IMG/VR virus record: IMGVR_UViG_3300021964_000052
Span: 1,258 to 65,257 of that record
Length of the DNA: 64,000 nucleotides
From: a virus
Taxonomy: Duplodnaviria > Caudoviricetes
Direction: 5' to 3' (one strand)
Shown here: in pieces, positions 1 to 64,000 of the stretch
Position numbering within the stretch: the stretch's first letter is position 1
How the letters are laid out: the number at the start of each line of letters is the position of its first letter
Made by a program: the position numbers and the translations under genes
Notes under the pieces: model-generated
Databases searched by the model: none
Seen by the model: only the letters and a program-made list of their open reading frames with translations
Told to the model about the DNA's origin: nothing

Positions 1-346
1 TAAATCCTCTCCATCCATAGTTAAAATTCCAGTCAAACCAGAAGTCGTATCTGTTTACATATAGATCCCATGGTGAATAATTATATCTATATTTGAATAG
101 AAAGTTTCTATTATAAAAAGAATAGTACCATCTAAGATCTTGATCTAATGCAAACTGAGTAAAGTTCCATCTAAATTTGTTATCGTTATTAAACTTTCTA
201 TGTAATCCAAATTCACTATCAATCACATCTACATTAATACCTGAAGAGGTCACAAATGCTTTAGGAGTGTGATTAAGAGTAGCAACTTTAAAATAACCAC
301 AGCTAGTTAATAAAAATAGTACAAATAAAAATGTTATTCTTTTCAT
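1..346 (-). CDS. Putative lipoprotein, partial (runs off window start)
   Basis: Hand-translated: MKRITFLFVLFLLTSCGYFKVATLNH...WNFNYGWRGF; signal peptide with LTSC lipobox; CTATTTATA motif 14 nt upstream. Confidence 0.8.
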   Translation of the reverse strand, partial: MKRITFLFVLFLLTSCGYFKVATLNHTPKAFVTSSGINVDVIDSEFGLHRKFNNDNKFRWNFTQFALDQDLRWYYSFYNRNFLFKYRYNYSPWDLYVNRYDFWFDWNFNYGWRGF

Positions 347-359
347 ATAAATGGTTTAT

Positions 360-368
360 TATAAATAG
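360..368 (-). promoter_or_regulatory. Putative late promoter (CTATTTATA)
   Basis: Intergenic motif recurring just upstream of several starts. Confidence 0.5.
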
Positions 369-1151
369 TTACACTTTTATAGTAGTAGGGTAACTATTAT
401 AAATCGGTTCAGTATTAGGATTCTCTAACTGATATAGCTCATATATGTTTTGAAATAATTTAAAGTTTTTCTCTATATCATCAACCTGAAGTACTTTCCA
501 TCCTTTACCTTGCATTACTCCTTTCTGTTTGCTAGGTCCTCTCGATTTTGCTTTAAGCCATATAATCCCAGTTCTTTCTATTTCTACATCTCTACTTTCT
601 TTTAATGCTTTAGCATAAGAAGCTAATTGAAGATCGTATGATTTATGTATACTATTAGAAGTTTTAAGGTCTAATAACCATACCTCTCCGTTAATTTTAC
701 AAACAATATCTGCAGTACCAGCATACCTATACTTATCTGACCATACAAATTGTTCTGATGATATTAGTTCTGGTTTATATTCTTTCCAAAACTCTGCAAA
801 TTTTAATATCATCTCCCATACTATTTGAGAGTATTTAGCATTACCGTAATCATCCATCCAAGAGATTTCTTCTCCTTCTACTAACTTTTCAGCAGCTTCA
901 TGTACTTGAGTACCTTCTTTACCTGCTCGTCTCATAATGAGATCGGCGTTATGCCCAACGTCTTTGAGCCAAGACTCAAAAAACTTATTTTTGGGCATAT
1001 ACTGGAGTATGGTGGTTACGGACGGGTAGTATACTCCTTCGCCTCTCTTATAAACTCTCCTATCTAGAAAGTTAATTTGTTTTAACTCTGGATTGAAATC
1101 CAGTCTCTTTTTTTCATTCTGTTTAAGAATGTTCATTCCTTGTTTGATCAT
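369..1151 (-). CDS. PD-(D/E)XK exonuclease (Cas4/RecB-like)
   Basis: YPSVTTIL, GTQVH, YAGTADIV...LLDLKTS, QLASYA motifs. Confidence 0.85.
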   Translation of the reverse strand: MIKQGMNILKQNEKKRLDFNPELKQINFLDRRVYKRGEGVYYPSVTTILQYMPKNKFFESWLKDVGHNADLIMRRAGKEGTQVHEAAEKLVEGEEISWMDDYGNAKYSQIVWEMILKFAEFWKEYKPELISSEQFVWSDKYRYAGTADIVCKINGEVWLLDLKTSNSIHKSYDLQLASYAKALKESRDVEIERTGIIWLKAKSRGPSKQKGVMQGKGWKVLQVDDIEKNFKLFQNIYELYQLENPNTEPIYNSYPTTIKV

Positions 1152-2071
1152 AGATCTAATTTATGCACCATTAGACTAGAAAGGTCTAATTCATGTGCTG
1201 ATTGGATTAATTTTGTAAACGGTATAAAACCCATTTCGGAAGGATCTTTATCCGGTAACTCAATTAAAAAAACTCTCTTACCTTGATTTAAAAATTGTTC
1301 TGATATTTTTAACGCTTTACTTCTAGCGTCGGTGTCTAAAGCAATATAAATATCTTTTACATTACTTGTTATAATCTTTTTATATAATGAAGTAGAGATA
1401 CTCTTTCCCAGTATAGGTATAGCATTTCTACGTATAGCAATAGCATCAAACACTCCTTCACATAGTATTATAGGAGTATCCCAGTTAATTAAATTTTCAA
1501 AAAATATTACGTCTTTGGAAGTTTCGGGATTTTTGTATTTAAAATAGTTTCCATCATAGCTTCTCGCAACAAAAAAGTTGAGTTGATTGGATTCAGAATA
1601 ACTTGGGATAATAACTCTTCCTCCAAATTCTCCAGAAGTGCAATATCCAATCCTATATTTAATAAAATCATTATCGGTAAGTCCTCTTTCATATAAGTAT
1701 TTTCTTACTAAATTAGCTATAACTGAAGTTGTTGAAGCACTGTATAACGGTTGATACTCTTTAGGTAACTCTACTACTGATATTCCTTTGTAGTTTATTT
1801 GAGCTCCTTTAGGTAGGTATTTTAATATTTCGCTAGCTTGTTCTCTAGGAGTTTTCAACTGCCTAAGTAAAGATCTTATTGTTCTACCTTTTGTTTCACA
1901 CACCCAACACTCCCAGAAGTTCTTACCTTCTTCGGTTGTATGCATATTGATCTCTAGCTTAGGTTTACGGTGATTACAAAAAGGACAATGAAAAGCATAG
2001 TTATCTCTAGCTTTTTTATGGCTTTTGCCTAAAATATTTTCAATTGATCCTAAAAGGAAAGTATAGTCCAT
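1148..2071 (-). CDS. DNA primase (Zn finger + TOPRIM)
   Basis: CPFC...CWVC zinc finger, YLYERG, ILCEGVFDA, ALDTDA, KDPSE. Confidence 0.92.
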   Translation of the reverse strand: MDYTFLLGSIENILGKSHKKARDNYAFHCPFCNHRKPKLEINMHTTEEGKNFWECWVCETKGRTIRSLLRQLKTPREQASEILKYLPKGAQINYKGISVVELPKEYQPLYSASTTSVIANLVRKYLYERGLTDNDFIKYRIGYCTSGEFGGRVIIPSYSESNQLNFFVARSYDGNYFKYKNPETSKDVIFFENLINWDTPIILCEGVFDAIAIRRNAIPILGKSISTSLYKKIITSNVKDIYIALDTDARSKALKISEQFLNQGKRVFLIELPDKDPSEMGFIPFTKLIQSAHELDLSSLMVHKLDL

Positions 2072-2090
2072 AAACCAGTCCGTATCTTAA

Positions 2091-2125
2091 CTATAAGATA
2101 AGAACTTTAATTCAATTATGCAACT
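2091..2125 (-). promoter_or_regulatory. Putative early/host-sigma promoter for primase
   Basis: AGTTG-N20-TATCTTATAG, same spacing as 12 other copies. Confidence 0.7.
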
Positions 2126-2127
2126 AT

Positions 2128-2316
2128 CTAAGAGATTAATTCGCCGATGGCTTCTTTTACTACTGTTTCCAGAAGTGCTTTATTCTCTATATCCAGATAG
2201 TTATCTAACTTATTAGCTATAGTTTCTGCTAAATTAGTTATATCTTTATCAGATAAGTTTAGCTCAGCTCTATGAATAATTTTATTATTCTCTAATATGA
2301 TTTTTGATAACTTCAT
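2128..2316 (-). CDS. Small hypothetical protein with MKLSKIILE N-terminus
   Basis: ORF track; tightly packed; shared N-terminal motif. Confidence 0.75.
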   Translation of the reverse strand: MKLSKIILENNKIIHRAELNLSDKDITNLAETIANKLDNYLDIENKALLETVVKEAIGELIS

Positions 2317-2317
2317 A

Positions 2318-2590
2318 CTAATTGTTTTGTTTTATGATCCTTACTATTTCTCCTCTATCATCATCATCTACATGGAACACTTCATAGTCACCTAATTTAT
2401 GTCCATGATATTTATTACCAAAATCCAATAAATCTTGTTGAGTACCTCTTACATCTATTCTTCTATGCTCACTACCGGGAAACTTTAAATCAAAAGATAA
2501 ATTAGGAAATTTTTCTGCAAATTTATTTGCAAGATTAATTAGATAAACATCTTCCTTGTCTTCTGATAAAATAATGTTAGATAGCTTCAT
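2318..2590 (-). CDS. Small hypothetical protein with MKLSNIILSE N-terminus
   Basis: ORF track; shared N-terminal motif. Confidence 0.75.
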   Translation of the reverse strand: MKLSNIILSEDKEDVYLINLANKFAEKFPNLSFDLKFPGSEHRRIDVRGTQQDLLDFGNKYHGHKLGDYEVFHVDDDDRGEIVRIIKQNN

Positions 2591-2777
2591 TTCTTTTAAG
2601 TAGTTCTCTTATTATTAAATTCTTCTTTTTTCTAAAAGTATTAGTAGTATACATCTTTTTTAATTCTTCTGTAGATGTTCCAGAAGGAGTGTAGTGTTTC
2701 CATTTGTACTTATTAGTCATTCTACCTCTAGAATCTCTTTCGTATTCTTTAGTGCTTGGTTTTAATTTAGCTGGCAT
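2577..2777 (-). CDS. Small basic hypothetical protein
   Basis: ORF track; overlaps both neighbours in operon fashion. Confidence 0.7.
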   Translation of the reverse strand: MPAKLKPSTKEYERDSRGRMTNKYKWKHYTPSGTSTEELKKMYTTNTFRKKKNLIIRELLKRNEAI

Positions 2778-3093
2778 TACAAGTACAGTTTTTACAGTTA
2801 CATTCCATTTTTTTAATTACTTTTACTTTAAGATCACCTGTTCCTTTTATAAGCCGGTGATATGTTTGCTTTGGTATAAATAGTTCGGTTTCGGTAAGGT
2901 AGCGAGGAATATCGTTGTCCAATTGAAATTTCCAGTCTGTTTTATGGAGAGCTTGAACTATACGGTCTTCTTTGTCTCTATGCCATACTAATTCAAATGA
3001 AGAAGTTTCTTGCGAAAACTTTCTAACTACATAACCTTTTTTCTCTGTTTCAGAGTAAGGTCTACCAGTAACCTGAGAAATTTGATCCACCAC
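2767..3093 (-). CDS. Cupin-like small protein
   Basis: VWHRDKEDR...FIPKQTYHRLIKG pattern resembles a cupin barrel. Confidence 0.55.
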   Translation of the reverse strand: MVDQISQVTGRPYSETEKKGYVVRKFSQETSSFELVWHRDKEDRIVQALHKTDWKFQLDNDIPRYLTETELFIPKQTYHRLIKGTGDLKVKVIKKMECNCKNCTCNAS

Positions 3094-3850
3094 CTAATGA
3101 TTTCCAGTAACGGCCAATATTACATGACCAGTATCCTGCTTTTGTTTTATCTTTTTTCTGTGCACATTTATGACGTGCAGCAAATGATGCTCTTGCACCC
3201 TTCTTTTTAAATTTAACTGAAAGCCCAGTATCCCCAAATGAGACCTTTTTGACATTACCTGTCTTAGGGTTTTTAACATAAACGTAGAATTTTTTAGAAC
3301 CACCTCTTTTAGGTTTATTTAATTGAACCTTTTTACCCTTGTACTCCGCTTCGGGGATGTAGTCCACTGAGGCCTTCAGCATTTCGAATCCATTGTAATC
3401 GAAATTTTCGTTATTTATACTAACTGCTTTTCTGAATTTATTCATATTAATGTTACCGCCAATCGACTCTACTAATTCTTTTACTAGTTCAAAATCTATC
3501 ATTTCGTCTATTGATGCAGCTTCATCTATCTTATTCTCGTCTTCTATCATTTCATCGATTAAACATCCAATCTCAAATATAGCATTATACTTTGGTGACA
3601 CCATAGGTAAGTCTAAAGGTACTTTCATACCGTTATACTCTGCATATTCTCCTATATCAGTTGTTTCTAATAGTTCTTTATCTTCTTCGTTTAAATCTAT
3701 ATCTTCGTTTCTAAGGGCTTCTCTTGCTTCAGCAAATAAGTTAACAAAGGCATCGCTAGAATAACGGTAGACATGTTCGTGTAATGTTAGACCATTGTCT
3801 AAATGGTACTTTAAAGATGGATATCCAACTACTTCTTTAAGTTTAATCAT
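3062..3850 (-). CDS. Hypothetical protein, acidic N-half and basic C-terminal domain
   Basis: C-terminal KKFYVYVKNPKTGNVKKVSFGD...FAARHKC...AGYWSC. Confidence 0.8.
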   Translation of the reverse strand: MIKLKEVVGYPSLKYHLDNGLTLHEHVYRYSSDAFVNLFAEAREALRNEDIDLNEEDKELLETTDIGEYAEYNGMKVPLDLPMVSPKYNAIFEIGCLIDEMIEDENKIDEAASIDEMIDFELVKELVESIGGNINMNKFRKAVSINNENFDYNGFEMLKASVDYIPEAEYKGKKVQLNKPKRGGSKKFYVYVKNPKTGNVKKVSFGDTGLSVKFKKKGARASFAARHKCAQKKDKTKAGYWSCNIGRYWKSLGGGSNFSGYW

Positions 3851-3853
3851 AAT

Positions 3854-4273
3854 TTATTTATTATCGTTACGTTCTTGCCATTCTAAAGATACGGAATCTT
3901 TTTCAATCGGACCACCTTTTGCCCATGTTCTGCAGCTTCTAGCTGAATGACATTTGAAGTGATGCATCCAACAGTAACCTAGTCTACCGTCTTCATCAGA
4001 GGTAACTCCAGGCATACATTCATCCATTCTAGGTGAAATATCAAATGCTACACAATTACTACAATTAGAGGCTTTAGCTGCTTCTAAAGATGTATTCCAA
4101 TATTTAGCTATATCTTTCCAGTAACTACCAGGTTTATCTACATTCAATGGTCCATACTGTACATGAGTTGCTTTAATTGAAGCATCTCTATTCTTAGTAT
4201 TAAGCATTAAATCCTGTGTTGCTACAGGGCAAGATTTATTATTTTCTTTTAAGATTATATCTCTTAACTTCAT
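3854..4273 (-). CDS. Cys-rich putative metal-binding protein (MKLRDIILKE N-terminus)
   Basis: CSNCVAF...YCWMHHFKCHSARSCRTW. Confidence 0.7.
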   Translation of the reverse strand: MKLRDIILKENNKSCPVATQDLMLNTKNRDASIKATHVQYGPLNVDKPGSYWKDIAKYWNTSLEAAKASNCSNCVAFDISPRMDECMPGVTSDEDGRLGYCWMHHFKCHSARSCRTWAKGGPIEKDSVSLEWQERNDNK

Positions 4274-4731
4274 ATATTGAAATCTTTTCTATAAAATTTA
4301 GCGAGAATGTTATCATTAATGTATTCATTATGCTCTAACACCTCTTTTATAAATAGGTATTTGCATTCAAAATATGTTAATTGCTTCTTATTCGGTACAT
4401 AACAGAGTATTTCCCTAGTAAATTCACTCTGTTTACCTTCTTTGATTAATTTTAAGATATCTTTATGAGAACCGTAATAAGTCATCCAATCTGATTCTGT
4501 AATGACTTTTTGTTTAAGTGGAACTCTTCCTCCTATACCTTTTGCTCTTCTTTCTTCCCTTAAAGCTTCTAAGGCTCTTTTACCTAATCTTTTATTTCGT
4601 TCAAAATATAAAACCTTCTTTCCAATATACTTTTTACCAGAAGGTTGATGTATAGACATATAGATAAAACCATATGTATCTTTAGGCATATCCCCTATGC
4701 TCTTTATTTCTTTACCATTAAATTTCCACAT
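4270..4731 (-). CDS. GIY-YIG-like nuclease domain protein
   Basis: YGFIY...GKKYIGKK, YYGS, FTREIL, YINDNI. Confidence 0.65.
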   Translation of the reverse strand: MWKFNGKEIKSIGDMPKDTYGFIYMSIHQPSGKKYIGKKVLYFERNKRLGKRALEALREERRAKGIGGRVPLKQKVITESDWMTYYGSHKDILKLIKEGKQSEFTREILCYVPNKKQLTYFECKYLFIKEVLEHNEYINDNILAKFYRKDFNI

Positions 4732-5279
4732 TATCCTAAATAAAACCCTGAAATTTGTAACGTATATTTATCTTTCATACCTGCATTTGCTGATAGATGT
4801 AAAGGTTTAGATGACCATAAGTAACCCTCTCCTGCTTTCCAATTATCAGATGTTTTCCAAGCATTTAGATCATTTATGTCTTGATACTGTAGCATATGTC
4901 CTACTTTCCAATCTTCTAAATAAATGTTTGCTCTTACTTTTAATCTTTTATCATCAGGGAATCTTTTATTAATTTGAAAAAAAGTATCTCTATGCAGAGC
5001 GATAGTATTGCCAGGTGGCTGTAAAATAGATGATATAGTTATTACTTCCATGTTTAATTGTTTACCTAACCCGTCAAAATCAACTATAGAGTTATCATAC
5101 CACAATTGCTGTATGACAGTATTTTCTGAGGTGTAAGTCTCTCCTAAACCATATTCTTTATGAATATCAGTTAGCTCATGTACCTGATGAGATAGGCATG
5201 TTCCTTTATGAACAGAGTAATCTTGGTTTGGGGGTAAGAAATAATTTAAGTCGTAATCTATTTTTATTTTTCGTAACAT
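4731..5279 (-). CDS. 2OG-Fe(II)/cupin-type oxygenase
   Basis: PPGNTIALHRD...H(LSANAG)...YTLQISG HxD...H triad. Confidence 0.65.
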   Translation of the reverse strand: MLRKIKIDYDLNYFLPPNQDYSVHKGTCLSHQVHELTDIHKEYGLGETYTSENTVIQQLWYDNSIVDFDGLGKQLNMEVITISSILQPPGNTIALHRDTFFQINKRFPDDKRLKVRANIYLEDWKVGHMLQYQDINDLNAWKTSDNWKAGEGYLWSSKPLHLSANAGMKDKYTLQISGFYLG

Positions 5280-5284
5280 TTTAT

Positions 5285-5293
5285 TATAAATAG
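5285..5293 (-). promoter_or_regulatory. Putative late promoter (CTATTTATA)
   Basis: Occupies the short intergenic gap before 4731..5279. Confidence 0.5.
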
Positions 5294-6859
5294 TTATTTT
5301 TTAATATAATAATCTTCTAAAAGTACTCCATCTAATTTCGTGTTATTTAATATCGAGATAGCATCTTTATAAGTATTTAGAATAGGTTTACCTGCAATAT
5401 TAAAAGAAGTATTAAGTAACATACCAATGCCAGTTTTCTCTTCCACCATTGATAAAAGTTCGTATAGGAACGGATTTTGCTGAGAAGTAACTGTCTGTAT
5501 CCTTGCTGTTCCGTCTATATGAGTTATGGATTCTAAAGTTTCCCTATACTCCTCTTTTACTTTTGGGCAAAAAGACATATACCTAGATTCTCCATTAAAT
5601 TCGAAATACTTACTCACGTCTTTTAATCTTACAACAGGAGCGAAAGGCCTATAATATTCTCTATTCTTAACTTTTTTATTTAAAGTTTCTTTCATTCCTT
5701 TAATAACCGGGTAACATACAATACTTCTATTTCCTAGAGCTCTTGGACCTATTTCACATCTTCCTTTTACTATACCGATAATTTTACCAGAGACTATATC
5801 ATCCACAACCGTATTAATATTTACCTCTGCTTTATAAGTAGAAGCATATTCAGATAAAATATCTCTATCCCAGGCTTCAGGTCCTAAATAGGGACTACTA
5901 ACTGCTTGAGTTGGCTTAATATGAGATAGCATAAAACCTAATGATAAACCAGAATCGTTAGGATTAGGAGGAATAAATGTTTTTACTTTAGTATTAATGC
6001 TAGTATTATTTAAAATATTTAATGCACAACCTCCGGAAATAATAAAGTTATTATTTATTTGTTGAAATATAGTAGAAATATTTCGTTCAAAAATATTTTC
6101 AAATACATATTGAGATGTAGCTACTAAGTCTTTTTCTAACTCTCCTGATAGTATATCTGGTAGTTTAAGTTTGAGTTTCAATTCTTTGTAGTTATTGTCT
6201 CTATTCTCCTTATCCATGTGATGACCTAAATAAAACTCCTCTAAGGCCTCAACGTAATGTTCTTGCACTTTTCCGTAACCTGCTAGCCCCATTAACTTAC
6301 CAGCATAGATTAAGTAAGCATCACGCCATTCTTTAGCTTTTCGTATTGAGTTACAATAACGTCCAATTTCAGCATATTTTTCTCCTATATTATAATCAAA
6401 ATTTTTACCTATAGGTTCTATACCTTTAACTCTATCTGCTTTATAGAAATTATAACATCCGTCATTTCCTCCTCCGTCTACCGTGGCAATTATAGCAGTG
6501 TCCAATTCTGATTGATAGAACGCTCCAGCAGCATGTCCGTCTTGATGGTATACTTCTTTCAATTTATTAGCTTTAAAAAATTGAACTATTTTGTTTTTAT
6601 TTCCTAATTTGGTAGTTAGTGTTCTTGTATCATCTTGATTACAGATTAAATAATCAAACTTATCAGCTCTATATTTAAAATTAAAATATTTTAATATATT
6701 CTGTATTGCTTTTAGAGGAAGGTGGGTAGGGTAGTACCACAGTAAACCAGCATTCTTTATATTGGTAAATCTTTCTATCTCTACGACTTCGAGAACTATA
6801 CCATCTCTAGCTAAAGTAATAGATGCGTTATGACCACAGTATATAGATAAATCAAACAT
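5294..6859 (-). CDS. Carbamoyltransferase, NodU/CmcH family
   Basis: HNAS, ERF, HxxHAAxAF, DGGG, GKLMGLAGYG, GGCALN, GPRALGNRS, RPFAP, HIDGTARIQTV, LLNTSFN. Confidence 0.93.
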   Translation of the reverse strand: MFDLSIYCGHNASITLARDGIVLEVVEIERFTNIKNAGLLWYYPTHLPLKAIQNILKYFNFKYRADKFDYLICNQDDTRTLTTKLGNKNKIVQFFKANKLKEVYHQDGHAAGAFYQSELDTAIIATVDGGGNDGCYNFYKADRVKGIEPIGKNFDYNIGEKYAEIGRYCNSIRKAKEWRDAYLIYAGKLMGLAGYGKVQEHYVEALEEFYLGHHMDKENRDNNYKELKLKLKLPDILSGELEKDLVATSQYVFENIFERNISTIFQQINNNFIISGGCALNILNNTSINTKVKTFIPPNPNDSGLSLGFMLSHIKPTQAVSSPYLGPEAWDRDILSEYASTYKAEVNINTVVDDIVSGKIIGIVKGRCEIGPRALGNRSIVCYPVIKGMKETLNKKVKNREYYRPFAPVVRLKDVSKYFEFNGESRYMSFCPKVKEEYRETLESITHIDGTARIQTVTSQQNPFLYELLSMVEEKTGIGMLLNTSFNIAGKPILNTYKDAISILNNTKLDGVLLEDYYIKK

Positions 6860-7781
6860 AATTAACTTTTTGATTTTTTATATCTATATTAGCAAACCTT
6901 TCATATTCTTCTAGTGTTCTAATATTACCTACTCCGTATTTGCCTAAATCATCTCCCATAATTAACTTCTTTAATCTTTTCATAGCCACTCTATGGTGAT
7001 TATCAGCTATAGTTTTTTCATTATTATTAAAATGTTTTTTAGGTACTTGAGGATGAGCACGGTGCCACGCTACTATTTGACTAGGAGTATAAAAGTCATA
7101 TCCAAAAGTATAAGATCTAATTGCTAAAGCAAATTCTTCTCCAGTATAGTAATGCAAAGGATCTTGTTCTACTTCTTGTACCCATTTACCGGCTGTAAAT
7201 ATAAATCCTCCGTATATTAAGGTTATACCTTTAGGTTTAAATTCTATATCAATCTGATTATTATATCCTCCATAATCAGGCCAAAAATCCTTAGAAATAA
7301 ATTTTATTTTAGGTACCTGTAAAATAGATAAATTTTCTTTTTGTTTAAATTCTAAATCTTTATTTAATTTATCGTCTCTTGTATATGCAGGAGGTAAAAA
7401 GGAAAGCAGTGGTTTTTTAATACCCTTACCTAGTAAATTATTATAGTCTTTAATTATTATTTTATCCCAGTCTTGTATAAACCTTGTATGAGAATCTACC
7501 TGTAAGGAGTAAGTTTCATAATTATAGTTTAACTGTGCTAATTGTCTAGCCCAACACCCTCCTTTAGATTCTGTATAATGATACTTATCAACTGTAATAT
7601 TATACTTCTCTACTAAATCGTCTAGACACTTCTCTGATGTTCCTATCTTATCGTCATATTGTAAGCAAACAGAAAAATATAAATTACCTGGGTTATATGA
7701 TTTATTAATACAATCTAATATTGTATATTTAATTTCGTAATCAAGATAACTTGCTATTGATATGAAAATAGTTTGATTCAT
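6852..7781 (-). CDS. GT60-like (Skp1 hydroxyproline GlcNAc-transferase type) glycosyltransferase
   Basis: TIFISIASYLD, GGCWAR, LQVDSHTRF..WD, GGFIF, YTGEE...RSYTFGYD. Confidence 0.8.
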   Translation of the reverse strand: MNQTIFISIASYLDYEIKYTILDCINKSYNPGNLYFSVCLQYDDKIGTSEKCLDDLVEKYNITVDKYHYTESKGGCWARQLAQLNYNYETYSLQVDSHTRFIQDWDKIIIKDYNNLLGKGIKKPLLSFLPPAYTRDDKLNKDLEFKQKENLSILQVPKIKFISKDFWPDYGGYNNQIDIEFKPKGITLIYGGFIFTAGKWVQEVEQDPLHYYTGEEFALAIRSYTFGYDFYTPSQIVAWHRAHPQVPKKHFNNNEKTIADNHHRVAMKRLKKLIMGDDLGKYGVGNIRTLEEYERFANIDIKNQKVNYV

Positions 7782-10510
7782 CTTCTTAACTTTATTTCAA
7801 AATACTTTTCTAAATCTTCTAAACTTCTTTCATAACCTTCTTTAAATAATTCTTCGTTTAATAACTTACTTGAAGAGTCCTTAATTAAATATTCATTATT
7901 ATGTTCTCTGTAAGGGATATCAGAAGAAGTTTTAAAATTATAATTATGCCATATACAAGCTTCAGAGCATACTTTTAAATTCCATCCTTTTAAAAAACTA
8001 ATAAATGTTTGAAAATCTTCTTCACCGTTGAATCTAATATTATCTGGTATGTTTACCTCTTTTACCCAATCGCTGTTAGTAAATAAAAATCCTGCTGCTG
8101 CCCATTTAGTATCAAATGGTTTATTATCTTTCCATGAATCAAAGTTTTCCGCTACACATCTATTATCAGTTTCAGAATCTTTTACTAAAAACCTTTTAAC
8201 CTTTAGCGGTGCATTAAATGGTAAATTGAGATAATCTTCTCCTATATCAGGTACATCAAAATTATTAGGGTACGTAGTTAAAATAGCTTTCGGATCATCT
8301 AAAGATTTATATTGACTCAGTAATATAAGGTCCCAGTTTCTTTTAAATCTAGTATGAGAATCTACTTGTAAGAAATATTTCTCATCCTGTATTTCTTTTT
8401 TAATTTTATTTCTAGCTACAACAACACCTTTTGATTGTTCCTTAGGAGTGTATAATATAGTAAGGTCATTATATTTTAACTCTAAAACCTTATTTAATTG
8501 TTCTATAGTATCCTGTAGGTTAACGCACACTACCACTTTACTACTGTCTGAAATATTATTATAAAGGCTTTTTAATGTGTCTATAATTTGACTATCACAG
8601 TAACTTGCTATAGAAACAAATATTTTAGAGTTATCATATTCCCATGCATCTCTATACTCTCTTGCCCAATTAGCTATAAATCCTCTATCTACTTTAAAAC
8701 TAGTTTGATCTTCTTCTTTGAACTGTTCAGTATTCACTATAAAAGTTTTATCTTCTATATCGTTCATCAAACCTCTCATCCTATAAACATAGGAGGATAA
8801 AGTTGAAAGTTTATTACCGATAAATTTTATAGCTCTACTACAAATTAACTGTTCAATTATTGGTATCCAATTATTATTAAATTCTAAATGATTAAGTTTA
8901 GATTTTAAATCATTATAGAATATAACGTTATAATGCTCTTTTATTAATTTAAAAAACTTTTCATCTTGATGATCTGTGGCAATGTAGAGTGTGCCTTGTT
9001 TAGGTATTATATTTTGAATATTAATGAGAAGTTCTTCTGCGGTAATAAACAAGTCTTTGTACTGAAAATCATTTCTTCTTAGATGTAGCGAATAGTAATT
9101 CTTATCCCCTAGTAAATTTATAAAAGCCCATCCTATATCGAATATTTCATTTCTATACCTTACTGTTTTATTTATGAGTGTTTTTAAACTATCTTCATGT
9201 TTAGTAAAAAAAGTAGAATAAAAATTACCTAGTAGATTTCTATCAAAATATAAGTACCTATCATTTTCACTTATTAAATCTTTAATATTAAGTACCTCTC
9301 TCTTTTTTGTAAAACTGGTAGGTGGTTCTAAAGGTTCAAAATTATAAACACAATTATCAGTCTTTATATTTATTTCCTTACATTTACTTTTAATATTATC
9401 GAAACTATCAAAGATGTGTTCAATATCTCGAAACTCTTCGTATTTAATAATTTTAATTTGTTTATTACTAAAATCAAAAAAATCATTCAATCCACAGTAA
9501 TTTTCTAAAAGATAGTAAGAGCTATTTGGAGGTAAGACTAAAGTTCTATTTAATAAAAAAGCTATACATAAAGCTAATTCATACGACATTCTAATATTAT
9601 TAAACCCTCCAGGCCATTCTTTATAAAGTACGTATCCTTCTTCTCCGTTATAAAACTTGAAAATATTTCCATCATCAATACCTTTATAATATCTAAAATC
9701 AGTATTTTTTTGATCTATATTAGATAGAAGAAAAGTATCCAAAGTATTTCTAGCCTTTGATATATCTATTTTCTGCTCTAAGTCAAATGTATGATCTTGT
9801 TTAAAGAAGATTTGATTACCTTCTTTATCCTCAATTTTATTAGGGTAGTGAATAATACTGGGAAGAGTTCTACTATCATTGTGTTCCCATACGCTACATA
9901 TTCCTAACCTATCTAAAAATTTTATATCAATATTATTAGATTTAAAAGCATAATCTAAGCCAAACATTTCTGCTTCCCATTTTTTAGTATTAACTCTATA
10001 GTCTATACAAGCCTGTTTATAAGAATCAATAATTTTTTTAAGAGTAAAGAAATTTAAAGCAAAAGGATACATAATTCCTTTTTTACCGGTAGGATAATTA
10101 TCATTAGGCCTGTTAAAATCTTTCCATCTTTGACCAATTACTTCATTATTAGATAAATTAAAATCTACTGATTGCAAAAATATCATGTCAGGGTCCAAAA
10201 AAAGTATTTTATCTGTATCTATTAAATCTAAATTTTCACATAGCCAAGAAATAGATTCGTACTTATTAGGTATTCCGCCCCACCAGTCTTTATTTTTTAA
10301 TTCCCATTCTTTTGCCCAATCAGGTAGTTCTATAACTTTAGTATTTTTACTAAAATTAAAATCTATTTTTTCGTTTTTATGATTGATATCCTCTGAGAGA
10401 AGTATAGTAAGTTGACCTGTTTGGTTTACATTCTCAAAAGATCGTTCTAGATATTCAAGTTGCCATTTTTGGTAAAGGCACTTGCTTGTACTCACTACTA
10501 CATAGTCCAT
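7778..10510 (-). CDS. Three-domain glycosyltransferase: GT95/GT96-like + O-fucosyltransferase-like + GT60-like
   Basis: N: YQKWQ, GQLTILLS, PNK..SWL, LDPDMIF, WEAEMFG; middle: GGFNNIR, NRTLVLPP, HLRRNDF, LYIATD, EQLICS, STLS; C: IFVSIASY, LQVDSHTRF, AAGFLF, FNGEE. Confidence 0.8.
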   Translation of the reverse strand: MDYVVVSTSKCLYQKWQLEYLERSFENVNQTGQLTILLSEDINHKNEKIDFNFSKNTKVIELPDWAKEWELKNKDWWGGIPNKYESISWLCENLDLIDTDKILFLDPDMIFLQSVDFNLSNNEVIGQRWKDFNRPNDNYPTGKKGIMYPFALNFFTLKKIIDSYKQACIDYRVNTKKWEAEMFGLDYAFKSNNIDIKFLDRLGICSVWEHNDSRTLPSIIHYPNKIEDKEGNQIFFKQDHTFDLEQKIDISKARNTLDTFLLSNIDQKNTDFRYYKGIDDGNIFKFYNGEEGYVLYKEWPGGFNNIRMSYELALCIAFLLNRTLVLPPNSSYYLLENYCGLNDFFDFSNKQIKIIKYEEFRDIEHIFDSFDNIKSKCKEINIKTDNCVYNFEPLEPPTSFTKKREVLNIKDLISENDRYLYFDRNLLGNFYSTFFTKHEDSLKTLINKTVRYRNEIFDIGWAFINLLGDKNYYSLHLRRNDFQYKDLFITAEELLINIQNIIPKQGTLYIATDHQDEKFFKLIKEHYNVIFYNDLKSKLNHLEFNNNWIPIIEQLICSRAIKFIGNKLSTLSSYVYRMRGLMNDIEDKTFIVNTEQFKEEDQTSFKVDRGFIANWAREYRDAWEYDNSKIFVSIASYCDSQIIDTLKSLYNNISDSSKVVVCVNLQDTIEQLNKVLELKYNDLTILYTPKEQSKGVVVARNKIKKEIQDEKYFLQVDSHTRFKRNWDLILLSQYKSLDDPKAILTTYPNNFDVPDIGEDYLNLPFNAPLKVKRFLVKDSETDNRCVAENFDSWKDNKPFDTKWAAAGFLFTNSDWVKEVNIPDNIRFNGEEDFQTFISFLKGWNLKVCSEACIWHNYNFKTSSDIPYREHNNEYLIKDSSSKLLNEELFKEGYERSLEDLEKYFEIKLRR

Positions 10511-11757
10511 TATACACTAGTAAGTTTATAGTCATTAAGTTTGTAATGTACGTAAAAGTTACGGTACCAGTTACCTTTAAACTCTTCTTGTCTACCGTGT
10601 AAACAGGTAGCAGATTCATATAAAATAATATCTCCTATTTCAGCATATATTTTATGCCACTTCCCGCTATGGTCTTGAAAGTCAAGAGGCCAGTCATTTT
10701 TTGCTCCTTTAGTATCTTTACAGTCACAATTAAGATCTTTATCTACTATTATGATACTTGAAACATGATGTGTTTCTAACCTATCGGTATGATTGATAAG
10801 CGTAGCACCTTTATTATAGGATCTTATCCCATATAACATAGTTGGTGATAAAGATTCACCTGAGAACTCTTCATGTAGCGGTTTAAGCTGATTATGTATA
10901 ATTTCTCTTATAGAAGTAAGATTATCAAAACTCATAATCTCTGTTCTATTATCTCCAGGAGTTATTACATTATCTATACCTTCCCACTTTTCTTCTGCTT
11001 TGCTATTTTTTAAAAGACTGTAAGCATCCTTTATAATTTGCCATGTATCCTCCGGGCACTTGACTATCTTATATCCTTTTTTAGTTAGTCTAGGAAAATC
11101 ATCTACACCCGTAAAAGATTTACTATTTAAACTAACAACCTTACCTTTTCCTGTGGATTTACGTTTATCTAATTCTAATTTGAGGCGAGTATCTTCAGAA
11201 GGTTTCCATTCATTTTCTCTCCACCATGAAGTTATAATATATTTTTTACCTTCTGTAACAGGTGTGCCTTCGTGCATTGATTGGTGATTAACTTTTCCGT
11301 CAATCATATTATCCCATCTCAACGCTCTTCCAGTTTTAGGTTTAAATTTTATACCTAAATTAGTAAAATCCGTCTCTCCTCCTACCATATCTTCATTTAG
11401 ATAAATCATAAGGGTCTTAACTCTATTACCTGAAAAAAGGCAATGAGTTTTATAAGCCTCGGGGGAAAAATAATCTGTATGAGGTTTAAAATACTCTCCT
11501 GGTTGGTATAACTGGCCCTGTAGAGTTTCTCCTCTTTTAATATCTAACCCTACATACTTAGCTATTTTTTCTTTTAATGCTTTAACTTTATCATCCTCTT
11601 CTGATAGCTGAGAAGTACTAGAAGTCCTATAATCATTAATCTCAGAAAACTTATCATTAGCAGTAGTAACTGCAGATCTAGAATGTTTTTTATCTATTAA
11701 ACTAATAAAGTATTCACATTCTTCTTTTGTAAGAAAATTTTCAGCGTATTTAACCAT
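10510..11757 (-). CDS. Prolyl 4-hydroxylase with a second 2OG-Fe(II) oxygenase domain
   Basis: FLTKEEC, RTSST, LQGQLYQPGEYFKPHTDYF, RVKTLMIYLN...GGETDF, HEGTPVTEGKKY; second domain GIRSY..GATLINHTDR...HGR. Confidence 0.88.
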   Translation of the reverse strand: MVKYAENFLTKEECEYFISLIDKKHSRSAVTTANDKFSEINDYRTSSTSQLSEEDDKVKALKEKIAKYVGLDIKRGETLQGQLYQPGEYFKPHTDYFSPEAYKTHCLFSGNRVKTLMIYLNEDMVGGETDFTNLGIKFKPKTGRALRWDNMIDGKVNHQSMHEGTPVTEGKKYIITSWWRENEWKPSEDTRLKLELDKRKSTGKGKVVSLNSKSFTGVDDFPRLTKKGYKIVKCPEDTWQIIKDAYSLLKNSKAEEKWEGIDNVITPGDNRTEIMSFDNLTSIREIIHNQLKPLHEEFSGESLSPTMLYGIRSYNKGATLINHTDRLETHHVSSIIIVDKDLNCDCKDTKGAKNDWPLDFQDHSGKWHKIYAEIGDIILYESATCLHGRQEEFKGNWYRNFYVHYKLNDYKLTSV

Positions 11758-11770
11758 AACTTACTTTAGT

Positions 11771-11803
11771 ATAATATATGAAATTAATATTTAATTTCCA
11801 ACT
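11771..11803 (-). promoter_or_regulatory. Putative early/host-sigma promoter for the P4H-GT operon
   Basis: AGTTG-N20-TATATTAT fills the gap between the repeat protein and the P4H gene. Confidence 0.7.
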
Positions 11804-11804
11804 T

Positions 11805-13361
11805 TTACGGTTCCCCAGGTACACCAGGAGGTCCAGGAGGTCCAGGAGGTCCAGGAGGTCCAATACTAGGTGCTGGAGTCGGGGCAGGTGTTGGACTAGG
11901 TGTCGGAGCAGGTGTTGGACAATTTGCTGCAGGATTAACTGGTACAGCATCTGTTGTATTAATTCTATATTCAAATAACCTAGATTTAGAACCATCCGAT
12001 AAATAGAATAGATCACCGTCTCCATAATTTAAACCTATCCATAAACCTTCTACTGTGGTTACATTAGAACTATCGAACGTAGTTGCTCCATATATAAATG
12101 TAGTGTTGTTAGTATTACCTGAACAAGCATTACCAGCTGATGTACTATGAGCAAGTGATTGAGTTCCGCTTACTACTGGAGCTGGAGTAGGAGCAGGTGT
12201 TGGTGCCGGAGTAGGTGCTGGTGTTACTGGTGCTGGTGTAGGTGCCGGAGTTGGACTAGGTGTAGGACTAGGCGTTGGTGCCGGTGTAGGTGCTGGTGTT
12301 GGTGCAACAGGAGCAGGTGTCGGACTAGGAGTAGGTGCCGGAGTAGGAGCAGGTGTTGGACATGCTACTGCTGCTTGTTGTGGAGTTGCACCACTAGAAG
12401 CCTTTTTAAATTGTCTAGTATCAGTTCCATCAGATACCCAGAATATAGTATTTGTAGCGTATCCTCCTATTGTTATACTATCTATCGATGTAACACTAGA
12501 CCCAGCAAATGTTGTATCATCATAAATTATTGTACCGTAAGCTGTATTGTCATCTCCTCCGCTACATGCATCGTCAGCGTCACTAGTTGAGTAGTATAAA
12601 TCTTCATTACCTGTTACTATAGGAGCTGGAGTAGGAGCAGGTGTTGGTGCCGGAGTAGGAGCAGGTGTTACTGGTGCCGGAGTAGGAGCAGGTGTTGGTG
12701 CTGGAGTAGGAGCAGGTGTTGGTGCCGGAGTAGGTGCCGGAGTAGGTGCCGGAGTAGGTGCTGGAGTCGGGGCAACAGGTGCCGGAGTTGGAGCAGGTGT
12801 CGGGCTAGGTGTTGGTGCCGGAGTAGGAGCAGGTGTTGGAGCAGGTGTTGGACTAGGAGTAGGACAAGTAACTGATGAAGCTTGTGGTGTACCGTACTGA
12901 CTAGTTTTAGCAAATTCTCTACTATCTGTACCATCTGATACCCAGAATGTAGTACTGGCTGCATATCCTCCGGTTTTTATACTGTCTATATAAGTTACAT
13001 TAGCACTAGTAAATGCTGTTGCTCCTGCTATGTAAGTACTATATGCAAGTCCGTCGTCTCCTCCACTACAAGCATCATTTCCAGATGTAGTAGAATAGTA
13101 TAAAGATTGATTATTATTAACTATAGGGGCTGGAGTAGGAGCAGGTGTTGGAGCTGGTGTTGGAGCTGGTGTTGGAGCTATTGGTGCTGGTGTAGGTGCT
13201 GGAGTTGGAGCTCCTAAACCGTAAAATTCATCCATTGAATCAGGAGAGGTCAACCCGAAAGCTAATGATGCAGAAGTAAGATTTAGTTCAGCTTGAGTAC
13301 TATTTCCTAATTCATCATTAAGATCCTCGAATGATATAGGTCCTGACGACTGTATTGCCAT
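11805..13361 (-). CDS. Pro/Thr/Ala-rich (PTPA)n virion protein with three Cys-flanked domains and C-terminal GPP repeats
   Basis: N-terminal [19 protein letters not shown]...SMDEFYG module; four PTPA tracts; three AC...SDG...C domains; directly follows the tail fibre gene. Confidence 0.85.
11808..11861 (-). repeat. Collagen-like (GPP)4-GVP-GEP tract
   Basis: aggaggtcc x4 tandem on the plus strand. Confidence 0.9.
12178..12360 (-). repeat. 12-nt period coding repeat, PTPA tract 3
   Basis: ggagtaggtgcc-type degenerate tandem repeats. Confidence 0.9.
12621..12863 (-). repeat. 12-nt period coding repeat, PTPA tract 2 (longest)
   Basis: About 20 PTPA-like units. Confidence 0.9.
13125..13211 (-). 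repeat. 12-nt period coding repeat, PTPA tract 1
   Basis: ggagctggtgtt-type units. Confidence 0.9.
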
Positions 13362-13363
13362 AA

Positions 13364-16300
13364 CTAGTCTTTTAATTTATTCTCTAACTCTTCTACTTTA
13401 CTTGATAATTCTTTTACTGCTTCAATTAATACTGCTGTTAGTTTATCATATTTAACGCCTAAATACCCTCCGTGCATTTCTCCTACAACTTCAGGAAGTA
13501 CGTGTTTAACGTCTTGTGCTACAACTCCTATATCATGACCTTTAAATGTATGTACATTTTCATTTCCAGCTTTCCAATCGAAGTATACTCCTCTTAATTT
13601 ATGAATTTTTTCTAAAGGACTATTAATAATTTTAATATTTTCTTTTAATCTATTATCAGATGAAGCAAATGCTGTAATATTTCCTGTTGCTGTTATCGCA
13701 CCTCCTACCTCTAACTGTGCACCAGTTGTCGTAACTGGCATCTTAACATATTTAGAAGTAGCTGAGATTACCTGCATACCGCCGGCTGTTATCTCTGAAA
13801 ATTCTAACGCTGTACCAGCAGCAGCTGAAACCGTTACTGCGGAACATATTGGAGGTCTATAATCAACCGATAAAACGTTAAGTCCTCCTCCACCATTTGA
13901 AGCATAAGCTGAGATAACAATACTTTTTATAAAAGTTCTCACACTATAAGATGCTCCTAGCTGTAGAGTTACGCCGTTGAAGTTAATATCTAGATTTCCA
14001 GTATCTAGAGTTATAACTTCATCTCCTGATCCTGAGTTACCAAAATTATATAGTTTGGTTTGTATAGTAGAAATAGAACCTTGATAATTTTTACGTAGTT
14101 CTGCTCCTACAGTTATACCTACAGTATGAGATACAGATCCATTTCCGTAAGGATCGTAGGGGCTAAATTCTGATTCAATGTAATGTGAAGTTAATTGAGG
14201 ATTTATAGTAGCAGAAAAAGAAGCATTAACATTATCATAAGCAGATGTTACTGCTGATGATGAAGGAGGTGTAGTATCACTGTTATATAAAGGACCACTA
14301 AAGTTAAAAGTAACATATCCTGAAGTAGAGTTACTAAATCCAGTTCCGTTATTTGTATTACTGATAGTTCCTGTCATAGTTAAAGGAGCTCCAGTATTAG
14401 TTGCAGATAACGAAGTGTTTCTATTTATTCTAACTCTAGCATCACTACCAGAGTAAATTGTTATAGAGGGTGCATCTCCTGCGACTATTTCTATAGAGTC
14501 GTTACCGTCAGAACCAGTAGCAACTAATTCATTTCCTGTAACTGTAAATCCTGCTATAGTACCTCCAGATGCATTAATAGTTCCTTCAATATTAGCATCT
14601 GTCGCCAGTACTGAACCATCGGCAGCAACTGCGAATTTAGGATTTGCAGTATTCGGGACTGTTATTGTAGAACCTACGATAGAACCACTTACACTTAATG
14701 ATGAACCGTCAAACTCTACAAAGTTATTTGCAGTACCTGCTTTAAAACTTCCATCAGCAAACCATTTGTTGTTTGCATTGAGGTATAATCCGTCGTCTGA
14801 GCCACTTACATTAGATCCGAAATAAAAATTATTAGCATTTAATTTACCGGATAGATTAATATTACCTGAGAATGTACCGGCTGTTGCTGTTATATTCCCA
14901 GTTATGGTTGCACTAGTAGCAGTTAATGCTCCTGCTTTAGTAACCTGGAATTCTGCACTACCTTGTGTAGCATGACCAATCCACATATCTCCATCTGATG
15001 CAACTCTAAATATGTCATTTCCTGAACCTATACTTAAACTACCACCAGTAATAGAAGGAGCAGAAAAAGATCCTCCACTTAAGGTCATATTCTCAGCATT
15101 TATATTACCAGCAAAGTATCCTTCTGAAGCTGATATTATCCCGTCTACAATTAATTCTGATTCAGATGCATCCCAGGCTAAACCTCCAGTTGATCCACTT
15201 AAATAGAAATCTCCATTACTAGCCATGTAAGTTGCCCAGTGGGAGGCTGAATGGAATCCTAAATAATTACTTCCTATATATAGTCCAGGAGTAGAAGAAG
15301 GTATTGCAGCCTTTACAACACTACCTGAAACATTAGTAAATGTTCTATTATCTAAATTAGTAACATCAGTAGTTAAGTTATTAATATTACTTGTATTAGT
15401 AGAAGCACTTGCGGTAGCTTGATTTGCTGTGCTTTGTGCATCATTTATCGCATCGTAAGTGGCACCTGAGCTAATAACTATAGAACCGGCTATATCGGCA
15501 TTAGATGCTGTTAAGTTTCCTTCTGCATCTACATTAAAATTACTTCCGATAGCTATGGTACCCCCAGTAATTGCTCCTTTAAACGTCGCTCCACTGTTGT
15601 CTATTACAAACTCTGTACTATGTATTGAACCTGCTTTTGCAAAAGTTATACCGCTAGTGGTAAACCCGCTAGTATCTTTTGCAGAACCTGAGCTAAATAT
15701 GGCATCACTGTCGATATTCCATCCACCAATCGTACCGTCTGTAGCAGTAATAGTACCGTTAATAGTTGCATTAGTAGCTGTTAATGCTCCTGCTGGTGTA
15801 ACTCTAAAAGGTGCTGATGTAAATGTGGCATGCCCTAGAGAGATACCGTTGTTATTTGCTTTAAATATATTATTTGAAGTAGTTCCAATTTCAATAGTAG
15901 AACCAGAAATTAACCCTCTAAATGTAGCATCACCGTCGGAAGCTATTTTAAATTGTTTTGCTCCGATAAACCCTGCTCCTAATGTTATCTGTCCATCTGA
16001 AGAAGCAAATGTATCATCGGCAAGTTCTGTACCTCTATAAATGGCGTTTGAGTCGATTGTCCATCCTCCGACTGATCCTTTTGTTTTAACTAAAGTTTCA
16101 GGGGCGATATGAACTCTATCAACTATTATTTCGTTGGTACCTGCTCCGGTCCAATTTAGTATAATAGGAGAGGCATAAACAGCTGATTCGGTTGGTGTAT
16201 AGTAAAATAAGTATTCAGTAAATGAAGTACCTAAACCAATATCATCTAAATCTAATGCAGCTCCATTTGAAGCTGTTGCAAAGGATGAGATTTGTCTTGT

Positions 16301-19300
16301 ATCTTCTACAACACCGTCTTCAGAGCTTCCTGCCTCATTAGATATATGTGTTTTACCGGCTGGTAGCTCACTGTCTAATTCTTGCATTCTAAAATGGAAT
16401 CCGGAAGAAAGTGTAGTATCTGATTTTACTCTAAGAGAGATTAAATATCTTGCATCAGGGTTAACTTTAAAAGCTGGCCATCCGGCTCCTATGCTATTAT
16501 CTGTAGAGCTATATATTTTTAACTGAGTTTTAGCAGCATCTGCATAAGAAATATTTGATGTAGTAGAACTTCCATAAACAGCTTTAATGCCTCCTGGTCT
16601 ACCATCTAAACCTGCAACTGTAAGATCTGGGTTAAAGTTTACTGCTCCAGCTCCTAGTATGTCAGCTTGATTGATTGTATTATCTTCAGTTAAATCTGTT
16701 GCACCTACTCTTACTGTACCTTTAAAAAATGCATCACTTCCTGTTACAACAAAACTTGGAGAAAATATACTACCCTGTTTAAAGTCGATAAACATACCAT
16801 CATCAGAATAAATTTCTGATTCATCTGGTCCGTCATAGTTAGTGGATACTAGCGCATTCGCTGCTATAAGGTTGGTAACGATTGCTTCATTACCTATATA
16901 AGTTGTATTATTACTAGAATTTATTGCATCAATTGCAGCCATTGCTCCTAAACTACTACTTAAAGTAGCTACAGAAGCGCTAGACTCTGATTGTAATGAA
17001 CCGGTTGCTACATCTAAAGCTGCTTGTGCTGTTTCTTCAGCTGCTGCTTGGGCTTGAGAAGCAGATAATGAAGCCGTTAAGGCAGTTTGATCTATACTAC
17101 CTTCTAATATACTAGAAGAAGCATTTAAATTACTAGTAGCAGTATCGATAGCACTAGAACTTGCTTCTGCTGCTGAACCGCTAAGGTCTGTATGTGATGC
17201 TACATTACCTGCTGTTACTGTTATTGAACCTCTAATTGTTAGAGATTCCTCTGAGGCATCCCATTTTAATTGATCCCCTAATGAGAAGTCTCCTGTGTTG
17301 TCTAAATAGAAGCCGGTTGAACCACTGTAGTAGTCACCATCTCCTACATATACCTTATTAGATTGGATTTGAACTCCTCCTATATCACCGGCTGTAGCTC
17401 TGATTGTTCCTTTGACATCTAGGTTTCCTGCTGCACTATCCCACGCTAAGTAACCTCCTGTAGATCCGGTAAGGAAGAAATTACCGTTATTAGCCATGAA
17501 AGTTTTCCATTCATTATCTTTATAGAATCCTAAATTAGTAGAACCTAAATAAAGACCATCAGATGAAGATACAGGTACTTTAACCAATCTACCTCTATCG
17601 TTTGTAAATACTCTATCATCTAATAATTGAGTAGTACTAGCAAACGAGCCAGAGTTAGTAGCAATAGATGCAGAAGCATAATCTACTGATTCACTATAAG
17701 CATTACTTGCAGATACCGACCCTGTAGCTACTGCATTTACTCTTGCTTCTTCAGCAGCATTAGATCCTGAAGTAACTGCATCTGCTACGTTTGTAGTAGT
17801 AGCAGCATTACCTCCAATAACATTAATATCACCTGACACAGTTAATGTACTTCCATCCCAATAGATATATTGCGGTGATGCAACTCCTGTTCCTGTCCCT
17901 ACTCTAAATTTACCTTCTCCATTAACATATAAACCGGTGTTAGCAGTTTCTGTTATATTAGTAGCTGTTGTACCAATTCTTATCGAACCGCTGTCGAAAG
18001 AACTAGAGATAATCATGTTATCGGTTTTTAATCCGAAATCTTCTACTCTTATTTGAAGATTACCATCATCTGCGTTATCTAAAGTTAGGTAGTTATTTTG
18101 ACCGCCTACTTTAAATGCAGCGTTTGTATACCAGTAGTTATTATTATTAATATGAATACCATCGTTAGACCCTTGAACATCTCTACCAATAGATACTTTT
18201 TGTCCTGTTTCTATTCCTCCTTGTACAGTTGCTACATGAAGTATACCTGCTATTGAACCTGTTTGTGCAGTAATAGTTCCTCTAAAGAATCCATTTTCAG
18301 TATAAATACCAAATCCTGGTTCATCATCTCCATAAAGGTAAGGTGAAGCTAATCCGCTTAAATCACCTAATCTAGTCTTTAAAGATAGGTCGTAAACTCC
18401 TGATCCAGTTCTTTCTACTATATCTATAAACGGAGTATACAAATCATTTGGATTTGCATTGGCTAAAATATACCCAGAAGATACATCTTGTATGTTTGAT
18501 AAGAACCAAAAATCTATAGCTGAGTTAGTAGTATCGGTTGCTGCGCTTTGAGTTTGAAAAAAGTCTTGGTGTAGCTCGATAGGGAATGTATGTAGGTCTC
18601 CGTTTACAGTTGGAGTATCATTTACCTTAAATCTTACCCATTCGTCTGTTCCATCTATAAGAGCAACAATATAACTTTGTTTATCAAATAGTGATAAGAA
18701 GCTTCCTCTATCTGTTCCATTGATATCAGTATCGTAAACTTGCAGCGATGTAGAACCTGTTATGTTGGTAGTTATGTGAGTAGAGCCACTTAAGAATTTA
18801 TACTCACCGTTATCATCAGGAGTCCCGGTAACATTATATTGATAAGGGAATTTATCATTATAGTCAGTACCGGTTGCGAATTTACCAGTTGAGACAAATA
18901 CTTGACCTTCGTTATAAGGTTTAGCTTCGGAAACTAATCCAGCTAAAAATTCTCTATCTAAATCTATCTTTAACACATCATCCCCCGCATTATGAGGTGC
19001 TGGTTGTGTATCGCCAAAGTCTCTAATTACATTTAAAGAAGCTGAAGCGTCTGTACCAGAGCCGGAAATTCCAGTAATCTTCATTCTTTCATCTCCGATT
19101 TTAATTACATCTTGTATAATTAAAGATCCCGTACTATCGATAGTTATAGTACCGCTTTCACCTGTTCCTGCAGTTGGCATAGCTATATCAGAGCTAAGAA
19201 CTGAGATTGAGCTAGATATTGAAGACGGGCCTATTGAACCATATTCTCTTCCTACGTAAAGCTCTCCTGCTAGACCGTCTGGGTCTATAGCTGGATTACC

Positions 19301-21190
19301 AGATCCTGATATTGAACCTGTAATATATGATAAAGTAGGATCTTCGCTAAATCTTTTAGAACCAGTCACATAAAGGTATTCAACAGAAAAGCCAGTATCA
19401 TCTACTTTCTTAGCCATTAATATTTCTCCTCTAGCAAAACCACTTGCGTTAGCAACTGACATTGTAGTATCGGTAGCGGACATAGTTACTGAACCGGCTA
19501 ATACTACACTACCACTTCTTAAAGCTTGTAATGTAGTTCCATTTGATACCATTAATTGTCCACCGACAACGTTAACAGATTCTTTTTCAAATACTGTTGT
19601 TCTCAGCGTTCCTCTAACTCTTACATTTTCAAATTCAGCGGAACCATTACCTAGAGTATCTAATCTATATCCTTTTAATCCGCTTACAAAGTCAGAGGAT
19701 TCTATTCTTCCTGATGAATGTAGTACTAATCCTGTCTCACCTTCTGCATATTGTCCACCGAATCCAGAATTAGGAATAGATCTAATTTGAGTATTAGTAA
19801 CCTCCCATCCTGCTATTTTATTTCCTTGTTGTCCGAACATTGCAATGGAAGAAGATATATCTGTCCCTTGTCCGTCAAATATTTTTAATCCGTATAAGTC
19901 TCCTGCAGCATTAGATATTTCTCCTAGTCTAATTATTTCTGCTGAACCTGTATCGTAAATTTGTATGCGTTGAGTACTAGAATCTATGTCGATAAAATTC
20001 GTGTCTAACTTAAATACCTCTGTCTTAATATCAACACCATTGGTTGAATCAAACCTTACGTAGTTAGTATTATCTTTAGTTAGGTCCAGGGTAGGAACTG
20101 TGTTGTTCATACCTATAATAATACCTGCAGTAGAGTCCTGGTCAAATGTTGTTTTTGATCCCATACGGATAAAGTTATCCGTTGCACCACCCTGTATTAC
20201 TACTTTATTAGCTGAACCGATATCTATACGAGATATATCTCCGTACATTACAATATTACCTTCTCCAAGTGACATAGATGCTTGAGTAGAAGATAATTCT
20301 ATGTTTGTAGCGTCTAATTCAAATCCACTTGTAAGAATATTAACATTGGACCCGTCATACTTAATAAAGTTTGTTGAACCGTTACCGGCATAAAATCTAG
20401 GAGTGCCTGAGTTTTCCTGTAGCTGAATACCCTTAGAGGCAAAGGATGCACTGTGGATTGTTATACTACCGTCAGATGAGTCTATTATTAGATCATCTTT
20501 AAATATTCTAGATGAGTTAATTTCCCATCCTGCTATTTTACCTCCGGTAAATAATACAGCTGAACCAGTTATATCACCGCTTCCCTGTACTATAAAATTA
20601 TTAGAGTTAATAAATGTACCAGCATTTGTTGGTGAACCACTTATAAAGATACTAGAAGCAAATGCTCCTCCGGGTCTAGAAACTAAAACATCATCTTTAA
20701 TTTCAAATCCTCCTATAAGACCGGATGATGCTGTAATAGATCCTTCTAACCTTGCTCCGGAAGCAATAAGTTGTCCACTAGAAGATACGGCATATGTAGA
20801 ACCAAAATGTTGATAGAAAGGGTATCCCTTACTCTCATCTGGTTCTAAAGTAATATAGTATTCATCTGCTAAAAGTCTAGATGAAACTCCAACTGTTGAT
20901 CCAGGGGCTTTATTTTTATCGTATAAGGAAGAAGAACGAAAATCTATTACTAATGTACTTCCTGTAATTTGTCCATCTCCAAGAAAAATATCTGCTACAC
21001 TACCTCCATCAGTAAGGAAGTTACCGAATGCTTCGGAACCTACAGATATATCTTGTTCTTCACCATTAGCCTTATAAAGTACTAATATGTTATTGTTAAG
21101 TGAACTTGAGTAATAAAACGATCTAAAATTCGCATCTACCTCTTCATGAGTTAGAGGTTCACCTTTAATATCTCTAAACGTTAAAGCCAT
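13364..21190 (-). CDS. Long tail fibre (2608 aa) with C-terminal intramolecular chaperone (peptidase S74)
   Basis: SDNRLKENI...IGVVAQDV...[18 protein letters not shown]-terminus; Gly/Ser/Thr-rich beta repeats (G.IGGW.I); N-terminus paralogous to 21214..22827. Confidence 0.9.
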
Positions 21191-21213
21191 CTATTTTCTT
21201 TAAATTAAGTTAA

Positions 21214-22827
21214 CTAGGCTCCTGTATACATTATATAAGAAAGAGCAAAGTAAACTGGTATATTGTTAGCAGAACCTATAGTATGTGTATGACTACCATC
21301 TGCTGGTGTATTAGCATTTGTTGTTCCATTTCTATAATAAACCCAATCGTTGTCGTTATCTGAATCTCCACTACCTCTATAGTTAGTAGGTCCGACATAA
21401 TCAGCACCTGTTATAGTTCCTGAAGAACCTTGTCCTGGGTTAGAAGATTCTATGTAATATGAATCTTTATAAGTATGGGTATGTGCAGGTATCTGTCCAG
21501 CAGTTAAAGTATGTGCACCTGTAGTGCCTCCATGATCATGAGTATTACTACCTCCTGTACTTCCTGTCTGGTAAGTATTACCTGCTCCTATAATAAACCT
21601 ATCTGTAAGGTTTGGTGTACCACTAGTACCGTCACATAAATGCCAACCTGCAGGTATAGATGAATCATTACCTGACCACATTATTATTGCTCCAACAGGA
21701 ACAATTCCTGCTGATCTATATTTAACTTGATTAGATTCTAAGACTAAAACGTCATAACTAATTCCTGCTGTTCCTTGTCCTATATTTGATAATCCAACAG
21801 TTCCATCAACGTGTAATCCTCCTGAACCAGAAAGTGCAGAGTTAACATTTAATGAACCTGTAACTGTTGCGCTTCCCCCTATATTTAAATTTCCTGAACC
21901 GGTAATACTACCGCTTACAGTTAATGTATGATCAGCTATAAAATTATTATCTGATATAGCTACTGAACCATCTGCTCTGAAAGAAGCTACATTTATATGG
22001 TAAGCAGCATCATGACTTCCAGTTGCATATCCACTTAGTATACTAAAGGTATCTTGTGCATTCCCTATACTTCCTGTTTCTGTTTGAATTCCAACAACAA
22101 CGTGTCCGCCATTTGGTCCTTCTATAAATAAACCTCTAGAATTACCAGGTAAGTTTTGAGTTGTTACATTATTCTCTATTCTAGTATCAGAAGAGTTAAA
22201 ACTACCGATTAATGATCTGTAAGAATCAGATAAGATATTTCCTACTGCTATACTACCGCTAAAGTTATAATTACCTGCTGAGGTATCTGTAGTATTAAAT
22301 CCAATATCTCCATTACCTTTTAATCTTAATACTTCATCTGTATTGCTAGTTTTGAAAACTATATCTGAGTTATCGTTATCTATATTGTGTCTAATAATCA
22401 GATCGTCACTTCCTTCATCTATAAAGATAGAGGAGGAAATACTTGCACTAATAAGTCTTAATTCTGATTCGTTTAATATTACACTACCGTCATAAACATT
22501 AATTCTTTCTCCTGCATTTACAGTTGCAGTACCAATACCTAGGGCATTGAAAGAGCTATCAAAAATAAAATTTGATGAAGCTCCAAAGTTTCCTGAGTTA
22601 TTAAATTGGACTTGTTTATTAGCACCTGCAACGCCAGAAGTAGATCCTGAAGCATCTAAGGGTATTGATACAGATGAAGGTCCTTGAATAGAGCTCCCTG
22701 TATAATGTAATGTAAGTGTACTGTTGGTATTAGATAAAGATGCAGAATAAAAAAATGAACTTAAGTTTACGTCCATTTCATTGTAACTTAGTGCTGCTCC
22801 TTTATTTACTCTGAGTGTTATTGCCAT
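21214..22827 (-). CDS. Short tail fibre with tail-collar domain
   Basis: VPVGAIIMWSG...PAGWHLCDGTSGTPNLTDRFIIGAG; HxH metal motifs; P.YFALSYIM end. Confidence 0.85.
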   Translation of the reverse strand: MAITLRVNKGAALSYNEMDVNLSSFFYSASLSNTNSTLTLHYTGSSIQGPSSVSIPLDASGSTSGVAGANKQVQFNNSGNFGASSNFIFDSSFNALGIGTATVNAGERINVYDGSVILNESELRLISASISSSIFIDEGSDDLIIRHNIDNDNSDIVFKTSNTDEVLRLKGNGDIGFNTTDTSAGNYNFSGSIAVGNILSDSYRSLIGSFNSSDTRIENNVTTQNLPGNSRGLFIEGPNGGHVVVGIQTETGSIGNAQDTFSILSGYATGSHDAAYHINVASFRADGSVAISDNNFIADHTLTVSGSITGSGNLNIGGSATVTGSLNVNSALSGSGGLHVDGTVGLSNIGQGTAGISYDVLVLESNQVKYRSAGIVPVGAIIMWSGNDSSIPAGWHLCDGTSGTPNLTDRFIIGAGNTYQTGSTGGSNTHDHGGTTGAHTLTAGQIPAHTHTYKDSYYIESSNPGQGSSGTITGADYVGPTNYRGSGDSDNDNDWVYYRNGTTNANTPADGSHTHTIGSANNIPVYFALSYIMYTGA

Positions 22828-22829
22828 GG

Positions 22830-23873
22830 TTATATATCTAGTTTTACTACAATAGTTGTATCGTTATCAGGCGATTTAGGTACCGGTTGACCAAGCTTCG
22901 CTACTGCTATTAACTCATTAGTATCGTTATATAGCCCTACAGTTGTCATATAAGGCTTAAACATACTACCGGTTATTATATCTGCTAAAGATCCACTTGT
23001 ATCTTTTAATGCAGATGGATTTTGTGTAAAATTATATTCACTTTCTTTAACTCTACAATGGTAGTTATATGTATAAATAGGTTGAGAAGATTTCCAAGAC
23101 AGACTACCACTAAAGTAATTTCTGTAATAATCTCCTACTGCAGGGTTAGATATAATAACTAGTCCGTGAGAGTAAATAATATTTCCAACTACTCTTTGAG
23201 GGAGAGAAGAAGAAAGGATTAAATTTCCGTTTCCATCATCTATAAGGTCTGTGTCATATTGATCTGGTCCGCCAACTATAAACTCTTCTTCAAGTTCATT
23301 AACATAATCTCCTTCATTATCTATATAATCTCCGTCATCAAGTATATCGGTAGAGCCGTATAGAGTTTCTACTTCTTCAAAAAAGCTTTCAGAAACAAAG
23401 TTACCAGATGCATCAGATGCAGTAAATATATAATTAGATCCAGATCCTTCTATGTCTGGTGATATACGTACACTACCGGGTTTAATGTGTAATCCAAATA
23501 AATTTTGAGGAATAGAGATAACGGTAAATTCTGACTGTGCTCTTCTTTGATTTTCGGTATAAGAACTTTGAAGATAATTTTCAAAAACAGATCCAGTCAG
23601 CTCTTGAGAGCTAGTAGCTGGTAGACCGTTATGAAATCCTGAGTAATATAGATGGTGAATACTATTATAAACTAATCTAGAGTAGTGTTCGTAATTCGTT
23701 CCTAAAAGTCGAACATCACTGCCGCTAGGAAGAAAATCTCCAGACCCAGATATACCTACATATGTTTCAACACCATAGTCATCATGCTGACTTCCACTTA
23801 CTATAAAGCTTTTATGAGCAGTATAGGTGGTTATAAATGCATCTTGTTTGTTGAATTTTTTGTAAGCGCTCAT
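22830..23873 (-). CDS. Structural (baseplate/tail) protein
   Basis: C-terminal YMTTVGLYND..LIAVAKL..P..K shared with the next gene; structural context. Confidence 0.7.
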   Translation of the reverse strand: MSAYKKFNKQDAFITTYTAHKSFIVSGSQHDDYGVETYVGISGSGDFLPSGSDVRLLGTNYEHYSRLVYNSIHHLYYSGFHNGLPATSSQELTGSVFENYLQSSYTENQRRAQSEFTVISIPQNLFGLHIKPGSVRISPDIEGSGSNYIFTASDASGNFVSESFFEEVETLYGSTDILDDGDYIDNEGDYVNELEEEFIVGGPDQYDTDLIDDGNGNLILSSSLPQRVVGNIIYSHGLVIISNPAVGDYYRNYFSGSLSWKSSQPIYTYNYHCRVKESEYNFTQNPSALKDTSGSLADIITGSMFKPYMTTVGLYNDTNELIAVAKLGQPVPKSPDNDTTIVVKLDI

Positions 23874-23876
23874 TCA

Positions 23877-24893
23877 TTAATAGTCAAGTTTGATTCTAAC
23901 TAGAGCTTCTTTAGTAAAATCTTTTAATAATGGTGAAGATAATTTAGCTACTGCTAATAGATCATTATTTTCGTTATATAGTCCAACTGATGTGATATAG
24001 CTCTGCGGGTTATTAACCATTACATCATGTCTCAATTCTCCTGAGCCTGTAATATTAGAAGGGTTAGAAGAGTAATTAAATTCACTGTTTCTAACTCTAA
24101 CGAATACGTAATTAGAAGAAATAGTTTCTTCAGAATTTAGTTTAAAAGAACTCCCACTTATTATAAGATCAGAAAAGTTTATATTGTTTCTACCGTTTTC
24201 AAAAGACGATCCTGTATTGAAAGAAAACTGTGTTAATGTTTCTGCAAATGCAGTAGGGTTTAAAACTAATATACCTACGTCAGGTAAAAACTTTCCGTAT
24301 GAACCGAATGATGTACTGTATCCTGTACCTCCATCAAAAGAAGAACCGTTTGAACCGCTTATGATTTCATAAACTCTACCAGCATCGTTAAATGTTATAG
24401 AACTAACATCATTAGAATTATCAGTTAAATGTATATCGTTTGTACCGTCGTTTAAGGTTAAGTTTAAAGTTCCTGGTAGAATTTTTTCTTTATATCTAGC
24501 TCTATCTACTGATATTACAAAAATACCTTTAGTAGAAGGTGAACCTCCAAAGCTAAAATCACTATCTTCGTCTCCTAGTACTAGCGATCTATATTGACCG
24601 TAGATAGTAGAAGAAGGTGATTTACCTGCAACGTTACTATTATAATCTGTTGAACCTACACCTGTTGAGTTACCGTATGCTACAGAAAACTGTATAGCTG
24701 CAGAAGCAGAAGTTGCATTAGCGGATGGATCTTGATGATATAAATCTAAATAGTAGTCTCCTGATGTACCTGCAACTTGCGTTGATGATGTATGAAATGA
24801 AGTTAATTCATAAGTGTCAGTTGACCATACCGTTGATGATATTGAATCAGCACTTACTACTACGTCTTCGTTATCGAATCTTTTGAATGACAT
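23877..24893 (-). CDS. Structural (baseplate/tail) protein, paralog of 22830..23873
   Basis: YITSVGLYNE..LLAVAKL..P..K. Confidence 0.7.
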   Translation of the reverse strand: MSFKRFDNEDVVVSADSISSTVWSTDTYELTSFHTSSTQVAGTSGDYYLDLYHQDPSANATSASAAIQFSVAYGNSTGVGSTDYNSNVAGKSPSSTIYGQYRSLVLGDEDSDFSFGGSPSTKGIFVISVDRARYKEKILPGTLNLTLNDGTNDIHLTDNSNDVSSITFNDAGRVYEIISGSNGSSFDGGTGYSTSFGSYGKFLPDVGILVLNPTAFAETLTQFSFNTGSSFENGRNNINFSDLIISGSSFKLNSEETISSNYVFVRVRNSEFNYSSNPSNITGSGELRHDVMVNNPQSYITSVGLYNENNDLLAVAKLSSPLLKDFTKEALVRIKLDY

Positions 24894-24899
24894 ATCTTA

Positions 24900-25562
24900 T
24901 TAATTGTTTACTTTAGTTACTGTTACAGGAATAGTAATTCTAGCTCCTGAATCTCTACCTATTAATGTAATAGTGGTTTGTAGTTGAGATCTAGAAGAAC
25001 CGAATAATGTGTTAACTGTAGTAGCACTGAGGTTAATAGTTGTTCCGATTACTGTCTTAGATACATTAGTACCTAAAGTAGTTTGTGTATTTAATCTTTC
25101 TGCTTCTGCTGTTTGAATACCAACACCAGAAAACGATGACATAAGTCTTGCGTCTGCTATAGTTGCTGTATACCCACCTGATTCAAATGTTTGTGAAGCA
25201 CCTAGATAGTTTAAAGTTTGAGGAGTAATCGCAAGAGATGCTCCTTGTTTTAATGTTATAGAAGCATATCCTGCCTCTAATATAGGAAGTTTTGCTGTAC
25301 CTCTTGGCAGAGTAGCAAGCTTATATTTCATTACCTGAGTCTCATCAGGGAAAGCTTCCAGTAGTGGCATGTTTTCAATAGCTTCGCCATAGTAAGCAGA
25401 ACCTGAAGGATGAGTTGGATTATAAAGTGTATAATCTATTTCATCATCAGCTAAAGCAAATTGTGTAATTTTAAAAGAGCCATCTCCTCTTGCTAGAAGC
25501 TCTCTTCCTTTCTTTGTTAAAATTGCGTCGACTGTTACGACGGAGTTATTTAAGTATCCCAT
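24900..25562 (-). CDS. Structural (baseplate/fibre attachment) protein
   Basis: LTKKGRELLA...ITQFALADDEIDY motif; context. Confidence 0.65.
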   Translation of the reverse strand: MGYLNNSVVTVDAILTKKGRELLARGDGSFKITQFALADDEIDYTLYNPTHPSGSAYYGEAIENMPLLEAFPDETQVMKYKLATLPRGTAKLPILEAGYASITLKQGASLAITPQTLNYLGASQTFESGGYTATIADARLMSSFSGVGIQTAEAERLNTQTTLGTNVSKTVIGTTINLSATTVNTLFGSSRSQLQTTITLIGRDSGARITIPVTVTKVNN

Positions 25563-25581
25563 TTGTTCTTATGTTATATTA

Positions 25582-25589
25582 TATAAATA
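25582..25589 (-). promoter_or_regulatory. Putative late promoter (TATTTATA)
   Basis: Intergenic, about 20 nt upstream of the 24900..25562 start. Confidence 0.45.
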
Positions 25590-25604
25590 TATGAATTTAA
25601 TCTT

Positions 25605-26474
25605 TTATATACTACATTCAGTTATACTACCTGATATAAACCCTGTATTATCAACTGTTAGTACATTTCTATTATCTTTTACCCAAATTTTTCTATTGGT
25701 TAAAGGTATTACTCTATTTTCTTCTATTTGAAATATTCTACTTCCCGATACAGGGGTATCTGATATTCCGGTAAATAGGAATGTATTTAGATCTCTATCT
25801 GATAAAGATTGAGAGCAAATAAAATTATCATCTGAACCTGTTAGGTAAGAAGCTGCTTTAAAAGGTTTTCCTGCTATGGCTGGATCTATTCCACTAAAGT
25901 CTTCTGATGTAGTTTCGGTACCTCCGTATCTAGCATTCGTATGTCCTGTATGTGTGTAATTTGAATCGACTACATCTGCTAGGTCTGCTGAACCTGAAAT
26001 AATAGCATTATAATTTGTAGGTCTTACTGGTGCAATACCACTATCTGCAACAATAGTATTCCCTTCTAGTCTATCTACTTGGAATTTAAATTTAGATGTT
26101 CTGTTGATAGAAGCATTACTTATTAACGCATTATATTCGTTATTTCTAAATTGCTCAGGTAAATAAGGGTTAATTATTACAGCACTGTTAGTACTATCCG
26201 ATACTGTGTTAGCATTTATATCAATCGTATTAAAGTAGTAGTATGTGCTCTTTTTAGAGCCTGCCTCTACTATTAGATTACGAACATCACCGGTATCAAC
26301 AGGTATTTTTATTTCCTTTAATTCATTTAAAGACAAACTTATATCTTGACCATTACTAGATGTTCTACTAACAACTATAGCTTTAATCTTCTTTACTCCA
26401 TTTACAGTTCTTTGAAAGACTCTAATTTCTCCTGTTTGAGGCGCTATGTTTTTAAATTGTTCTAAATTAGGCAT
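25605..26474 (-). CDS. Hypothetical structural protein
   Basis: ORF track; structural module context. Confidence 0.65.
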   Translation of the reverse strand: MPNLEQFKNIAPQTGEIRVFQRTVNGVKKIKAIVVSRTSSNGQDISLSLNELKEIKIPVDTGDVRNLIVEAGSKKSTYYYFNTIDINANTVSDSTNSAVIINPYLPEQFRNNEYNALISNASINRTSKFKFQVDRLEGNTIVADSGIAPVRPTNYNAIISGSADLADVVDSNYTHTGHTNARYGGTETTSEDFSGIDPAIAGKPFKAASYLTGSDDNFICSQSLSDRDLNTFLFTGISDTPVSGSRIFQIEENRVIPLTNRKIWVKDNRNVLTVDNTGFISGSITECSI

Positions 26475-26483
26475 ATCTTATAA

Positions 26484-29400
26484 TTATTGTTGTCCTCCAT
26501 CAAATCCTGCTTGTTGAATTAACATTGTTCTTGTTATTCCTCCACCTGTAACTGATACAATTGCTGTTCTAGCTTGTATATGTACATTTCCATCTAGAGT
26601 AATTAAACTGCTGTCGTTATTAGATCCAGATGCTGTTCCGATACCTACCCAGTTTTCAGTACAAGATACAGACCAATTTACGTTTGAAGTTATAGTTAAT
26701 GTAAAGGTATCAAAAGTACCATCACTATTTGAATACGAGGTCGGTGAAATAAATAAGTACGCACTAGTATAGGAAACTGTATCTGTAGCAGCTGCGCCAG
26801 TATTGTTCGCTAAGTCTCTTAAAGTAACAGAAGCTGTTAGTGTACCTGAGTTAAGTCCGCTAATATCTACTCCTAGTATACTTTGAGAAGCATTGCTACC
26901 AATTAGTGCCTGACCTTGTACCTGTGTACCTCCCCCACTTGAATTAATTGTATAGTTAATTACACCACCCGTTGTATTAGAGGTTGTAGGTATGTTAGTT
27001 AATGCAAGTGTAGCATTTGTACCTGAAGTGGATATAACTACGCTATGTCCTGCAGGTGCAGTAGCGTCTTTGATGATTGTGTCAAATACATTCGTACCTG
27101 GGTTACCTGCTGTATCTTCTAAGGATGCGCTAACCTCTATAGCACCTTCACTAAGGCTACTCATATTAATGTTAATAGATTGAGTAGCAGCATTAGTAAT
27201 AGTACCTGTTTCTTCTACTTCTATACTACCGTCTGAAGCTGTTACATAATAAGTAGCATTTAGTTCACCGTCATATATGTAAGCAAGTGTGCTACCTACA
27301 GTACTAGCGTTGGTATAGGTTCTATTATATCCAATAACGTCTAAGGAATATCCTGTAGGAGCAGTTGTATCAAAAGCTCCACAATTAGATCCTGTTCCAA
27401 CTGTTCCTTGATGTATTCCTGAACCTGAGATTTGTATTACTATATTAGATCCGTTTACCACTCTCCATTGAGCATTACCGTCTAAAGTGTTAATACCGTT
27501 TACATCAGTATATATTATATCACCAACAGCGGGTATAGAACCTGCTCCATCGTGGTAAAATGTTTGATAAACAGGTGTAATACCGCAAGCTAATTCGTCT
27601 GTAGATGTTGCTGTATTAGACATTTGAAAAGCTGTAAAGCTAACATTAGATTCTGATACAAATGTTATATCGAACTGTAATGGTGGTTGATTAACTTTCT
27701 TAAATATATTAGCTATATTTAATTCTCCTGAACTAACAGTTAAGTTACTTCCGCTTAGCTCTCCGTCATATTTAGGTCTATCGTTGCTAACTATTCTAAA
27801 TAATGATCCAGACTTGGTAGCTATAGATTCTGAATATGCTGTTGAATATGTTTTAGATCTATCACTAAAGATACCTCCTTCAGATCCAGTCGCTGAGCTT
27901 ATTTTTATTTCAGCTTCATAACCTTGATCTGGTCTAGTACCTGTAACTGTAGGGGTCTTAGCTTTTGATCTGTTTAAAAAATTAGGTTTAATTATTATAC
28001 CTGTATCGATAGATGATCTAGCAGGTGTAAAGTCTTTTATCATTTTAAATAAGACATTATCAAAAAACTTTATTAATCTAATAAAATCATTTAATTGGTA
28101 CTTATTTATACTACCTAAAATTTCATTTGCCTTTCTCTGTAAAGATTCATACTTAGTAGAGTTAAACTCTCTAGGATCTCCTAAATAGTCTCCTATATTA
28201 AAATCAGAAGATAAGGTGCTAGTAATATATTCGTTTATAGCATCGGAAGGTGAAAAACCTATCTCTATCCTATGTATATCTTCTGTATATGTTGTTTCAG
28301 GTTTCTTAATTGAAGCAAATTGTGATAGAGTACTACCGCTAATTATGCTACCTGAGTTTTCTATTCTTATTTTATCTAATGAGCTAGTAACATTTTTTTC
28401 ATATCCAACAAACTTTTCTCCTTCTATATCTCCTCCTCCGTAAAGTTTTATATCTAATATATCAGCCGGTATACCAAAACAGTTAATCAATGCTCTCATT
28501 CCTCTTTCTGTACCTTTAGATTTAAGTAGTAGAGGTAAATTATGATAAATACGTTTATATATTTCTCCTGTATAATTAGTTATAGCCACAGGTTGTGAAC
28601 CTTGTACAGCATCTGTTACAGTTACATAGTTATTGATTATTTCTCCTTGACTTCCACTTTGGTATCCTTCTCCGGTAAATAATTTAAATATTTCACTTAA
28701 AGAGTTTTCAGAATTATATAACCTTACTCCAAAGTTTTTAAGTACTTCTTCTACTAAGTCTTTAGATATTCCTACGTTAAGTCTATTATCATTATCGTAT
28801 TTATCAGTTACAGCTTTAGTGTAAATGTATATATTATCAAAATGCTGTCCTAGCATATGTGCGAACAGAAGAGCAGAATCATTATTAGAATCCTCTCTAA
28901 TAAAAGAAGGAATAGCATTAGATAAAGCACTATAGTTAGTAGAATCAAATGCGGAGGCACTTGCTAATTGATTGTTATACCATGATTGAGCTATATTATT
29001 AGAGCTAACATAATTAGTATGAGGTTTAGACGTCGTACTTTTAGGCCAAGAGAAGCTTCCGCTTTCATAAAATAGTTGTTTCTCGTAATGATCAAAGTTA
29101 TTTACTACTCCTCTTATTAATGATTCATAATAATCTCTACTTCCTGATATACCTGTTAGGTTATATGAGCTATCGTTAATTAAAGATAAGCTATTTTCAT
29201 AACTGTTTATTAGATCTAGCTTATATTTAAAGTTTCTTAATCTTTCTTCAGCAGAAGAGAATTGTATAAATGAATCATAAGAAGAATAATCTATACTTAA
29301 CTGTGCTCCTTTATCGTTAAATAAGGAATATGCTTCATAATAGCTGCTAGAAATAGGGTAACTAAATAGCTCATCGTAATTTAGATATTTCGACGGGATA

Positions 29401-30152
29401 GAGTAGTTAGGATCTGATTCTATATTAAAGTTAGCTTCTCTTAATTTAGGGTATACTACTGGCTCTTCTTCTGTTTCTGAATCTATTTCGTAAAATATAG
29501 AATCTGATACTTTATCTACAACAAAGAAGGTATCTTTAACTGTATGAATTTGAGGAAGAGGTTCATATAATTTTATAGCTAAGGCTAAATTACCTTCATA
29601 CTCTATTACATCTACATTTAATCCTATATATAAATCGTTTTTAAGAAAATTTAATCTAAATTCAGAAAAGAAGTTTTCATCTTCTAAATTAGATTTTATT
29701 AAATCTGCTTTATTAACTAATTCTTCATCTTCTAAAGCAGTAGAAATAGCAAGTATTTCTGTTCTATCAGATGATATCTCCTCTATAAAAAACTGAACTC
29801 CTTCACTAGTATCTGAGAATAAATCTCTTAGGAAGTGGTATAGAAGCTTAACGTCAGTATTTCCGAAGCCATATAAATCAGCATCTTGTATCGGGTTGAT
29901 ATATAGATTGGATGTACTAGAGTCACCTGGTTCAGGAGAGTCTAAGACTTTTTCTGAGTTATATTCATAGTCAGAGAATAGAAGTGCGTTACCGGGAGAG
30001 TAGAAATGTAACTCTACATTATCATTCTCAGTATCAAACAAAGAATTTACCTCATAGCTATCTATAAGCTCCTTGTCTTTATCAGAGAATTTTTCAAACT
30101 CCGGTAAGGAATTTGGATTTCTATCTATAATTATATTCTTAACTTCTGCCAT
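26484..30152 (-). CDS. Baseplate wedge-like protein with C-terminal Ig-like/BACON-like domains
   Basis: LLKSKGTERGMRALINCFGIP; D.TAP repeats; ITSNVNWSVSCTENWV...RTAIVSV BACON-like end. Confidence 0.7.
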   Translation of the reverse strand: MAEVKNIIIDRNPNSLPEFEKFSDKDKELIDSYEVNSLFDTENDNVELHFYSPGNALLFSDYEYNSEKVLDSPEPGDSSTSNLYINPIQDADLYGFGNTDVKLLYHFLRDLFSDTSEGVQFFIEEISSDRTEILAISTALEDEELVNKADLIKSNLEDENFFSEFRLNFLKNDLYIGLNVDVIEYEGNLALAIKLYEPLPQIHTVKDTFFVVDKVSDSIFYEIDSETEEEPVVYPKLREANFNIESDPNYSIPSKYLNYDELFSYPISSSYYEAYSLFNDKGAQLSIDYSSYDSFIQFSSAEERLRNFKYKLDLINSYENSLSLINDSSYNLTGISGSRDYYESLIRGVVNNFDHYEKQLFYESGSFSWPKSTTSKPHTNYVSSNNIAQSWYNNQLASASAFDSTNYSALSNAIPSFIREDSNNDSALLFAHMLGQHFDNIYIYTKAVTDKYDNDNRLNVGISKDLVEEVLKNFGVRLYNSENSLSEIFKLFTGEGYQSGSQGEIINNYVTVTDAVQGSQPVAITNYTGEIYKRIYHNLPLLLKSKGTERGMRALINCFGIPADILDIKLYGGGDIEGEKFVGYEKNVTSSLDKIRIENSGSIISGSTLSQFASIKKPETTYTEDIHRIEIGFSPSDAINEYITSTLSSDFNIGDYLGDPREFNSTKYESLQRKANEILGSINKYQLNDFIRLIKFFDNVLFKMIKDFTPARSSIDTGIIIKPNFLNRSKAKTPTVTGTRPDQGYEAEIKISSATGSEGGIFSDRSKTYSTAYSESIATKSGSLFRIVSNDRPKYDGELSGSNLTVSSGELNIANIFKKVNQPPLQFDITFVSESNVSFTAFQMSNTATSTDELACGITPVYQTFYHDGAGSIPAVGDIIYTDVNGINTLDGNAQWRVVNGSNIVIQISGSGIHQGTVGTGSNCGAFDTTAPTGYSLDVIGYNRTYTNASTVGSTLAYIYDGELNATYYVTASDGSIEVEETGTITNAATQSININMSSLSEGAIEVSASLEDTAGNPGTNVFDTIIKDATAPAGHSVVISTSGTNATLALTNIPTTSNTTGGVINYTINSSGGGTQVQGQALIGSNASQSILGVDISGLNSGTLTASVTLRDLANNTGAAATDTVSYTSAYLFISPTSYSNSDGTFDTFTLTITSNVNWSVSCTENWVGIGTASGSNNDSSLITLDGNVHIQARTAIVSVTGGGITRTMLIQQAGFDGGQQ

Positions 30153-30160
30153 GCTTTATA

Positions 30161-31015
30161 TTAATAGCTTTTTAAAGGAATTAATTTAAACCTTAAAGCT
30201 TTATTTTTATCTTTTGCTAACGATCTTTTACCTAGTCCTGTATCACTACCTACAAAAACTTCAACTCTCTGCTTTAAAGGTGATTCATTAAACCCTGTTG
30301 CAATTGTTTCAAGTTCTAAATCTTTAAATTTAGATCTAGCTCTCTTTAATAAGTCTATCATTTTATTAGTATCTCTCTTATCATCTAATCTTTTCTTCTT
30401 TCTTTTATTTCTAGCTCTTGTACTAAGTTGAATAATGTCAGTCATTATTTCGCTATTATCGACAGATATAAACTGTACAACGCTATTGATCTGTTGACGT
30501 AGTTTGGCATCTGCTTCAGCTTTTTTAGATACTGCTTCTGCTTTAGCTGATTCTTCTTTGACGGTATCTTGAGATATTTGCTGTGTTTGTAAAGATGCTA
30601 TTGTTGCGTTAGCAGCTTGCAATTGAGATTCTAAAGAAGAAATCAGGGTTGCATTTTCGAAATCTAATTCTCCTCCACCAGCTGCTTCAGTTTCTAGCTT
30701 TAGTATGGTACTATTAGCTGTGAGGAGTTGCTGTCTTAAAGAACTTATCTCTTCTAAAAGAGGTTGAATATCCTCAGTTTCTCTTTCTAGATTATAAACT
30801 TCTAAACTTCTTCTAACTATATATTCATGAGAGTTTCTTTCTCCATTTACTGGCATAGTAAAGTATAGTGCTTCATAAAGTCTAAAAAGCTCCTCTACTG
30901 TATCTGTGTCTATCACAGGTTCTGGCTGTGTAAACGTAGTAAAGTTTCTTTTAATAACTTTATAAAACTCGTCTTTATTAAAAACGGTTTTTTTAATTTC
31001 TACTTTCTTATCCAT
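30161..31015 (-). CDS. Coiled-coil hypothetical protein
   Basis: ORF track; heptad-rich centre. Confidence 0.7.
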   Translation of the reverse strand: MDKKVEIKKTVFNKDEFYKVIKRNFTTFTQPEPVIDTDTVEELFRLYEALYFTMPVNGERNSHEYIVRRSLEVYNLERETEDIQPLLEEISSLRQQLLTANSTILKLETEAAGGGELDFENATLISSLESQLQAANATIASLQTQQISQDTVKEESAKAEAVSKKAEADAKLRQQINSVVQFISVDNSEIMTDIIQLSTRARNKRKKKRLDDKRDTNKMIDLLKRARSKFKDLELETIATGFNESPLKQRVEVFVGSDTGLGKRSLAKDKNKALRFKLIPLKSY

Positions 31016-32117
31016 TTCGTACTACTTTGAATACCTGGTTATTATCTATAACGTTTGTATTCCCGTCAATTGTAGTTTTAATTAATAGTCTATAATATCT
31101 TTCTGGCTGTAATCCATCCATATATACGTCAAAGTAATTAGATGTACTATCAGCACTAATTTTAGTAAATGTTGTATCGTAATCTACAATCATTTCTTCT
31201 GTATTTTCATCTCGTATACCCCAGTAAGAAGAGGTTGGCAGTAAATAGTTTGTCGTATAAACTGAAGAGGTAGTAAATGTTCTTGTAGGGTATTTCGGTC
31301 TAACATGAACTCTAAATCTATTTTTACCTTCATCAGTATACCTATCCTTAGCGTTTCTAATAGTAATAACTGCTTCTGGATCTGTAACTGTATTTAATGA
31401 ACCGGTAGAGTAACTAAAATCATCCCATTTTAACTCTAAATAAGGAGGGTATGTTGTATTAGTATCTGAGCTATAAAATTTCAGCCTTATAGAAGAAGTT
31501 AGATTATTTTCTATAGTATCATCCAGCTTCACTACAAAACCATTATTATCTAATGATTCACTATAATGTAGCTTGATAGTGTTTGTAACGTCTAAATTTA
31601 AATCGTGATTCGATGTTTTAGTGTGAGACTGTGATGCTTCTAGGTTATAGTCAACTGAAGCAGTATACCATGCTGTACCTCCTTTTGCTGCATCTAAGAA
31701 AGAAGCGGTAACGTAAGTATCGTATGACCCTGTGTTCCATATTTGAGAAACACCTGCTTGAGTATAGTTCCAGCTACATCCTGATTTATTAATTGGTAGA
31801 TCTCCAAACTTACCTATTCCTTCATCCCAACTTTGTGAGATTGGATATCCGTAAATAGTATAATGTTTTGGAAGCTCATTAGCATAAGCAAGAAACATTT
31901 TTAAGCTAGCTGAGAAATCAGTACCGGTTCCTGCTTTATTATTTAATGTATCTTGTATTTCGTCACTACTGAATTGTATCAATGCACGAGAAGTTTGTCC
32001 TGCAGTTGATGTAAAATATCCAGCAACTTCTAATATTTCATCTCTACCTAAATTGGCTACCTCTTTTTCAGTGTAGATGAAAGTATCTTTTTCGGGAAAA
32101 ATTCTATATATTGCCAT
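31008..32117 (-). CDS. Structural protein (DNRLRE-like beta domain)
   Basis: KDTFIY, SRALIQF, WDEG.G, LDVT, NNGF, FYSSDT..YPPYLELKW. Confidence 0.6.
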   Translation of the reverse strand: MAIYRIFPEKDTFIYTEKEVANLGRDEILEVAGYFTSTAGQTSRALIQFSSDEIQDTLNNKAGTGTDFSASLKMFLAYANELPKHYTIYGYPISQSWDEGIGKFGDLPINKSGCSWNYTQAGVSQIWNTGSYDTYVTASFLDAAKGGTAWYTASVDYNLEASQSHTKTSNHDLNLDVTNTIKLHYSESLDNNGFVVKLDDTIENNLTSSIRLKFYSSDTNTTYPPYLELKWDDFSYSTGSLNTVTDPEAVITIRNAKDRYTDEGKNRFRVHVRPKYPTRTFTTSSVYTTNYLLPTSSYWGIRDENTEEMIVDYDTTFTKISADSTSNYFDVYMDGLQPERYYRLLIKTTIDGNTNVIDNNQVFKVVRNG

Positions 32118-32118
32118 C

Positions 32119-33930
32119 TTATAATGTTGTTACTCGTCCTTGAATATCTTGATCTAAAAACTTAACTTCAAATACCATAGGGTCATAAGAAGGGTATACT
32201 ATATTTCCTTTCGTAGCTCCTTTTATGTCGTATGCGTAATGAGAATAATTACCTCCTACCTTATTAGTAATCTCTAAATTTTGTACAGTCTGTACTCCTT
32301 TTACTCTATCTAACGTTGTAGATATTTGAGCAAGATTTATAGGCTCGTTTATAGCCCAATTAGATATATTAAAGACTTCTTTTAATTTATTGGTACAGTT
32401 CAATAGTACATCTCTACCGTTATAGTTTGGTCTAGTTAAAATATCAAACTTAATACCTATATTAACTACAAATGCATCTTTTATAGTTACTGCATCTGTT
32501 AAGATCATATACTGTGATAAGTATTTTCTTAAATTTTCCTTTAAGTTAGAGGTTGCTAAAGTAAGATTTTTATTTACATCATATGCTAAAACATACATTG
32601 ATAGAGCTAATGGATTAGAGTCTAATATAGAATCAGATTTATTATTATTAGAAACTAATTGATCTTGAGTTACATGTGCCTTAGCTATAGTACCGAAAGT
32701 TGAAGGTAAACTTAACGCTCTAACAGCATAATCCTGGAGTGTTACTGATCTTCCTTGCTCGTTAAATGCTCTAAAAGTATTTTCTCTTATCTCTTCTACA
32801 GTGTCTCCGTCTCTACCTCCTGTAGCTGCTCTAGGATTATTAAACGATAATGTACCTTGATAGGTAGTGTCTGAAGCAGTAGAGGTAATTGATGTTTGAG
32901 TTTGTATAGTATTAGCAGGTACATTTGCTTCGATTCCTCCTCCTACTAAGTACCTAATAGTTAAAGTTGTACTAGACGGTGCTAAACCATATGATCTTGA
33001 ATATAAAAAGTTAGAAGGATCATATGCATAGTCTGTTCTAGTAATACCTTGATTTGTACCGGCTCCTACGTTTAAAGGGTCGGGTAAGAAAGTTGAATCG
33101 TCATTACCTGATATACCGGCTCCAAATTGTATAGAAAGTTGACCTTGAGAGTTAAACCTAGTAACGAACCTTCTAGGTACTCTCTGTAGAGAGGCTAAAT
33201 AGGGTACTACATTAGCATCTGATTCTGAGTTAGAAGTTTCTACTACTATAGTATCTTGTCCTAAAAACGGTACTTCGTACCAAGTGTTGTTACTACTATC
33301 AGTTATATCTAATACTCCTATGATATTTTCATCTTCAATAGTAATTGTATTAAATTTTTCTGCTGTTGTATATGTTTGAGTAGATGTTTTTATCTCTCCT
33401 GAAAAAGCTTTTACTGTTTTCTTTAAAAGGAACTCAGCAGGATTACCGTTTGATAGAGAATTAATAGTTATCTCTGTAGGATCATAAGAGCTAGAGTATG
33501 CAAAATCTATTTTTTTATCTACGATAAAATTAACATTACCGGAAGATAATTGAGCATTAGCATTAATAGTAAGTGCCTGTTCAAAGTTTGGTTCGTAGTT
33601 AGAACCGGATGCTGCTACTCTTTGAGTAACCTCTATGTCTACTTCTGATACTGTTGTAGTTTTAGGTCTATATCCTAGCATATAAGCCATGTTATATAGG
33701 TTGCCTGGGTTTTTAGCGTACTGCAAGAACGTTTCTTGTAGCTGTGTGTCTTGGTAAAATGATAATATATCACCTACATAAGCGGCCATCTCAATAAACA
33801 TTACCCCTGGGGATGTTGGTGAGAAGTCGTTGTATGTATCAGGAAAGTAGTTTTTTGCAAACTCTGTTAATTGAGTTTTAAAATCACCGAAATCCCTGTT
33901 GATATATTTTATCTCTCTTTCTTCTGCCAT
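32119..33930 (-). CDS. Baseplate wedge subunit (T4 gp6 / baseplate J-like)
   Basis: RDF..FK, DFS..SPG..FIE.AAYVGD.LSFY, LGY.P, GG.DGDTVEEIR, R.VT.QDY. Confidence 0.88.
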   Translation of the reverse strand: MAEEREIKYINRDFGDFKTQLTEFAKNYFPDTYNDFSPTSPGVMFIEMAAYVGDILSFYQDTQLQETFLQYAKNPGNLYNMAYMLGYRPKTTTVSEVDIEVTQRVAASGSNYEPNFEQALTINANAQLSSGNVNFIVDKKIDFAYSSSYDPTEITINSLSNGNPAEFLLKKTVKAFSGEIKTSTQTYTTAEKFNTITIEDENIIGVLDITDSSNNTWYEVPFLGQDTIVVETSNSESDANVVPYLASLQRVPRRFVTRFNSQGQLSIQFGAGISGNDDSTFLPDPLNVGAGTNQGITRTDYAYDPSNFLYSRSYGLAPSSTTLTIRYLVGGGIEANVPANTIQTQTSITSTASDTTYQGTLSFNNPRAATGGRDGDTVEEIRENTFRAFNEQGRSVTLQDYAVRALSLPSTFGTIAKAHVTQDQLVSNNNKSDSILDSNPLALSMYVLAYDVNKNLTLATSNLKENLRKYLSQYMILTDAVTIKDAFVVNIGIKFDILTRPNYNGRDVLLNCTNKLKEVFNISNWAINEPINLAQISTTLDRVKGVQTVQNLEITNKVGGNYSHYAYDIKGATKGNIVYPSYDPMVFEVKFLDQDIQGRVTTL

Positions 33931-34340
33931 TACTGTTGAAAGTTAATAATTAGTTCGTCTTCTATATTAGTTTCTGATACTGCATATTTAAGTGCTAACG
34001 TTACTGTGTTATTATCTGTATCAGATCCGATTTTTAAATCTGTTAAAATAACTTGAGGAAAATATAAATATAATCCTTCTTTTATTATGCTCTCTAATCT
34101 ATCTTGTGTATCAGAATTAATTTGTTCAAAAACTACAAATCGTAACTCAGAACCAAAAGCTGGGTCGAAATACTTCTCTCCTTTACCTGTTAAAAAGTAA
34201 TTAATCATATTAGCTTTTAAAGCTTCTTTAGTTTCATAAGTAGAGTTAAAAACTGCTTTACCTGTAAAAGGTAAGTTAACTCCTATAGCCTTTCTAGGCT
34301 GTAGATCTAAAGGATTAATTTTTTTAACTTCGAATGCCAT
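33930..34340 (-). CDS. Baseplate wedge protein, gp25/GPW-like
   Basis: NYFLT.KGE..F.P.FGS.L...FE. Confidence 0.85.
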   Translation of the reverse strand: MAFEVKKINPLDLQPRKAIGVNLPFTGKAVFNSTYETKEALKANMINYFLTGKGEKYFDPAFGSELRFVVFEQINSDTQDRLESIIKEGLYLYFPQVILTDLKIGSDTDNNTVTLALKYAVSETNIEDELIINFQQ

Positions 34341-34341
34341 A

Positions 34342-34773
34342 TTATAATGCTCCTACTTTCTTTTTATCTAATTCATTAGATTTTTTTAGAACTGCACCTG
34401 CTTTTTTAACAAAGCTTAATTGAGATATATCAATACCTGGTGCTGGTCCTGTCATCCCCATTTGGTTAGCCATAGAGCTAGCAAAATTAGGTCTTGATAC
34501 CATGTCGGACGATGCGTTAACTACATTTCTGTATTCCTCGTTAGTCATGTTTTCTTTTGTCATCTTTAACATTTCATCTAAAGATGATTTACCTGTTTTA
34601 ATATCAGGTGTTGTTTGCTTAACTATAGGTTTCTTTTTCTCTATAGGTTTTGATTCACTAATGCTAGGAGCACTAGCTGTCTTAACAGCTTCTGTAAGGA
34701 TGTCTTGTAACTCCTCCTTAACTGCTGCTCTTACTTCTTCTCGTATGATTTTACGTAATTGATCGAGTTTCAT
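34342..34773 (-). CDS. Hypothetical protein (MKLDQLRKIIREE N-terminus)
   Basis: ORF track; CTATTTATA immediately upstream. Confidence 0.75.
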   Translation of the reverse strand: MKLDQLRKIIREEVRAAVKEELQDILTEAVKTASAPSISESKPIEKKKPIVKQTTPDIKTGKSSLDEMLKMTKENMTNEEYRNVVNASSDMVSRPNFASSMANQMGMTGPAPGIDISQLSFVKKAGAVLKKSNELDKKKVGAL

Positions 34774-34776
34774 ATA

Positions 34777-34785
34777 TATAAATAG
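34777..34785 (-). promoter_or_regulatory. Putative late promoter (CTATTTATA)
   Basis: Intergenic motif. Confidence 0.5.
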
Positions 34786-34790
34786 TTAGG

Positions 34791-35600
34791 TTATGGAAGT
34801 TGATTTTCAATTCTAAATTTTATTTCATCTATTAGTACTTTTGTTGAGGAGCTAAAAGAGGATTCCCCTTTCAGTACTATAACTCCTGTTATATCTTTAA
34901 CTGCAGCATATCTTTTTGGTGCAGGTAGGTTAGGTTGTTTATCTTCTAATATTACTATAACGTAATTATTACCGCTTTTTGATCTGTATACCGTGTCTCC
35001 TTCTTCTATTACAGGTGGTTGTTCACCTATCAATTTTAAGAATTTATTTCTTTGTTCTGGAGGTAATTTATTAACGCAACCTTCTAAACTAACATCAATA
35101 GAATTTAGCTTTTGTTTTACTGGTTGAATAAAAACGGTAGCATTTTGAGTCAATTCTTTAATTGCCGATTGATCTTTCTCTAGCATATCTACAAATTGAC
35201 AGGATAATGAAAGCAGTTGAGCAAACTTATTAGTTACTTTGACCGGTAATGAAAATATAACTCCTCCAGTTGGTGGTGGAACACCTACAGTAGTTAATAT
35301 AGCTAGTTGCTCTAATACGGTAACCGTAACCTTTGCAGATTTGATAGGAGGATCTAAACTTTCAGCAGTTTGCTTTATAGGTTCTATCTTGTTTTCAAAA
35401 TTCTCTATAACTTGTACAAGATTATCTCTTATGGCTAATATCTTTTCTAACTCTTCTACCGGTGGGCAGACGTCTCCGCTTAACTGTTCTGTAATTTTAT
35501 TTACTTGCTCCATTACTTTACCTATAACAAAAGCTCTTGCTTTTCCTACTTGCTGGGCAATCCATGCGGATAATTGAGATGCTGGTATACTACAGGGCAT
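34791..35600 (-). CDS. Hypothetical structural protein
   Basis: ORF track; lies between spike-like and wedge genes. Confidence 0.7.
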   Translation of the reverse strand: MPCSIPASQLSAWIAQQVGKARAFVIGKVMEQVNKITEQLSGDVCPPVEELEKILAIRDNLVQVIENFENKIEPIKQTAESLDPPIKSAKVTVTVLEQLAILTTVGVPPPTGGVIFSLPVKVTNKFAQLLSLSCQFVDMLEKDQSAIKELTQNATVFIQPVKQKLNSIDVSLEGCVNKLPPEQRNKFLKLIGEQPPVIEEGDTVYRSKSGNNYVIVILEDKQPNLPAPKRYAAVKDITGVIVLKGESSFSSSTKVLIDEIKFRIENQLP

Positions 35601-36772
35601 TATTCAGTAAATACTTTTTTAGATTTTAAATTAGATATACCTCCAGGGTTTAACTGAGATTTAAGGTTATCTTTTATTTGCTTGAGAGCTGAAGAACCTA
35701 CGTCGATAAGTCCTGGTAGGGGATCTCCTTTAATAGTTTTAGCTTTAGACATACCGGTTGTTATTTCTATTAATACATCTAATACATCAGAGAGGTAAGT
35801 TTCCATTCTATGCCCTAATACTACAGGTTGTTTAACTTTAGAACCTGCTACTCTAGCGCCAACTCCTAGAAATATGGCTTCTCCGTCTAAACATATGTAC
35901 TTGTGAGCGTCAAAATTTAAAGTGTTAGCGTTCAACCCTACTGATTCAGCAGCTGATATAAGAGCACTTTCGTTTTTAGCATTAAAAAATAATCTTCCTC
36001 CATTAATTATAACCTGACTGCCTTTATAGTCTTGGGCTGTTGCTGGTTTTTTATCGTAAGTAACTCTTTTAAAGTTAGCCTGAACTAGTTTAGAAGAGTG
36101 ATCTGAAAGTAAGTATATTGAAGATGCATCCTCGTTTACATCTTCGACTATAGGTGTAAAGCTATTATCTATTAACTTCTGACCGTTACTTATAAGTGTA
36201 AGGGGCTTTCCTTGATTAGAATCATCTGTAAATGTATTGCTCTGTGCTTTATATCCACCCATTCTAATGGACTGTCCTTGTCTACCGTCTAATATAATGT
36301 CACCGGGGAAAGGTTGAAGTGGATTAATATCAACTCCTTCTTCTATATCTTCTCCTAATTCCAAGGTATCTCCTACAGGGTAACCGCTATGGTTTGGATG
36401 ATTCCACATAGATACTATAGTAGTGTAGTAGGTTCTAGAGTTATTAGCTGAGCTACGTATTGACGGTGCTGGCGCTTTTAATAGTAGTACTATTTCGTTA
36501 ACTAGGGGAAGAGTTCTAAATGTAGAGGTTAAAGGGTAAGCTTCTTTAAGAGCCTCTATACCTTTATCTGAATCATCAGTATTGTCAGAAAGCTTAGAAT
36601 ATTTTATTACACCGACTGCTTCTGAACTACCGTACTTAACGTACTCTGGATCTGTATTATCCAGTATTACTTTTTTAACTCTAGCAGGTATAAAAGACCT
36701 TAAGTCGGTATTGGTAGTATCACTACTGCCCCTAGCTAAAGGTTGAGTATTTAAATTGTAGTTTGCAGGCAT
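35600..36772 (-). CDS. Baseplate hub/spike protein (gp5-like)
   Basis: N-terminal OB-like region with PLVNEIV; GD.I.DGR.GQSIR; C-terminal beta repeats and PVVLG. Confidence 0.65.
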   Translation of the reverse strand: MPANYNLNTQPLARGSSDTTNTDLRSFIPARVKKVILDNTDPEYVKYGSSEAVGVIKYSKLSDNTDDSDKGIEALKEAYPLTSTFRTLPLVNEIVLLLKAPAPSIRSSANNSRTYYTTIVSMWNHPNHSGYPVGDTLELGEDIEEGVDINPLQPFPGDIILDGRQGQSIRMGGYKAQSNTFTDDSNQGKPLTLISNGQKLIDNSFTPIVEDVNEDASSIYLLSDHSSKLVQANFKRVTYDKKPATAQDYKGSQVIINGGRLFFNAKNESALISAAESVGLNANTLNFDAHKYICLDGEAIFLGVGARVAGSKVKQPVVLGHRMETYLSDVLDVLIEITTGMSKAKTIKGDPLPGLIDVGSSALKQIKDNLKSQLNPGGISNLKSKKVFTE

Positions 36773-37137
36773 TACTCTTGTTCTTCTTCTGGTTTTTCTA
36801 TCTCTTCTATTTGATTTTCTATTGCTTCTTGCTCATCTAGTAAGTCTTGAAGATCAGAAAAGTCGAATTCACCTGATTCACCTTTAGCGGCCGCTGTTTC
36901 TATACGTTGTATTACCGTCGCTAATTTAATCAAATGTTCATCATTCTTTACTCCTATCTCCATATACTCCTTAATCATAGGTACAATAAGAGTGGCATCT
37001 CCTATATTCTCTATAAGAGGTTTTAACTCTCCAATCAATGCTTTTACTTGACCTTTCGTTTCTTTTGAATTGTCATATATCTCGCCAAATAGATCAGATA
37101 GAGTTTTACCTTTGAATATTTCTTTGTCTAAACTCAT
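36772..37137 (-). CDS. Hypothetical helical protein
   Basis: ORF track; CTATTTATA upstream. Confidence 0.75.
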   Translation of the reverse strand: MSLDKEIFKGKTLSDLFGEIYDNSKETKGQVKALIGELKPLIENIGDATLIVPMIKEYMEIGVKNDEHLIKLATVIQRIETAAAKGESGEFDFSDLQDLLDEQEAIENQIEEIEKPEEEQE

Positions 37138-37149
37138 ATCTATTTTATT

Positions 37150-37158
37150 TATAAATAG
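37150..37158 (-). promoter_or_regulatory. Putative late promoter at the head of the tail module
   Basis: CTATTTATA in the gap after the sigma-like gene. Confidence 0.55.
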
Positions 37159-37160
37159 AT

Positions 37161-37865
37161 TTAAGGTAAGTTATTCTTAATAAATCCTTTTTCGTATAAA
37201 GTATTATAGTCTTTATAGAACTCTTGCTTTAATACGTTTACTACTTTAGTTAAATGAGGAGTTTCACAGTCAGTCATTTCTCTAATGTAGATATAAAGAG
37301 CTTTCTTTTTAAATATTTCTAAATCGTGTCTGGTTTTAAATACTGTTAAAACAGCGTCAGCTATCTTTTTTTCGCTTTCTTTTATAAAGATATCGTCTAA
37401 CTTGAGATACATATCTTCTATGAATAGATCTAGAAACTGGCTTAATGTAATACCTACCTCATTATCTAGAGAGAAGTTATTTTTAAAGCTCTGAGGAGCT
37501 TCGTCCATTGAACCTATTTGTTTAAGTTTTTTATAATTTTTATTATTATAGTTAATCAACCACCTTTTAACTATAGTACCGTAGTAAGAATATGCTTTAG
37601 CTCCATTAGTAGGATCAAATTTATCCATTTTTTCCTCATATAACATTGACACTATTTCATGTTTTAAATCTTCAATCTTGTCAACATCGGTATAGTAGAA
37701 CTTAAAAGTATGTATAATATTCTCTGCTAGCTTATAGAAAGGGTAGTAAATATGTTCAGTAAAGATGTGGTTTCTGTAGTCCTTGTCGTCTGAAAGGTTA
37801 TATTTTACTATGTATTCTTCTGTTTCTTTTGTAAAGTAGTTAGCTTTACTCTTCTTTCTTGCCAT
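37161..37865 (-). CDS. Phage sigma factor, gp55-like (late transcription)
   Basis: NYF..., KLAENII..FKF..., KFDPTNGAKAYSYYGTIVKR sigma region-2-like pattern. Confidence 0.7.
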   Translation of the reverse strand: MARKKSKANYFTKETEEYIVKYNLSDDKDYRNHIFTEHIYYPFYKLAENIIHTFKFYYTDVDKIEDLKHEIVSMLYEEKMDKFDPTNGAKAYSYYGTIVKRWLINYNNKNYKKLKQIGSMDEAPQSFKNNFSLDNEVGITLSQFLDLFIEDMYLKLDDIFIKESEKKIADAVLTVFKTRHDLEIFKKKALYIYIREMTDCETPHLTKVVNVLKQEFYKDYNTLYEKGFIKNNLP

Positions 37866-38160
37866 AATTTTCGGGGAGCATATATCGATTTAAGTCTTTT
37901 TGTATAGTTTTAATCTCTTTAAAGAAAAAACCGACCTCGTCATCTGATTGAAAGACCCCTCGTTCATCAAGCTTATTGAGTTTTTTGTTAGATTCTTTTA
38001 TTATATTTGAAATATTTTGAAGATATTTAGTTTGATCTATAGTTACATCTTCATATTTTTCTACTTTTATCATAAGGTTTCTTACAATATAGGCTAAAAA
38101 AAGTATAATGGCAACTAATATTCCGGAAATTATGTAGAAGTATGTGGGATTAATGTCCAT
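37846..38160 (-). CDS. Single-pass membrane protein
   Basis: N-terminal hydrophobic helix; F.SDDEVGFFF. Confidence 0.75.
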   Translation of the reverse strand: MDINPTYFYIISGILVAIILFLAYIVRNLMIKVEKYEDVTIDQTKYLQNISNIIKESNKKLNKLDERGVFQSDDEVGFFFKEIKTIQKDLNRYMLPENYGKKEE

Positions 38161-38892
38161 TTATAGGTTTTTTAACATATTAGATAGTCCTTGCGATGAT
38201 TTTACGCTTCGTCCTGTAGAAGAAGTAGTTTTTGGACGTTTAGGCTTAGTAGATCCTCCGTTTCTTTTCCACATATCGTACTCTGCTTTAGAAGCTAAGA
38301 AGTCGGCTACATGTAAAATAGAAATAATAGAGGTTTTCTGTCTAGAACTTTCAACGTTACTGAAGAAATACGCTTCATTAGCTTTATCAAACACTCCATC
38401 GTGGCATCTTATAGCTAAAAACTCGTTTTTTGATACTTTAACTCCAAATTTCTGAAGTATAAACAAGGATCTATCTGGAATTAACATAAAATCTAGATCA
38501 GGATTGTAGGTGTACATCTCTGAAAGCTTATCTTGTCTCCATTTATCCGTTTGAGGTATATAGTTTGGAGATTCTCCGTCACCAATCTTACCTAAATCAT
38601 GGAAAAGAGCTGAGAATACAAGTTCCTCTTGTGTGTAGTCTATAGTTCCACCCATTTCTTCGTAAAGTTTATGCTGTTTCACGGCATATTTAACGACTCT
38701 ATTAACGTGATCTACATATCCTCCTGCAAAAGCATTGTGATACCATGTCTTTCCACTAGCAGGTGCCATAACATACGTTTCCTCCATGTGTTTTAACATA
38801 GACATCACTGAGTCTTTACGGTCGGTAATGTAATGCTCTATAATATTTAGGTGTTTATTATAGTTTTCTTGTATTTTTTCAGCATTTAGCAT
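38161..38892 (-). CDS. HD-domain phosphohydrolase (YhaM-like)
   Basis: APAS...HNAF.GG...H, ALFHDLGK, HDG, LHVAD. Confidence 0.85.
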   Translation of the reverse strand: MLNAEKIQENYNKHLNIIEHYITDRKDSVMSMLKHMEETYVMAPASGKTWYHNAFAGGYVDHVNRVVKYAVKQHKLYEEMGGTIDYTQEELVFSALFHDLGKIGDGESPNYIPQTDKWRQDKLSEMYTYNPDLDFMLIPDRSLFILQKFGVKVSKNEFLAIRCHDGVFDKANEAYFFSNVESSRQKTSIISILHVADFLASKAEYDMWKRNGGSTKPKRPKTTSSTGRSVKSSQGLSNMLKNL

Positions 38893-38893
38893 A

Positions 38894-39067
38894 TTAGTCT
38901 TGAGTTTCAGTGTTAAGTAGTGATACGATTTCAGAGTTTATCTCTTTTATCTTATCTAATTCCTTGTATGAGTTATCTCTCTCGTTTCTTCCTATATGGA
39001 AGTTTAGGCCTCTTAGGGAAGAGTCTATTTTTTCTAGCTTCGCTAATATTAAATCTTTATTTCTCAT
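38894..39067 (-). CDS. Small hypothetical protein (57 aa, not in ORF track)
   Basis: Hand-translated MRNKDLILAKLEKIDSSLRGLNFHIGRNERD...TETQD; abuts the next start. Confidence 0.7.
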   Translation of the reverse strand: MRNKDLILAKLEKIDSSLRGLNFHIGRNERDNSYKELDKIKEINSEIVSLLNTETQD

Positions 39068-39154
39068 ATATATCTATATACTTATATATTAATTATTATT
39101 ATTTTTTAATTTATATTATATCTTATTAAAATATATTATATTATATAATAATAT
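39068..39154. other. Almost pure A/T non-coding tract
   Basis: About 87 nt with only three C and no G on the plus strand. Confidence 0.8.
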
Positions 39155-39189
39155 CTATAAGATAATAAAAATTTACCGGACAAGCAACT
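39155..39189 (-). promoter_or_regulatory. Putative early/host-sigma promoter
   Basis: AGTTG-N20-TATCTTATAG. Confidence 0.7.
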
Positions 39190-39706
39190 ATTTTACTATA
39201 AAGTTTAGTAAATAGTCCTTAACTATGTAGTTTTCACCGGCATCCCATAGTATTTCTACATTAACATTGATAGTATCCCCTACCATCTGAGGAGTTATAG
39301 GGCCAATTAAGCGTTTTCCATATAATTTAGGTGAATCTTTACCGTGTAAGTAGATTCTACCCGGTTGAACTATATAGACATCTTCATATTCTAGCTCTAA
39401 AACGGTTTCACTACTAAAATAAGCTTCAACCACCGGTGTCTCATTATACCACCAATACGGATCTGTCGGATCGGCCTCTACTTCTGCATAAAACCTCGGG
39501 TAATACTGCTGCGTGAAGTCTAATTCTACGTGATAATACCCATTTGCATCTTTCGGATATGGAACTTTAAACGATGCTTCACAATCTCCATTAGAGCAAA
39601 CAGAAGGTTTATCGGGTTGAGAGCAGGCGTATGTAAGAATTATTAAAAAGCCTACGGCCGCCGCGCGAAACGCGCGAAGTTGCCACGAAAATTTTTTACT
39701 TATCAT
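39188..39706 (-). CDS. Putative lipoprotein
   Basis: Signal peptide ending LTYAC; Ig-like mature region. Confidence 0.7.
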   Translation of the reverse strand: MISKKFSWQLRAFRAAAVGFLIILTYACSQPDKPSVCSNGDCEASFKVPYPKDANGYYHVELDFTQQYYPRFYAEVEADPTDPYWWYNETPVVEAYFSSETVLELEYEDVYIVQPGRIYLHGKDSPKLYGKRLIGPITPQMVGDTINVNVEILWDAGENYIVKDYLLNFIVK

Positions 39707-40190
39707 CTTTACCAGTATAACGTTCTCCTAATCTTTCGATTACAGCTTTCGCTTCATCTACAGTCATCCTAAAGAACTCTCTTTTATTATTAACTCTAAA
39801 GGACTCACAGTACCTATGAACTTCTTGTTCTAATTCGATACCATTGTAACAGCCAAAAGCCCAAGCTACCTCGAAGTCTTGTGCGACTCCGGTAGAGGCA
39901 TTTATCTGCTTTACTCTCTTAGATGGAGCATTCTTAGTATAACCTATCTTAACCATTCCAGGTATAGTGGGGTTGGTAAGTACATATACATATTGTTTAG
40001 ACGTATCTGGTGTATAAGTGAGTCTATTTGAACGTGCTGTATAGTAAGTAACGTCTTCCCAACCATCTTCTGCGGTATATCTCTCTGATGTACTGGGAGT
40101 AATAGTGAAGTATTTAACAGGAGAGTCTGTGAAGTCCTCAGTGGCTTTGATTAAACCTTCAGCTTTTTCTTTAGATATTCTTTGTATCAT
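39696..40190 (-). CDS. GIY-YIG / T5orf172-domain protein
   Basis: YVYVLTN...VKIGYT...R..QIN..TGV...LE..VH...REFF. Confidence 0.85.
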   Translation of the reverse strand: MIQRISKEKAEGLIKATEDFTDSPVKYFTITPSTSERYTAEDGWEDVTYYTARSNRLTYTPDTSKQYVYVLTNPTIPGMVKIGYTKNAPSKRVKQINASTGVAQDFEVAWAFGCYNGIELEQEVHRYCESFRVNNKREFFRMTVDEAKAVIERLGERYTGKDDK

Positions 40191-40211
40191 ATATATAACC
40201 TTTATTTATAC

Positions 40212-40245
40212 CTTAATATATGAATATTCTATCAAATATCCAACT
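40212..40245 (-). promoter_or_regulatory. Putative early/host-sigma promoter
   Basis: AGTTG-N20-TATATTAAG. Confidence 0.75.
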
Positions 40246-40666
40246 TATACGGTAGGTTTTCCAATAAAAGTTCTTGATATTCCTTTATAGTAGCACATTT
40301 TTCATAGTATTCTATGCTTTCAAAGTAATATTTTAATGATTCTAAAGAGATAAATACACGGTCACTAGCAAAAGATTCACCGATCTTATACATATCTCCT
40401 AGTTTATCGAGTTTTATTCTAGTGAGATACTTAAATAAATTACTATAGTATTTGTATTTGATAGTACTTTTAACTTGTTTATACTGTTCTGGATATCTTT
40501 TAGTATACATCATATCCATTATATCGTAGTTTTCTAATCCTTTTAATACCATTCCCATTAGTACATAAGGATTATTCAAAGTACCTTCTACCCCGTTTTC
40601 CTTATAAACTTGCTCATCCCCTTGTTCGAAGATTGAGAATAAAGTATTTGGATCCATCTTTTGCAT
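40232..40666 (-). CDS. Hypothetical protein
   Basis: ORF track; C-terminal YFE.IE.YEKCA.IK (UVR-like) motif. Confidence 0.75.
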   Translation of the reverse strand: MQKMDPNTLFSIFEQGDEQVYKENGVEGTLNNPYVLMGMVLKGLENYDIMDMMYTKRYPEQYKQVKSTIKYKYYSNLFKYLTRIKLDKLGDMYKIGESFASDRVFISLESLKYYFESIEYYEKCATIKEYQELLLENLPYKLDI

Positions 40667-40788
40667 ATATCATAAATAGTTCGTATATTATAGTATATGA
40701 CAGAAACACCTATATACGAAAAAATTTGCTAAAAATTTCCCCGGTATTATTAGGTTTTTAAGTAAAAAGTTCATATATTAATTATAAT

Positions 40789-40947
40789 ATGAGAGCTGAA
40801 GATATATTATATGAAGCAGAGAAGCTAGGACAGAGAGAGAAAGTATTACAAAGGGTAAGTGAATTGCGCACTAGAGTACCCAGTATTAGTACTAATGAGG
40901 CATATGATATAGTGTGGAGTACCATAAAAGAAGAGTTAAAGACATAA
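40789..40947 (+). CDS. Small hypothetical protein (52 aa), plus strand
   Basis: Hand-translated MRAEDILYEAEKLGQREKVLQRVSELR...EELKT; promoter-like TTAG-N20-TATATTAA directly upstream. Confidence 0.65.
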   Translation: MRAEDILYEAEKLGQREKVLQRVSELRTRVPSISTNEAYDIVWSTIKEELKT

Positions 40948-41016
40948 AAAGAGAGCCTATAAGGCCATTTACATATAAAAACGTTCATTGACATATTAAG
41001 ATCTATTAAACGCTTC

Positions 41017-41127
41017 ATGGATGAAGGTCATTTCTATTATAAAGATAAAAAGATAGAATATGCATGGGTTGTTGGTATAATAATATATTTTTTCCTTTCA
41101 ATATACATATATACTAACATACTATAA
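41017..41127 (+). CDS. Possible small membrane peptide (36 aa), plus strand
   Basis: MDEGHFYYKDKKIEYAWVVGIIIYFFLSIYIYTNIL. Confidence 0.4.
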   Translation: MDEGHFYYKDKKIEYAWVVGIIIYFFLSIYIYTNIL

Positions 41128-41337
41128 TATATCTATATATATTTATATATAACCTATATCATGAAATCTAGCAGATTTATGCAAACTAGTATGGCAAAAT
41201 CACGCAGGCTACCAACCCGTTAGGGAACTATACTGTCAGTGTTATATCACCGTTATAGCACCATACAGGCAATCGGCCGGCCGGCTTAAAGAGTTTCCGG
41301 AAGGAGATTCAAGACAAACTAATTTCTACTTTAACAA

Positions 41338-41538
41338 CTATATCTTTAACTTACTCGGTATGAGGAAGGATAGAGCAAGTAGGAGGGTAGAAACTACAAT
41401 ACTATATAGGGGGTAGGTGAGTAATAACCATAGAGTATATACCAGCACCTCTACTATATGTACTACTATAAAACCCACAAGGCCTATGACTACAATAGAG
41501 GCCATTATATATAATATATCTTTCTTATTAAGCTTCAT
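41338..41538 (-). CDS. Small membrane protein
   Basis: Two hydrophobic stretches. Confidence 0.6.
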   Translation of the reverse strand: MKLNKKDILYIMASIVVIGLVGFIVVHIVEVLVYTLWLLLTYPLYSIVVSTLLLALSFLIPSKLKI

Positions 41539-41725
41539 ATGTAGATATTATATTGTTATACTGAGATACATTAGTCAATCTATGCTCTTCTTTTAACACT
41601 CCGGCCTTATAATGCCACTCTATACATTGCAATTGGTGTAGGAAGGACATCTTATTTATAACCTTTGAAGGTATAAACTCTGTCATTTGTACGTTTAAAT
41701 CGTTAACTAAGTCTATTGTATTCAT
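41528..41725 (-). CDS. Small hypothetical protein
   Basis: ORF track; first gene after a promoter. Confidence 0.7.
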   Translation of the reverse strand: MNTIDLVNDLNVQMTEFIPSKVINKMSFLHQLQCIEWHYKAGVLKEEHRLTNVSQYNNIISTYEA

Positions 41726-41747
41726 ATCTATAACCGTTTTAATTTAC

Positions 41748-41781
41748 CTTAATATAAGAAGAATATCTCGAATAAGCAACT
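41748..41781 (-). promoter_or_regulatory. Putative early promoter
   Basis: AGTTG-N20-TATATTAAG. Confidence 0.8.
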
Positions 41782-42079
41782 ATTTCACTGGTTATTTTTG
41801 TTTATATAGAGAGTTTTTTGGAAGGGGGACACACACGACTGATGTTCCTTATACATCCTCCACACACCATCCTATCATCATTCTACACAACCTATATAAT
41901 TATATAAGTATATCAATATAGCTTTATATGAATATATAAACACTCGATATTATTAATAGGCTTCAATAGTATTAAGGGTTAGTCTCCTATGGATCTATAT
42001 ATGTAAGCTCTTCTCTACGGTATTATCTATTCAATTTAGTATCTATGTGTAGCCTCAGCCGTACACTACCTCTCAGACA

Positions 42080-42259
42080 TTATTCCATATAATCGGCAGT
42101 ACTACGTAACCCGCTATAGTGGCATAAATTCTTAGGTTGAATAGGGATGGACGGATGAACGTTAGTGAAATCCGCGCGTGACAACTTCGTTGGAGAGAGA
42201 TCAACCCCCCACCCCCTCAATTCTTTCTTGTACTTATTCAATCTTTGTTTATAATTCAT
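42080..42259 (-). CDS. Small hypothetical protein (59 aa, not in ORF track)
   Basis: Hand-translated MNYKQRLNKYKKELRGWG...LCHYSGLRSTADYME; preceded by AAGGTTATG start context. Confidence 0.65.
   Translation of the reverse strand: MNYKQRLNKYKKELRGWGVDLSPTKLSRADFTNVHPSIPIQPKNLCHYSGLRSTADYME
42168..42218. repeat. GC-rich hairpin element, copy A
   Basis: AAATCCGCGCGTGA-CAAC-TTC-GTTG-GAGAGAGA...C-tract. Confidence 0.7.
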
Positions 42260-42286
42260 AACCTTATTTAAAATATTTTATATCTT

Positions 42287-42484
42287 TTAGCCTATAAGCT
42301 GGATTACTCCATATACTATAGAAAATAATACTGTCATAGCTAGTGATGCTGCTATTACTTTCATAGTCTCTGCTTCTTTCTTAGGACTTCTTCCTTGATT
42401 AGATCTATACTGTCGAGGCTTTACTTCACCCCATTCCTTTGTTCTACCTTGTAGAATATTAACTCTTTTACCTTTATTTTTCAT
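42287..42484 (-). CDS. Small protein with C-terminal TM helix
   Basis: RQYRSNQGRSP followed by a hydrophobic helix. Confidence 0.7.
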   Translation of the reverse strand: MKNKGKRVNILQGRTKEWGEVKPRQYRSNQGRSPKKEAETMKVIAASLAMTVLFSIVYGVIQLIG

Positions 42485-42496
42485 ATAACTATATTT

Positions 42497-42556
42497 AAAT
42501 TCGCGCGTGGCGCCTTCGGCGGACGAGAGAGAAACGCCCCCTCGCCCTCCTCGCCA
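42497..42556. repeat. GC-rich hairpin element, copy B (intergenic)
   Basis: AAATTCGCGCGTGG-CGCC-TTC-GGCG-GACGAGAGAGA...C-tract. Confidence 0.7.
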
Positions 42557-42559
42557 TCA

Positions 42560-43069
42560 CTAGAATAATTCTAATTGAACTGCTTGATTATCTTTTCTTT
42601 CAATCTTATAAGCATCCATAACCTTTCTAGTAGGTTCGAATCTATTATTATCCCAATCCAATAACTCTCCATCCTTAACAGTCAAAGCATGCTTGGCAAC
42701 CATCACCATAAATGATCCTTTAGGATGAGATTCCATAAAGCTTTTTAACGTTTTCTTTCTCCAAATCTCTTCTCCTTTAAGCTTATATCTATTTTTGATA
42801 TCAGTTTTACCAAGCTTTGTAATACTAAACTCCTTATTATCAATCTTAAGTCCTTTTCTTTCTGCCTTAGCAAACTTATTAGACATAGTTTGAGAGTTAG
42901 TACCTTTCTTAAATTTTCTACCTAACTCATCTTTACAATACTGATGAGCAGATCTATAACTGATTCCTGTAGCAGAAGCAAGACTTCTTACAACACAATC
43001 ATTACGTTCCGATTTAGCTAGTTCACAATCTGTAGCTGAATAATTTGAATTTACGTTTAAATATCCCAT
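42560..43069 (-). CDS. Hypothetical protein (NDCVVR...HA..V.DG..D, possible Cys-His catalytic pair)
   Basis: ORF track; first gene after a promoter module. Confidence 0.75.
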   Translation of the reverse strand: MGYLNVNSNYSATDCELAKSERNDCVVRSLASATGISYRSAHQYCKDELGRKFKKGTNSQTMSNKFAKAERKGLKIDNKEFSITKLGKTDIKNRYKLKGEEIWRKKTLKSFMESHPKGSFMVMVAKHALTVKDGELLDWDNNRFEPTRKVMDAYKIERKDNQAVQLELF

Positions 43070-43132
43070 AACCTTTATTTTTAATTTTTTAATTATACCT
43101 TAATATATGAATAATATTCCAGAAAAGCAACT
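43070..43132 (-). promoter_or_regulatory. Early promoter + leader module
   Basis: AGTTG-N20-TATATTAAGGTATAATTAAAAAA...AATAAAGGTT-ATG. Confidence 0.85.
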
Positions 43133-43137
43133 ATTTG

Positions 43138-44031
43138 TTATACTCTTTCCCAAGTTAATCCATTGTAGTTAGTAACGAAAGAATCAAGTATATTTTGAAC
43201 TCTTACCTTAGTTAACTTTCTATCATAGATAGTATCTACATAAGCATCAGTATCATTATCCCATCTTCTACCTTTAGTTTTAACTTCTAAGTCAGCAGAC
43301 TTACCTGAATATGACATTCTAGTAATCTTAGCTTCAACGATATTACTTACTCCAAAATCAAATCTTTCTTGAATATAAGCAGTTTTATCATCTAATATCT
43401 TGATACCAGCTTTAAGATCATCGATAATAATATCATTTCTAAAAGCTTTTCTTTGTTCCTGAATATCTCTAATCTCATTATTAACTTTATTAACAGCCTC
43501 CTGAGTCTTGCTGGTAATCTCATTATGATCTTCCCATACTTTATTCATCTCAGCAAGAATATCATCTTTATGATCTTGAATTATCATAGCATACTCACCG
43601 GATAATCTAAGTCTCTCATTATTAAAATCTGAGAAGTAATCAGAAGTAGAGTAGGTACTAATACCCATATCAGTAAATTGAGCTTCTTTAGTATCATTAT
43701 CCCATCTACTATACTCTTGAACTTTAATAGTAGCTACTTCTTTAGTTCTAAAAAACTTCTTAGTAACATAGTCGTCTTTCTCTTCTGACCATACTTCTTT
43801 TTCATACTCATCACCTCTAGCAGTAATCTCCATAGATGTTCCATAAGTAGCTTGAAATCTCATATCTTCTAAGCTAGTTTCAATAGAAGAGAAGTACGAT
43901 TTAAGAACTTCATTTAAAGCTTTAGACTTATTATCACTAGCTTCGTGATTCTTATTTCTTAATTTTTCTAATTTAGCTTCTAGTTTAGACTCTTTAGCTG
44001 CAAGAGTTTCGAAAATTGATTTATTGTTCAT
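43138..44031 (-). CDS. Coiled-coil hypothetical protein
   Basis: ORF track. Confidence 0.8.
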   Translation of the reverse strand: MNNKSIFETLAAKESKLEAKLEKLRNKNHEASDNKSKALNEVLKSYFSSIETSLEDMRFQATYGTSMEITARGDEYEKEVWSEEKDDYVTKKFFRTKEVATIKVQEYSRWDNDTKEAQFTDMGISTYSTSDYFSDFNNERLRLSGEYAMIIQDHKDDILAEMNKVWEDHNEITSKTQEAVNKVNNEIRDIQEQRKAFRNDIIIDDLKAGIKILDDKTAYIQERFDFGVSNIVEAKITRMSYSGKSADLEVKTKGRRWDNDTDAYVDTIYDRKLTKVRVQNILDSFVTNYNGLTWERV

Positions 44032-44093
44032 AACCTTTATTTTATCTTTTTAATTATACTTAAATATAAGAAGAAGATCTCAGACTAGCAACT
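44032..44093 (-). promoter_or_regulatory. Early promoter + leader module
   Basis: AGTTG-N20-TATATTTAAGTATAATTAAAAAGATAAAATAAAGGTT-ATG. Confidence 0.85.
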
Positions 44094-44122
44094 ATTTCCA
44101 TGTTTATTTTTGGAAAAAGTTA

Positions 44123-44350
44123 CTAAAAGGGGAGAGGTATATCTTTTTCACCTTTAGGTATATACTGAGTATTATCCAGTTTTCTATAATTCATAGAAGC
44201 AAAAGGCTGTTCACCTATCTCTTCTATATTAACCGAATCAGTACTTTTAACATTTTCCATAGCTAGTTTAACTTTAGCAGCTTCTTTCTTAGCCATATAA
44301 TCATTTTCAGCATATACATAAGTATCTACTTTTACAACATATCGTTTCAT
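44123..44350 (-). CDS. Small hypothetical protein
   Basis: ORF track; AATAAAGGTTATG start. Confidence 0.75.
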   Translation of the reverse strand: MKRYVVKVDTYVYAENDYMAKKEAAKVKLAMENVKSTDSVNIEEIGEQPFASMNYRKLDNTQYIPKGEKDIPLPF

Positions 44351-44355
44351 AACCT

Positions 44356-44451
44356 TTATTTTAAATTAGTATTATATTCTTTATTGTATTCTTCTACTGT
44401 AACCCATTTATCTATTTCGTTACACCATACCATTCCATCTATAATTTTCAT
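44356..44451 (-). CDS. 31-aa peptide (not in ORF track)
   Basis: MKIIDGMVWCNEIDKWVTVEEYNKEYNTNLK; directly after promoter and AAGGTTATG. Confidence 0.65.
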   Translation of the reverse strand: MKIIDGMVWCNEIDKWVTVEEYNKEYNTNLK

Positions 44452-44470
44452 AACCTTAATTTTAATATAC

Positions 44471-44504
44471 CTAAATATATGAATAATATCTCGGACTAGC
44501 AACT
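44471..44504 (-). promoter_or_regulatory. Putative early promoter
   Basis: AGTTG-N20-TATATTTAG. Confidence 0.8.
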
Positions 44505-44732
44505 TTAATCACATAAAGTTTCATACTTTTTTTCGTATGTTAAATACAATTCTAAGTATAAAGTTTTACAGGTATCAGTTAAGTAAGAGTTCTGATGCTT
44601 GTTTAAGAAGTAATTTAAAAAAGACTTATTATACCTTTTAGCAGCTCTAAGCTGTGGAATATTCTTACAGCTCTCGATAATTTTAATTCCTTTGTTATAA
44701 GCTTCGGTAATGACTGGTTCTCTATTTTTCAT
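44505..44732 (-). CDS. Small hypothetical protein
   Basis: ORF track. Confidence 0.7.
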   Translation of the reverse strand: MKNREPVITEAYNKGIKIIESCKNIPQLRAAKRYNKSFLNYFLNKHQNSYLTDTCKTLYLELYLTYEKKYETLCD

Positions 44733-44922
44733 ATTTCTGTTTATAATGTTTATAAAATTTACTTCCTACTCCTAGTGCCACTATTTCACACCCTTCCGGA
44801 AGTTTAGTTCCTCTTTTAGTAATTAAATTATCAGGGCATCTAATATCTTTGAACTCTTTAACCCAAACTTTAGAACCTGATTTCTTTCTATATGCTACTG
44901 CTATTGGTGTATATTCTCTCAT
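44722..44922 (-). CDS. Small hypothetical protein
   Basis: ORF track. Confidence 0.7.
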   Translation of the reverse strand: MREYTPIAVAYRKKSGSKVWVKEFKDIRCPDNLITKRGTKLPEGCEIVALGVGSKFYKHYKQKYEK

Positions 44923-44926
44923 ATTA

Positions 44927-45049
44927 CTATTCGGTTACAATCTTAACAAATAGATAAACAAATAAACATCCCAACAACAATAAAGGAATCATACATCCTA
45001 TAATACCTGGTGTTATTTTTTCTTCTTCTATCTGTGATTTAGTTTTCAT
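44927..45049 (-). CDS. 40-aa membrane peptide (not in ORF track)
   Basis: MKTKSQIEEEKITPGIIGCMIPLLLLGCLFVYLFVKIVTE. Confidence 0.55.
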   Translation of the reverse strand: MKTKSQIEEEKITPGIIGCMIPLLLLGCLFVYLFVKIVTE

Positions 45050-45072
45050 ATTACTTTTTAATAAATTTCAAA

Positions 45073-45234
45073 CTATAAGTTATATAAAAATACTGTTAAT
45101 GAAATTGGCCATAAAAAGATATGGAAAAACCTTTCTTTAAAAGTCCATTGCATGTTATAAGGATATTCAAGTTCATTAGTACTAAACCACTCTAACCATC
45201 CGGTCCAACAAAGTCCTATTATGATATACCACAT
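45073..45234 (-). CDS. 53-aa membrane protein (not in ORF track)
   Basis: MWYIIIGLCWTGWLEWFST...ERFFHIFLWPISLTVFLYNL. Confidence 0.6.
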   Translation of the reverse strand: MWYIIIGLCWTGWLEWFSTNELEYPYNMQWTFKERFFHIFLWPISLTVFLYNL

Positions 45235-45635
45235 AACTTTTCTACTTCTTTAATATGTTTACATCTTTTATGAGCTATATAACCCCAACAGTCACAACTC
45301 AACTTACCATGTTTATTCTTTTTAACTGTATAAGTTTTATCCGAACTAGCACTCTCAAAAGTCCATTTTTCCGGTTCAACAAATAACTCTTCAAATGGTT
45401 TCTTTTCTACTATGATATCCTCATAAGTAGTTTCAGGATGAACTTCCATCCAAGTAGGGGTATGAATCTTTTTCCCATCCTTGATCATAAAACCTCCTTT
45501 GCCAATATTAGAGTAAGGTACTTTATAAAAAAATCTCTGTACCTGTAAGTAAGAAGGAGGATTAGGAATACTTAACGCTCCTTCCGAGTACATTAAAACT
45601 TTTTTCTTACCGTTATAAACTTCCCAAAGTGCCAT
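45219..45635 (-). CDS. SWIM zinc-finger protein
   Basis: Y.V.....SCDCWGY....CKHI. Confidence 0.8.
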   Translation of the reverse strand: MALWEVYNGKKKVLMYSEGALSIPNPPSYLQVQRFFYKVPYSNIGKGGFMIKDGKKIHTPTWMEVHPETTYEDIIVEKKPFEELFVEPEKWTFESASSDKTYTVKKNKHGKLSCDCWGYIAHKRCKHIKEVEKLCGIS

Positions 45636-45651
45636 AAATTAATTTTTAAAG

Positions 45652-45725
45652 TAGTCCCTGTAGGAGTCGAACCTACAACCTCCTGATTCGTAGTCAGGTG
45701 CTCTATCCAATTGAGCTAAGAGACT
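45652..45725 (-). tRNA. tRNA-Arg(ACG), CCA not encoded
   Basis: AGTCTCT/AGGGACT acceptor, GCTC D-stem, CCTGA-CT-ACG-AA-TCAGG, GTAGG-TTCGACT-CCTAC. Confidence 0.95.
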
Positions 45726-45957
45726 ATAAATTTGTATAAGTTACTACTACTGTTCCTAAATTATCAGAAGGAACATAGTAATCAAAATCATTTTCTGAAC
45801 ATATATCAATAACTATATTTCTCATAGCTTTACTATTTCCAGTAATGACTTCTATATCAAAAGAACCTAAGGCTGAAGCTGAAAGTAAAGTCTCTTCTAC
45901 TTCTTCTTTTGCCATTATATGTGATAACCCATGTAAATCTAAGCTATACATAACCAA
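45724..45957 (-). CDS. Stand-alone Smr-like domain protein
   Basis: LDLHGL...IEVITGNS..M...N.G..VV. Confidence 0.65.
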   Translation of the reverse strand: MVMYSLDLHGLSHIMAKEEVEETLLSASALGSFDIEVITGNSKAMRNIVIDICSENDFDYYVPSDNLGTVVVTYTNL

Positions 45958-46322
45958 TTCTTTTCTTCGTTATTAGCAGCAACCTCATATGGATGGTTAT
46001 CATATCTATACCCCATCTGATAATATCTAGCCATCCATGTAGGAGACTGCAAGTAGTGCTGATATTCGTGAACGATTATTTCAGCTAAATGTTGTTCGTT
46101 TTCTACTTTAGGATAGTAAACTACTATAGAGTTAGTAATCCTATCGTATTCTGCATCAGGCATCTGCTCTCCTTCCATTCCTTCTTCTCCAGATAATCTA
46201 GCATAAATAGATCTTTCGAATTCTAAATATGGAGAACATTCCTTAAATTTACTCAAGCCGTACTTATCTATACAGTTATCTAAATACTTTTGAGCTAATA
46301 CTTTTATCTCTTCTAACTGCAT
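45939..46322 (-). CDS. HExxH metallopeptidase-like protein
   Basis: IVHEYQHYLQ...HPYEVAA. Confidence 0.7.
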   Translation of the reverse strand: MQLEEIKVLAQKYLDNCIDKYGLSKFKECSPYLEFERSIYARLSGEEGMEGEQMPDAEYDRITNSIVVYYPKVENEQHLAEIIVHEYQHYLQSPTWMARYYQMGYRYDNHPYEVAANNEEKNWLCIA

Positions 46323-46323
46323 A

Positions 46324-46539
46324 TTATCTAATTAAACCTTGAATATCGTTAATCCCCATCGTTTTTCTAACCTTATCGTCACCATAAGCTATCATAGTAA
46401 TACCTCCAGTTTCGATAATATACTTATCCATACCTTCATACCTAATTAACTTAGCTAATGATTCTTTTACCTTACCAGAAGGAGTTAATCCTTCCATGTA
46501 GAAAACGTCGTTTACTTTTAAATCTTTAATCTTTGTCAT
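46324..46539 (-). CDS. Small hypothetical protein
   Basis: ORF track; first gene after a promoter module. Confidence 0.75.
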   Translation of the reverse strand: MTKIKDLKVNDVFYMEGLTPSGKVKESLAKLIRYEGMDKYIIETGGITMIAYGDDKVRKTMGINDIQGLIR

Positions 46540-46602
46540 AACCTTTATTTTTATCTTTTTAATTATACCTTAATATAAGAAGAATATCTCGGGGAGGCAA
46601 CT
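46540..46602 (-). promoter_or_regulatory. Early promoter + leader module
   Basis: AGTTG-N20-TATATTAAGGTATAATTAAAAAGATAAAAATAAAGGTT-ATG. Confidence 0.85.
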
Positions 46603-46941
46603 TTAACTTGATAAAAGATGTAATGTCCAAGCTATTATTCCATTAAGCTGTAAAAGAACTAAGTTCCATTGTTTTCTTACTGCTGTCTGTACCATAACAC
46701 ATATAAATCCGCAAATATATAAAGGAGGAGAGATAGTCCATTGTGCTGCTACCAGAAAACCAGCTCCCATATAACCTATTCTAGAAGATAATCTTTCGAT
46801 AGGAGTTAATCTTCTTTCTCTCACCATTAATCTCATAATACCCCTATACCATCTATACTCACATTTACGGCAAGTCTTTTTATACTTTGATTTATAAAAC
46901 CAATCTGGTCGCTTTTCCTTACATACGTTACACTTTCTCAT
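46603..46941 (-). CDS. CxxC..CxxC finger fused to a small membrane domain
   Basis: CNVC...CRKC then hydrophobic helices. Confidence 0.65.
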   Translation of the reverse strand: MRKCNVCKEKRPDWFYKSKYKKTCRKCEYRWYRGIMRLMVRERRLTPIERLSSRIGYMGAGFLVAAQWTISPPLYICGFICVMVQTAVRKQWNLVLLQLNGIIAWTLHLLSS

Positions 46942-46942
46942 C

Positions 46943-47293
46943 TTACTTCCAGAACATTTGTATTGCTAATAATGCAAAGCAAAGTACTAAACTAATAAAA
47001 GTTTTAATATTAATACCTTCTTTAAAAAATATACCTACAAATATAGCATAAACTGCTATACCAATAGCAAAACCTATAAATCTAGCAGGCCATAATAGCC
47101 CGTTAAAAGACTCAACAGTATTCTTAGTAGCCCAAAGGTAAAAAAAAGAAATAAATAATCCACCCGAGGCTACTAAAAGTTCATTTTTTCTAAATGATTC
47201 CCAAAGGAACTGACCGTTTAATTGAAACCAAACGAGTACATGTCCTATTATAAAAAAGAATACACCTAAAAGAAGTTGTTCGGTTTTAGACAT
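46943..47293 (-). CDS. Four-helix membrane protein (DMT/SMR-like)
   Basis: Four hydrophobic segments, F.KE.I loop. Confidence 0.65.
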   Translation of the reverse strand: MSKTEQLLLGVFFFIIGHVLVWFQLNGQFLWESFRKNELLVASGGLFISFFYLWATKNTVESFNGLLWPARFIGFAIGIAVYAIFVGIFFKEGINIKTFISLVLCFALLAIQMFWK

Positions 47294-47478
47294 TAAAATA
47301 AAATTAATTTCTCATCACTATTGATAGCTGAAAATCTTCTAGTTATTAATTTACCTACTGGTCTTTTAGAAACTTTTTCATAAGTATAACCATCTACGAT
47401 TATATGTTGCCCATCTAATACAGTATCAGCAATTCTAGCATTTATTTTTGTAGTATGGACGTAGTATGTATTTTTCAT
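47293..47478 (-). CDS. Small hypothetical protein
   Basis: ORF track. Confidence 0.65.
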   Translation of the reverse strand: MKNTYYVHTTKINARIADTVLDGQHIIVDGYTYEKVSKRPVGKLITRRFSAINSDEKLILF

Positions 47479-47494
47479 ATTTTAATTTTTAATT

Positions 47495-47731
47495 TTATCT
47501 TCTAACTTTATTTAAATTTGATCCCCATCCTATCCTTCTATCCATAGATGAGATAGTTTTAGCGGTTTCAGGATCTTTTATTACTTCTGTTTCTGCATAA
47601 GTAGTCTTTCCGGAAATAATATTTCTAACATACCATCTAGAAGTACTAGAACAATTAACACAAGTCTTAGTACCTGGGAGAGCCTTAACTCTTAATGGGT
47701 TAATTTTCTCCTGACATTTAATACAAATCAT
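47495..47731 (-). CDS. TraR/DksA-type C4 zinc-finger protein
   Basis: CIKCQEKINPLRVKALPGTKTCVNC; start moved to ATG at 47731 because the upstream ORF ends at 47718. Confidence 0.75.
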   Translation of the reverse strand: MICIKCQEKINPLRVKALPGTKTCVNCSSTSRWYVRNIISGKTTYAETEVIKDPETAKTISSMDRRIGWGSNLNKVRR

Positions 47732-47888
47732 GATCACATCCTTTTTTATGTTGAAACCATCCTCCACATTTACACTTTATATAGTGAACTGTAGCTAATA
47801 CCATCGGTGAGCCGGCCATGGCAGTCCAAATGTTTGGATGCCAATGGTCGCCACAAATACCTAATACATGTTTAATAACTTCTATCAT
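47718..47888 (-). CDS. 56-aa His/Cys-rich protein (not in ORF track)
   Basis: MIEVIKHVLGICGDHWHPNIWT...CKCGGWFQHKKGCDHDLY; ATGA-coupled to 47885..48712. Confidence 0.65.
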   Translation of the reverse strand: MIEVIKHVLGICGDHWHPNIWTAMAGSPMVLATVHYIKCKCGGWFQHKKGCDHDLY

Positions 47889-48712
47889 ACTAATGCTGTT
47901 GCTAATTTAAATAATTCTTTATTAACTTTAAGATCTTTTTCAAACGATTTAATCTTTCTAACTTTTCTAACTTTAGCTCCAGTCAAAGCAGCATGAAAGT
48001 CTCCTTGAGTAATCTTCTCTTGTATTACGTTAAATACTCTCCATAAATCATCTCCTTTATCAGCCTCTCTTTTAGGTTCTAGGATATCATCGATAGTTTC
48101 CTCATCATAATCTAAAGTATCAACTCCAGCTCTAATTAACATAGCATCTAAAGCCATCTTTCTTTTTTCATCTTCAGTTAAAATTCTATTTTTCATATCG
48201 TTCATAACCTCAACTCTTTTAGGAAGATCATTAACTGCCTGCTTTACAACGTTTCTAAGCTCTTCAAACGAATAACCTTTGTGCTTAATTTTAAAGTCAC
48301 TAAACTGCTCATCAGCAACTACTAATCCATTAGAACAAACTAATCTAAAAATACCAACGCTAAATTTAAACGCTTGCATACCGTCATGAGAGTTAGTCAA
48401 TAAAATTCTAGGATAAGCATCATCACCGTCCTTAGAGGTAATCTTGATATCTGGATTCTGAAAAGCAACCATATGCTTACTAAAGATAGTACCTTCAGCT
48501 TTTCTAGATTTTCTTTGAGCTGCCTCTACTGGAAACCAGTTAAGTTTAGCTAAATCGTCAATGATAGTTTCTGTATTAACGAATAAATACTTATTAGTAA
48601 CGTCAGGATTAGTAGGAGCTTTAGCGAATACTAAAGGAGCCTGAGTGTTAATTTGATCCTTTGTAAGGTAAGAATCTAAACCATTTTGGAAATTCATAAG
48701 AATGTCTGCCAT
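47885..48712 (-). CDS. DUF932/DUF945 family protein
   Basis: KH.V.F, LTNSHDG..AF.F..G.FRLVCSNGL, LWRVFN.IQE. Confidence 0.85.
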   Translation of the reverse strand: MADILMNFQNGLDSYLTKDQINTQAPLVFAKAPTNPDVTNKYLFVNTETIIDDLAKLNWFPVEAAQRKSRKAEGTIFSKHMVAFQNPDIKITSKDGDDAYPRILLTNSHDGMQAFKFSVGIFRLVCSNGLVVADEQFSDFKIKHKGYSFEELRNVVKQAVNDLPKRVEVMNDMKNRILTEDEKRKMALDAMLIRAGVDTLDYDEETIDDILEPKREADKGDDLWRVFNVIQEKITQGDFHAALTGAKVRKVRKIKSFEKDLKVNKELFKLATALV

Positions 48713-48740
48713 AACCTTTATTTTTTTTAAATTATTTATA

Positions 48741-48776
48741 CTATAAATATAAGAATAATAGTTCAGTTACGCAACT
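48741..48776 (-). promoter_or_regulatory. Putative early promoter
   Basis: AGTTG-N20-TATATTTATAG, followed by AATAAAGGTTATG. Confidence 0.8.
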
Positions 48777-48782
48777 ATTTTA

Positions 48783-48983
48783 CTATATATTTTCATACTC
48801 AATATCATCTATAAACCTAACTATCAAAAACCATTCATTATGTCTCAATACATGATCACAGTGTAGATAATCTCTCCAAGCTTTTAAACCTACCATGTTA
48901 CCATTAACTTGTTCTACTTTAATTTTTCTAACAAGTTGATACATGATGCCGTTAAATTCTATTATTTGAGTGTTCATTACCAA
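48783..48983 (-). CDS. Small hypothetical protein
   Basis: ORF track. Confidence 0.7.
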   Translation of the reverse strand: MVMNTQIIEFNGIMYQLVRKIKVEQVNGNMVGLKAWRDYLHCDHVLRHNEWFLIVRFIDDIEYENI

Positions 48984-49270
48984 ACTTTAACTGCTTCTAA
49001 TAGCTTCCATGTATCTATTGCTTCATCAGACATATTTAATTCATGATAATGATCCAAACAGCTAGTTAAAGATACTTCCCATTGAGAAAAAGGAAGAGAT
49101 ATTTCAAAAACTCTATCAAAATCTTCAAAAGTAATTTCAAATAATACAGCAGACTTATGTCCTCCTATCATTGCTTTTTCTATTCCGGAAACTATTTGAT
49201 TAGTTACCTTAGTAGACTTATTCTTGAAAAGTTGTTCAAACTCTTTTGTACTGTTAAAATGTAGCTTCAT
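48977..49270 (-). CDS. Hypothetical protein
   Basis: ORF track. Confidence 0.75.
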   Translation of the reverse strand: MKLHFNSTKEFEQLFKNKSTKVTNQIVSGIEKAMIGGHKSAVLFEITFEDFDRVFEISLPFSQWEVSLTSCLDHYHELNMSDEAIDTWKLLEAVKVW

Positions 49271-49271
49271 A

Positions 49272-49598
49272 CTATTCTCTGCTTTGTGACTGTTCCATCA
49301 TAGTTTCATAGTAAGGACTATTAACCATTTTTTCATTAAACGTTTTGTATACTGCCTTATTAGTCCCATACATATACAAAGGACCGTCATACTCATAAGT
49401 AATAAAAGGAATATTTTCTAAGTCAGTTTGACCTTGCTTAGGTTGATACTCAGGTTTAGAATATCTTCTTTTACTATCAAATGATCTAAACTCTCTAGAA
49501 GTTACTCTATACCATTTACCTTTGATTTCGACTTCCAATACTGCCTCAGTAGGAAAATCGTATACTAATTTTTCTAAATGTCCTTTTTTTTCTGCCAT
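49272..49598 (-). CDS. Hypothetical protein
   Basis: ORF track; AATAAAGGTTATG start. Confidence 0.75.
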   Translation of the reverse strand: MAEKKGHLEKLVYDFPTEAVLEVEIKGKWYRVTSREFRSFDSKRRYSKPEYQPKQGQTDLENIPFITYEYDGPLYMYGTNKAVYKTFNEKMVNSPYYETMMEQSQSRE

Positions 49599-49613
49599 AA
49601 CCTTTATTTCTAG

Positions 49614-49753
49614 TATCGGGGGAGGGACTCGAACCCTCGACCTCTTTGACCCTTTTGCTTTTTACGATCGATTATTACAAGTAATACTTTACGTTTAAGA
49701 ATTACTACGCTCCAGGTTAAGTCAAAACGAGCTACCTACTGCTCTACCCCGTT
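49614..49753 (-). ncRNA. tRNA-like RNA (140 nt) with a 70-nt insert in place of the anticodon loop
   Basis: AACGGGG/CCCCGAT acceptor, GAGC-AGTAGGTA-GCTC D arm, TTTTGAC/GTCAAAG stem, AGGTC, GAGGG-TTCGAGT-CCCTC T arm. Confidence 0.8.
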
Positions 49754-49760
49754 ATATTAT

Positions 49761-49794
49761 CTAAATATAAGAAAATACTATCAAATATCCAACT
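49761..49794 (-). promoter_or_regulatory. Promoter immediately upstream of the tRNA-like RNA
   Basis: AGTTG-N20-TATATTTAG. Confidence 0.75.
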
Positions 49795-50374
49795 GATACC
49801 CATTGAATGTTTTAATGTATTCAGTTAATTTTACTCTGTTTCCATCTTCAAACATTGTACCATTTCTAACCCATTTCTTTACGCTTCCTGGTCCTACTAG
49901 ATGAGCTGCAGCTAATAATCCAGACTCAGTAACTAATATTCCGTTTACTAACTGTCTATCATATTTTTTTATTTGTCTTTTAAGAACTTTCTTATTAGCT
50001 TTAAGAAGTTTGACTATAGCTTCTTCTTGAATGTCTGGAGAGTTTAAGAATTCGGCTCTACTTATATTGTAACCTAATCCTTTAAGAGTACTACTACCAA
50101 ACTGGTACTTTCCCATATACCCATATTGATTTACTACGTCATATCTATTACTTGATTCTCTATGTCCTAAATCATTTAAAAAACTATCTAGGTTAGGAAT
50201 CTCATCTATCATAACTGCTTCTATTTCTATTGGAATAGTAACTACCTCTTTAGCTTCTATTTCAGATATCTTTTCTATATTATGGTAAGCCATATAGCCG
50301 AACGATGCAAGCATAAAACTAAATAAAACAAATGCAAAGCCCAGAACGAATTCTATGTTTTCTAATTTTTTCAT
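49781..50374 (-). CDS. Lysozyme/transglycosylase-like protein with N-terminal TM anchor
   Basis: HRESSNRYDVVN.YGYMGKYQFG, F...P..QE, LAAAHL.G.G. Confidence 0.75.
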   Translation of the reverse strand: MKKLENIEFVLGFAFVLFSFMLASFGYMAYHNIEKISEIEAKEVVTIPIEIEAVMIDEIPNLDSFLNDLGHRESSNRYDVVNQYGYMGKYQFGSSTLKGLGYNISRAEFLNSPDIQEEAIVKLLKANKKVLKRQIKKYDRQLVNGILVTESGLLAAAHLVGPGSVKKWVRNGTMFEDGNRVKLTEYIKTFNGYQLDI

Positions 50375-50388
50375 ATTTAAGTTTTTGA

Positions 50389-50541
50389 TTAAAATAAATC
50401 TAAGAATGATGTGTTGATATTCTTATCTTTTAGTTTCTCATTTCTCTCATGAGTTTTAACTAATTTATCCGCTACTTGTCTTTCGAGCGGCTTTCTTTTT
50501 TTCCAAGTGGAAAATTTACCTTTAGGTTGTTTTTTAGACAT
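50389..50541 (-). CDS. 50-aa basic protein (not in ORF track)
   Basis: MSKKQPKGKFSTWKKRKPLERQVADKL...SFLDLF. Confidence 0.6.
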   Translation of the reverse strand: MSKKQPKGKFSTWKKRKPLERQVADKLVKTHERNEKLKDKNINTSFLDLF

Positions 50542-50547
50542 ATATAA

Positions 50548-50682
50548 TTATATAGTTCTATACCTTCTCTTTTTGTTAAGCTGTACCCTAGTAGCATTAC
50601 CAAGAAACTTCTTTAACTGAACTCTATTATTAAAGTTATCTCTTTCAGAGTTTAGTTGAGTATTACCGTTTTGTTGTTCCAT
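50548..50682 (-). CDS. 44-aa basic protein (not in ORF track)
   Basis: MEQQNGNTQLNSERDNFNNRV...KKRRYRTI; CTATTTATA upstream. Confidence 0.6.
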   Translation of the reverse strand: MEQQNGNTQLNSERDNFNNRVQLKKFLGNATRVQLNKKRRYRTI

Positions 50683-50702
50683 GTTTAAGTTAATAATTAG
50701 CT

Positions 50703-50711
50703 TATAAATAG
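50703..50711 (-). promoter_or_regulatory. Putative late promoter (CTATTTATA)
   Basis: Intergenic motif. Confidence 0.5.
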
Positions 50712-51344
50712 TTATAAATGTGATATAAATTCATCTCCAGGATTAGAATCTTCTTCGTATAATCCTAGTTCTTTTAAATGTTCAATATGATGTTCATCTA
50801 AGTCCCAATCAGGCTCATCATCTTTTGTTCTCACGTAATCTTCCATTGCCTCTGCACGTTTCTCATCTATAGGAGAAGCTGCATAAAGAAAGGAATGATT
50901 GTAGCAGAGAAACTCTAAATTTTCTAAGTGCCAATTTTTTTTATTGCCGTCTTTAAAGTTAAGTATAACCGGTATCTTCTGGTCAGTCACTCTTCTTTCA
51001 GCAAATCCACACTTAGCACAAACTTCAACTAACTTACCTTCACTCAGTAATCTAGCTTTTATCTTTCTAGGATCAAAATGCTCAATAGGAACCCTTCCTT
51101 CTAATAAATCTAAAAGAGGTATTTCTTTATTACCTGAAACAGCAAATTTAGGAATTCCTTCACCTGCTTGATTCATATGAACTTCTAATAAAGTAACTCC
51201 ATCATCATTCTTATACATTTTAGCGTACTTCTTATAGTGGTTATAAGAGACATGTAAGTACCTTGCAGCTGCTAAGTTTGAACGAGTTACTTTTTGAGCT
51301 CGAAGAATATCTTCTTTAGTTAATATTTTAGAGGGTCTTGCCAT
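50712..51344 (-). CDS. HTH + degenerate HNH-like domain protein
   Basis: AAARYLHVSY HTH; CAKC...LNFKDGNKKN..LENL.FLC.NH. Confidence 0.7.
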   Translation of the reverse strand: MARPSKILTKEDILRAQKVTRSNLAAARYLHVSYNHYKKYAKMYKNDDGVTLLEVHMNQAGEGIPKFAVSGNKEIPLLDLLEGRVPIEHFDPRKIKARLLSEGKLVEVCAKCGFAERRVTDQKIPVILNFKDGNKKNWHLENLEFLCYNHSFLYAASPIDEKRAEAMEDYVRTKDDEPDWDLDEHHIEHLKELGLYEEDSNPGDEFISHL

Positions 51345-51736
51345 TAGTAATCTATACCTTCTATACCTTCCATTTCTTTATTAGGATCAAACATATCTTG
51401 TTCAGATTCCTTAAAATCTTCACTAAGAACCTTACTTACCTCTTCCTTAACTGATTGAGAAATAGCTGCTTCATCCTTATCTAAATCTAACATTTCAATA
51501 TGAACTGACTTACCTGTTAATTCAGCTTCCTTCTTTTTAATAGAAATGTATTGATCTTGTTCCATAATTATAATATCATTATAAGTATGATCACCTGTAC
51601 CTTCAACAGTAGTTACTCCTACTTTAGGTTTAACAGTAGAACAGTTAACACATACGTGGTAACCTAATTCCTTTCTTAATACGGGTAAAACGTCCTCTAG
51701 ACATGAAGGACAATTAGTCATCTGTAGTTTTTGCAT
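51344..51736 (-). CDS. TraR/DksA-like C4 zinc-finger protein with acidic tail
   Basis: CPSC..DVLPVLR.ELGY..CVNCS. Confidence 0.6.
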   Translation of the reverse strand: MQKLQMTNCPSCLEDVLPVLRKELGYHVCVNCSTVKPKVGVTTVEGTGDHTYNDIIIMEQDQYISIKKKEAELTGKSVHIEMLDLDKDEAAISQSVKEEVSKVLSEDFKESEQDMFDPNKEMEGIEGIDY

Positions 51737-51764
51737 ATAATATAACCTTTTTAATTAAACAATA

Positions 51765-51799
51765 CATAAAGATACGAATAAAAGTTCGGGGAGGCAACT
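51765..51799 (-). promoter_or_regulatory. Putative early promoter
   Basis: AGTTG-N20-TATCTTTATG. Confidence 0.75.
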
Positions 51800-51800
51800 T

Positions 51801-52205
51801 TTAACTATTAAATTTAGTAATTACTTTCCATACATCATTAGATGATTTAAAAGGTACTATCTTCTCTTTTTTATTCATTTTAATAGTAATAGTACCGTCC
51901 CATTCCTTATCAGGGTGAAGTTGATATAGGTACATCTGTATTAAATCTAATTGTTCCTTATTAAAGCAAAGTTTAAATAGATTTTCTATAATATTAAAGA
52001 ATTTATCTTCGTATGCCGTAACGTCAATTCCTATTTCGCTTTGAAGGAAATCTCTTCTATCATCTATTTCCTTTAGAGCATCTATTACTTTTATAAAAAT
52101 CATTCTATCCATAGATTTTCTATCTAATCCTTTAGTCGCAATTCTATAAGAGATAGGATGAATTGCGAATAAAGTCTTTCTAAGTACTTTAATTGGGTTT
52201 TTCAT
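51801..52205 (-). CDS. Hypothetical protein
   Basis: ORF track. Confidence 0.75.
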   Translation of the reverse strand: MKNPIKVLRKTLFAIHPISYRIATKGLDRKSMDRMIFIKVIDALKEIDDRRDFLQSEIGIDVTAYEDKFFNIIENLFKLCFNKEQLDLIQMYLYQLHPDKEWDGTITIKMNKKEKIVPFKSSNDVWKVITKFNS

Positions 52206-52225
52206 TTGCTCTAACCTAGAGTAAA

Positions 52226-52594
52226 TTATTCGATATCGTCGCTGGGTTCAGAATTAGGATTCTGTTTTGAAAGAGCTTTTCGTATAATCCTATCAAAATA
52301 TTCTATATAGATAAAAAATCCAATTATAGTTTTGTCTTTAAGATTTCTGTCTCTTTCTACCTTTAATTCATATTCACTTAATCCAGATTCTAATCTAGAT
52401 TCTAATTCGATTGCGATATCGTTTTGTTCAGTAGAAGAAATTGATCCAAATTTTGTGGGTATAAACTGTACCTTAACACCTTTTTTCTGTGGATCCTCGT
52501 TTGTGTCTATTTTAAGTAAAAAAGTATGTCCAGCAAAGTTTATTTTTGCTGCTTCTGATATTACTTGTTTTACTATTTCTTTAAGTTTGTCCAT
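52226..52594 (-). CDS. Hypothetical protein (MDKLKEIVKQVISE N-terminus)
   Basis: ORF track; both promoter motifs upstream. Confidence 0.75.
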   Translation of the reverse strand: MDKLKEIVKQVISEAAKINFAGHTFLLKIDTNEDPQKKGVKVQFIPTKFGSISSTEQNDIAIELESRLESGLSEYELKVERDRNLKDKTIIGFFIYIEYFDRIIRKALSKQNPNSEPSDDIE

Positions 52595-52597
52595 AAT

Positions 52598-52637
52598 TTA
52601 AATATACGAAATAATATTGTAGTATACAAATAAATAG
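52598..52637 (-). promoter_or_regulatory. Stacked early-type and late-type promoter motifs
   Basis: CTATTTAT immediately followed by TTG-N20-TATATTTAA. Confidence 0.5.
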
Positions 52638-52811
52638 CTACCCAAATAACATTTGTTTACTATTAGAAGAACCTTCACTAATAATCTTATGATCTACAAT
52701 ATGTCTGTTCCTACACCATTGCTCAATTGACCATTCAATTCTATCAGTTGTAAGTTCTACTTCTTCTTTAATTCCGTTTGCGTGAGTAAACTCTATAATG
52801 TATTTTTTCAT
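52638..52811 (-). CDS. 57-aa hypothetical protein (not in ORF track)
   Basis: MKKYIIEFTHANGIKEEVELTTDRIEWSIEQW...KQMLFG; ATGA-coupled. Confidence 0.7.
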   Translation of the reverse strand: MKKYIIEFTHANGIKEEVELTTDRIEWSIEQWCRNRHIVDHKIISEGSSNSKQMLFG

Positions 52812-53971
52812 AGTTTAAGTAAATCGTTAGTATATGACTTTAATTTTTTTATATTAATAAATAGATTTCCTAATTTGAATTCTCCTACTTCACCATTGTT
52901 ATCTAGAATTTGTGATAATTGCTGAATAATATTATAGTCTTCCTTAGTAAAAGTTTTTGATTTAATTCTAATAAAAATATCTACCTGTTTAAATGTATTA
53001 AACTTATCCTTTAAAGGTACAATTGTATTAGGTTGTTCTTTATTAATATAGTTTTCTAATATTTCGTCTGGAGTATCTGTTAAGTTAATATTATCTGCCC
53101 ATGGTTCTAAAGCTTCTAAAAGTTCAGGAGTGCATTCATCTATCCATAAACCTATATTGTACTTATTAGGTATTATAGGTTTCATAAGAGAGTCGTGTAA
53201 TACAAAATGTCCCCATTTACGAATAAAGTTACGTCCGTTCTTAGTAGTAGTCTGTATCCATTCTTGGCTGTTTTTGCCAGCAGCTCCTCCTGAATGTTTA
53301 TTAAATCTAGATCCTCTAGAAGTAAAGTGGTATACTAATGCATCCCATGGTTGGATGAATTTATACCCATTAAGTTGGAATCGATTAAACAAGTCCGAGT
53401 CTTCTTTAGATTGAGGAGCAAATAATTCATCATGTCCTCCTACAGCTAAAAAATCTTCTTTATACATACACCATGGAGCAAAAATACCTTCAGTAGTCTT
53501 ATCCTCTTTTAATTTATCGCTTCCTTCATACCAAGCATCAATATTAAATTCATCTACTTCTATACCGTAGTTACGAAGAATCTTTTCTGGTCCATCAGGA
53601 TGTAATGGTGGTTCAACTCTAGTTCCGGAAACTACTTTACCTCTTTCTAAATGCTTAAGAATATTTTTATCGTAATCTCTACATACAACCATATCGGAAT
53701 GGAAAGCACAAATTATATCTGTACGTGCCATTTCTATTCCTCTATCAAACATACCAACGATTCCTATCCTATCTGGTCCTGGGTTATGAAAAGTAATAAG
53801 ATCCAAATCATCTTGAGCATCAATCCAATCTTGAGTACCGTCTGTTGAGGCATCATTAAGAACTAATATTTCATGCTTAGTTTCTAAATCTCTAATGGAT
53901 TTATAAGCTAGTTGTAAAAACTCTAGATTATTTCTAGAGGGTATAACAAATGTAATTTTATTTAAATTCAT
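52808..53971 (-). CDS. GT2 glycosyltransferase
   Basis: TFVIPSRN, NDASTDGT, HSDM, VGGHD.LF...EDSD..R. Confidence 0.9.
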   Translation of the reverse strand: MNLNKITFVIPSRNNLEFLQLAYKSIRDLETKHEILVLNDASTDGTQDWIDAQDDLDLITFHNPGPDRIGIVGMFDRGIEMARTDIICAFHSDMVVCRDYDKNILKHLERGKVVSGTRVEPPLHPDGPEKILRNYGIEVDEFNIDAWYEGSDKLKEDKTTEGIFAPWCMYKEDFLAVGGHDELFAPQSKEDSDLFNRFQLNGYKFIQPWDALVYHFTSRGSRFNKHSGGAAGKNSQEWIQTTTKNGRNFIRKWGHFVLHDSLMKPIIPNKYNIGLWIDECTPELLEALEPWADNINLTDTPDEILENYINKEQPNTIVPLKDKFNTFKQVDIFIRIKSKTFTKEDYNIIQQLSQILDNNGEVGEFKLGNLFINIKKLKSYTNDLLKL

Positions 53972-54797
53972 TTTCTATATAATCTTGAATATTAATAGTT
54001 GCTTTCCATCCTAATACTTCTTCAGCAGTAGTATCTGTGTTAAGAGTATTTCTAGCTTCACCAGGTCTAGCCGGTACGTATTTAAAGTCTACTCCTATCA
54101 TTCTAATTAATTCATTTATAGAATAGTTCTCTCCTCTTCCTAACTCAAACTCATACCCCCAAGCTTTTTGCTCACCTATTTTATAGAGTGCAGAAACTAT
54201 ATCATCTATATGAGTAAAGTCTCTTCTTTGATTACCATCTCCTGTAACTAAAAGAGTTTTATTATCTCTAAAAGCTTTTAACCAAATACCGATAACAGTA
54301 CAGTACCCTCCTACTTCTAATTGATAGGGACCATAAACGTTATAGAATCTAGCAATAGAGGCTTTTAAACCGTAATGCTTTTGATAAAGTTCTACAATAT
54401 CCTCTCCTACATCCTTAGAAAAAGTATAAGGGTTTTTAAATCTACCACTATGTTTAGAAGACGATCCTGCGTAAACTATAGGTACGTTATTTTTTGCACA
54501 CCAATCAATTAAATTTAAACTTCCGTTCGCGTTTGTAGTAAAGTAATCAATTGGATTTTTAAATGAAGGTTGAATCCTAGCAATAGCAGCCATATGAAAT
54601 ACTAGATTTGGTTCTAACCAGGAATAGTCTTTTATGTTTCTAATATCATAATTAAGGTATTCACATCCTTCAATATGATTCTCTTTTAATCCAGTATGGT
54701 AGTTATCTATACTAACTACTTGATGACCTTCTCTAAGAAGTCTAATAATTAGATTTGTTCCTACAAATCCTGCTCCTCCTGTAACAATTATTTTCAT
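53958..54797 (-). CDS. NAD-dependent sugar epimerase/dehydratase (extended SDR)
   Basis: TGGAGFVG, YTFSK, RFYNVYGP, GDG.Q.RDF.HIDD. Confidence 0.92.
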   Translation of the reverse strand: MKIIVTGGAGFVGTNLIIRLLREGHQVVSIDNYHTGLKENHIEGCEYLNYDIRNIKDYSWLEPNLVFHMAAIARIQPSFKNPIDYFTTNANGSLNLIDWCAKNNVPIVYAGSSSKHSGRFKNPYTFSKDVGEDIVELYQKHYGLKASIARFYNVYGPYQLEVGGYCTVIGIWLKAFRDNKTLLVTGDGNQRRDFTHIDDIVSALYKIGEQKAWGYEFELGRGENYSINELIRMIGVDFKYVPARPGEARNTLNTDTTAEEVLGWKATINIQDYIENEFK

Positions 54798-55468
54798 TTT
54801 AATCTTCTGATTTTAGTTTTTTCAAACGTTGTATCGTAGTAGAGAATAGCGTTGCCATATAGCTCTTTCATACGTTTTACTTCTTCAAGATAGTAAATTT
54901 CTTGCAGAAAGTCAACTTTATTTAACTCTAATCCTGCATAAGTATAAGGTTCGAAATGTAATGAAGGATGTTTGTTCTCTAAACATTTCTGTTTGTACTT
55001 TTCAAAATTAGTTAAATCAAATACCTCTAGGTATAATTCTGATGTCATAAAGAATAGCTCACTACGGTAAGGTAAACTTTTATTGTCGTTGAAAATACCT
55101 TCATTATCAAAGCACCACTGTCTAGGAATTCCTCCAACTTTACAATTAGAATTTTTAAAATCTTCAAACATATCTTTCATAAGAGATGGTTGTTCAAATA
55201 TCATATCTGCATGATAATGTAAAACAAAAGGTTGAGTAATTAAATCCCTTCCAGCTGATGCTAGATATAAGGCACCCATGTGCTTGCCTGGGTTGTTATC
55301 CAGCCAATATATTGAAAGGTTAGTCTCTTCTTTTATTTGCTTTATCCTTTCTTTATTTTCATTATTAGTTATGTAATGAAATTTATAAGGTAGCTCTACA
55401 TCTTTGAATATATGATACTGAGTGATTAACTCTTCTACGTCGTAACAGGTAACTATAACATCTAACAT
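54794..55468 (-). CDS. Putative GT-A fold glycosyltransferase
   Basis: NPGKHMGA, HYHADM; cluster context. Confidence 0.45.
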   Translation of the reverse strand: MLDVIVTCYDVEELITQYHIFKDVELPYKFHYITNNENKERIKQIKEETNLSIYWLDNNPGKHMGALYLASAGRDLITQPFVLHYHADMIFEQPSLMKDMFEDFKNSNCKVGGIPRQWCFDNEGIFNDNKSLPYRSELFFMTSELYLEVFDLTNFEKYKQKCLENKHPSLHFEPYTYAGLELNKVDFLQEIYYLEEVKRMKELYGNAILYYDTTFEKTKIRRLK

Positions 55469-56184
55469 TACTTACCTCTTTCTAATTCGTTTATGTAAGG
55501 ACTAATAGCATAAGTATCAGCTAACCATCCTATATTTTCTGCTCCATTTAGTTTAGTCTGTTTATACCCATTTAAGTTCACACATATATTAGCCCAAAGT
55601 AAATTCCCGCTTGCACCATCGTAAGGATCTGCTAACCATTCAAAACCTTTCATTTCTCTAAAAGTTTTAGCTTTCATAGCCATAAAACTTGCTCTTAAAT
55701 TTTTACAATATCCCGGTTCGGTAAAAAACTCTTTATTAACTGCAACTTCTTTCCAAGTATACTTGCTCCCAAAAGGGAAAGGTTCATCAGTATTGTTAGG
55801 AGTTATAATAGCATCAGGATCTAAATAAAAAGATGGATTACTTCCATTTCCCATTAGCTTATATCCTGAGTTTAATTTATCTATCACTATAGGTAAAAAG
55901 TTCCAATCTAAAACTTCAATGTCGTCATGAGTAAAAAAACATATAGTATCGTCATCAGGGTCTAAATCGAAAAACCCGTCTGTATATCCTTTCCATTCTA
56001 TCCCTACATTTTCATATTCAGCATAGTCAAAATTGTCTTTAATAAATTGAGGAGGTGCTTTTTTACATACAAAGTATACCTTTATATCTATTTCAGGATT
56101 ACTCTTAATTAATTCTAGCAACCCTTCCTGGTATGATTTAGGATTATAATGCCAGCCAAGTATAATAAACTGAATCTTTAACAT
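55468..56184 (-). CDS. Putative GT-A fold glycosyltransferase
   Basis: YENVGIEW.GY, FFTHDD; cluster context. Confidence 0.5.
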   Translation of the reverse strand: MLKIQFIILGWHYNPKSYQEGLLELIKSNPEIDIKVYFVCKKAPPQFIKDNFDYAEYENVGIEWKGYTDGFFDLDPDDDTICFFTHDDIEVLDWNFLPIVIDKLNSGYKLMGNGSNPSFYLDPDAIITPNNTDEPFPFGSKYTWKEVAVNKEFFTEPGYCKNLRASFMAMKAKTFREMKGFEWLADPYDGASGNLLWANICVNLNGYKQTKLNGAENIGWLADTYAISPYINELERGK

Positions 56185-56861
56185 AAATCAGAAAAAGTTT
56201 TATAGTTTAAAATATGTCCTTGATCCAACAAAGCATTCAAAACTGATCTAAAGTATTGATAGTTTTGCTCATCCCAATTATTTTGATTATACTTACCGGC
56301 TATATGAGATTGAAAATATAAATTATTTCCATCTATACTTAATGTAGAAGCATTATGAATAGGATTTTCTCCTTTAAACACCCTTATTGAATTTAACTTT
56401 ATATTATCGTTCAAGTTACCGTGAATAGCTACATAATCAAAGTATTCAGTTACAGCATCAAAAGCACCTTGAGAAGCAACCCAGCCAGGCATTCTCCATC
56501 CCTTAGGTCTATGGTTAACTTTATCCCACTCTTCTAAACTTTGCTCTATCCTATCTTTAGCTGATTTATAATCTAGCTCAATGAATTCACATTCTCGGCA
56601 GCTAGGAGAAGGATTTACTCTGTCATGAAAATGACCATGAGCTGCTAACTCAACCCAATCAAACTGCTTCCAGTAATCTATCCAACTCTTATTTTCAGAT
56701 AAAGAAAATTTACGATGATAATTAGAAGGTATAAACTGTACAAACTTACATCCGAATTCCTGATTTAGTTTTATCAAGTAATCAGTACATTTGTCTTCTT
56801 TTACTCCCCATCCTATTTCAGGATGAGTATCGTCGATTGGAATAACTACATCTAAATTCAT
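56178..56861 (-). CDS. Polysaccharide deacetylase-like protein
   Basis: IDDTHP, ELAAHG..H, EF, GWRMPGW, SH. Confidence 0.75.
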   Translation of the reverse strand: MNLDVVIPIDDTHPEIGWGVKEDKCTDYLIKLNQEFGCKFVQFIPSNYHRKFSLSENKSWIDYWKQFDWVELAAHGHFHDRVNPSPSCRECEFIELDYKSAKDRIEQSLEEWDKVNHRPKGWRMPGWVASQGAFDAVTEYFDYVAIHGNLNDNIKLNSIRVFKGENPIHNASTLSIDGNNLYFQSHIAGKYNQNNWDEQNYQYFRSVLNALLDQGHILNYKTFSDLC

Positions 56862-57811
56862 AGAGTATTAAAAAAATCTGTTAAGTACTTATTTACTGCT
56901 TCTTCACTATGATATTTTTTATAATTTAATTGAGCTTTTTCACTGCATTCATTATAAAAGTCTTTATCCTCTTTTAACATATTAACTAATTCTATAGCTG
57001 TTTCTAAATCGTTCATTCCAACACAAAGATCAGGATGAATATTTTGTTGAGTATCTAATTCACCATAACCAATACATGGTATACCTAAAAATCCACAATT
57101 CATAGCAAACGTACCTGCTGCAATAGTTGGCATTAAATGTATAGCATATTTAAATTCAGCTAGTTTATATACCCAGTCTTTCCATTCCATATAAGGTAAG
57201 TGTTTAACTAGTACTTCTTCATTAGGCTGTCTCCTTCCCATAGAAGGTGCCCATATAGGAATACCAAAATGTCTAGCTGCTACAAAACTATCAAATCCTC
57301 CATACCATCTTGTAAAATTACCTCCAATAATAACTTTATCTTGCTTTTCAATATTTAATGCTTCTTCAACTAAATCTGTAATCATTAAGGAAGTTATATC
57401 ACTTACTGGTATTTTAGAGTTTATTCCTTTAAAGTATTTTATATCTGTTTTGTTTTCGGTAAGTATACCATCTACCTTAGATAGTAAGTTATAATGCCAT
57501 ACTTGCTGCTCTACAGTCATATCTTGAAATATCCAACTAGGACCTTCTTGCATAAACATTACTTTTTTAGCTTTTTTTCTAGCTTCACTAACTATATCTA
57601 TTCCTTCTAATCTATCTCTATCTATACCTGTCTTAGGTATCAATAATACAGCTATATCGTATATTTTATCTATAGAATTAATAGAAAATAAGTTATAATG
57701 ATCAGCTTGTAGAGTACACATTTGAGCAAACTCTACTCTCATATTAGTATGAGTTCTAGGAACCTTACCATTAAACCCCATTTGAGAAAAAAATACGATT
57801 GACTTATCCAT
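56858..57811 (-). CDS. Putative GT-B fold glycosyltransferase
   Basis: GTFAMNC..LGIPCIG C-terminal GT-B pattern. Confidence 0.6.
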   Translation of the reverse strand: MDKSIVFFSQMGFNGKVPRTHTNMRVEFAQMCTLQADHYNLFSINSIDKIYDIAVLLIPKTGIDRDRLEGIDIVSEARKKAKKVMFMQEGPSWIFQDMTVEQQVWHYNLLSKVDGILTENKTDIKYFKGINSKIPVSDITSLMITDLVEEALNIEKQDKVIIGGNFTRWYGGFDSFVAARHFGIPIWAPSMGRRQPNEEVLVKHLPYMEWKDWVYKLAEFKYAIHLMPTIAAGTFAMNCGFLGIPCIGYGELDTQQNIHPDLCVGMNDLETAIELVNMLKEDKDFYNECSEKAQLNYKKYHSEEAVNKYLTDFFNTL

Positions 57812-58472
57812 GTAAAAAATTATTTAGTTTATCTAAATTCATTCTAGTATCTTTAGGTACATAAGTTGGAGCTGTAATTAATTTACCTTCTGGGTTTAAA
57901 TCTTTTAAGTTTTTATCTCCTGTACCTACATTATAAACTCCACAGGCATCATTCATTACTAACTCTATAATTAGGTTTGCTATCTTTGATACCTTATCAC
58001 CAGATGTTCTTACATCCCAAACCTCAGCATGATTAAACTCTTCTGGTTTGTGGAGCTCTCTACAGATAAGATAATCATTATTATTTAACTGTATATACTC
58101 ATCTGCAAGTAACTTAGTATAGGCATACCAAGTATTATCTGGGAGTGGTAGATCATCCTCTGAAGGAGGAACTAAGTTATTAGCGTAAACATACTCAGTT
58201 GAGATATGTACTAGCTTTTTATTTTTTGCGTTACAAAAATCACTGAGCATTGCAGCAAACTTATAATTTACATTCCAGTGAGGTTGCTTATTTTTTGAAT
58301 AAGAATCAGTATGAGCAATACAGTTAATAATAATATTGTAGTCGTAAGCTAAAGTTATTAGTTCTTTATAATTTTCTATATCTAGGTTACCTAACTTTCT
58401 AGAAGCTATAGTCCATCCTGTTTGATTACTTAGTTCTCTTCCAAGAATGCCATCACCTAGAATAAGTACCAT
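57804..58472 (-). CDS. RmlD-like sugar-nucleotide reductase
   Basis: LGDGILG, INCIA.T, HISTEYVY, YAYTK. Confidence 0.8.
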   Translation of the reverse strand: MVLILGDGILGRELSNQTGWTIASRKLGNLDIENYKELITLAYDYNIIINCIAHTDSYSKNKQPHWNVNYKFAAMLSDFCNAKNKKLVHISTEYVYANNLVPPSEDDLPLPDNTWYAYTKLLADEYIQLNNNDYLICRELHKPEEFNHAEVWDVRTSGDKVSKIANLIIELVMNDACGVYNVGTGDKNLKDLNPEGKLITAPTYVPKDTRMNLDKLNNFLHG

Positions 58473-59614
58473 TACTTATTAAAAAATACTTTTATTAATC
58501 CACATACATGGTCTACATCTTCAATAGTCATACCATGATGAGCTCCTAGTAGGAAACCGTTCTTCATAATAATATCTGAGTTTTTAAACTCTTGAAGGTA
58601 CTCTCTATAAACTGGATGTCTTGTAACGTTACCGGCAAACGTAACTCTTGTCTGAACATTATTATCTTCTAAGAAAGAAAGTAATTCAAATCTTTTTTCT
58701 GTTTGTAGTGGAATTGCTAACCAATTAGGTTTGATACTATCATCTGGTAGGATTAAATCTCCTACTCCATCTAATAGCTCTAAATATCTTTCAAAGTTCT
58801 CTCTTCTAATATTAGAAAACTTCTTAAATCTCTCTAACTGAACTAATCCAAATGCAGCGTTCATCTCACAAGCCTTCATATGATAACCTAATACTGAGTA
58901 TAAGAATTTATGATCGTACGCTATTCCGTCTACTGAATGATTAAATCTGTCATCCATAATTTCCGAGTCGTCTCCTAATCTACCCCAATCTCTATATTGA
59001 AGACATTTAGTAACGTGTTTTTCATCGTTATACATAACCATTCCTCCAACACCTCCTGCGGTAATAACGTGTGAAGCATAGAAACTAGTAGTAGCTACAT
59101 CTGTAACTGGAGTTTTAGTAATAGTATCAGCAGAATCTTCTATTAAGAATATATCTCCTCTACCTTTTTCTTCTAAATAAAGCTTAAGTTTATCCCAGTC
59201 TGGTTTATTACCTATTAAGTTAGGAAGCATAATAGCTTTAACATCATCAGTAACAGCTTCTACTACTTGATCTATTTCAGCCTGATAAGTTGTCAACCCA
59301 ACATCTACAAATACGGGTTCAAATCCTAATTGAATTATAGGAGCAAGTGTAGTAGCAAAAGTACAAGCAGGAGTAATAATTTTAGAACCTTTAGGTAAAT
59401 CTAAAGCTGCTATTGCTAATAAACAGGCTGATGAGCCAGAGTTAACAAATACTCCGTGTTTCTTTCCAAATCTCTTTGCTATTTCTTTTTCGAATTCAAC
59501 ACTTTTAGGACCTTGTCCTCCAAGCCATCCACTTCGGAGTGCTTCTTCTACAGCTTTAATTTCCTCTTCGCCATAGGATTCAAATTTGTAAGGTGCGTAC
59601 CAAATTTTCTTCAT
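58472..59614 (-). CDS. DegT-family PLP enzyme, probable 4-keto-6-deoxyhexose 3-dehydratase (ColD/DdhC-like)
   Basis: FVNSGSSA, EDSAD, SFYASHVIT (His at the usual Lys position), RDWGR. Confidence 0.85.
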   Translation of the reverse strand: MKKIWYAPYKFESYGEEEIKAVEEALRSGWLGGQGPKSVEFEKEIAKRFGKKHGVFVNSGSSACLLAIAALDLPKGSKIITPACTFATTLAPIIQLGFEPVFVDVGLTTYQAEIDQVVEAVTDDVKAIMLPNLIGNKPDWDKLKLYLEEKGRGDIFLIEDSADTITKTPVTDVATTSFYASHVITAGGVGGMVMYNDEKHVTKCLQYRDWGRLGDDSEIMDDRFNHSVDGIAYDHKFLYSVLGYHMKACEMNAAFGLVQLERFKKFSNIRRENFERYLELLDGVGDLILPDDSIKPNWLAIPLQTEKRFELLSFLEDNNVQTRVTFAGNVTRHPVYREYLQEFKNSDIIMKNGFLLGAHHGMTIEDVDHVCGLIKVFFNK

Positions 59615-59616
59615 AA

Positions 59617-59997
59617 CTATAAATTATTTTGTTTAATTATTTCTTTTAATTGCTTACTTGTAAGTGTACCGACTTTATCTTTAACATTAAAAAATATTTC
59701 ATCTTCTGAAAAGTCAAACCTAGTAACAGTATATAAGTCTCTTTCTATTACAATGCTGCTTTTCTTAGAAGCTTTTAAAGTATCTTCAATAAACTGTTTA
59801 AATTGGTTTACTGATAGTTTTAATACTCCATAGGATTCCATAAATACTCCATCTAAGTAAAACCCATCAGAGTTTCCGTTTTTAAAGTAAATAGAAGTAA
59901 TGTCTTCTTTTGTAGAAATGCTAAGTCCCTCTACTCTATATGATTGAGTATAACATATAGTTGAAAATAGGAAAAAAAGTACAGTTATTTTTTTCAT
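59617..59997 (-). CDS. Secreted hypothetical protein
   Basis: MKKITVLFFLFSTICYTQ signal peptide (Gln at +1, Bacteroidota style). Confidence 0.7.
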   Translation of the reverse strand: MKKITVLFFLFSTICYTQSYRVEGLSISTKEDITSIYFKNGNSDGFYLDGVFMESYGVLKLSVNQFKQFIEDTLKASKKSSIVIERDLYTVTRFDFSEDEIFFNVKDKVGTLTSKQLKEIIKQNNL

Positions 59998-60623
59998 GTT
60001 AATGTTTCGTAATATTTATTTTGTTGTTCTTGACGTTTTATATCTTTTGGATGGTATAAAGCTAATCCTTCCTCTTGAGGTAGAGCAGCGTATGTTTTAA
60101 ATCCTTCTAATTTTTCATGTACTTTATTTACCCATTTTATTTCAGGTTTATTTTTCCATACTCTCCATTGGTAGTCAGGCCAATTAACCCAACCTTTTTC
60201 ATTTACATTCCATCTCCATTTTTTAATATGCTCATCTGTTAATCCTTCTACTGTATTAACTCTAGGGACTAAATAAACTTCATTATTAGGATTACATTCT
60301 AATATAACAGGTAGATTAATAAGTAAAGATTCATTAGGTATTTCATCTGCATCTATTTGGAATATATAATCTCCATTACAATATTCTGTAAGTTTATTCT
60401 TCCAATTAGCAAAATGATTATTAAAATCTAATCCTCTCCAAAACTGAATATTAGGATATTTATTTTGTTTAGTAAGCCAACTAGCTATTTCTTCATTTCC
60501 ATTTTTTTGGTCATAAAGTATTACTACTTCATCTTGTTGTCTTTTATTTTTTCTAAGGAAGTTAACTAATTTTTGAATTTCTATAAATTCATTACAAACA
60601 GTAACGGCATAACTTATTTTCAT
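59994..60623 (-). CDS. GT2 glycosyltransferase
   Basis: ISYAVTVCNE, FA..KN, IFQIDADE, W...VHE. Confidence 0.88.
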   Translation of the reverse strand: MKISYAVTVCNEFIEIQKLVNFLRKNKRQQDEVVILYDQKNGNEEIASWLTKQNKYPNIQFWRGLDFNNHFANWKNKLTEYCNGDYIFQIDADEIPNESLLINLPVILECNPNNEVYLVPRVNTVEGLTDEHIKKWRWNVNEKGWVNWPDYQWRVWKNKPEIKWVNKVHEKLEGFKTYAALPQEEGLALYHPKDIKRQEQQNKYYETLT

Positions 60624-61081
60624 ATTGCAAAGAATCCTATATTTTCTAAAGCATCCATAAAATCTTTTTGCTTAAAGTATTTAATATTTTTCATATCCAT
60701 TTTATGAGTTTGATCAGCTGGGAACTGTTTAACTTTTCTATCCTCTTCAGTAATAGGAATTGATTTTACAGCTGCCCACTGCCATTTTTCTTTACTACTA
60801 CCGTCTAAAAATACCATACCTTTTTCTGGTAATGTTATTGTAGCGGGAGCCCAAACTCTTTTATCTTTATCTGTATGTAAAAGGTCTTTATATAACTCTG
60901 GTGATGTTTCTAATAAATCTGTTACTGCTTTAGAGCCTTCTGTCATTAAAGTAGAAGTTGTAAATCCGCTTCCAAAACATAGCCAAGTTTTTATCTCTTG
61001 ACCTTCTTGAGTAAATGTTTGCTCATAACAAGCATTACTTCCAAATGGACCTTCTACTAATTGGTCTTGATTATTATCCAT
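60620..61081 (-). CDS. Hypothetical protein
   Basis: ORF track. Confidence 0.75.
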   Translation of the reverse strand: MDNNQDQLVEGPFGSNACYEQTFTQEGQEIKTWLCFGSGFTTSTLMTEGSKAVTDLLETSPELYKDLLHTDKDKRVWAPATITLPEKGMVFLDGSSKEKWQWAAVKSIPITEEDRKVKQFPADQTHKMDMKNIKYFKQKDFMDALENIGFFAI

Positions 61082-61083
61082 AA

Positions 61084-62373
61084 CTATAATTTTTCTAATT
61101 TAGGTAATTTTAAATTTGGTATATTAAGCTGTACCTGTTTAGGTAACTCAGGAATATGAGTATCAATTAACTTTCCTAATAACTTAGTCATACTATCAAA
61201 GGAAAAGTTTTTAATATTCTGACTTCCTTGTTTCTTTGCTCTAACTAATAAATCTTTATAATTCTTATGTACTACTTTTAATCCTTGATGAGCATCATTT
61301 TCGTTAGCTGTAAACCATTTTGATTCTTCTAGTAACATATCTTTCATAACAGCACTGGGATGAAGCTTTTCTAATTTTCCACCAACCATTAAACAAAGTT
61401 CTCTATCTAAAAAATCTGTATGCCCAGACCATGCTGAGGCTATAATAGGTTTTTTAATTAATGAAAACTCTAATAACGGTCTACCAAATCCTTCACCTCT
61501 TGTTAAGCTAATCATAGATTTAACTTTAGGATGATTATATAGCATATTAATTTCAGCATCATCCATTTCACCGTGTATTAAATATATGTTAGGTAGTGTA
61601 CCTTTTACTAACTTTCTAATGCTTTCTATCTTTTTAAGTATAGCTTCTCTATCTAATATGGAACTATTAGCAGTTTGAGTTTTTAATATTAAAGCAGGTC
61701 TTTTACCTTTAGGTTTATTTTTAAATGTTTCTAAAAACACTCTTATCATTAACCCTACATTTTTTCTATCTTGACCATAATCTCCTTGGAGCCAATGACC
61801 TACAAATAGAAAACAAAATGATTCTTTAATATAAGAAAGGTCTAAAGTATTATCTTTTTGAGATATAATTTTATACTTAGATAAATCTGCTCCTTCAAAT
61901 AAAACCTCTACTGGTTTTTCTAACTTAATTTGTTTCTGTACCTGTCCTGTCTGTTTATTCTCTACTCTAAAAGCAGTAGTCTCAAATACTTTTTTGGAAT
62001 GTTCTGAAGAAGTTAGTATTAGGTTCATTCTATTACAACCTTCTATCCAAGAAGAATGACACATAGTAGTTTCTATTCCGGCTGTAACGCCAATATTAAA
62101 CTTACCTACCGGTTGAAATTCGTTTGGGACTGTAACCTGTATCCATATATCTGGTTTACTATTAAGGTTAGGTATTACTCTACTCTTTAGGTCATGTTCA
62201 TTATGATCTTCTAAATAACCAAATCTAGTATTACCCCATCTTTGAGATAATATTTTTATATCCCATTCACTATCTTTTAACTGTATAAGACTCTTAACAA
62301 AGTCTCTAGCTCTAGCTCCGTAACCACTATACGTATCAATAGGACAACTTACTATACATGTATTTTTACTCAT
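61084..62373 (-). CDS. GT4 glycosyltransferase
   Basis: SGYG..AR, RKN, RGEGFGRPLLE...PII.S.WSG..DF. Confidence 0.9.
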   Translation of the reverse strand: MSKNTCIVSCPIDTYSGYGARARDFVKSLIQLKDSEWDIKILSQRWGNTRFGYLEDHNEHDLKSRVIPNLNSKPDIWIQVTVPNEFQPVGKFNIGVTAGIETTMCHSSWIEGCNRMNLILTSSEHSKKVFETTAFRVENKQTGQVQKQIKLEKPVEVLFEGADLSKYKIISQKDNTLDLSYIKESFCFLFVGHWLQGDYGQDRKNVGLMIRVFLETFKNKPKGKRPALILKTQTANSSILDREAILKKIESIRKLVKGTLPNIYLIHGEMDDAEINMLYNHPKVKSMISLTRGEGFGRPLLEFSLIKKPIIASAWSGHTDFLDRELCLMVGGKLEKLHPSAVMKDMLLEESKWFTANENDAHQGLKVVHKNYKDLLVRAKKQGSQNIKNFSFDSMTKLLGKLIDTHIPELPKQVQLNIPNLKLPKLEKL

Positions 62374-62375
62374 AA

Positions 62376-63821
62376 CTAATAAATATATTTATGTTTAACA
62401 TACTTAAGTTCAGGTTTTTCTATTTTAATAATATCAAATTTAGAACGAGGTTTGAAAGTTTTAAGAGTAGTATCAATTCCGTCAATGATATTATTACACA
62501 TACTAGAAGCTGACATACCAGACTCCTCAGACGTAACCCATTCTCTTCCTTTTAGTCCTTTTTCTTTTCTTTCTTCAGAAGGCATATTGTAAACTTTCTC
62601 TATAGCCTTAGCTATATCTCTAAAATCAGATCTATCATCAAAAATATAAGGAGTAGGAACTGAACCTACTAATGATATATTTGAAGGAAATAAAGGGACT
62701 GCCCATTCACCACACTCTTTATAAGTACCCTGGTGATTAGAAGGAAAGTCAGCATCAAAATTTATCCACTCACTCTTCTCATTTACAAATCTCATCTGAT
62801 CTTGCATACCTCCAGTAACTGTAGCAGATATCATAGTACCAGCCATCATCGATTCAGTAAGAGCTAATCCCCAACCTTCATTAGAAGAAGGAAGAACTGT
62901 TAAATCAGCAAGATTATATAACCAGTTCATTTGACTTGTACTTAATTTATCTTTAGAGAAAAAGATATTAACATATTCTGGATCACATAAAGCTTCTTTA
63001 GTAGCAATTAAATCTGTTCCGTTTTGATCTATAGGATTAGTATGAAATATTAATGCACATTTCTTAGCTGCATCCTTACCTATCTTATCACAGAATATTC
63101 TAAAGGCTAACATTAAGTCACTTGGAGACTTTCTTCTAATATTTCTAGAGTTAAAAAATACTACGTACTCTATCTTTTTACCGTTAAAAATATTTTCTTT
63201 AAACTTACTAAACCCTTCATACTGCTCATGCTCTTTAGTAATAGGAAAGAATTGCTCTTTGTTGATACCGTGGGGTACGTATTTAATTACTTTATTTTTA
63301 GCTTTCTCTCCTAATACTAACTTATTAATATTAACAGTTTGCTTAGATATCCCCATAAGTAAATCACAAGAGTCATAAAAATCTCTATTGTATAAAGGAG
63401 CTGGATAATCGTCCCATATATTTAAATAACATATAGGTATATGATTCCTGATTTCTCTTTCAATATCAAATAACCAAGTCCAATATCTTGGGTCAGTAAA
63501 TATAAAAATAGCATCTGGTTTCTCTTTTTTAATAAGATTTCTAATAATAGTAGTAGTACCGTATCCATTGTTAGGTATAACCTTAACATTAGAGTCTTCT
63601 ATACCAGCTTTTTTATTTATATCAGCTGAAAGATCTAATGCCTTACCAGCATCTGGATGTTTAATTGCAGCACCAAGTTGTACCCAATTATAACGGTGAG
63701 CAGTTCCTATAACTATTTCTCTAGCCATAGTAGCTATACCAGAATGCATTCTAATATCGTCACAGAGAAGTAGGATTTTTTTTCTATCCTCTCTTTTTAA
63801 ATAACCATTTTTGTTTTCCAT
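62376..63821 (-). CDS. GT4 glycosyltransferase
   Basis: SGIA, VPHGI, RNIRRK, LYN.AD...PS..EGWGL..TESM.AG. Confidence 0.9.
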   Translation of the reverse strand: MENKNGYLKREDRKKILLLCDDIRMHSGIATMAREIVIGTAHRYNWVQLGAAIKHPDAGKALDLSADINKKAGIEDSNVKVIPNNGYGTTTIIRNLIKKEKPDAIFIFTDPRYWTWLFDIEREIRNHIPICYLNIWDDYPAPLYNRDFYDSCDLLMGISKQTVNINKLVLGEKAKNKVIKYVPHGINKEQFFPITKEHEQYEGFSKFKENIFNGKKIEYVVFFNSRNIRRKSPSDLMLAFRIFCDKIGKDAAKKCALIFHTNPIDQNGTDLIATKEALCDPEYVNIFFSKDKLSTSQMNWLYNLADLTVLPSSNEGWGLALTESMMAGTMISATVTGGMQDQMRFVNEKSEWINFDADFPSNHQGTYKECGEWAVPLFPSNISLVGSVPTPYIFDDRSDFRDIAKAIEKVYNMPSEERKEKGLKGREWVTSEESGMSASSMCNNIIDGIDTTLKTFKPRSKFDIIKIEKPELKYVKHKYIY

Positions 63822-64000
63822 TACGACTTTAATTTAATTGAATTTTGTTTATGGATCTTATCCTTAAAGGTCTTATCAGTAAGATATAAAAAAATTGCAC
63901 GATCTGCAAGCTTTTTAAAAGAAAAGTTATCTTGAAGGCAAGCCATTTTAAACTCGTCGAAAAGTGGTTGTGTAATTTTAACCGAAGTTAATTTTTCATT
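63821..64000 (-). CDS. Small ribbon-helix-helix-like protein, partial (start outside window)
   Basis: Hand-translated ...KLTSVKITQPLFDEFKMACLQDNFSFKKLADRAIFLYL... Confidence 0.6.
   Translation of the reverse strand, partial: NEKLTSVKITQPLFDEFKMACLQDNFSFKKLADRAIFLYLTDKTFKDKIHKQNSIKLKS

Follow-up and report, generated by a model that had tools for sequence, protein, structure and literature searches.

What does a tailed phage do with a proline-rich gene that sits between its tail-fibre gene and a run of genes for an oxygenase, glycosyltransferases and a carbamoyltransferase, and could it modify the encoded protein itself? The question is raised by an uncultured, estuarine tailed phage with relatives among Flavobacterium phages, of which a stretch of 64,000 nucleotides (the window) was analysed [Table 1]. 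All five cassette ORFs lie on the minus strand, with the same coordinates as in the initial annotation. That annotation had four overlapping genes directly following the Pro-rich gene; the overlaps were recovered at the enzyme junctions (1, 4 and 8 nt at oxygenase/910-aa, 910-aa/309-aa and 309-aa/521-aa, respectively), whereas the junction of the Pro-rich and oxygenase genes is not an overlap because a gap of 47 nt separates them. On the other side, 2 nt lie between the stop codon of the fibre gene and the start codon of the Pro-rich gene. No terminator-like site was found in positions 2000-14500 (4.7 expected), and no hydrophobic segment was found in any of the cassette proteins.

Table 1. 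Features of the cassette and its flanks, with positions in the window
Feature	Position	Strand	Basis
Long tail fibre, 2608 aa	13364..21190	-	ORF call; S74-type C-terminal matches
Pro/Thr/Ala-rich candidate substrate, 518 aa	11805..13361	-	ORF call, composition
N-terminal module, ~50 aa, candidate adaptor/docking	13212..13361	-	MA.Q..G.IS..D...E....L....SEFYG
Tracts and Cys-bounded domains, alternating	11862..13211	-	composition, domain alignment
Four P-[T/A/S] tracts	13119-13211, 12615-12863, 12171-12359, 11862-11918	-	composition
Three homologous Cys-bounded domains	12864-13118, 12360-12614, 11919-12170	-	alignment
Collagen-like tail, (GPP)4-GVP-GEP	11808..11861	-	perfect 9-nt repeat
Double 2OG-Fe(II) oxygenase, 415 aa	10510..11757	-	PF13640, PDB and Foldseek matches
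Oxygenase N-domain, prolyl 4-hydroxylase type (residues 1-190)	11188-11757	-	sequence and fold matches
Oxygenase C-domain, second complete oxygenase (residues 215-415)	10513-11115	-	HxD...H triad and basic residue
Triple glycosyltransferase, 910 aa	7778..10510	-	PF10250, PF11397, HPAT-family profile
HPAT/SGT-like domain (residues 1-290)	9641-10510	-	family profile
O-FucT-like domain (residues 293-581)	8768-9634	-	PF10250
GT60-like domain (residues 620-910)	7781-8653	-	PF11397
GT60-like glycosyltransferase, 309 aa	6852..7781	-	PF11397
NodU/CmcH-type carbamoyltransferase, 521 aa	5294..6859	-	PF16861, PF02543, phrog_1601
182-aa protein, no known family, cassette companion	4731..5279	-	homologues in related loci

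The direct upstream neighbour of the Pro-rich gene is the fibre gene. Its product terminates in a self-cleaving chaperone domain of the S74 type (SDNRLKE from residue 2511), the last 200 aa being similar to the S74-type ends of other fibres, and the genes around it have matches among tail-fibre and baseplate PHROGs. The ORF call and the composition (21% Pro, 16% Thr and 14% Ala) confirmed the earlier description of a 518-aa protein with four Pro tracts and a GPP tail; the window, with its 77 non-overlapping ORFs, encodes no other Pro-rich protein. An N-terminal module, the four tracts (residues 51-81, 167-249, 335-397 and 482-500; 196 residues in total), three Cys-bounded domains of ~85 aa and the tail (GPP)4GVPGEP are arranged as beads on a string, with about 90 candidate prolines, and no Pfam or PHROG family matched the protein. 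The N-terminal module also heads ORFs immediately 3' of S74-type fibre genes in two other loci (L207 and L224), which speaks for a link of the protein to the virion, and was further seen atop one ORF of L230 and the protein P0167. The later copies of the Cys-bounded domain are 56% and 39% identical to the first, and the region has only 4 relatives among 1.84 billion representatives, of which three are full-length, all of them PT-linker proteins. The DNA of the GPP tail is a perfect repeat (9 nt x 4.3 copies, 100% matches, 11824-11862). The PTPA tracts are degenerate in DNA (65-79% matches by TRF), so it is the protein sequence in which the PTPA repeat is maintained.

From our analysis of the oxygenase (PF13640, E 2e-14), the closest solved relative of its N-domain by sequence is Bacillus anthracis 5iax (E 1e-24), along with human C-P4H alpha-2 (7zsc, 1e-20), Chlamydomonas 2jig (1e-14) and PBCV-1 5c5t (3e-12). 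A Foldseek search with a structure model (pLDDT 77), proposed at the outset as a check, returned solved prolyl 4-hydroxylases (P4Hs) as top matches, the first being 3gze, an algal P4H with (Ser-Pro)5 (E 8.5e-14, TM by target 0.75); the PBCV-1 enzyme 5c5t followed at E 1.6e-11, and the Dictyostelium PHD-type 6t8m ranked 44th (E 2e-7). Across 7 homologues with 46-57% identity, both HxD...H triads and the basic residues K172 and R399 are unchanged. By homology and modelled fold, the N-half of the oxygenase is a collagen/plant-type prolyl 4-hydroxylase. The same search also yielded hints of a different target. The third match, 5v7y, carries the entry title of a P4H modifying elongation factor Tu, and the double-barrel Rps23 prolyl hydroxylases Tpa1 and OGFOD1 are also among the fold matches; since the B. 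anthracis P4H is reported to modify EF-Tu, a host target for the phage oxygenase is conceivable. The enzymes would then act on host molecules (a translation factor or envelope glycans, for host takeover or superinfection exclusion), and the Pro-rich genes would be mere frequent neighbours in variable tail-fibre regions.

The enzyme families of the initial annotation (P4H, HPAT/SGT-like, O-FucT-like, GT60-like and NodU-like) hold in Pfam, PDB, Foldseek and profile comparisons. In the 910-aa protein, PF10250 (E 5e-27) and PF11397 (E 1.5e-32) both scored over the cut-off, the latter being a family built around Gnt1. The N-terminal 290 residues gave no direct Pfam match even at E 10, and we class them as putatively HPAT/SGT-like indirectly, through a family profile: 26 of the 43 proteins matched carry PF23452 (HPAT), 4 of the matches are named peptidyl serine alpha-galactosyltransferase in their source, and the best direct HPAT match of a relative (a 277-aa ORF of L313) reached 19.8 bits against a cut-off of 23.9. 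The DPD motif of the enzyme is invariant in 10 homologues. Calling the cassette eukaryote-like is apt for where the families were first characterised, but not for the Atlas clusters carrying the HPAT family, which are viral and bacterial. The 309-aa protein (PF11397, E 2.6e-47) has 193 relatives, with PF11397 in 120/120 among the matches listed, and its D96-x-H98 is invariant. The 521-aa protein matched PF16861 (E 3.5e-62), PF02543 (E 8e-20) and phrog_1601 (E 4e-118), and scored 155.9 bits against the NodU model, far below the equivalog cut-off of 1000. Related cassettes add NAD epimerase/dehydratases, a second carbamoyltransferase, a NodZ/FUT8-like enzyme and a PF03407 (GT77-type) transferase, in keeping with a modification module. 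PHROGs class these families as 'moron, auxiliary metabolic gene and host takeover', and the epimerases and GT4-like genes of related cassettes are also found in polysaccharide pathways, as a host target would have it. Against this, all transferase families present in the cassette are, to our knowledge, known for protein acceptors.

We then surveyed the linkage of Pro-rich, P4H and glycosyltransferase genes across phages, as the initial annotation had proposed by way of a co-occurrence check, and found it to be recurrent. A relative of the oxygenase was present in 205 IMG/VR stretches, of which the best 80 were kept and dereplicated to 57 loci; ORFs with at least 12 Pro in 30 aa were considered Pro-rich, and 79 dereplicated loci anchored on the S74 tail-fibre end served as control. 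Among the 57 oxygenase-anchored loci (from the best 80 of 205), 48 have a Pro-rich ORF anywhere, 44 have one no more than three genes away and 40 have one as the immediate upstream neighbour of the oxygenase, as against a Pro-rich ORF in 3/79 control loci (Fisher p = 8.6e-24 for 48/57), these counts being inflated by related lineages because dereplication was by shared DNA words only. The density was 10.7 Pro-rich ORFs per 100 kb in the oxygenase-anchored loci and 0.37 in the control. Co-location in fibre regions does not explain the directly upstream position, given the low control count. The block of the L006 group is preceded by genes for ribonucleotide reductase and not by fibre genes, as might be expected of enzymes with host targets, yet Pro-rich genes still come after the block outside the fibre module; likewise, a (TP)n-linker protein is encoded immediately upstream of a double oxygenase in a Colwellia echini scaffold. 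Modification of host molecules is, in our estimate, improbable. The Pro-rich neighbours are unrelated between lineages, with only P-[T/V/S/P/A] tracts in common. In the nearest oxygenase-bearing lineage (L003/L289, L287, L291 and L293), an S74 fibre gene is directly upstream of the oxygenase, and Pro-rich genes are 7-8 genes off or none was seen; no Pro-rich ORF was found within the 41-kb record examined for L016. Homologues of the 182-aa protein occur in L002, L003 and L015 and in 12 of the 57 oxygenase-anchored loci (from the best 80 of 205); it has no Pfam, PHROG or NCBIfam match, shows a cupin-like HxD...H pattern, and LHRDTFF...LHLS is invariant in 14 homologues.

Of the same 57 loci (from the best 80 of 205), 54 have a glycosyltransferase within four genes downstream of the oxygenase, and in 44 it follows immediately. 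The downstream families are HPAT-like only (18), O-FucT with GT60 (11), GT32-like (9), O-FucT (6), GT32 with GT60 (5), all three (4), GT60 only (1) and none (3). In many phage lineages, then, the genes for a Pro-rich protein, a double prolyl hydroxylase and exchangeable protein-type glycosyltransferases occur together, in that order, as a conserved module. Tight pairing of oxygenase and transferase, most commonly a lone HPAT-like one, is a prediction of a two-step hydroxyproline (Hyp) pathway. It argues against mucin-type glycosylation of Thr/Ser only by the GT60-like, HPAT/SGT-like and O-FucT-like domains, with no Hyp-sugar bond, where unglycosylated Hyp would stiffen polyproline-II tracts or stabilise a short GPP triple helix. 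The GPP tail, moreover, is found only in the protein of this window and is missing from the Pro-rich neighbours of other lineages, and so cannot account for the conservation of the oxygenase.

Nevertheless, several observations favour attachment to Thr/Ser. A Pro-rich ORF is present in 24 of 53 dereplicated GT60-anchored loci (p = 6.8e-9 vs the tail-fibre control), in 23 of these 24 at 1-2 genes from the enzyme gene; an HPAT-like domain is missing from 38 GT60-anchored loci, of which none (0/38) has an oxygenase and 14 have a Pro-rich neighbour, mostly with (TP)n linkers. L017 and the L018-L023 group carry the triple transferase with a Pro/Thr/Ser-rich neighbour and without the oxygenase, and PF13640 had no match anywhere in the record behind L023 (166.6 kb, CheckV 89%). 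Transferases beside Pro-rich genes without a hydroxylase are explained by sugars on Thr/Ser no less readily than by sugars on Hyp. Thr is the commonest tract residue after Pro (36% of the 2316 positions counted across 73 Pro-rich ORFs), the PF23452 relatives include the above peptidyl serine alpha-galactosyltransferases, and GT60 also includes the Thr-directed polypeptide GlcNAc-transferases of trypanosomes and Dictyostelium. We consider the Thr/Ser-only route unlikely; linkage of the sugars to Hyp is a tentative proposal, somewhat less likely than not.

Taking association and homology together, we find it rather probable that this phage-encoded module post-translationally modifies its own Pro/Thr-rich, fibre-associated protein, and there is a reasonable likelihood, judged to be the same, that the cassette enzymes act on this or similar phage Pro-rich proteins. 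In the proposed course of events, the host cytoplasm would be the site of synthesis of the 518-aa protein, alongside expression of the tail-fibre genes, and the double oxygenase would hydroxylate prolines of the P-[T/A/S] tracts and possibly of the GPP tail. The soluble HPAT/SGT-like, O-FucT-like and two GT60-like domains may then build O-glycans on Hyp and/or the adjoining Thr/Ser, possibly with fucose among the sugars, and the carbamoyltransferase may cap a sugar hydroxyl. The product, presumably incorporated into the virion, would have stiff, protease-resistant, mucin/extensin-like spacers that keep its three small Cys-bounded domains, which probably serve in binding, at a distance from the fibre. 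If true, the virus probably gains a fibre protein with a plant-like coat of sugars.

In agreement with the initial annotation, no account of such a cassette in a phage was found in literature searches. Its predicted biochemistry can be compared with several known systems, and the combination appears to be a variant of virus-encoded protein modification. In the Hyp-rich glycoprotein pathway of plants and green algae, P4H is followed by HPAT (GT95) and SGT1/SERGT1 (GT96) and then by GT77 arabinosyltransferases. The phage has the same structural P4H family (the top fold match being Chlamydomonas P4H-1 with its peptide), an HPAT/SGT-family domain, the GT77-type gene of a related cassette and a substrate-like protein with dipeptide Pro repeats. 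However, its enzymes are soluble, without a membrane anchor, and would act in the bacterial cytoplasm and not in the Golgi; its repeats are PTPA/PTPS and not Ser-Pro4; its transferases are fused and its P4H has a second oxygenase domain; and it adds a carbamoyltransferase, with candidate substrate and predicted enzymes in one operon-like array. In the Skp1 pathway of Dictyostelium and Toxoplasma, PhyA (a P4H) is followed by Gnt1 (GT60, GlcNAc on Hyp) and further cytoplasmic transferases; cytoplasmic soluble P4H, GT60-type enzymes and multi-domain follow-on transferases are alike, whereas the phage P4H is of the collagen/plant and not the PHD type and its putative target is a long repeat protein in place of one proline in Skp1.

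The P4H of chlorovirus PBCV-1 (vCPH), a virus-encoded member of the same family, reportedly has Pro-rich repeats of viral proteins as its substrate. It belongs to a eukaryotic virus, in contrast to the tailed phage here, where the P4H is linked gene-to-gene with a candidate substrate and HPAT/GT60-type transferases; glycosylated collagen-like and fibril proteins of giant viruses belong to the same set of comparators. Mycobacteriophages glycosylate their virions with phage-encoded enzymes, reportedly from other transferase families and with no prolyl hydroxylase, the targets being the capsid and tail-tube extensions. In both cases a tailed phage would turn transferases of its own on its structural proteins inside the host cell's cytoplasm, but here the families are P4H, HPAT, GT60 and O-FucT, with a Pro-rich protein associated with the fibre as candidate target. 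For the mycobacteriophage system, two putative transferases and capsid glycosylation are mentioned in PMC11256854. B. anthracis, source of the P4H 5iax, has BclA, a collagen-like exosporium protein with glycans on Thr; we know of no established link between BclA and P4H. BclA provides an example, from the bacterial world, of an O-glycosylated, collagen-like surface filament, although the phage tracts are not collagen-like save for six C-terminal triplets.

Since a GIY-YIG SegE-like homing endonuclease gene two genes downstream of the cassette suggests a mobile island, the block might be a decaying, functionless passenger, or its transferases might modify phage DNA bases, DNA glycosylation being a known use of phage transferases. 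However, we know of no cassette enzyme family that acts on DNA, the cassette ORFs have no frameshifts or internal stops, and the catalytic residues are invariant despite the divergence of the homologues, and we regard both options as highly improbable. The cassette was present in 20 DNA runs from 11 studies (2018-2025), and no RNA run holding the stretch was found. In runs of four studies, the intact enzyme genes show ~99% likeness over kb-long pieces, and among the same natural runs the repeat tracts have gaps of 30 and 12 letters.

In our sequence analyses of the cassette, the 518-aa protein (21% Pro, 16% Thr and 14% Ala) was the only Pro-rich ORF among the 77 ORFs of the window. Its four tracts total 93 Pro, 43 Thr, 41 Ala and 7 Ser, with nearly all of the tract prolines in a T-P-A or A-P-T context, and are separated by three homologous domains of ~85 aa, each bounded by two Cys; the C-terminal end is (GPP)4GVPGEP. 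The DNA of the tracts consists of degenerate repeats (65-79% matches) and that of the GPP tail is a perfect 9-nt repeat. A wrong-frame artefact was rejected because no frame but that of the 518-aa protein runs through the tracts as well as the three homologous domains. Relatives of the Cys-bounded domain are very rare: of 1.84 billion representatives searched, only 4 matched a profile built from its three copies, and the three full-length ones are likewise beads on PT-rich strings. The fold prediction of one such domain, made from a 3-row alignment, had a pLDDT of 65.

All genes around the cassette lie on the minus strand, and those upstream of it gave tail-fibre and baseplate-wedge PHROG matches. 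The initial annotation had placed the Pro-rich gene directly before four overlapping genes; the enzyme genes indeed overlap one another, but a short gap sets the Pro-rich gene apart from the oxygenase gene (table). No intrinsic-terminator-like site was found on either strand at 2000-14500 of the window (12.5 kb), compared with 4.7 ± 2.6 expected from shuffled sequences, which is compatible with a co-transcription of the cassette and the fibre genes. Promoter-like sites in the same region were at chance level (58 against 58.8 expected). The source record has 65,257 bases, nearly all of which are in the window, and a CheckV completeness of 40%. G+C is ~31%. A 390-aa protein of the structural region shares 42% identity with one from the 160-kb Flavobacterium myophage vB_FspM_immuto, and estuarine Flavobacteriia are therefore judged likely hosts; going by sequence, the source phage is an uncultured myophage-like virus, probably of a Flavobacteriia host. 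None of 50,697 deposited phage records carried DNA near-identical to the window.

Locations of the cassette genes, of the copies of the N-terminal module and of related features in the window and in the sampled loci (L-numbers)
Feature	Location	Strand	Remark
Long fibre, 2608 aa	window 13364-21190	-	S74-type self-cleaving chaperone as final ~100 residues
Pro-rich protein, 518 aa	window 11805-13361	-	starts 2 nt past fibre stop
N-terminal module of the 518-aa protein	window 13212-13361	-	MALQSSG.IS..DI..E.....SEFYG
Oxygenase, 415 aa	window 10510-11757	-	47-nt gap before gene
Triple transferase, 910 aa	window 7778-10510	-	1-nt overlap with oxygenase gene
GT60-like transferase, 309 aa	window 6852-7781	-	4-nt overlap with triple-transferase gene
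Carbamoyltransferase, 521 aa	window 5294-6859	-	8-nt overlap with 309-aa transferase gene
Protein of no known family, 182 aa	window 4731-5279	-	adjoins carbamoyltransferase gene
SegE-like GIY-YIG homing endonuclease, 153 aa	window 4270-4731	-	PF19835, E 2e-24
Glycosyltransferase pair, 429 and 481 aa	window 61084-63821	-	phrog_2170, E 6e-17 and 9e-21
N-terminal module, further copies	L207:10303-10482; L224:10287-10451; L230:2330-2494		same motif; ORFs otherwise unrelated
Distant GT60-like clade	L032-L035, L038, L040, L042, L045; L050-L061, L070, L074-L081, around 10001-13700 of each		
ORF with muzzle domain, 266 aa	L299:2981-3781		PF25729, E 5e-22
Secreted PT-linker protein, 583 aa	L369:5806-7557		Colwellia echini A3

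The identification of the oxygenase as a prolyl 4-hydroxylase (P4H), made at first reading, is supported for its N-terminal half by sequence and by fold. The protein matched PF13640 (E 2.2e-14, 54.6 bits against a cut-off of 27), and its N-terminal half matched eight distinct solved P4H sequences in the PDB (E 1e-24 to 3e-12), with P4Hs of B. anthracis, human (C-P4H alpha-2), Chlamydomonas and PBCV-1. Using its AlphaFold model (pLDDT 77, with poorly modelled loops of pLDDT <50 at residues 28-44 and 92-109), Foldseek ranks 1-11 were all P4Hs with a TM by target of 0.64-0.75, the top match being an algal P4H with a bound (Ser-Pro)5 peptide. The HxD...H iron triad (H93, D95 and H162) of the expected double-stranded beta-helix and the basic 2OG-binding residue K172 are invariant among 7 homologues. 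By sequence and model, the N-half is a bona fide P4H relative with a predicted peptidyl-proline C4 activity. The C-half carries a second invariant set in the same 7 homologues (H323, D325, H387 and R399) and is a second complete oxygenase, which the Atlas places among family-less phage and bacterial clusters. A single-protein scan of IMG/VR found no close relatives of the oxygenase; an alignment-based search gave at least 205 stretches.

Of the glycosyltransferase families first proposed for the cassette, two were recovered above their cut-offs. PF11397, the Gnt1-type 'GlcNAc' family which we take to be CAZy GT60, matched the 309-aa protein (162.5 bits) and, at about residues 620-910, the 910-aa protein (113.9 bits) over a cut-off of 21. 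A DxH/DxD-type metal-binding motif typifies this family, and D96-x-H98 of the 309-aa protein, inside LQxDSHTRF, is invariant among 22 homologues. By family match, the GT60-like proteins are candidate polypeptide GlcNAc-transferases, with hydroxyproline or Thr as the predicted acceptor. A search of the PDB sequences with the GT60-like family profile found no solved relative. Among deposited phages, tblastn with the 309-aa transferase reached only 4 jumbo Xanthomonas/Stenotrophomonas phages at 26-28% identity, and its single-protein scan of IMG/VR found one close relative, an incomplete gene in locus L002. PF10250 covers residues 293-581 of the 910-aa protein (95.8 bits against a cut-off of 31.5; model positions 1-325 of 326), and the PDB relative of this O-FucT-like domain is a weak match to POFUT2 (E 1.1e-3). 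Since PF10250 also includes plant enzymes with donors other than GDP-fucose, fucose as the donor is only a guess.

The third family, HPAT/SGT (PF23452, presumably CAZy GT95/GT96), was recovered by profile and missed by direct Pfam matching. Residues 1-290 of the 910-aa protein had no Pfam match at E up to 10, and PF23452 matched neither the whole record nor the control genomes at the same limit. A profile of 10 homologues retrieved 43 proteins, of which 26 carry PF23452. Identity to the window domain is 37-39% in some of these (E 1e-68 to 5e-108), and the name peptidyl serine alpha-galactosyltransferase is attached to four of the proteins (E 1.5e-10 to 5e-4). The Atlas lead agrees with the profile (score 0.94). 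The domain is named HPAT/SGT-like on these two grounds, and we file it as such, short of a proven member. Its DPD motif (D106, D108) is invariant among the 10 homologues, and the predicted reaction would be a transfer of arabinose to hydroxyproline or of galactose to Ser in a Pro-rich peptide. In locus L313, a 277-aa ORF matches PF23452 at E 5.5e-4, which is below the cut-off.

The 521-aa protein belongs, as was thought, to the NodU/CmcH carbamoyltransferases, with both domains present (PF02543 at 71.9 bits, cut-off 24; PF16861 at 209.4 bits, cut-off 27) and a match to phrog_1601 (E 4e-118). It was rejected as NodU itself, with 155.9 bits for the NCBIfam equivalog against a cut-off of 1000. 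Apart from this sub-threshold match the NCBIfam search of the cassette gave nothing useful; a match to PspA was dismissed as low-complexity and spurious. No hydrophobic segment was found in the cassette proteins (maximum 19-residue Kyte-Doolittle mean 1.47), and the enzymes would therefore act in the cytoplasm.

We then performed a comparative analysis of gene neighbourhoods by counting Pro-rich ORFs (at least 12 Pro in 30 aa) around relatives of the cassette enzymes in IMG/VR, with dereplication of the loci by shared DNA words. The best 80 of 205 stretches with a relative of the oxygenase gave 57 loci, and 48 of these have a Pro-rich ORF, which lies within three genes in 44 and directly upstream of the oxygenase in 40; five of the nine loci without one are contigs of 4-6 kb. 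The best 80 of 368 stretches with a GT60 relative gave 53 loci, 24 of them with a Pro-rich ORF, one or two genes from an enzyme gene in all but one. As a control we used tail-fibre neighbourhoods anchored on S74, the self-cleaving chaperone end of fibres (four-sequence alignment; best 80 of 406, giving 79 dereplicated loci), and only 3 of these have a Pro-rich ORF. The corresponding Fisher p values are 8.6e-24 (oxygenase-anchored) and 6.8e-9 (GT60-anchored), for loci that are phylogenetically non-independent, and the densities per 100 kb are 10.7 and 3.8 Pro-rich ORFs compared with 0.37 in the control.

A transferase follows the oxygenase within four genes downstream in 54 of the 57 loci and as the next gene in 44. 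The sets are diverse: HPAT-like only (18 loci), O-FucT with GT60 (11), PF04488 GT32-type (9), O-FucT only (6), GT32 with GT60 (5), HPAT with O-FucT and GT60 (4), GT60 only (1) and none (3). The linkage of hydroxylase, transferase and Pro-rich gene, which had been suspected from the window, thus recurs well beyond it. A carbamoyltransferase is present in 14 of the 57 loci and an epimerase in 10. Related cassettes also carry sugar-nucleotide epimerase/dehydratases, a PF03407 (GT77-type) transferase, a NodZ/FUT8-like enzyme, GT4-like genes and a second carbamoyltransferase. The Pro-rich neighbours of different lineages are unrelated proteins with only P-[T 36%, V 18%, S 17%, P 13%, A 9%] tracts in common. 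The GPP tail was rejected as a conserved oxygenase target, as it is missing from the Pro-rich neighbours of all other lineages. A search from the other side, with DNA coding for (P-[T/A/S])8, found at least 120 stretches in IMG/VR, and 3 of the 120 listed had a GT60-like gene within the sequence available around the match, which is anecdotal.

In bacterial genome records, 4 loci have a full-length double oxygenase, with a Pro-rich ORF directly upstream in 2. In the isolate Colwellia echini A3, the gene immediately before the double oxygenase encodes a secreted protein containing two (TP)n linkers; the oxygenase is 481 aa long and 33-35% identical to that of the window. The pairing may extend to cellular PT-linker exoproteins. 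Many oxygenase-anchored loci have the common gene context '243 | 306 | ~1650-2100 aa', and in L299 the third gene past the oxygenase has a crAss-phage muzzle C-terminal domain; from these two observations, a part of the double-oxygenase family probably resides in crAss-like phages.

The transferases also occur without the hydroxylase. Among the 15 dereplicated triple-transferase loci, 13 have the oxygenase; of the two lineages without it, one is represented by an 89%-complete record. An epimerase takes the place of the oxygenase in L017 and in the L018-L023 group, both of which have the triple transferase, a GT60-like gene and a Pro/Thr/Ser-rich neighbour; no PF13640 gene was found anywhere in the parent record of L023 (166.6 kb, 89% complete). 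A distant GT60-like clade (~400 aa, 31-37% identity) lies beside (TP)n-linker and collagen-like ORFs, and its loci have no oxygenase. In that clade, a conserved Cys-rich protein (~535 aa) that contains several (TP)n linkers is encoded one or two genes away from the transferase gene, which often also adjoins a collagen-like ORF or another (TP)n protein. The oxygenase-less lineages indicate that at least some of the transferases must work without hydroxyproline (Hyp), presumably on Thr/Ser. That these lineages keep both the transferases and the Pro/Thr/Ser-rich neighbours fits a mucin-type glycosylation of Thr/Ser no less well than one of Hyp. The linkage to Pro-rich genes is also looser in places. 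In the nearest oxygenase-bearing lineage (L003/L289, L287, L291-L293), the oxygenase gene comes immediately after an S74 fibre gene, and Pro-rich genes are 7-8 genes off or none was seen on the contig. L016 has no Pro-rich ORF in 41 kb; in its sister L014, an (APTT)n protein is encoded four genes past the carbamoyltransferase.

We find it conceivable, though we lean slightly against it, that tailed phages of aquatic habitats (marine, estuarine and freshwater) carry out true Hyp O-glycosylation in the bacterial cytoplasm, leading to extensin/mucin-like virion glycoprotein fibres. On this tentative reading, a double hydroxylase would turn prolines in P-[T/S/A/V] repeats of fibre-associated phage proteins into Hyp, followed by HPAT/GT60/GT32/O-FucT-type glycosylation, with a carbamoylated glycan in the window phage. 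The broader mechanism that we propose, and hold somewhat more likely than not, starts from the observed gene content, catalytic residues and linkage; we infer each chemical step as follows. The 518-aa protein would be translated alongside the late fibre genes, and the P4H domain would hydroxylate prolines in its P-[T/A/S] tracts; the second oxygenase domain may act on a different position or residue. O-glycans on Hyp and/or Thr/Ser would be initiated by the HPAT/SGT-like and GT60-like domains, and the O-FucT-like and second GT60-like enzymes would lengthen these or initiate others. NodU-type enzymes carbamoylate sugars, and the carbamoyltransferase would cap a sugar hydroxyl. O-glycosylated PT linkers of secreted glycoside hydrolases are extended and protease-resistant; the glycosylated polyproline-II spacers would be so likewise and would display the three Cys-bounded domains.

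The attachment of the 518-aa protein may be by its first ~50 aa, the N-module, which is also at the head of P0167. It heads ORFs starting directly after S74-type fibre genes in the unrelated control loci L207 and L224, and a further ORF in L230. The position after S74 fibres in L207 and L224 points to an adaptor that attaches or co-assembles varied payloads with such fibres, and the N-module may serve quite generally to attach accessory proteins to fibres. A complex prediction of three copies each of fibre residues 2290-2510 and the N-module scored 0.01, which is evidence neither way.

To see the cassette in natural populations, its 8-kb stretch was sought in metagenomes and was found in 20 DNA runs of 11 studies from estuary and marine metagenomes of 2018-2025, where a run was counted if half or more of the sampled words of the stretch were present and 2 of the 20 may be the source sample. 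No RNA run is among those listed. Contigs from four runs of four studies span the enzyme genes in kb-long pieces with ~1% differences (e.g., 63 in 5345 bases and 37 in 2992 bases). The pieces across the Pro-rich gene are short, with gaps of 30 and 12 letters, which are multiples of three. Contig 'joints' inside the repeat tracts (85% likeness) were disregarded, being most likely repeat mis-joins or other organisms. In four near-identical contigs with identical enzyme-gene scores, the Pro-rich ORF near 4150-6180 has 678 aa (L019), 668 aa (L020), 586 aa (L022) and 688 aa (L023). The gaps and the varied ORF lengths beside constant enzymes indicate that the tracts are length-variable and the enzymes conserved. 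The 678-, 668- and 688-aa ORFs differ by the count of PVTPS units, and the 586-aa form has a different C-terminal sequence.

Hyp-based O-glycosylation is seen as a distinguishing trait of plants, algae and certain protists. Among known systems, the HRGP pathway of plants and algae and the Skp1 pathway come closest to the cassette, and both share enzyme families with it. The P4H of PBCV-1 is viral like the oxygenase of the cassette, yet comes from a eukaryotic virus. Mycobacteriophages reportedly glycosylate their own virions with enzymes that differ from those of the cassette. A full-text search of non-subscription literature turned up no phage or bacterial P4H-plus-transferase system, no Hyp glycosylation in either group and no phage HPAT or GT60, in agreement with the early view that such a cassette is not known to be described in a bacteriophage. 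In essence, the cassette would be a virus-encoded modification of the virus's own structural proteins, whose enzyme families are known and whose host domain and arrangement are new. If the Hyp reading is true, protein glycosylation through Hyp would be seen for the first time outside eukaryotes and their giant viruses; bacteriophages would have it too, encoded with its substrate in a compact array, and this would hint that the HPAT/SGT and GT60 families have a prokaryotic/viral reservoir or origin. Phage virions would then carry glycoprotein stalks and not bare protein, which would bear on the adhesion of aquatic phages to hosts, particles and mucus and on protease resistance, and glyco-engineers would gain soluble P4H, HPAT/SGT-, GT60- and O-FucT-type enzymes suited to the bacterial cytoplasm. 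Whether or not the chemistry holds, the order 'Pro-rich gene, double hydroxylase, transferase' offers a strong rule for annotation, applicable to hundreds of genes in viral metagenomes that lack one.

The 182-aa protein accompanies the cassette elsewhere too: it was seen in L002, L003 and L015, and 12 of the 57 oxygenase-anchored loci encode it. Its LHRDTFF...LHLS stretch is invariant among 14 homologues. Because this is a cupin-like HxD...H pattern, the protein may be a third oxygenase. The second gene past the carbamoyltransferase encodes the SegE-like endonuclease; a 153-aa ORF is at the matching spot in L002, and 153-aa ORFs (matched by length and place only) also trail the cassette in L005, L010 and L063. 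The cassette may move as a homing-endonuclease-associated island. A further pair of adjacent glycosyltransferase genes is located at the far end of the window, distant from the cassette.

What the first reader, a model, noticed from the sequence alone, without database searches (positions are those of the whole stretch)
7778..10510. Three eukaryote-type protein O-glycosyltransferase domains fused in one 910-aa ORF
Seen: three motif sets in series. The N-terminal YQKWQ / GQLTILLS / NK...WL / LDPDMIF / WEAEMFG set matches by eye plant SERGT1/HPAT motifs (YFDWQ, GPITRLLS, NKP..V.HWL, LDADM, WISEMYG). The central GGFNN / RTLVLPP / HLRR.DF / LYIATD / EQ.IC / ST.S set is the POFUT-like O-fucosyltransferase pattern. 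The C-terminal domain is paralogous to the next gene (GT60-like). Inference: an assembly-line enzyme building a multi-sugar glycan, comparable to the fused Skp1 glycosylation enzymes of protists.
Basis: partly seen in the sequence, partly recalled or inferred. Interest (0 to 1): 0.8.

Follow-up and report, generated by a model that had tools for sequence, protein, structure and literature searches.

The report
Phage triple glycosyltransferase beside prolyl hydroxylase
A bacteriophage of Bacteroidota carries one 910-residue enzyme made of three different protein-sugar-adding domains, in an operon with a proline hydroxylase and next to a proline/threonine-rich fibre-like protein, so the phage probably sugar-coats one of its own proteins much as plants and protists do.

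Summary
Window 7778-10510 (-) is one intact 910-aa ORF with three glycosyltransferase (GT) domains. Residues 1-270 form a GT-A fold with a DPD motif and are remotely homologous to the hydroxyproline O-arabinosyltransferase family (HPAT, PF23452). That link is shown through relatives and a profile-profile comparison; the window's own protein does not hit the Pfam model. Residues 293-581 match O-FucT (PF10250), and POFUT2 is the best solved relative. Residues 630-865 match GT60 (PF11397) and are paralogous to the next gene.

The contig is a roughly 160-kb-type myovirus, closest to Flavobacterium phage immuto. It is not a eukaryote or a giant virus, and the nearest relatives of the domains are phage and Bacteroidota proteins.

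The context adds a new point. The gene sits in a translationally coupled cassette: a (T/A/S)P-repeat protein, a tandem collagen-type prolyl 4-hydroxylase, the triple GT, a second GT60 and a NodU-type carbamoyltransferase. The cassette is inserted in the tail-fibre module. The hydroxylase lies directly upstream of the triple GT in 31 of 39 related loci, and relatives fuse the neighbouring enzymes into one protein.

Best reading (about 0.55): cytoplasmic O-glycosylation of a phage-encoded Pro/Thr-rich structural protein on Hyp and/or Thr/Ser. No chemistry is shown. My literature searches found no prior description.

The parts
9635..10510 (-). Domain 1 of the 910-aa ORF (residues 1-292, folded core about 1-270): HPAT-like GT-A glycosyltransferase with a DxD motif (D106-P-D108).
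   Evidence: The model has pLDDT 86.6 and pTM 0.86. Foldseek top hits are retaining GT-A enzymes: GT6 GTB/GTA at E 1e-9 and LARGE1, with TM about 0.5. 21 of 31 homologues hit PF23452 HPAT. hhalign against HPAT-annotated proteins gives 99.1% probability. D106, P107 and D108 are invariant. The window's own sequence has no direct Pfam hit.
8741..9634 (-). Domain 2 (residues about 293-590): O-FucT / POFUT-like GT-B-type domain with the invariant motif H476-x-R478-x-x-D481.
   Evidence: PF10250 matches at E 5e-27. The profile hits human and C. elegans POFUT2 at E 6e-7, with HLRRNDF aligned to HLRRKDF. Foldseek finds POFUT2 and POFUT1 at E 7e-11 to 1e-8, target TM 0.43-0.53.
7778..8740 (-). Domain 3 (residues about 591-910, core 630-865): GT60 (PF11397) GT-A domain with a DxH motif (D717-S-H719).
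   Evidence: PF11397 matches at E 1.5e-32 and phrog_24687 glycosyltransferase at E 5e-25. Foldseek finds polypeptide GalNAc-transferases T1, T2, T4 and T10 at E about 1e-9. D717 and H719 are invariant in 21 sequences.
6852..7781 (-). Stand-alone GT60 paralogue (309 aa). Its start overlaps the stop of the 910-aa ORF (ATGA).
   Evidence: PF11397 matches at E 2.6e-47. It is 29% identical to domain 3, E 1e-21. Relatives of about 1205 aa fuse it to the triple GT, for example P0012.
5294..6859 (-). NodU/CmcH-type O-carbamoyltransferase (521 aa). It overlaps the GT60 gene by 8 nt.
   Evidence: Carbam_trans_C matches at E 3.5e-62 and Carbam_trans_N at E 8e-20. phrog_1601 matches at E 4e-118. It is fused to the triple GT in P0071 and to a stand-alone O-FucT domain in L046.
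10510..11757 (-). Tandem 2OG-Fe(II) dioxygenase (415 aa). The N-half is a collagen-type prolyl 4-hydroxylase. The C-half is a second P4H-like dioxygenase domain. Its stop overlaps the ATG of the triple GT (TAATG).
   Evidence: Residues 6-187 match Bacillus anthracis P4H at E 1e-24, the human C-P4H alpha-2 catalytic domain at E 1e-20, Chlamydomonas P4H at E 1e-14 and PBCV-1 P4H at E 3e-12. PF13640 matches at E 2e-14. The C-half has no PDB sequence hit; the Atlas gives P4H / 2OG-FeII_Oxy_3 clusters as leads only. A homologue lies directly upstream of the triple GT in 31 of 39 loci.
11805..13361 (-). Candidate substrate (518 aa). It has a 52-aa N-terminal head, four (T/A/S)-P alternating linkers (residues 53-79, 168-247, 336-395, 479-518; 37 TPAP motifs), three homologous Cys-bearing modules of 83-88 aa, and a C-terminal collagen-like [18 protein letters not shown].
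   Evidence: Translation and anatomy are. It is the only Pro-rich ORF (at least 30% P in 40 aa) among the window's 61 ORFs of 90 aa or more. It lies 47 nt upstream of the hydroxylase gene. It has no PHROG, phage-collection or protein-database relatives.
13364..21190 (-). Context: a 2608-aa tail-fibre protein immediately upstream of the cassette.
   Evidence: The C-terminus matches tail-fibre and baseplate PHROGs: phrog_8215 at E 8.5e-40 and phrog_14572 at E 7e-17.
4731..5279 (-). A 182-aa ORF of unknown family, conserved directly downstream of the carbamoyltransferase in the closest related loci. It may belong to the cassette.
   Evidence: BLASTP finds matches of 64-89% identity in L003-L008 and L023, with further matches in L029, L043 and L044 (identity not read for those three). 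It has no Pfam or PHROG hit.

Best explanation
The 910-aa ORF is a soluble, cytoplasmic, three-domain glycosyltransferase of a Bacteroidota myophage: an HPAT-like GT-A domain, a POFUT-like O-FucT domain and a GT60 domain. It is the core of a phage-borne protein O-glycosylation cassette in the tail-fibre module. The proposed mechanism is inferred. First, the tandem prolyl 4-hydroxylase encoded just upstream hydroxylates prolines in the (T/A/S)-P repeats, and possibly in the GPP tail, of the adjacent 518-aa protein. Second, the three GT domains and the neighbouring GT60 paralogue attach sugars to Hyp and/or Thr/Ser of those repeats. GT60 would use a UDP-HexNAc-type donor. The O-FucT domain would use GDP-L-fucose or GDP-L-galactose. 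The donor of the HPAT-like domain is unknown. Third, the NodU-type carbamoyltransferase O-carbamoylates a sugar. The product would be an extensin-, AGP- or mucin-like, heavily glycosylated 'beads-on-a-string' fibre protein of the virion or of the infected cell. What is shown: domain identities, folds, conserved catalytic motifs, operon structure, conserved synteny and gene fusions. What is inferred: the acceptor protein, the acceptor residues, the donors, and whether the domains act in series or in parallel.
For: Domain identities and motifs are documented. The full-length model is confident (pLDDT 88.7, pTM 0.86), with one weak linker around residues 600-620 (below 50 at 610-614). No protein of the cassette has a membrane-like segment; the maximum KD19 is 1.47. 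The upstream gene is a collagen-type P4H. The genes are translationally coupled: TAATG, ATGA and an 8-nt overlap. In 39 related loci with a full-length triple GT, the gene directly upstream is a homologue of this hydroxylase in 31. Relatives fuse the triple GT to the second GT60, to a PLOD-type GT domain or to the carbamoyltransferase. A stand-alone O-FucT domain is fused to a carbamoyltransferase in L046. Pro-rich repeat ORFs occur in 17 of the 39 loci. Among the 35 loci without the full triple GT (L046-L080), 12 of the 13 with the hydroxylase have a Pro-rich ORF, against 5 of the 22 without it. In L047, L048, L064, L067, L074 and L075 the Pro-rich ORF lies directly upstream of the hydroxylase, as in the window. 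The background is low: 1 of 61 ORFs in the window and 0 of 39 in the syntenic 43 kb of phage immuto. Compared with immuto, the cassette sits exactly between the tail-fibre/spike genes and the conserved phrog_447 gene. The best structural relatives of domains 2 and 3 are enzymes that glycosylate polypeptides directly: POFUT1/2 and ppGalNAc-Ts. A GDP-mannose 3',5'-epimerase homologue (E 1e-97 to Arabidopsis GME) accompanies the O-FucT domain in 26 of the 39 loci. It is also present in L020, L046, L047, L048 and L050, but in 0 of the 31 GT60-only loci.
Against: No experiment or mass-spectrometry result exists. The window's own N-domain does not reach the HPAT Pfam model, so membership is remote. 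In 8 of the 39 loci the hydroxylase is not adjacent: 7 have the GME-like epimerase there instead and 1 is at a contig edge. Seven of those 8 still carry Pro/Thr/Ser-rich ORFs, so hydroxylation may not be required and Thr/Ser may be the real acceptors. 22 of the 39 loci show no Pro-rich ORF within the fetched flanks. Many loci are near-duplicates, so the counts are not independent. The 518-aa protein has no detectable relatives, and related Pro-rich ORFs gave structural PHROG hits in only 2 of 10 (weak hits to phrog_15100). Its virion location is therefore inferred from gene position alone. The repeats alternate X-P and contain only 4 Pro-Pro pairs. They lack the contiguous Hyp blocks that plant HPATs use (recalled knowledge). 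No GME or sugar-nucleotide gene for these domains lies in the window near the cassette. PT-type linkers are also common rigid spacers that need no modification.
Confidence: 0.55

Rival explanations
1. The enzyme glycosylates other phage structural proteins on Ser/Thr, such as the Ser/Thr/Gly-rich 2608-aa tail fibre, the capsid or the tail tube. This would resemble mycobacteriophage virion glycosylation. The Pro-rich neighbour would be only a fibre with rigid PT linkers, and the hydroxylase would act independently, for example on the collagen-like GPP tail.
For: The cassette lies in the tail-fibre module. Domains 2 and 3 resemble Ser/Thr-directed polypeptide GTs. 7 of the 8 loci without an adjacent hydroxylase still keep the GTs. 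22 of the 39 loci show no Pro-rich ORF in the flanks. The collagen-like tail of the 518-aa protein is a classical P4H substrate, and the hydroxylase's best hits are collagen P4Hs.
Against: The hydroxylase stop overlaps the GT start, and the pair is kept together in 31 of 39 loci. Pro-rich ORFs are far more frequent next to the cassette than in background. The N-domain belongs to a Hyp-directed family.
Confidence: 0.17
2. The GTs remodel host cell-envelope glycans (LPS, capsule or Bacteroidota surface glycoproteins) during infection. The purpose would be superinfection exclusion or receptor masking, the commonest role assumed for phage GTs.
For: Phage GT and carbamoyltransferase genes are filed by PHROGs as 'moron, auxiliary metabolic gene and host takeover'. 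The same window holds a second sugar cluster with GT2, an SDR epimerase, a DegT aminotransferase and GT4-like genes at 52.8-63.8 kb. Cellular (MAG/SAG) Bacteroidota contigs carry homologous cassettes with genes on both strands.
Against: None of the cassette proteins has a membrane segment, and no flippase or polymerase was seen among the cassette genes. The three domain families and their best structural relatives act on polypeptides. The cassette is coupled to a prolyl hydroxylase and to Pro-rich ORFs. It is placed inside the tail-fibre module rather than among early or moron genes.
Confidence: 0.15
3. The cassette hypermodifies phage DNA: a dioxygenase makes hydroxymethylated bases, which are then glycosylated and carbamoylated. 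This would resemble TET-associated phage GT systems.
For: The gene set of 2OG-Fe(II) oxygenase, several GTs and a carbamoyltransferase superficially resembles phage DNA-hypermodification clusters. That is recalled knowledge. I saw only a reference-list citation to Pyle et al. 2024.
Against: The oxygenase is a collagen-type prolyl 4-hydroxylase (E 1e-24 to 1e-12 against solved P4Hs). The Tet_JBP family PF12851 finds nothing in the 65-kb record at E up to 1. The GT families are protein O-GT families. The cassette is linked to Pro-rich ORFs.
Confidence: 0.03

Closest known systems
Plant extensin/AGP hydroxyproline O-glycosylation (P4H, HPAT1-3 of GT95, SGT1 of GT96, RRA/XEG113 of GT77); pathway details recalled, not from a call
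   Same: A P4H sits next to an HPAT-family GT-A domain. The candidate substrate has repetitive (T/A/S)-P glycomodule-like repeats. GT77-type PF03407 genes join the cassette in the related loci L083 and L084.
   Different: The enzymes are soluble and cytoplasmic, with no membrane anchor. The N-domain is too divergent to hit the HPAT model itself. The repeats alternate X-P and lack SPPPP blocks. The three GTs are fused. The carrier is a phage of bacteria. No UDP-arabinose synthesis genes were seen.
Cytoplasmic Skp1 hydroxyproline glycosylation of Dictyostelium and Toxoplasma (PhyA P4H, Gnt1 of GT60, fused two-domain PgtA, AgtA of GT77); recalled
   Same: The enzymes are cytoplasmic. A P4H is followed by a GT60. 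Multi-domain GT fusions occur. GT77-type genes appear in related loci.
   Different: There is no Skp1 target, and the candidate acceptor is a long repeat protein. The hydroxylase groups with collagen-type P4Hs. I did not test it against PhyA-type hydroxylases. HPAT-like and O-FucT domains replace the GT2/GT74 enzymes. A carbamoyltransferase is added.
Metazoan protein O-fucosyltransferases POFUT1 (GT65) and POFUT2 (GT68)
   Same: PF10250 is matched. The HxRRxD motif aligns with that of POFUT2. The folds match.
   Different: Sequence identity is only about 16-20%. The residue aligned with the POFUT2 position mutated in 4ap6 (E54A) appears to be Gly, but that alignment stretch is insignificant. 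No EGF or TSR acceptors are present. The frequent GME neighbour in relatives suggests GDP-L-galactose as an alternative donor.
Mycobacteriophage virion glycosylation (Freeman et al. 2023, Cell Host Microbe). I saw it only as a reference-list entry in two papers; the paper itself is not held
   Same: Phage-encoded GTs next to structural genes are proposed or shown to O-glycosylate virion proteins.
   Different: The GT families and the hosts differ. No prolyl hydroxylase, HPAT, POFUT or GT60 domains and no dedicated Pro-rich substrate gene are known to me there (recalled).
Giant-virus protein hydroxylation and glycosylation: the PBCV-1 prolyl 4-hydroxylase and the Mimivirus collagen hydroxylase/glucosyltransferase (the latter recalled)
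   Same: A virus-encoded P4H is homologous to the window's hydroxylase (PBCV-1 structure 5c5t, E 3e-12). PLOD-type GT domains are fused to relatives of the triple GT.
   Different: Those are viruses of eukaryotes. For PBCV-1 the role is unknown, and Hyp was not detected in virions (passages of the review PMC7019647). No GT is coupled to that P4H.
Bacillus anthracis P4H with collagen-like glycoprotein BclA (the BclA part is recalled)
   Same: This is the best solved relative of the hydroxylase (E 1e-24). The 518-aa protein ends in six collagen-like G-X-Y triplets.
   Different: Only 18 residues of collagen-like sequence are present. The bulk of the candidate substrate is TPAP repeats. The GT set is different.

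Membership tests
HPAT family (Pfam PF23452; CAZy GT95, related GT96) | Match to the family HMM above the gathering cut-off (23.9 bits) | tested here: not met
   The window's N-domain has no hit at E up to 10. Homologues do. P0027, P0079, P0083, P0109 and P0110 score 25.5-29.8 bits; P0071 scores 20.5, below the cut-off. 21 of 31 aligned relatives hit at E < 0.01.
HPAT family (Pfam PF23452; CAZy GT95, related GT96) | Homology to family members by profile-profile comparison | tested here: met
   hhalign of A3 (11 fused N-domains) against A4 (3 PF23452-annotated proteins) gives 99.1% probability, E 1.3e-18, over 231 columns. The YQxWQ, NK, DPD, WxxEMW and IIHY motifs align.
HPAT family (Pfam PF23452; CAZy GT95, related GT96) | GT-A fold with a DxD metal/nucleotide-sugar motif | tested here: met
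   The model has pLDDT 86.6. Foldseek finds GT6 and LARGE1 GT-A enzymes at E about 1e-9. D106-P-D108 is invariant.
HPAT family (Pfam PF23452; CAZy GT95, related GT96) | Type II membrane (Golgi) anchor (recalled feature of the plant enzymes) | tested here: not met
   There is no hydrophobic segment. The maximum KD19 is 1.47, inside the O-FucT domain. The ORF starts directly with the catalytic domain.
HPAT family (Pfam PF23452; CAZy GT95, related GT96) | Transfer of L-arabinofuranose (or galactose, for SGT1) to peptidyl Hyp (or Ser) | not testable with these tools
   This needs an enzyme assay.
Protein O-fucosyltransferase family (Pfam PF10250; POFUT1/2) | HMM match above the cut-off (31.5 bits) | tested here: met
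   95.8 bits, E 5e-27, residues 293-581 covering profile positions 1-325 of 326.
Protein O-fucosyltransferase family (Pfam PF10250; POFUT1/2) | Conserved HxRRxD donor-binding/catalytic motif and POFUT fold | tested here: met
   HLRRNDF aligns to HLRRKDF of human POFUT2. H476, R478 and D481 are invariant in 21 sequences. Foldseek finds POFUT2 at E 7e-11 and POFUT1 at E 5e-9.
Protein O-fucosyltransferase family (Pfam PF10250; POFUT1/2) | Acidic residue at the POFUT2 position mutated in 4ap6 (E54; its role as catalytic base is recalled) | tested here: inconclusive
   In the printed alignment the position falls on Gly of PGGFNN. That alignment stretch is not significant (i-Evalue 640).
Protein O-fucosyltransferase family (Pfam PF10250; POFUT1/2) | GDP-L-fucose donor and folded EGF/TSR acceptor | not testable with these tools
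   The only pointer is indirect. A GME (GDP-L-galactose-forming) homologue co-occurs with the O-FucT domain in related loci but is absent from the window.
GT60 (Pfam PF11397 'GlcNAc') | HMM match above the cut-off (21 bits) | tested here: met
   113.9 bits, E 1.5e-32 for domain 3; 162.5 bits for the neighbouring 309-aa gene.
GT60 (Pfam PF11397 'GlcNAc') | GT-A fold related to GT27 polypeptide GalNAc-transferases, with a DxH motif (the GT60-GT27 relationship is recalled) | tested here: met
   Foldseek finds ppGalNAc-T1, T2, T4 and T10 at E about 1e-9. D717-S-H719 is invariant and shared with the paralogue.
GT60 (Pfam PF11397 'GlcNAc') | UDP-GlcNAc transfer to peptidyl Hyp or Thr | not testable with these tools
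   This needs an enzyme assay.
Hydroxyproline-dependent protein glycosylation pathway (Skp1-type or extensin-type), as a system | A prolyl 4-hydroxylase genetically coupled to the GTs | tested here: met
   The gene is P4H-type. Its stop overlaps the GT start. A homologue is adjacent in 31 of 39 loci. It is not adjacent in 8 of 39.
Hydroxyproline-dependent protein glycosylation pathway (Skp1-type or extensin-type), as a system | A defined Pro-containing acceptor protein that is hydroxylated and glycosylated | tested here: inconclusive
   A candidate lies adjacent, and Pro-rich ORFs are enriched near cassettes. No modification data exist, and 22 of 39 loci show no such ORF within the flanks.

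The most novel reading that the evidence does not exclude
Phages of aquatic Bacteroidota, and some Bacteroidota themselves, carry a complete, self-contained hydroxyproline/threonine O-glycosylation pathway. Its parts are a substrate gene, a tandem P4H, HPAT-like, POFUT-like and GT60 transferases, and an O-carbamoyltransferase. Relatives add a GDP-L-galactose-forming epimerase and GT77/PLOD/GT6 add-ons. The pathway would build extensin-, AGP- or mucin-like glycoprotein fibres in the bacterial cytoplasm. This would be the first Hyp-linked protein glycosylation outside eukaryotes and their giant viruses. It would also be a prokaryotic or viral reservoir of the enzyme families used in plant cell-wall and protist Skp1 glycosylation.
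Probability: 0.35. Interest if true: 0.85.

Novelty: new variant of a known kind. Interest (0 to 1): 0.72.

Why it matters
Protein glycosylation by phages is known from only a few cases. Hydroxyproline-linked glycans are regarded as a eukaryotic speciality, found in plant cell walls and in Skp1 oxygen sensing in protists.

This cassette offers a compact and directly testable system. Five adjacent genes give a candidate substrate, a hydroxylase, four GT domains and a carbamoyltransferase, and none of the proteins has a membrane segment. It could show whether bacterial viruses make Hyp/Thr-glycosylated fibres. It could also show what such coats do for adsorption, for protection from proteases or for host range.

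The related loci form a natural 'domain-shuffling series'. They range from a minimal form (Pro-rich ORF, P4H, O-FucT, GT60) to proteins of about 1500 aa with five domains. That series could be used to assign each domain's role. The cassette also bears on where the HPAT, GT60 and POFUT families came from. Soluble versions of these enzymes would be useful tools for glyco-engineering proline-rich proteins in bacteria.

Tried and rejected
Megablast of window 1-25000 against the phage collection found nothing.

tblastn of the N-domain (E up to 1) and of the 518-aa protein against the phage collection found nothing.

tblastn of the whole 910-aa protein found only single-domain matches in 6 records: Synechococcus phage S-SCSM1 for O-FucT, and Xanthomonas/Stenotrophomonas jumbo phages for GT60.

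The search for related loci with the single protein confirmed no locus. Repeating it with alignment A2 gave 78 viral loci and 4 MAG/SAG loci.

NCBIfam gave nothing for the three GT/hydroxylase proteins. The carbamoyltransferase got only a sub-threshold NodU match.

The profile of the N-domain family against PDB sequences gave only insignificant hits.

The C-half of the hydroxylase has no PDB sequence relative.

The globular repeat of the 518-aa protein (residues 80-167) found no relative among proteins of 284-907 aa. Longer and shorter proteins were not searched.

PHROG scans of 10 Pro-rich ORFs from related loci gave structural-type hits for only 2. The claim that these are virion proteins therefore stays an inference.

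The idea that GT60-only loci could serve as a negative control for Pro-rich ORFs was dropped. Many of them turned out to carry simpler versions of the same cassette.

The DNA-hypermodification reading was considered and largely rejected.

Literature searches found no description of this cassette. The searches were: HPAT + bacteriophage, 0 papers. Phage + prolyl 4-hydroxylase + glycosyltransferase + tail fiber, 2 papers judged irrelevant from title and abstract start only. Phage + hydroxyproline + O-glycosylation + virion, 3 papers judged irrelevant from title and abstract start only. GT60 + phage, 3 papers judged irrelevant from title and abstract start only. Skp1 + Gnt1 + hydroxyproline + phage, 0 papers. 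Virion glycosylation + bacteriophage + glycosyltransferase, 11 papers; I read passages of two, and neither mentions fucosyltransferase, hydroxylase or proline-rich substrates in this sense. Subscription journals and supplementary files were not searchable, so a prior description cannot be excluded.

Full report
OBSERVATION

Window 7778-10510 (minus strand) is a single uninterrupted ATG-started ORF of 910 aa.

Pfam places O-FucT (PF10250) on residues 293-581 at E 5e-27, 95.8 bits against a cut-off of 31.5. It places the GT60 family 'GlcNAc' (PF11397) on residues about 630-865 at E 1.5e-32.

The next gene, 6852-7781 (309 aa), is also PF11397 (E 2.6e-47). It is a paralogue of the C-terminal domain: 29% identity over about 300 aa, E 1e-21, with a shared QVDSHTRF motif.

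THE N-TERMINAL DOMAIN

The first 292 residues hit no Pfam model, even at E 10. A six-frame search of the whole record with PF23452 also found nothing.

An exhaustive phmmer search over 1.84 billion representative proteins found only 68 relatives at E up to 1e-3, so the family is rare.

Of 31 aligned relatives (A1), 21 match PF23452, the 'Hydroxyproline O-arabinosyltransferase family', with best E 4e-16. Five full-length homologues of the 910-aa protein match it above the gathering cut-off.

A profile of 11 fused N-domains (A3) matches a profile of 3 PF23452-annotated stand-alone proteins (A4). Probability is 99.1%, E 1.3e-18, over 231 columns. The YQxWQ, NK, DPD, WxxEMW and IIHY motifs are in register.

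AlphaFold2 models the domain confidently (pLDDT 86.6, pTM 0.86). Foldseek places it among retaining GT-A enzymes: GT6 blood-group transferases at E about 1e-9 and LARGE1, with TM about 0.5. D106-P-D108 is invariant.

The domain is therefore a real GT-A glycosyltransferase and a remote member of the HPAT superfamily.

THE OTHER TWO DOMAINS AND THE WHOLE PROTEIN

A profile of 21 full-length homologues hits human and C. elegans POFUT2 at E 6e-7. HLRRNDF aligns to HLRRKDF of POFUT2. H476, R478 and D481 are invariant.

The full-length model has pLDDT 88.7 and pTM 0.86, with one weak linker around residues 600-620 (below 50 at 610-614).

Its Foldseek hits fall into three groups:
- LARGE1, a two-GT-A enzyme.
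- POFUT2 and POFUT1, at E 7e-11 to 1e-8.
- Polypeptide GalNAc-transferases, at about 1e-9.

The closest solved relatives of domains 2 and 3 are thus enzymes that put the first sugar directly on a polypeptide.

None of the cassette proteins has a membrane-like segment. The enzymes must therefore work in the bacterial cytoplasm.

WHAT THE GENOME IS

The window is nearly all of a 65-kb IMG/VR viral record estimated at 40% complete. GC is about 31%, and every listed ORF of at least 100-120 aa except a few short plus-strand ORFs lying inside longer minus-strand ORFs is on one strand.

It encodes baseplate-wedge and tail-fibre proteins, a primase and an exonuclease. Its baseplate wedge protein is 63% identical to that of Flavobacterium phage vB_FspM_immuto, a 160-kb phage.

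Synteny with immuto runs baseplate, tail fibres/spikes, phrog_447 gene, primase, exonuclease. The glyco-cassette of the window lies exactly between the tail-fibre genes and the phrog_447 gene. Immuto has no homologue of the 910-aa protein.

So the carrier is a Bacteroidota myophage, not a eukaryote or a giant virus.

THE CASSETTE

Reading in the direction of transcription, the genes are:
- The 2608-aa tail fibre, 13364-21190.
- The 518-aa Pro/Thr-rich protein, 11805-13361.
- A 415-aa tandem dioxygenase, 10510-11757.
- The triple GT.
- The GT60 paralogue.
- A NodU/CmcH-type carbamoyltransferase, 5294-6859.

The last four genes overlap (TAATG, ATGA and 8 nt), which indicates translational coupling.

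The N-half of the dioxygenase is a collagen-type prolyl 4-hydroxylase. It matches B. anthracis P4H at E 1e-24, human C-P4H alpha-2 at 1e-20, Chlamydomonas P4H at 1e-14 and PBCV-1 P4H at 3e-12. The C-half has its own HxD...H pattern, read from the translation. It has no PDB relative, and Atlas leads point to further P4H-like dioxygenases.

The 518-aa protein has this layout:
- A 52-aa head.
- Four linkers of strictly alternating (T/A/S)-P, with 37 TPAP motifs and only four Pro-Pro pairs.
- Three homologous modules of 83-88 aa (the first two with two Cys each, the third with one; a further Cys opens the last linker).
- A C-terminal [18 protein letters not shown].

It is the only Pro-rich ORF among the window's 61 ORFs of 90 aa or more. 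The syntenic 43 kb of immuto has none among 39.

CONSERVATION

The protein search listed 120 clusters, and 103 of them cover at least 93% of the query. Named sources are few, and all are Bacteroidota/Saprospiraceae MAGs or candidate division CSSED10-310.

Longer relatives add a second GT60 (about 1205 aa), a PLOD-type GT domain or a carbamoyltransferase. Shorter relatives (about 600-720 aa) have only O-FucT plus GT60.

I fetched 78 viral loci and 4 MAG/SAG loci. 39 of them hold a full-length triple GT. Among those 39:
- The gene directly upstream is a homologue of the tandem hydroxylase in 31.
- It is a 325-aa SDR epimerase in 7.
- It is cut by the contig edge in 1.

That epimerase is a GDP-mannose 3',5'-epimerase homologue. 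A family member from L010 matches Arabidopsis GME at E 1e-97 over its full length. GME-like genes occur in 26 of the 39 loci. They also occur in L020, L046, L047, L048 and L050, which all have an O-FucT domain. None of the 31 GT60-only loci has one, and the window has none. This points to GDP-L-galactose as a possible donor of the O-FucT-like domain in those phages.

Pro-rich repeat ORFs ([13 protein letters not shown] or TPSITTTPS repeats between small Cys-containing modules) occur in 17 of the 39 loci. They also occur in simpler cassettes. One example is Pro-rich ORF, P4H, 354-aa O-FucT, GT60 in L047 and L048. Another is Pro-rich ORF, P4H, radical-SAM/SPASM, GT60 in L053-type and L064-type loci.

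Among loci L046-L080, 12 of the 13 with the hydroxylase have a Pro-rich ORF, against 5 of the 22 without it.

The MAG/SAG loci L083 and L084 add an extra P4H-like gene, a GT77-type PF03407 gene, PLOD-GT genes, a GT6 domain and GME.

EVIDENCE THAT CUTS THE OTHER WAY

- Many loci are near-duplicates, so the counts are not independent.
- 22 of the 39 loci show no Pro-rich ORF within the fetched flanks.
- 7 of the 8 loci lacking an adjacent hydroxylase still carry Pro/Thr/Ser-rich ORFs. Hydroxylation may therefore be dispensable, and Thr/Ser may be the true acceptors.
- The 518-aa protein has no detectable relatives.
- Only 2 of 10 related Pro-rich ORFs gave a weak 'virion structural' hit.
- The repeat type (alternating X-P) is not the contiguous-Hyp motif that plant HPATs use (recalled).
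- Nothing here shows chemistry.

INTERPRETATION

Best reading, about 0.55. The ORF is the core of a phage-borne cytoplasmic protein O-glycosylation cassette. The P4H makes Hyp in the repeats. The four GT domains decorate Hyp and/or Thr/Ser. The carbamoyltransferase modifies a sugar. Its fusion to O-FucT in L046 and to the triple GT in P0071 ties it to that step.

The structural relatives favour initiators.

Rivals:
- Glycosylation of other virion proteins, with the hydroxylase acting separately (0.17).
- Remodelling of host envelope glycans (0.15).
- DNA hypermodification (0.03). The oxygenase is P4H-type, and no Tet_JBP match exists in the record.

COMPARISON WITH THE KNOWN

The cassette works like the plant extensin/AGP and the protist Skp1 Hyp-glycosylation pathways. 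It shares P4H, HPAT-family and GT60 components, plus GT77 in relatives.

It differs in several ways:
- The enzymes are soluble, fused and phage-encoded.
- It has a POFUT-like domain and a carbamoyltransferase.
- It has a repeat-protein candidate substrate.

Phage virion glycosylation is known from mycobacteriophages, which I saw only as citations. A viral P4H is known from PBCV-1, where its role is unknown and Hyp was not found in virions (passages of PMC7019647).

My searches found no description of an HPAT/POFUT/GT60 fusion or of a P4H-GT-Pro-rich cassette in phages. Subscription literature and supplements were not covered.

VERDICT

- Novelty: a new variant of known kinds.
- Interest: 0.72.

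Noticed in passing
window 52808-63821 (-): A second sugar-related gene cluster lies here. It holds a GT2 glycosyltransferase (52808-53971), an SDR closest to UDP-glucose 4-epimerases (53958-54797), a DegT/DnrJ-type sugar aminotransferase (58472-59614) and two GT4/phrog_2170-like glycosyltransferases (61084-62373, 62376-63821). It may supply unusual nucleotide sugars or modify another target.
   Followed up: partly
window 45651-45725 (-): A single tRNA-Arg (anticodon ACG) lies in a stretch of small ORFs.
   Followed up: no
window 12001-14000: GC rises to 0.42 with positive GC skew, against about 0.30 elsewhere. This coincides with the Pro/Thr/Ala-repeat gene 11805-13361, so codon composition of the repeats explains it better than foreign DNA.
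   Followed up: partly
window 11805-11858 (-), C-terminus of the 518-aa protein: A short collagen-like tail, [18 protein letters not shown] (six G-X-Y triplets), ends the Pro-rich protein. It is a classical substrate motif for the collagen-type P4H encoded next door and a possible trimerisation element.
   Followed up: partly
L010:16782-17753 and homologues in 26 of 39 triple-GT loci: A GDP-mannose 3',5'-epimerase homologue (E 1e-97 to Arabidopsis GME) travels with O-FucT-domain genes in phage loci. It is absent from the 31 GT60-only loci. This hints that these 'fucosyltransferase-like' domains use GDP-L-galactose.
   Followed up: partly
L053:9088-9990; 300-aa ORFs at the same place in L054, L055, L064, L065, L067 and L075: In L053 a radical-SAM/SPASM protein sits between the tandem hydroxylase and a GT60 gene in simpler cassettes that also carry Pro-rich ORFs. 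Only the L053 ORF was scanned against Pfam; the same identity for the equal-sized ORFs in the other six loci is inferred from size and position. This would be another peptide-modifying enzyme type in the same context.
   Followed up: no
L083 and L084 (Bacteroidota SAG and Saprospiraceae MAG contigs): These loci hold expanded cassettes with genes on both strands. They contain a triple GT of about 1520 aa, an extra P4H-like gene, a GT77-type PF03407 gene, PLOD-GT/DUF1796 and PLOD-GT/GT6 proteins and GME. L084 has a histidine-kinase ATPase domain nearby. The system may therefore also be cellular, or these contigs may be prophage or infection DNA.
   Followed up: partly
L030, L032, L042, L045 (about 7.2-9.0 kb in the first three, 3540-5288 in L045): ORFs of about 480-580 aa are built almost wholly of TPSITTTPS / VTPSP repeats with small Cys-rich modules. 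They lie two genes upstream of the triple GT in loci that lack an adjacent hydroxylase. They look like candidate Thr/Ser-type (mucin-like) substrates.
   Followed up: no
window 4270-4731 (-): This ORF matches phrog_447, annotated 'NAD synthetase'. Its counterpart in phage immuto (gene 171) marks the conserved downstream boundary of the variable fibre/cassette region.
   Followed up: partly

What the first reader, a model, noticed from the sequence alone, without database searches (positions are those of the whole stretch)
49614..49753. tRNA-shaped RNA with a structured 70-nt insert replacing the anticodon loop
Seen: intact acceptor (one A-A mismatch at 2:71), D and T arms resembling initiator tRNA. 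The anticodon stem (TTTTGAC/GTCAAAG) encloses 70 nt (49651-49720) that continue pairing (CCT/AGG, GC/GC) and contain a hairpin AGTAAT-T-CTT...AAG-T-ATTACT. It starts a few nt after its own promoter and ends 15 nt before the next start codon. The insert is too short for a group I intron and is not a clean bulge-helix-bulge, and there is no G3-U70 pair as in tmRNA. Depending on register, the bases after the stem read TTA or TAA. Inference: a tRNA-mimic ncRNA (decoy for anticodon nucleases, synthetases or ribosome sensors), an unusual intron-containing tRNA, or a tRNA-like 5' leader.
Basis: partly seen in the sequence, partly recalled or inferred. Interest (0 to 1): 0.75.

Follow-up and report, generated by a model that had tools for sequence, protein, structure and literature searches.

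The report
Phage tRNA-like RNA carrying swappable module
This is a real, conserved gene of uncultured marine phages for an RNA with the body of an initiator tRNA, whose anticodon loop is replaced by one of three interchangeable folded inserts, so it most likely does not decode but uses the tRNA shape as a carrier for a small functional RNA of unknown role.

Summary
On the minus strand at 49753..49614 lies a 140-nt cloverleaf with a 5-7 bp acceptor stem, D arm, T arm, a 7-bp anticodon stem and a 70-nt insert. It is not a one-off. Pattern scans recovered 108 loci and 71 distinct sequences in viral and marine or estuarine metagenome contigs. None was found in GenBank phages or cellular genomes.

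- **Structure:** all stems covary.
- **Origin:** the D arm matches that of phage initiator-type tRNA-Met(CAT) genes.
- **No plain allele:** no insert-less version was found (0 of 108).
- **Insert types:** three occupy the same site, A (window, core plus hairpin), C (core only) and B (unrelated sequence). They swap at loci with the same downstream gene.
- **Against decoding:** two extra conserved base pairs close the would-be anticodon loop, the 4-6 nt bulge varies (UUAA, UAAA, AUAA, UUAUAA), and no splicing enzymes were found.

Best reading: an unspliced tRNA-scaffolded non-coding RNA, processed like a tRNA, whose insert is the effector. Function is unknown and there are no expression data. 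This is a new variant of tRNA-like RNAs.

The parts
49614..49753 (-). Whole tRNA-like RNA gene (140 nt; position 1 = 49753, discriminator A = 49614).
   Evidence: ARAGORN -i. Model R1 scores it 151.3 bits, by construction since it is in the seed. Fold; family alignment.
49721..49753 (-). 5' half of the tRNA body: acceptor 5' strand (49753-49747), U8 A9, D arm (49744-49729), G26, and 5' strand of the 7-bp anticodon stem (49727-49721).
   Evidence: In one search, D stem 52/52 paired, anticodon stem 100% paired with 3 pairs changed on both sides, acceptor pairs 3-7 covary. The D stem covaries in further members: GAGC/GCTC 66, GTTC/GAAC 4, CCTC/GAGG 1.
49717..49720 (-). 4-nt bulge UUAA on the 5' strand, between the anticodon stem and helix P1.
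   Evidence: UUAA in 67 of 71 distinct sequences, UAAA in 2, UUAUAA in 1, AUAA in 1.
49651..49716 (-). Insert module, type A. It contains P1 (CCU 49716-49714 with AGG 49653-49651), a purine-rich 3x3 internal loop, P2 (GC 49710-49709 with GC 49658-49657), a variable hairpin, and a conserved single-stranded core.
   Evidence: P1 covaries: pair 41:111 is UA 37 / CG 15, and pair 42:110 is CG 41 / UA 7 / AU 3 / GC 1. RNAalifold on type C finds the same P1 and P2.
49680..49706 (-). Variable hairpin of the type A insert (AGUAAU-U-CUU / loop / AAG-U-AUUACU). It is absent from type C copies.
   Evidence: MFE fold. The base pair 49:81 covaries (AU 16 / GC 16 / GU 3) and the inner CUU/AAG stem is kept in 37-38 of 38. 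Deleted in all 14 type C sequences of that alignment.
49665..49670 (-). Invariant self-complementary hexamer CGAUCG in the conserved core (...AAUCGAUCGUAAAAAGCAAAAG).
   Evidence: Invariant columns in 52 of 52 type A and C sequences. It is the only CGATCG in the 64-kb window.
49614..49650 (-). 3' half of the tRNA body: 3' strand of the anticodon stem (49650-49644), variable loop AGGUC (49643-49639), T arm (49638-49622), acceptor 3' strand (49621-49615), and discriminator A (49614).
   Evidence: T stem 100% paired with 3 pairs changed on both sides.
49764..49794 (-). Promoter-like 31-nt motif upstream of the element. A second exact-pattern copy lies at 40215-40245, upstream of another ORF.
   Evidence: 2 matches against 0.00 expected. 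Alignment. Sigma-70-like hexamers TTGATA-17-GATAAT and TGGATA-16-TATATT, where the region holds 3 such sites against 2.8 in shuffles, so this is not significant on its own.
49272..49598 (-). Downstream 108-aa ORF (no family match), whose AAATAAAGGTTAT leader follows the element. Context only, not part of the RNA.
   Evidence: Homologous downstream ORFs occur in 8 loci, all with type A copies.

Best explanation
This is a gene for a stable tRNA-like non-coding RNA that descends from a phage initiator tRNA-Met gene.

The acceptor stem, D arm and T arm are kept. The RNA should therefore fold into the L shape and be cut out of its transcript by the host's tRNA-processing enzymes RNase P and RNase Z. 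That step is inferred.

The anticodon loop no longer exists. The anticodon stem is lengthened to 7 bp, followed by a 4-nt bulge (UUAA) and a stacked helix. That helix carries one of three interchangeable folded modules:
- type A: a core plus a hairpin, as in this window;
- type C: the core alone;
- type B: an unrelated two-hairpin module.

The RNA is not spliced and does not decode. The tRNA body acts as a carrier and processing handle, and the module is the working part. Each module exposes a conserved self-complementary hexamer, CGAUCG in A and C and AUGCAU in B. I therefore infer, weakly, that it acts through loop-loop RNA pairing (self-association) or by binding a symmetric partner.

Shown: the family, the fold, the ancestry, the module exchange, and the position in tRNA arrays or directly behind a promoter.
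Inferred: the processing, the lack of splicing, and the mode of action.
Unknown: the biological role.
For: **Family.** 108 loci and 71 distinct sequences were found: A 46, C 16, B 9.

**Fold.**
- On 52 sequences, 87.2% of cells are paired against 77.5% in shuffles, and 19 pairs change on both sides (0 of 500 shuffles reach this).
- Slid controls give 34-48% paired.
- The type B fold has 13 compensatory pairs among 39.

**Ancestry.**
- The 17-nt D arm is shared with 52 ordinary phage tRNA rows, all reading CAT at the anticodon by my reading.
- A11:U24 holds in 66 of 71.
- 1:72 is unpaired in 29 of 52.

**Not a decoder.**
- Pairs 32:38 and 33:37' are kept in 52 of 52.
- The bulge varies, and ARAGORN names different anticodons for different members (tag, aag).
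- There are 0 insert-less alleles in 108 loci.
- 0 of 5 partial phage records encode RNA ligase, RtcB or tRNA-splicing endonuclease.

**Treated as a tRNA gene.** It lies 0-10 nt behind tRNA-Gln(TTG) or tRNA-Met(CAT) in 17 of 97 loci. There is one copy per record in 5 of 5 records.

**Module is the unit of function.**
- The same downstream-gene cluster carries C (18), A (9) and B (3) inserts.
- Near-identical bodies carry different inserts.
- The type B hairpin GGUA[GAUGCAUA]UACC also occurs free between tRNA-Ile and tRNA-Thr (L278 and L337).
- The same hairpin occurs again as an arm of another cloverleaf-like RNA (L302, z = -3.88).

**Self-complementary loops.**
- CGAUCG is invariant in 52 of 52.
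- Self-duplex energies: type C loop -12.6 kcal/mol (0.7% of shuffles as good); type B loop -6.9 (1.4%).
- L210 turns the flanking U.G into C-G.
Against: - **No expression data.** The only RNA run found covers 50138-50501 and not the element, and it is held as contigs.
- **Weak fold in isolation.** The window copy alone folds no better than shuffles (z = -0.68).
- **Self-pairing is post hoc.** It is not significant for type A (-8.0 and -8.9 kcal/mol; 13-16% of shuffles as good). The bulge is not always a palindrome (UAAA, AUAA).
- **Intron hints remain.**
  - A UAA trinucleotide is present in every bulge variant.
  - In standard tRNA numbering the insert sits at the canonical 37/38 intron position.
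  - ARAGORN -i and, for type C and L286, the Rfam tRNA model accept these as tRNAs with an insertion.
- **A cis role is possible.** 85 of 100 loci have an ORF start within 25 nt downstream.
- **Enzyme absence is weak.** The five records searched are only 40-73% complete, and host enzymes were not examined.
- **Sampling bias.** All members were found with sequence patterns taken from this family, so more divergent or insert-less relatives could have been missed.
Confidence: 0.55

Rival explanations
1. It is an intron-containing tRNA. The insert would be removed, either by host or phage proteins or by an unknown small self-splicing activity, to give a working tRNA. The anticodon would be UAA (Leu) or UUA (reading the UAA stop).
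For:
- In standard numbering the insert follows position 37.
- UAA is present in every bulge variant.
- Type C copies and L286 pass the Rfam tRNA threshold: 35.4, 33.7 and 36 bits against a threshold of 29.
- Different inserts at one site resemble intron variation.
- Bacteroidota hosts commonly have RtcB: the control genome Bacteroides thetaiotaomicron rings.
Against: - After excision the conserved 7-bp stem leaves no 7-nt loop. Pairs 32:38 and 33:37' are kept in 52 of 52, with C at position 33 instead of U.
- There is no constant anticodon (UUAA, UAAA, AUAA, UUAUAA).
- A class I body with a 5-nt variable loop does not fit bacterial tRNA-Leu (established knowledge).
- Acceptor pairs 1:72 and 2:71 are unpaired in 29 and 26 of 52.
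- There are 0 insert-less alleles among 108 loci.
- The bulges are in the wrong order for a bulge-helix-bulge, and P1 is 3 bp in types A and C but 7-8 bp in type B.
- At 38-74 nt the inserts are too short for group I, and no ribozyme or intron family appears at E <= 10.
- No ligase, RtcB or endonuclease was found in 5 records.
- ORFs in the window are intact under code 11, so no stop suppressor is needed.
Confidence: 0.1
2. It is a cis-acting 5' element of the downstream mRNA. The tRNA shape would serve as a cutting signal (tRNA punctuation), a 5' stabiliser, or a ribosome-recruiting mimic of initiator tRNA for the ORF that starts 7-20 nt later.
For: - In the window it lies between a repeated promoter-like motif and the shared leader AAATAAAGGTTAT.
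- 85 of 100 loci have an ATG ORF of at least 40 aa within 25 nt.
- The body is initiator-like.
- One metagenome contig has the same locus without the element, with the promoter motif joined directly to the leader. This evidence is weak: one contig, a 28-nt side, and likeness set at 90.
Against: - Downstream ORFs fall into 19 unrelated clusters.
- 17 of 97 copies sit directly behind another tRNA in arrays.
- A mere cutting signal does not explain the strongly conserved, exchangeable insert modules or the invariant CGAUCG.
- Gene spacing is tight throughout these phages, so proximity alone is weak evidence.
- The three G-C pairs that define initiator anticodon stems are absent.
Confidence: 0.15
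3. It is a decoy or sponge. The uncleavable tRNA-shaped RNA would bind and block a host tRNA-targeting defence nuclease, or a tRNA-binding enzyme. This is a special case of the non-coding RNA reading, with a named target class.
For: - The tRNA elbow and T arm consensus are intact, but the usual cleavage target, the anticodon loop, is gone.
- Modules are exchanged at orthologous loci, as expected in an arms race.
- The locus shows presence/absence polymorphism (weak).
- Phage tRNAs that counter anticodon nucleases are known (recalled literature, not read here).
Against: - No defence system, target or partner protein was identified.
- The conserved sequence lies in the insert, not in a mimic of any known anticodon loop.
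- Nothing in these tools tests binding.
Confidence: 0.15
4. It is a decaying tRNA pseudogene disrupted by a selfish insertion, or an assembly artefact.
For: - Acceptor-end mismatches are present.
- It is dispensable in one related contig.
- An HNH endonuclease gene lies 1 kb upstream.
Against: - 71 distinct sequences from many independent assemblies keep all stems with compensatory changes.
- The insert core is more conserved than the stems.
- The window region is covered without differences inside the element by contigs of three DNA runs.
Confidence: 0.03

Closest known systems
Bacteriophage T4 species 1 and species 2 RNAs (rnaC, rnaD)
   Same: - Both are small stable RNAs of 139 and 119 nt encoded in the phage's tRNA gene cluster (annotation).
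- rnaC ends in a tRNA-like T arm and acceptor stem.
- Their function is still unknown (recalled).
- The size and the placement next to tRNA genes match this family.
   Different: - There is no homology. Model R1 gives rnaC 12.7 bits, below each of the eight T4 tRNAs (16-49 bits).
- rnaC lacks a normal D arm and has long hairpins elsewhere.
- Here the whole cloverleaf is kept and only the anticodon loop is replaced.
Intron-containing tRNAs: archaeal and eukaryal bulge-helix-bulge introns at 37/38, and bacterial group I introns in tRNA-fMet and tRNA-Leu(UAA)
   Same: - An insertion sits in the anticodon region of a tRNA gene, at 37/38 in standard numbering.
- The parent is an initiator-type tRNA, as for the cyanobacterial tRNA-fMet intron (recalled).
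- ARAGORN reports it as an intron.
   Different: - There is no bulge-helix-bulge geometry.
- The inserts are 38-74 nt, against about 200 nt or more for group I.
- No intron-less alleles exist, the exons cannot form a 7-nt loop, and there is no constant anticodon.
Engineered 'tRNA scaffold' for recombinant RNA (Ponchon and Dardel; recalled; related papers seen only as listings)
   Same: The architecture is the same. An RNA of interest replaces the anticodon loop on an extended anticodon stem of a tRNA (tRNA-Met or tRNA-Lys), so that the cell processes and stabilises it as a tRNA.
   Different: That scaffold is a laboratory design. This would be a natural counterpart, evolved in phages, with three natural cargo modules.
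YrlA (bacterial Y RNA with a tRNA-like domain) and tmRNA
   Same: Both are non-decoding bacterial or phage RNAs that mimic the tRNA elbow, T arm and acceptor.
   Different: - YrlA is circularly permuted and binds Rsr. Rfam gives 13.4 bits against a threshold of 69.
- tmRNA has G3:U70, pseudoknots and a tag reading frame.
- Here 3:70 is C-G, ARAGORN finds no tmRNA, and the only Rfam match is the 18-nt T arm (10.2 bits against a threshold of 47).
Kissing-loop dimerisation hairpins such as the HIV-1 DIS (recalled)
   Same: In type B, a 6-nt self-complementary sequence flanked by purines sits in an 8-nt hairpin loop, G-AUGCAU-A. Types A and C have a self-complementary CGAUCG in the distal loop.
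   Different: Dimerisation was not shown. The context is unrelated, and the type A energies are not above shuffles.

Membership tests
Canonical tRNA (Rfam RF00005) | Score at or above the curated threshold of the Rfam tRNA model. | tested here: not met
   The window copy gets no RF00005 match at gathering threshold or at E <= 10. Short relatives do pass: L265 35.4, L131 33.7 and L286 36 bits, against a threshold of 29.
Canonical tRNA (Rfam RF00005) | Cloverleaf with D arm, T arm and a 7-bp acceptor stem. | tested here: inconclusive
   The D and T stems are paired in 52 of 52, and acceptor pairs 3-7 covary. But 1:72 is unpaired in 29 of 52 and 2:71 in 26 of 52.
Canonical tRNA (Rfam RF00005) | 5-bp anticodon stem closing a 7-nt loop with U33 and a defined anticodon. 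| tested here: not met
   The stem is 7 bp, position 33 is C and is paired, and a 38-74-nt insert follows. The bulge varies: UUAA 67, UAAA 2, UUAUAA 1, AUAA 1.
Bacterial initiator tRNA | CAU anticodon and three consecutive G-C pairs at the base of the anticodon stem. | tested here: not met
   The stem is UUUUG/CAAAG and there is no CAU in a loop position.
Bacterial initiator tRNA | A11:U24 and a mismatch at 1:72. | tested here: inconclusive
   A11:U24 holds in 66 of 71. 1:72 is unpaired in 29 of 52, but it is paired (A-U) in the window copy, where the mismatch is at 2:71. These points show ancestry, not membership.
tRNA with a bulge-helix-bulge intron | Two 3-nt bulges on opposite strands separated by a 4-bp helix, each bulge lying 3' of the central helix on its strand. 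| tested here: not met
   The bulge (4 nt) and the AAA side of the internal loop lie 5' of the 3-bp helix on their strands. In type B the helix is 7-8 bp with no second bulge.
tRNA with a bulge-helix-bulge intron | A splicing endonuclease and an RNA ligase are available. | tested here: inconclusive
   PF01974, PF01139 and PF09414 were each found in 0 of 5 phage records, but the records are only 40-73% complete and hosts were not examined.
tRNA with a group I intron | An intron of about 200 nt or more with the P3-P9 catalytic core. | tested here: not met
   The insert is 70 nt here and 38-74 nt in the family. No Intron_gpI match appears at E <= 10.
Small self-cleaving ribozymes (hammerhead, twister, pistol, hatchet, HDV-like) | Match to the family's covariance model. 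| tested here: not met
   No such family is listed at E <= 10 over 49500-49850, or at E <= 1 in seven related loci. As a positive control, the same kind of search did find a pistol ribozyme elsewhere in L278.
tmRNA | G3:U70, a tag reading frame and pseudoknots. | tested here: not met
   3:70 is C-G. ARAGORN finds no tmRNA. Rfam matches only the T arm, at 10.2 bits against 47.
YrlA / Y RNA-like | Permuted tRNA-like domain on an Rsr-binding stem; Rfam RF02553. | tested here: not met
   13.4 bits against 69, with many non-pairs.
T4 species 1 RNA (rnaC) | Sequence and structure similarity to T4 rnaC. | tested here: not met
   R1 against the T4 tRNA region gives rnaC 12.7 bits (E 0.015), which is lower than all eight T4 tRNAs.

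The most novel reading that the evidence does not exclude
These RNAs would be a natural tRNA-scaffold system. Phages would use the initiator-tRNA body to have the host cut out and stabilise small, exchangeable effector modules. The modules would pair with themselves or each other through self-complementary loops (CGAUCG, AUGCAU), forming dimers or larger assemblies. The module types would be specificity alleles in a phage-host or phage-phage conflict, for instance an RNA-based anti-defence. Less likely, the inserts would be a new class of very small spliced intron.
Probability: 0.15. Interest if true: 0.85.

Novelty: new variant of a known kind. Interest (0 to 1): 0.6.

Why it matters
tRNA-like RNAs of phages, such as T4 species 1 and 2, have stood without a function for decades. 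Here a whole family shows which part is constant and which part is exchanged: the constant part is the tRNA body, used as a handle for the host's processing enzymes, and the exchanged part is the module in place of the anticodon loop. That turns the question into a testable one, namely what the modules bind.

If the reading holds, nature found the 'tRNA scaffold' trick that laboratories use to express recombinant RNA. The modules would then be candidates for new RNA-RNA or RNA-protein interactions in abundant marine phages of Bacteroidota-type hosts.

There is also a practical point. Annotation pipelines will label these genes as tRNA-Leu with an intron or as plain tRNA, which is probably wrong.

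Tried and rejected
- **Expression and splicing.**
  - The one RNA run offered (X20, held as contigs, word share 0.09) covers only 50138-50501.
  - It says nothing about the element. It gives no evidence either way.
- **Neighbour proteins as anchors.**
  - The 108-aa ORF gave no related locus in viral contigs.
  - The 197-aa ORF gave 2.
  - I switched to DNA patterns.
- **GenBank phages.**
  - Type A and type B queries found no homologue.
  - The only hits were 26-nt T-arm matches in 7 records for type A; type B had none.
- **Cellular genomes.** The single hit in a cyanobacterial MAG (also L250) has no T arm and is a chance match.
- **Antisense target.** No complement of the conserved core occurs elsewhere in the window. 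The best other site has 5 mismatches in 21.
- **Alternative pairing of GCGCG with UCGUG.** RNAalifold proposed it on 10 sequences. It is not kept in type C or in the window copy, so it was dropped in favour of GC/GC. Neither option has decisive covariation.
- **UUAA bulge as a palindrome or pseudoknot partner.** Rejected once UAAA and AUAA variants appeared.
- **Type B loop as a displaced CAU anticodon.** The loop is 8 nt with G, not U, before CAU. Rejected by inspection.
- **The 15-mer of the type B hairpin.**
  - It gave 85 stretches in viral contigs.
  - All but L286, L278/L337 and L302 are unrelated, mostly coding, contexts, as expected by chance.
- **The type A/C core pattern.** 24 of 39 new rows are unrelated GC-rich contexts.
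- **Promoter scan.** 3 sigma-70-like sites against 2.8 in shuffles, and no terminator. This is not evidence by itself.
- **Literature.**
  - Five full-text searches, read as listings and abstract starts only, named no paper on this family.
  - The T4 genome review was not held.
  - What I say about T4 RNA function, tRNA scaffolds, the HIV DIS, YrlA architecture and cyanobacterial tRNA introns is recalled.
  - Supplementary files were not consulted.
Full report
**What is in the window.**

The feature is on the minus strand, 49753..49614. It reads as a 140-nt cloverleaf with these parts:
- acceptor AACGGGG/CCCCGAU, with A.A at 2:71 and C-G at 3:70;
- U8 A9;
- D arm GAGC-AGUAGGUA-GCUC;
- G26;
- a 7-bp anticodon stem UUUUGAC/GUCAAAG;
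- variable loop AGGUC;
- T arm GAGGG-UUCGAGU-CCCUC;
- discriminator A.

Between the two strands of the anticodon stem lie exactly 70 nt (49720..49651). These begin UUAA and continue with CCU/AGG and GC/GC pairs and a 27-nt hairpin (MFE fold, ARAGORN drawing).

The detectors disagree. Plain ARAGORN and Rfam, at gathering threshold and at E <= 10, do not report it. Taken alone, the sequence folds no better than its shuffles (z = -0.68), so the case rests on comparison with relatives.

**Where it comes from.**

The window is part of a 65-kb IMG/VR virus record estimated 40% complete, with 32.6% G+C. It carries baseplate wedge, tail fibre and hub-lysozyme-like genes, a viral BACON domain and many glycosyltransferases. 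Its only GenBank relatives are weak matches to Flavobacterium and Tenacibaculum myophages. DNA runs that hold the stretch are labelled estuary or marine metagenomes.

**A family.**

DNA patterns taken from the D arm, T arm and stem found relatives in several scans.
- The first viral scan gave 13 family loci among 55 stretches. Most of the rest are two adjacent tRNAs.
- Later viral scans added more.
- In all there are 108 loci with 71 distinct sequences. Some loci are the same contig held in two collections, so the distinct sequences are the fair count.
- GenBank phages hold none.
- The scan of 185,579 species genomes gave one chance hit.
- Five larger records each hold exactly one copy.

**The fold is selected.**

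On 52 distinct type A and C sequences, 87.2% of cells pair, against 77.5% in column shuffles. Nineteen pairs change on both sides (0 of 500 shuffles reach this), and the covariation score is 0.296 against 0.128. Sliding the partners by 1-3 columns drops pairing to 34-48%.

Individual stems behave as follows.
- The anticodon and T stems are 100% paired.
- P1 covaries (UA 37 / CG 15; CG 41 / UA 7 / AU 3 / GC 1).
- The D stem, invariant in that set, covaries in further members (GAGC/GCTC 66, GTTC/GAAC 4, CCUC/GAGG 1).
- The top of the acceptor stem is loose: 1:72 is unpaired in 29 of 52 and 2:71 in 26 of 52.

**Ancestry.**

The 17-nt D arm is shared with 52 ordinary phage tRNA rows that all read CAT at the anticodon, many with the CGCGGGG...GGGCTCATAACCC signature of initiators. 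This is my reading. A11:U24 and the frequent 1:72 mismatch fit that origin. In L012 the element follows an initiator-like tRNA-Met after a single base.

**Three modules at one site.**

- Type A (46 sequences, including the window) has P1, a purine-rich 3x3 internal loop, P2, a variable hairpin, and a conserved single-stranded core with an invariant CGAUCG.
- Type C (16 sequences) is the same without the hairpin, leaving a 22-23-nt terminal loop.
- Type B (9 sequences) is unrelated in sequence. It has a 7-8-bp P1 and two hairpins, the second being GGUA[GAUGCAUA]UACC.

Near-identical tRNA bodies carry different modules. Loci sharing the same downstream gene carry all three: a cluster of 30 loci has C 18, A 9 and B 3, and two further mixed clusters exist.

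The type B hairpin also occurs outside this scaffold. It appears in an 85-nt spacer between tRNA-Ile and tRNA-Thr (L278 and L337). It also appears as one arm of another four-hairpin, T-arm-bearing RNA (L302, z = -3.88). Neither is in Rfam.

**Why it is probably not a decoding or spliced tRNA.**

- The two pairs beyond the normal 5-bp stem (32:38 and 33:37') are kept in 52 of 52. Removing the insert would therefore leave a 7-bp stem and no 7-nt loop, and position 33 is a paired C.
- The bulge is UUAA in 67 sequences, UAAA in 2, UUAUAA in 1 and AUAA in 1. ARAGORN accordingly names different anticodons for different members.
- No insert-less allele exists among 108 loci.
- The geometry is not a bulge-helix-bulge.
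- The inserts are far below group I size, and no ribozyme or intron model matches.
- RNA ligase, RtcB and tRNA-splicing endonuclease families are absent from five records. Those records are only 40-73% complete, and host enzymes remain possible.

Some points argue the other way. UAA is present in every bulge variant. The site equals 37/38 in standard numbering. The Rfam tRNA model accepts type C and L286.

**How it is expressed (inferred).**

In 17 of 97 loci the element lies 0-10 nt behind tRNA-Gln(TTG) or tRNA-Met(CAT). There it must be released by the tRNA-processing enzymes.

In the window it lies just downstream of a 31-nt promoter-like motif, which has a second copy at 40215-40245 (2 matches against 0 expected). 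It also lies just upstream of the leader AAATAAAGGTTAT, which at the second copy directly follows the motif.

One contig of a DNA run joins 49609 to 49787 through 30 other letters. By eye, those letters recreate that direct motif-to-leader arrangement. This suggests a relative without the element, but it is one contig with a 28-nt side at likeness 90, so it is weak.

No RNA data cover the element.

**What it may do.**

The constant part is the tRNA elbow, T arm and five acceptor pairs. The exchanged part is the module. I therefore read the body as a processing and stability handle and the module as the effector.

Both module kinds display a conserved self-complementary hexamer. Self-duplex energies are -12.6 kcal/mol for the type C loop (0.7% of shuffles as good), -6.9 for the type B loop (1.4%), and an unremarkable -8 to -9 for type A. 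L210 strengthens the flanking pair. This points to loop-loop pairing or a symmetric partner, but it is a post hoc observation.

CGATCG occurs nowhere else in the window, and no antisense target was found there. The biological role is unknown. Anti-defence, self-assembly, and a cis role for the ORF that starts within 25 nt in 85 of 100 loci all remain open.

**Comparison and novelty.**

The nearest known things are these.
- T4 species 1 and 2 RNAs sit in a similar place and are of similar size, but there is no homology.
- Intron-containing tRNAs: the defining features were tested and not met.
- YrlA and tmRNA: not met.
- The laboratory tRNA scaffold has the same architecture (recalled).

Five literature searches, read as listings only, found no description of this family. 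I rate it a new variant of the known kind 'tRNA-like non-coding RNA'.

Noticed in passing
window 40215-40245 and 49764-49794 (minus strand): A 31-nt promoter-like motif (AGTTGGATATTTGATAG.AT.TTC.TATATT) occurs twice (0 expected). At 40215 it is followed directly by the leader AAATAAAGGTTAT and an ATG. It may be a class of phage promoter.
   Followed up: partly
window 49610-49786, seen in run X1: One metagenome contig replaces the element and its 33 upstream bases with 30 letters that resemble the motif-to-leader junction at 40203-40232. This suggests a related phage without the element. It is weak: one contig, a 28-nt side, likeness 90.
   Followed up: partly
window 50712-51344 (minus strand): A 210-aa ORF matches PHROG HNH endonuclease families (E 5.7e-7) about 1 kb upstream of the element. 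Homing endonucleases also sit in the T4 tRNA cluster (segB).
   Followed up: no
window 45651-45725 (minus strand): An ordinary tRNA-Arg(ACG), at 69.6 bits, is the only canonical tRNA in the window.
   Followed up: yes
L278 4071-4155 (identical in L337): The 85-nt spacer between tRNA-Ile(TAT) and tRNA-Thr(TGT) folds into a closed stem that carries the same GGUA[GAUGCAUA]UACC hairpin as the type B insert. It would be a free-standing small RNA in a tRNA array. It has no Rfam match.
   Followed up: partly
L302 about 1760-1880: A 121-nt four-hairpin RNA (MFE -50.1 kcal/mol, z = -3.88) has a long closing stem, a T-arm-like hairpin (GCGG-UUCGACU-CCGC) and the GAUGCAUA-loop hairpin. It may be another kind of tRNA-like RNA. 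ARAGORN and Rfam are silent on it.
   Followed up: partly
L278 2281-2333: A pistol ribozyme match lies above the Rfam threshold (41.3 bits against 34.5) in a phage contig that also holds several tRNAs.
   Followed up: no
L271 2409-2547 (T4 rnaC): In T4 species 1 RNA, the segment UUGACG at the tip of the first long hairpin is complementary to the loop CGUCAA of the second hairpin. A loop-loop contact is possible. This was seen by eye.
   Followed up: no
L040 about 1939-2041: A GC-rich phage contig holds another tRNA-shaped gene with an intact acceptor, D arm and T arm and a long insertion after the anticodon-stem region that contains a hairpin with a UUAAC loop. It is unrelated in sequence to this family.
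   Followed up: no
window 13364-21190 and 5294-10510, 52808-54797, 62376-63821: There is a 2608-aa ORF. There is also a concentration of sugar-modifying genes: carbamoyltransferase, GlcNAc and fucosyl transferases, family 2 glycosyltransferases, and an NAD-dependent epimerase.
   Followed up: no
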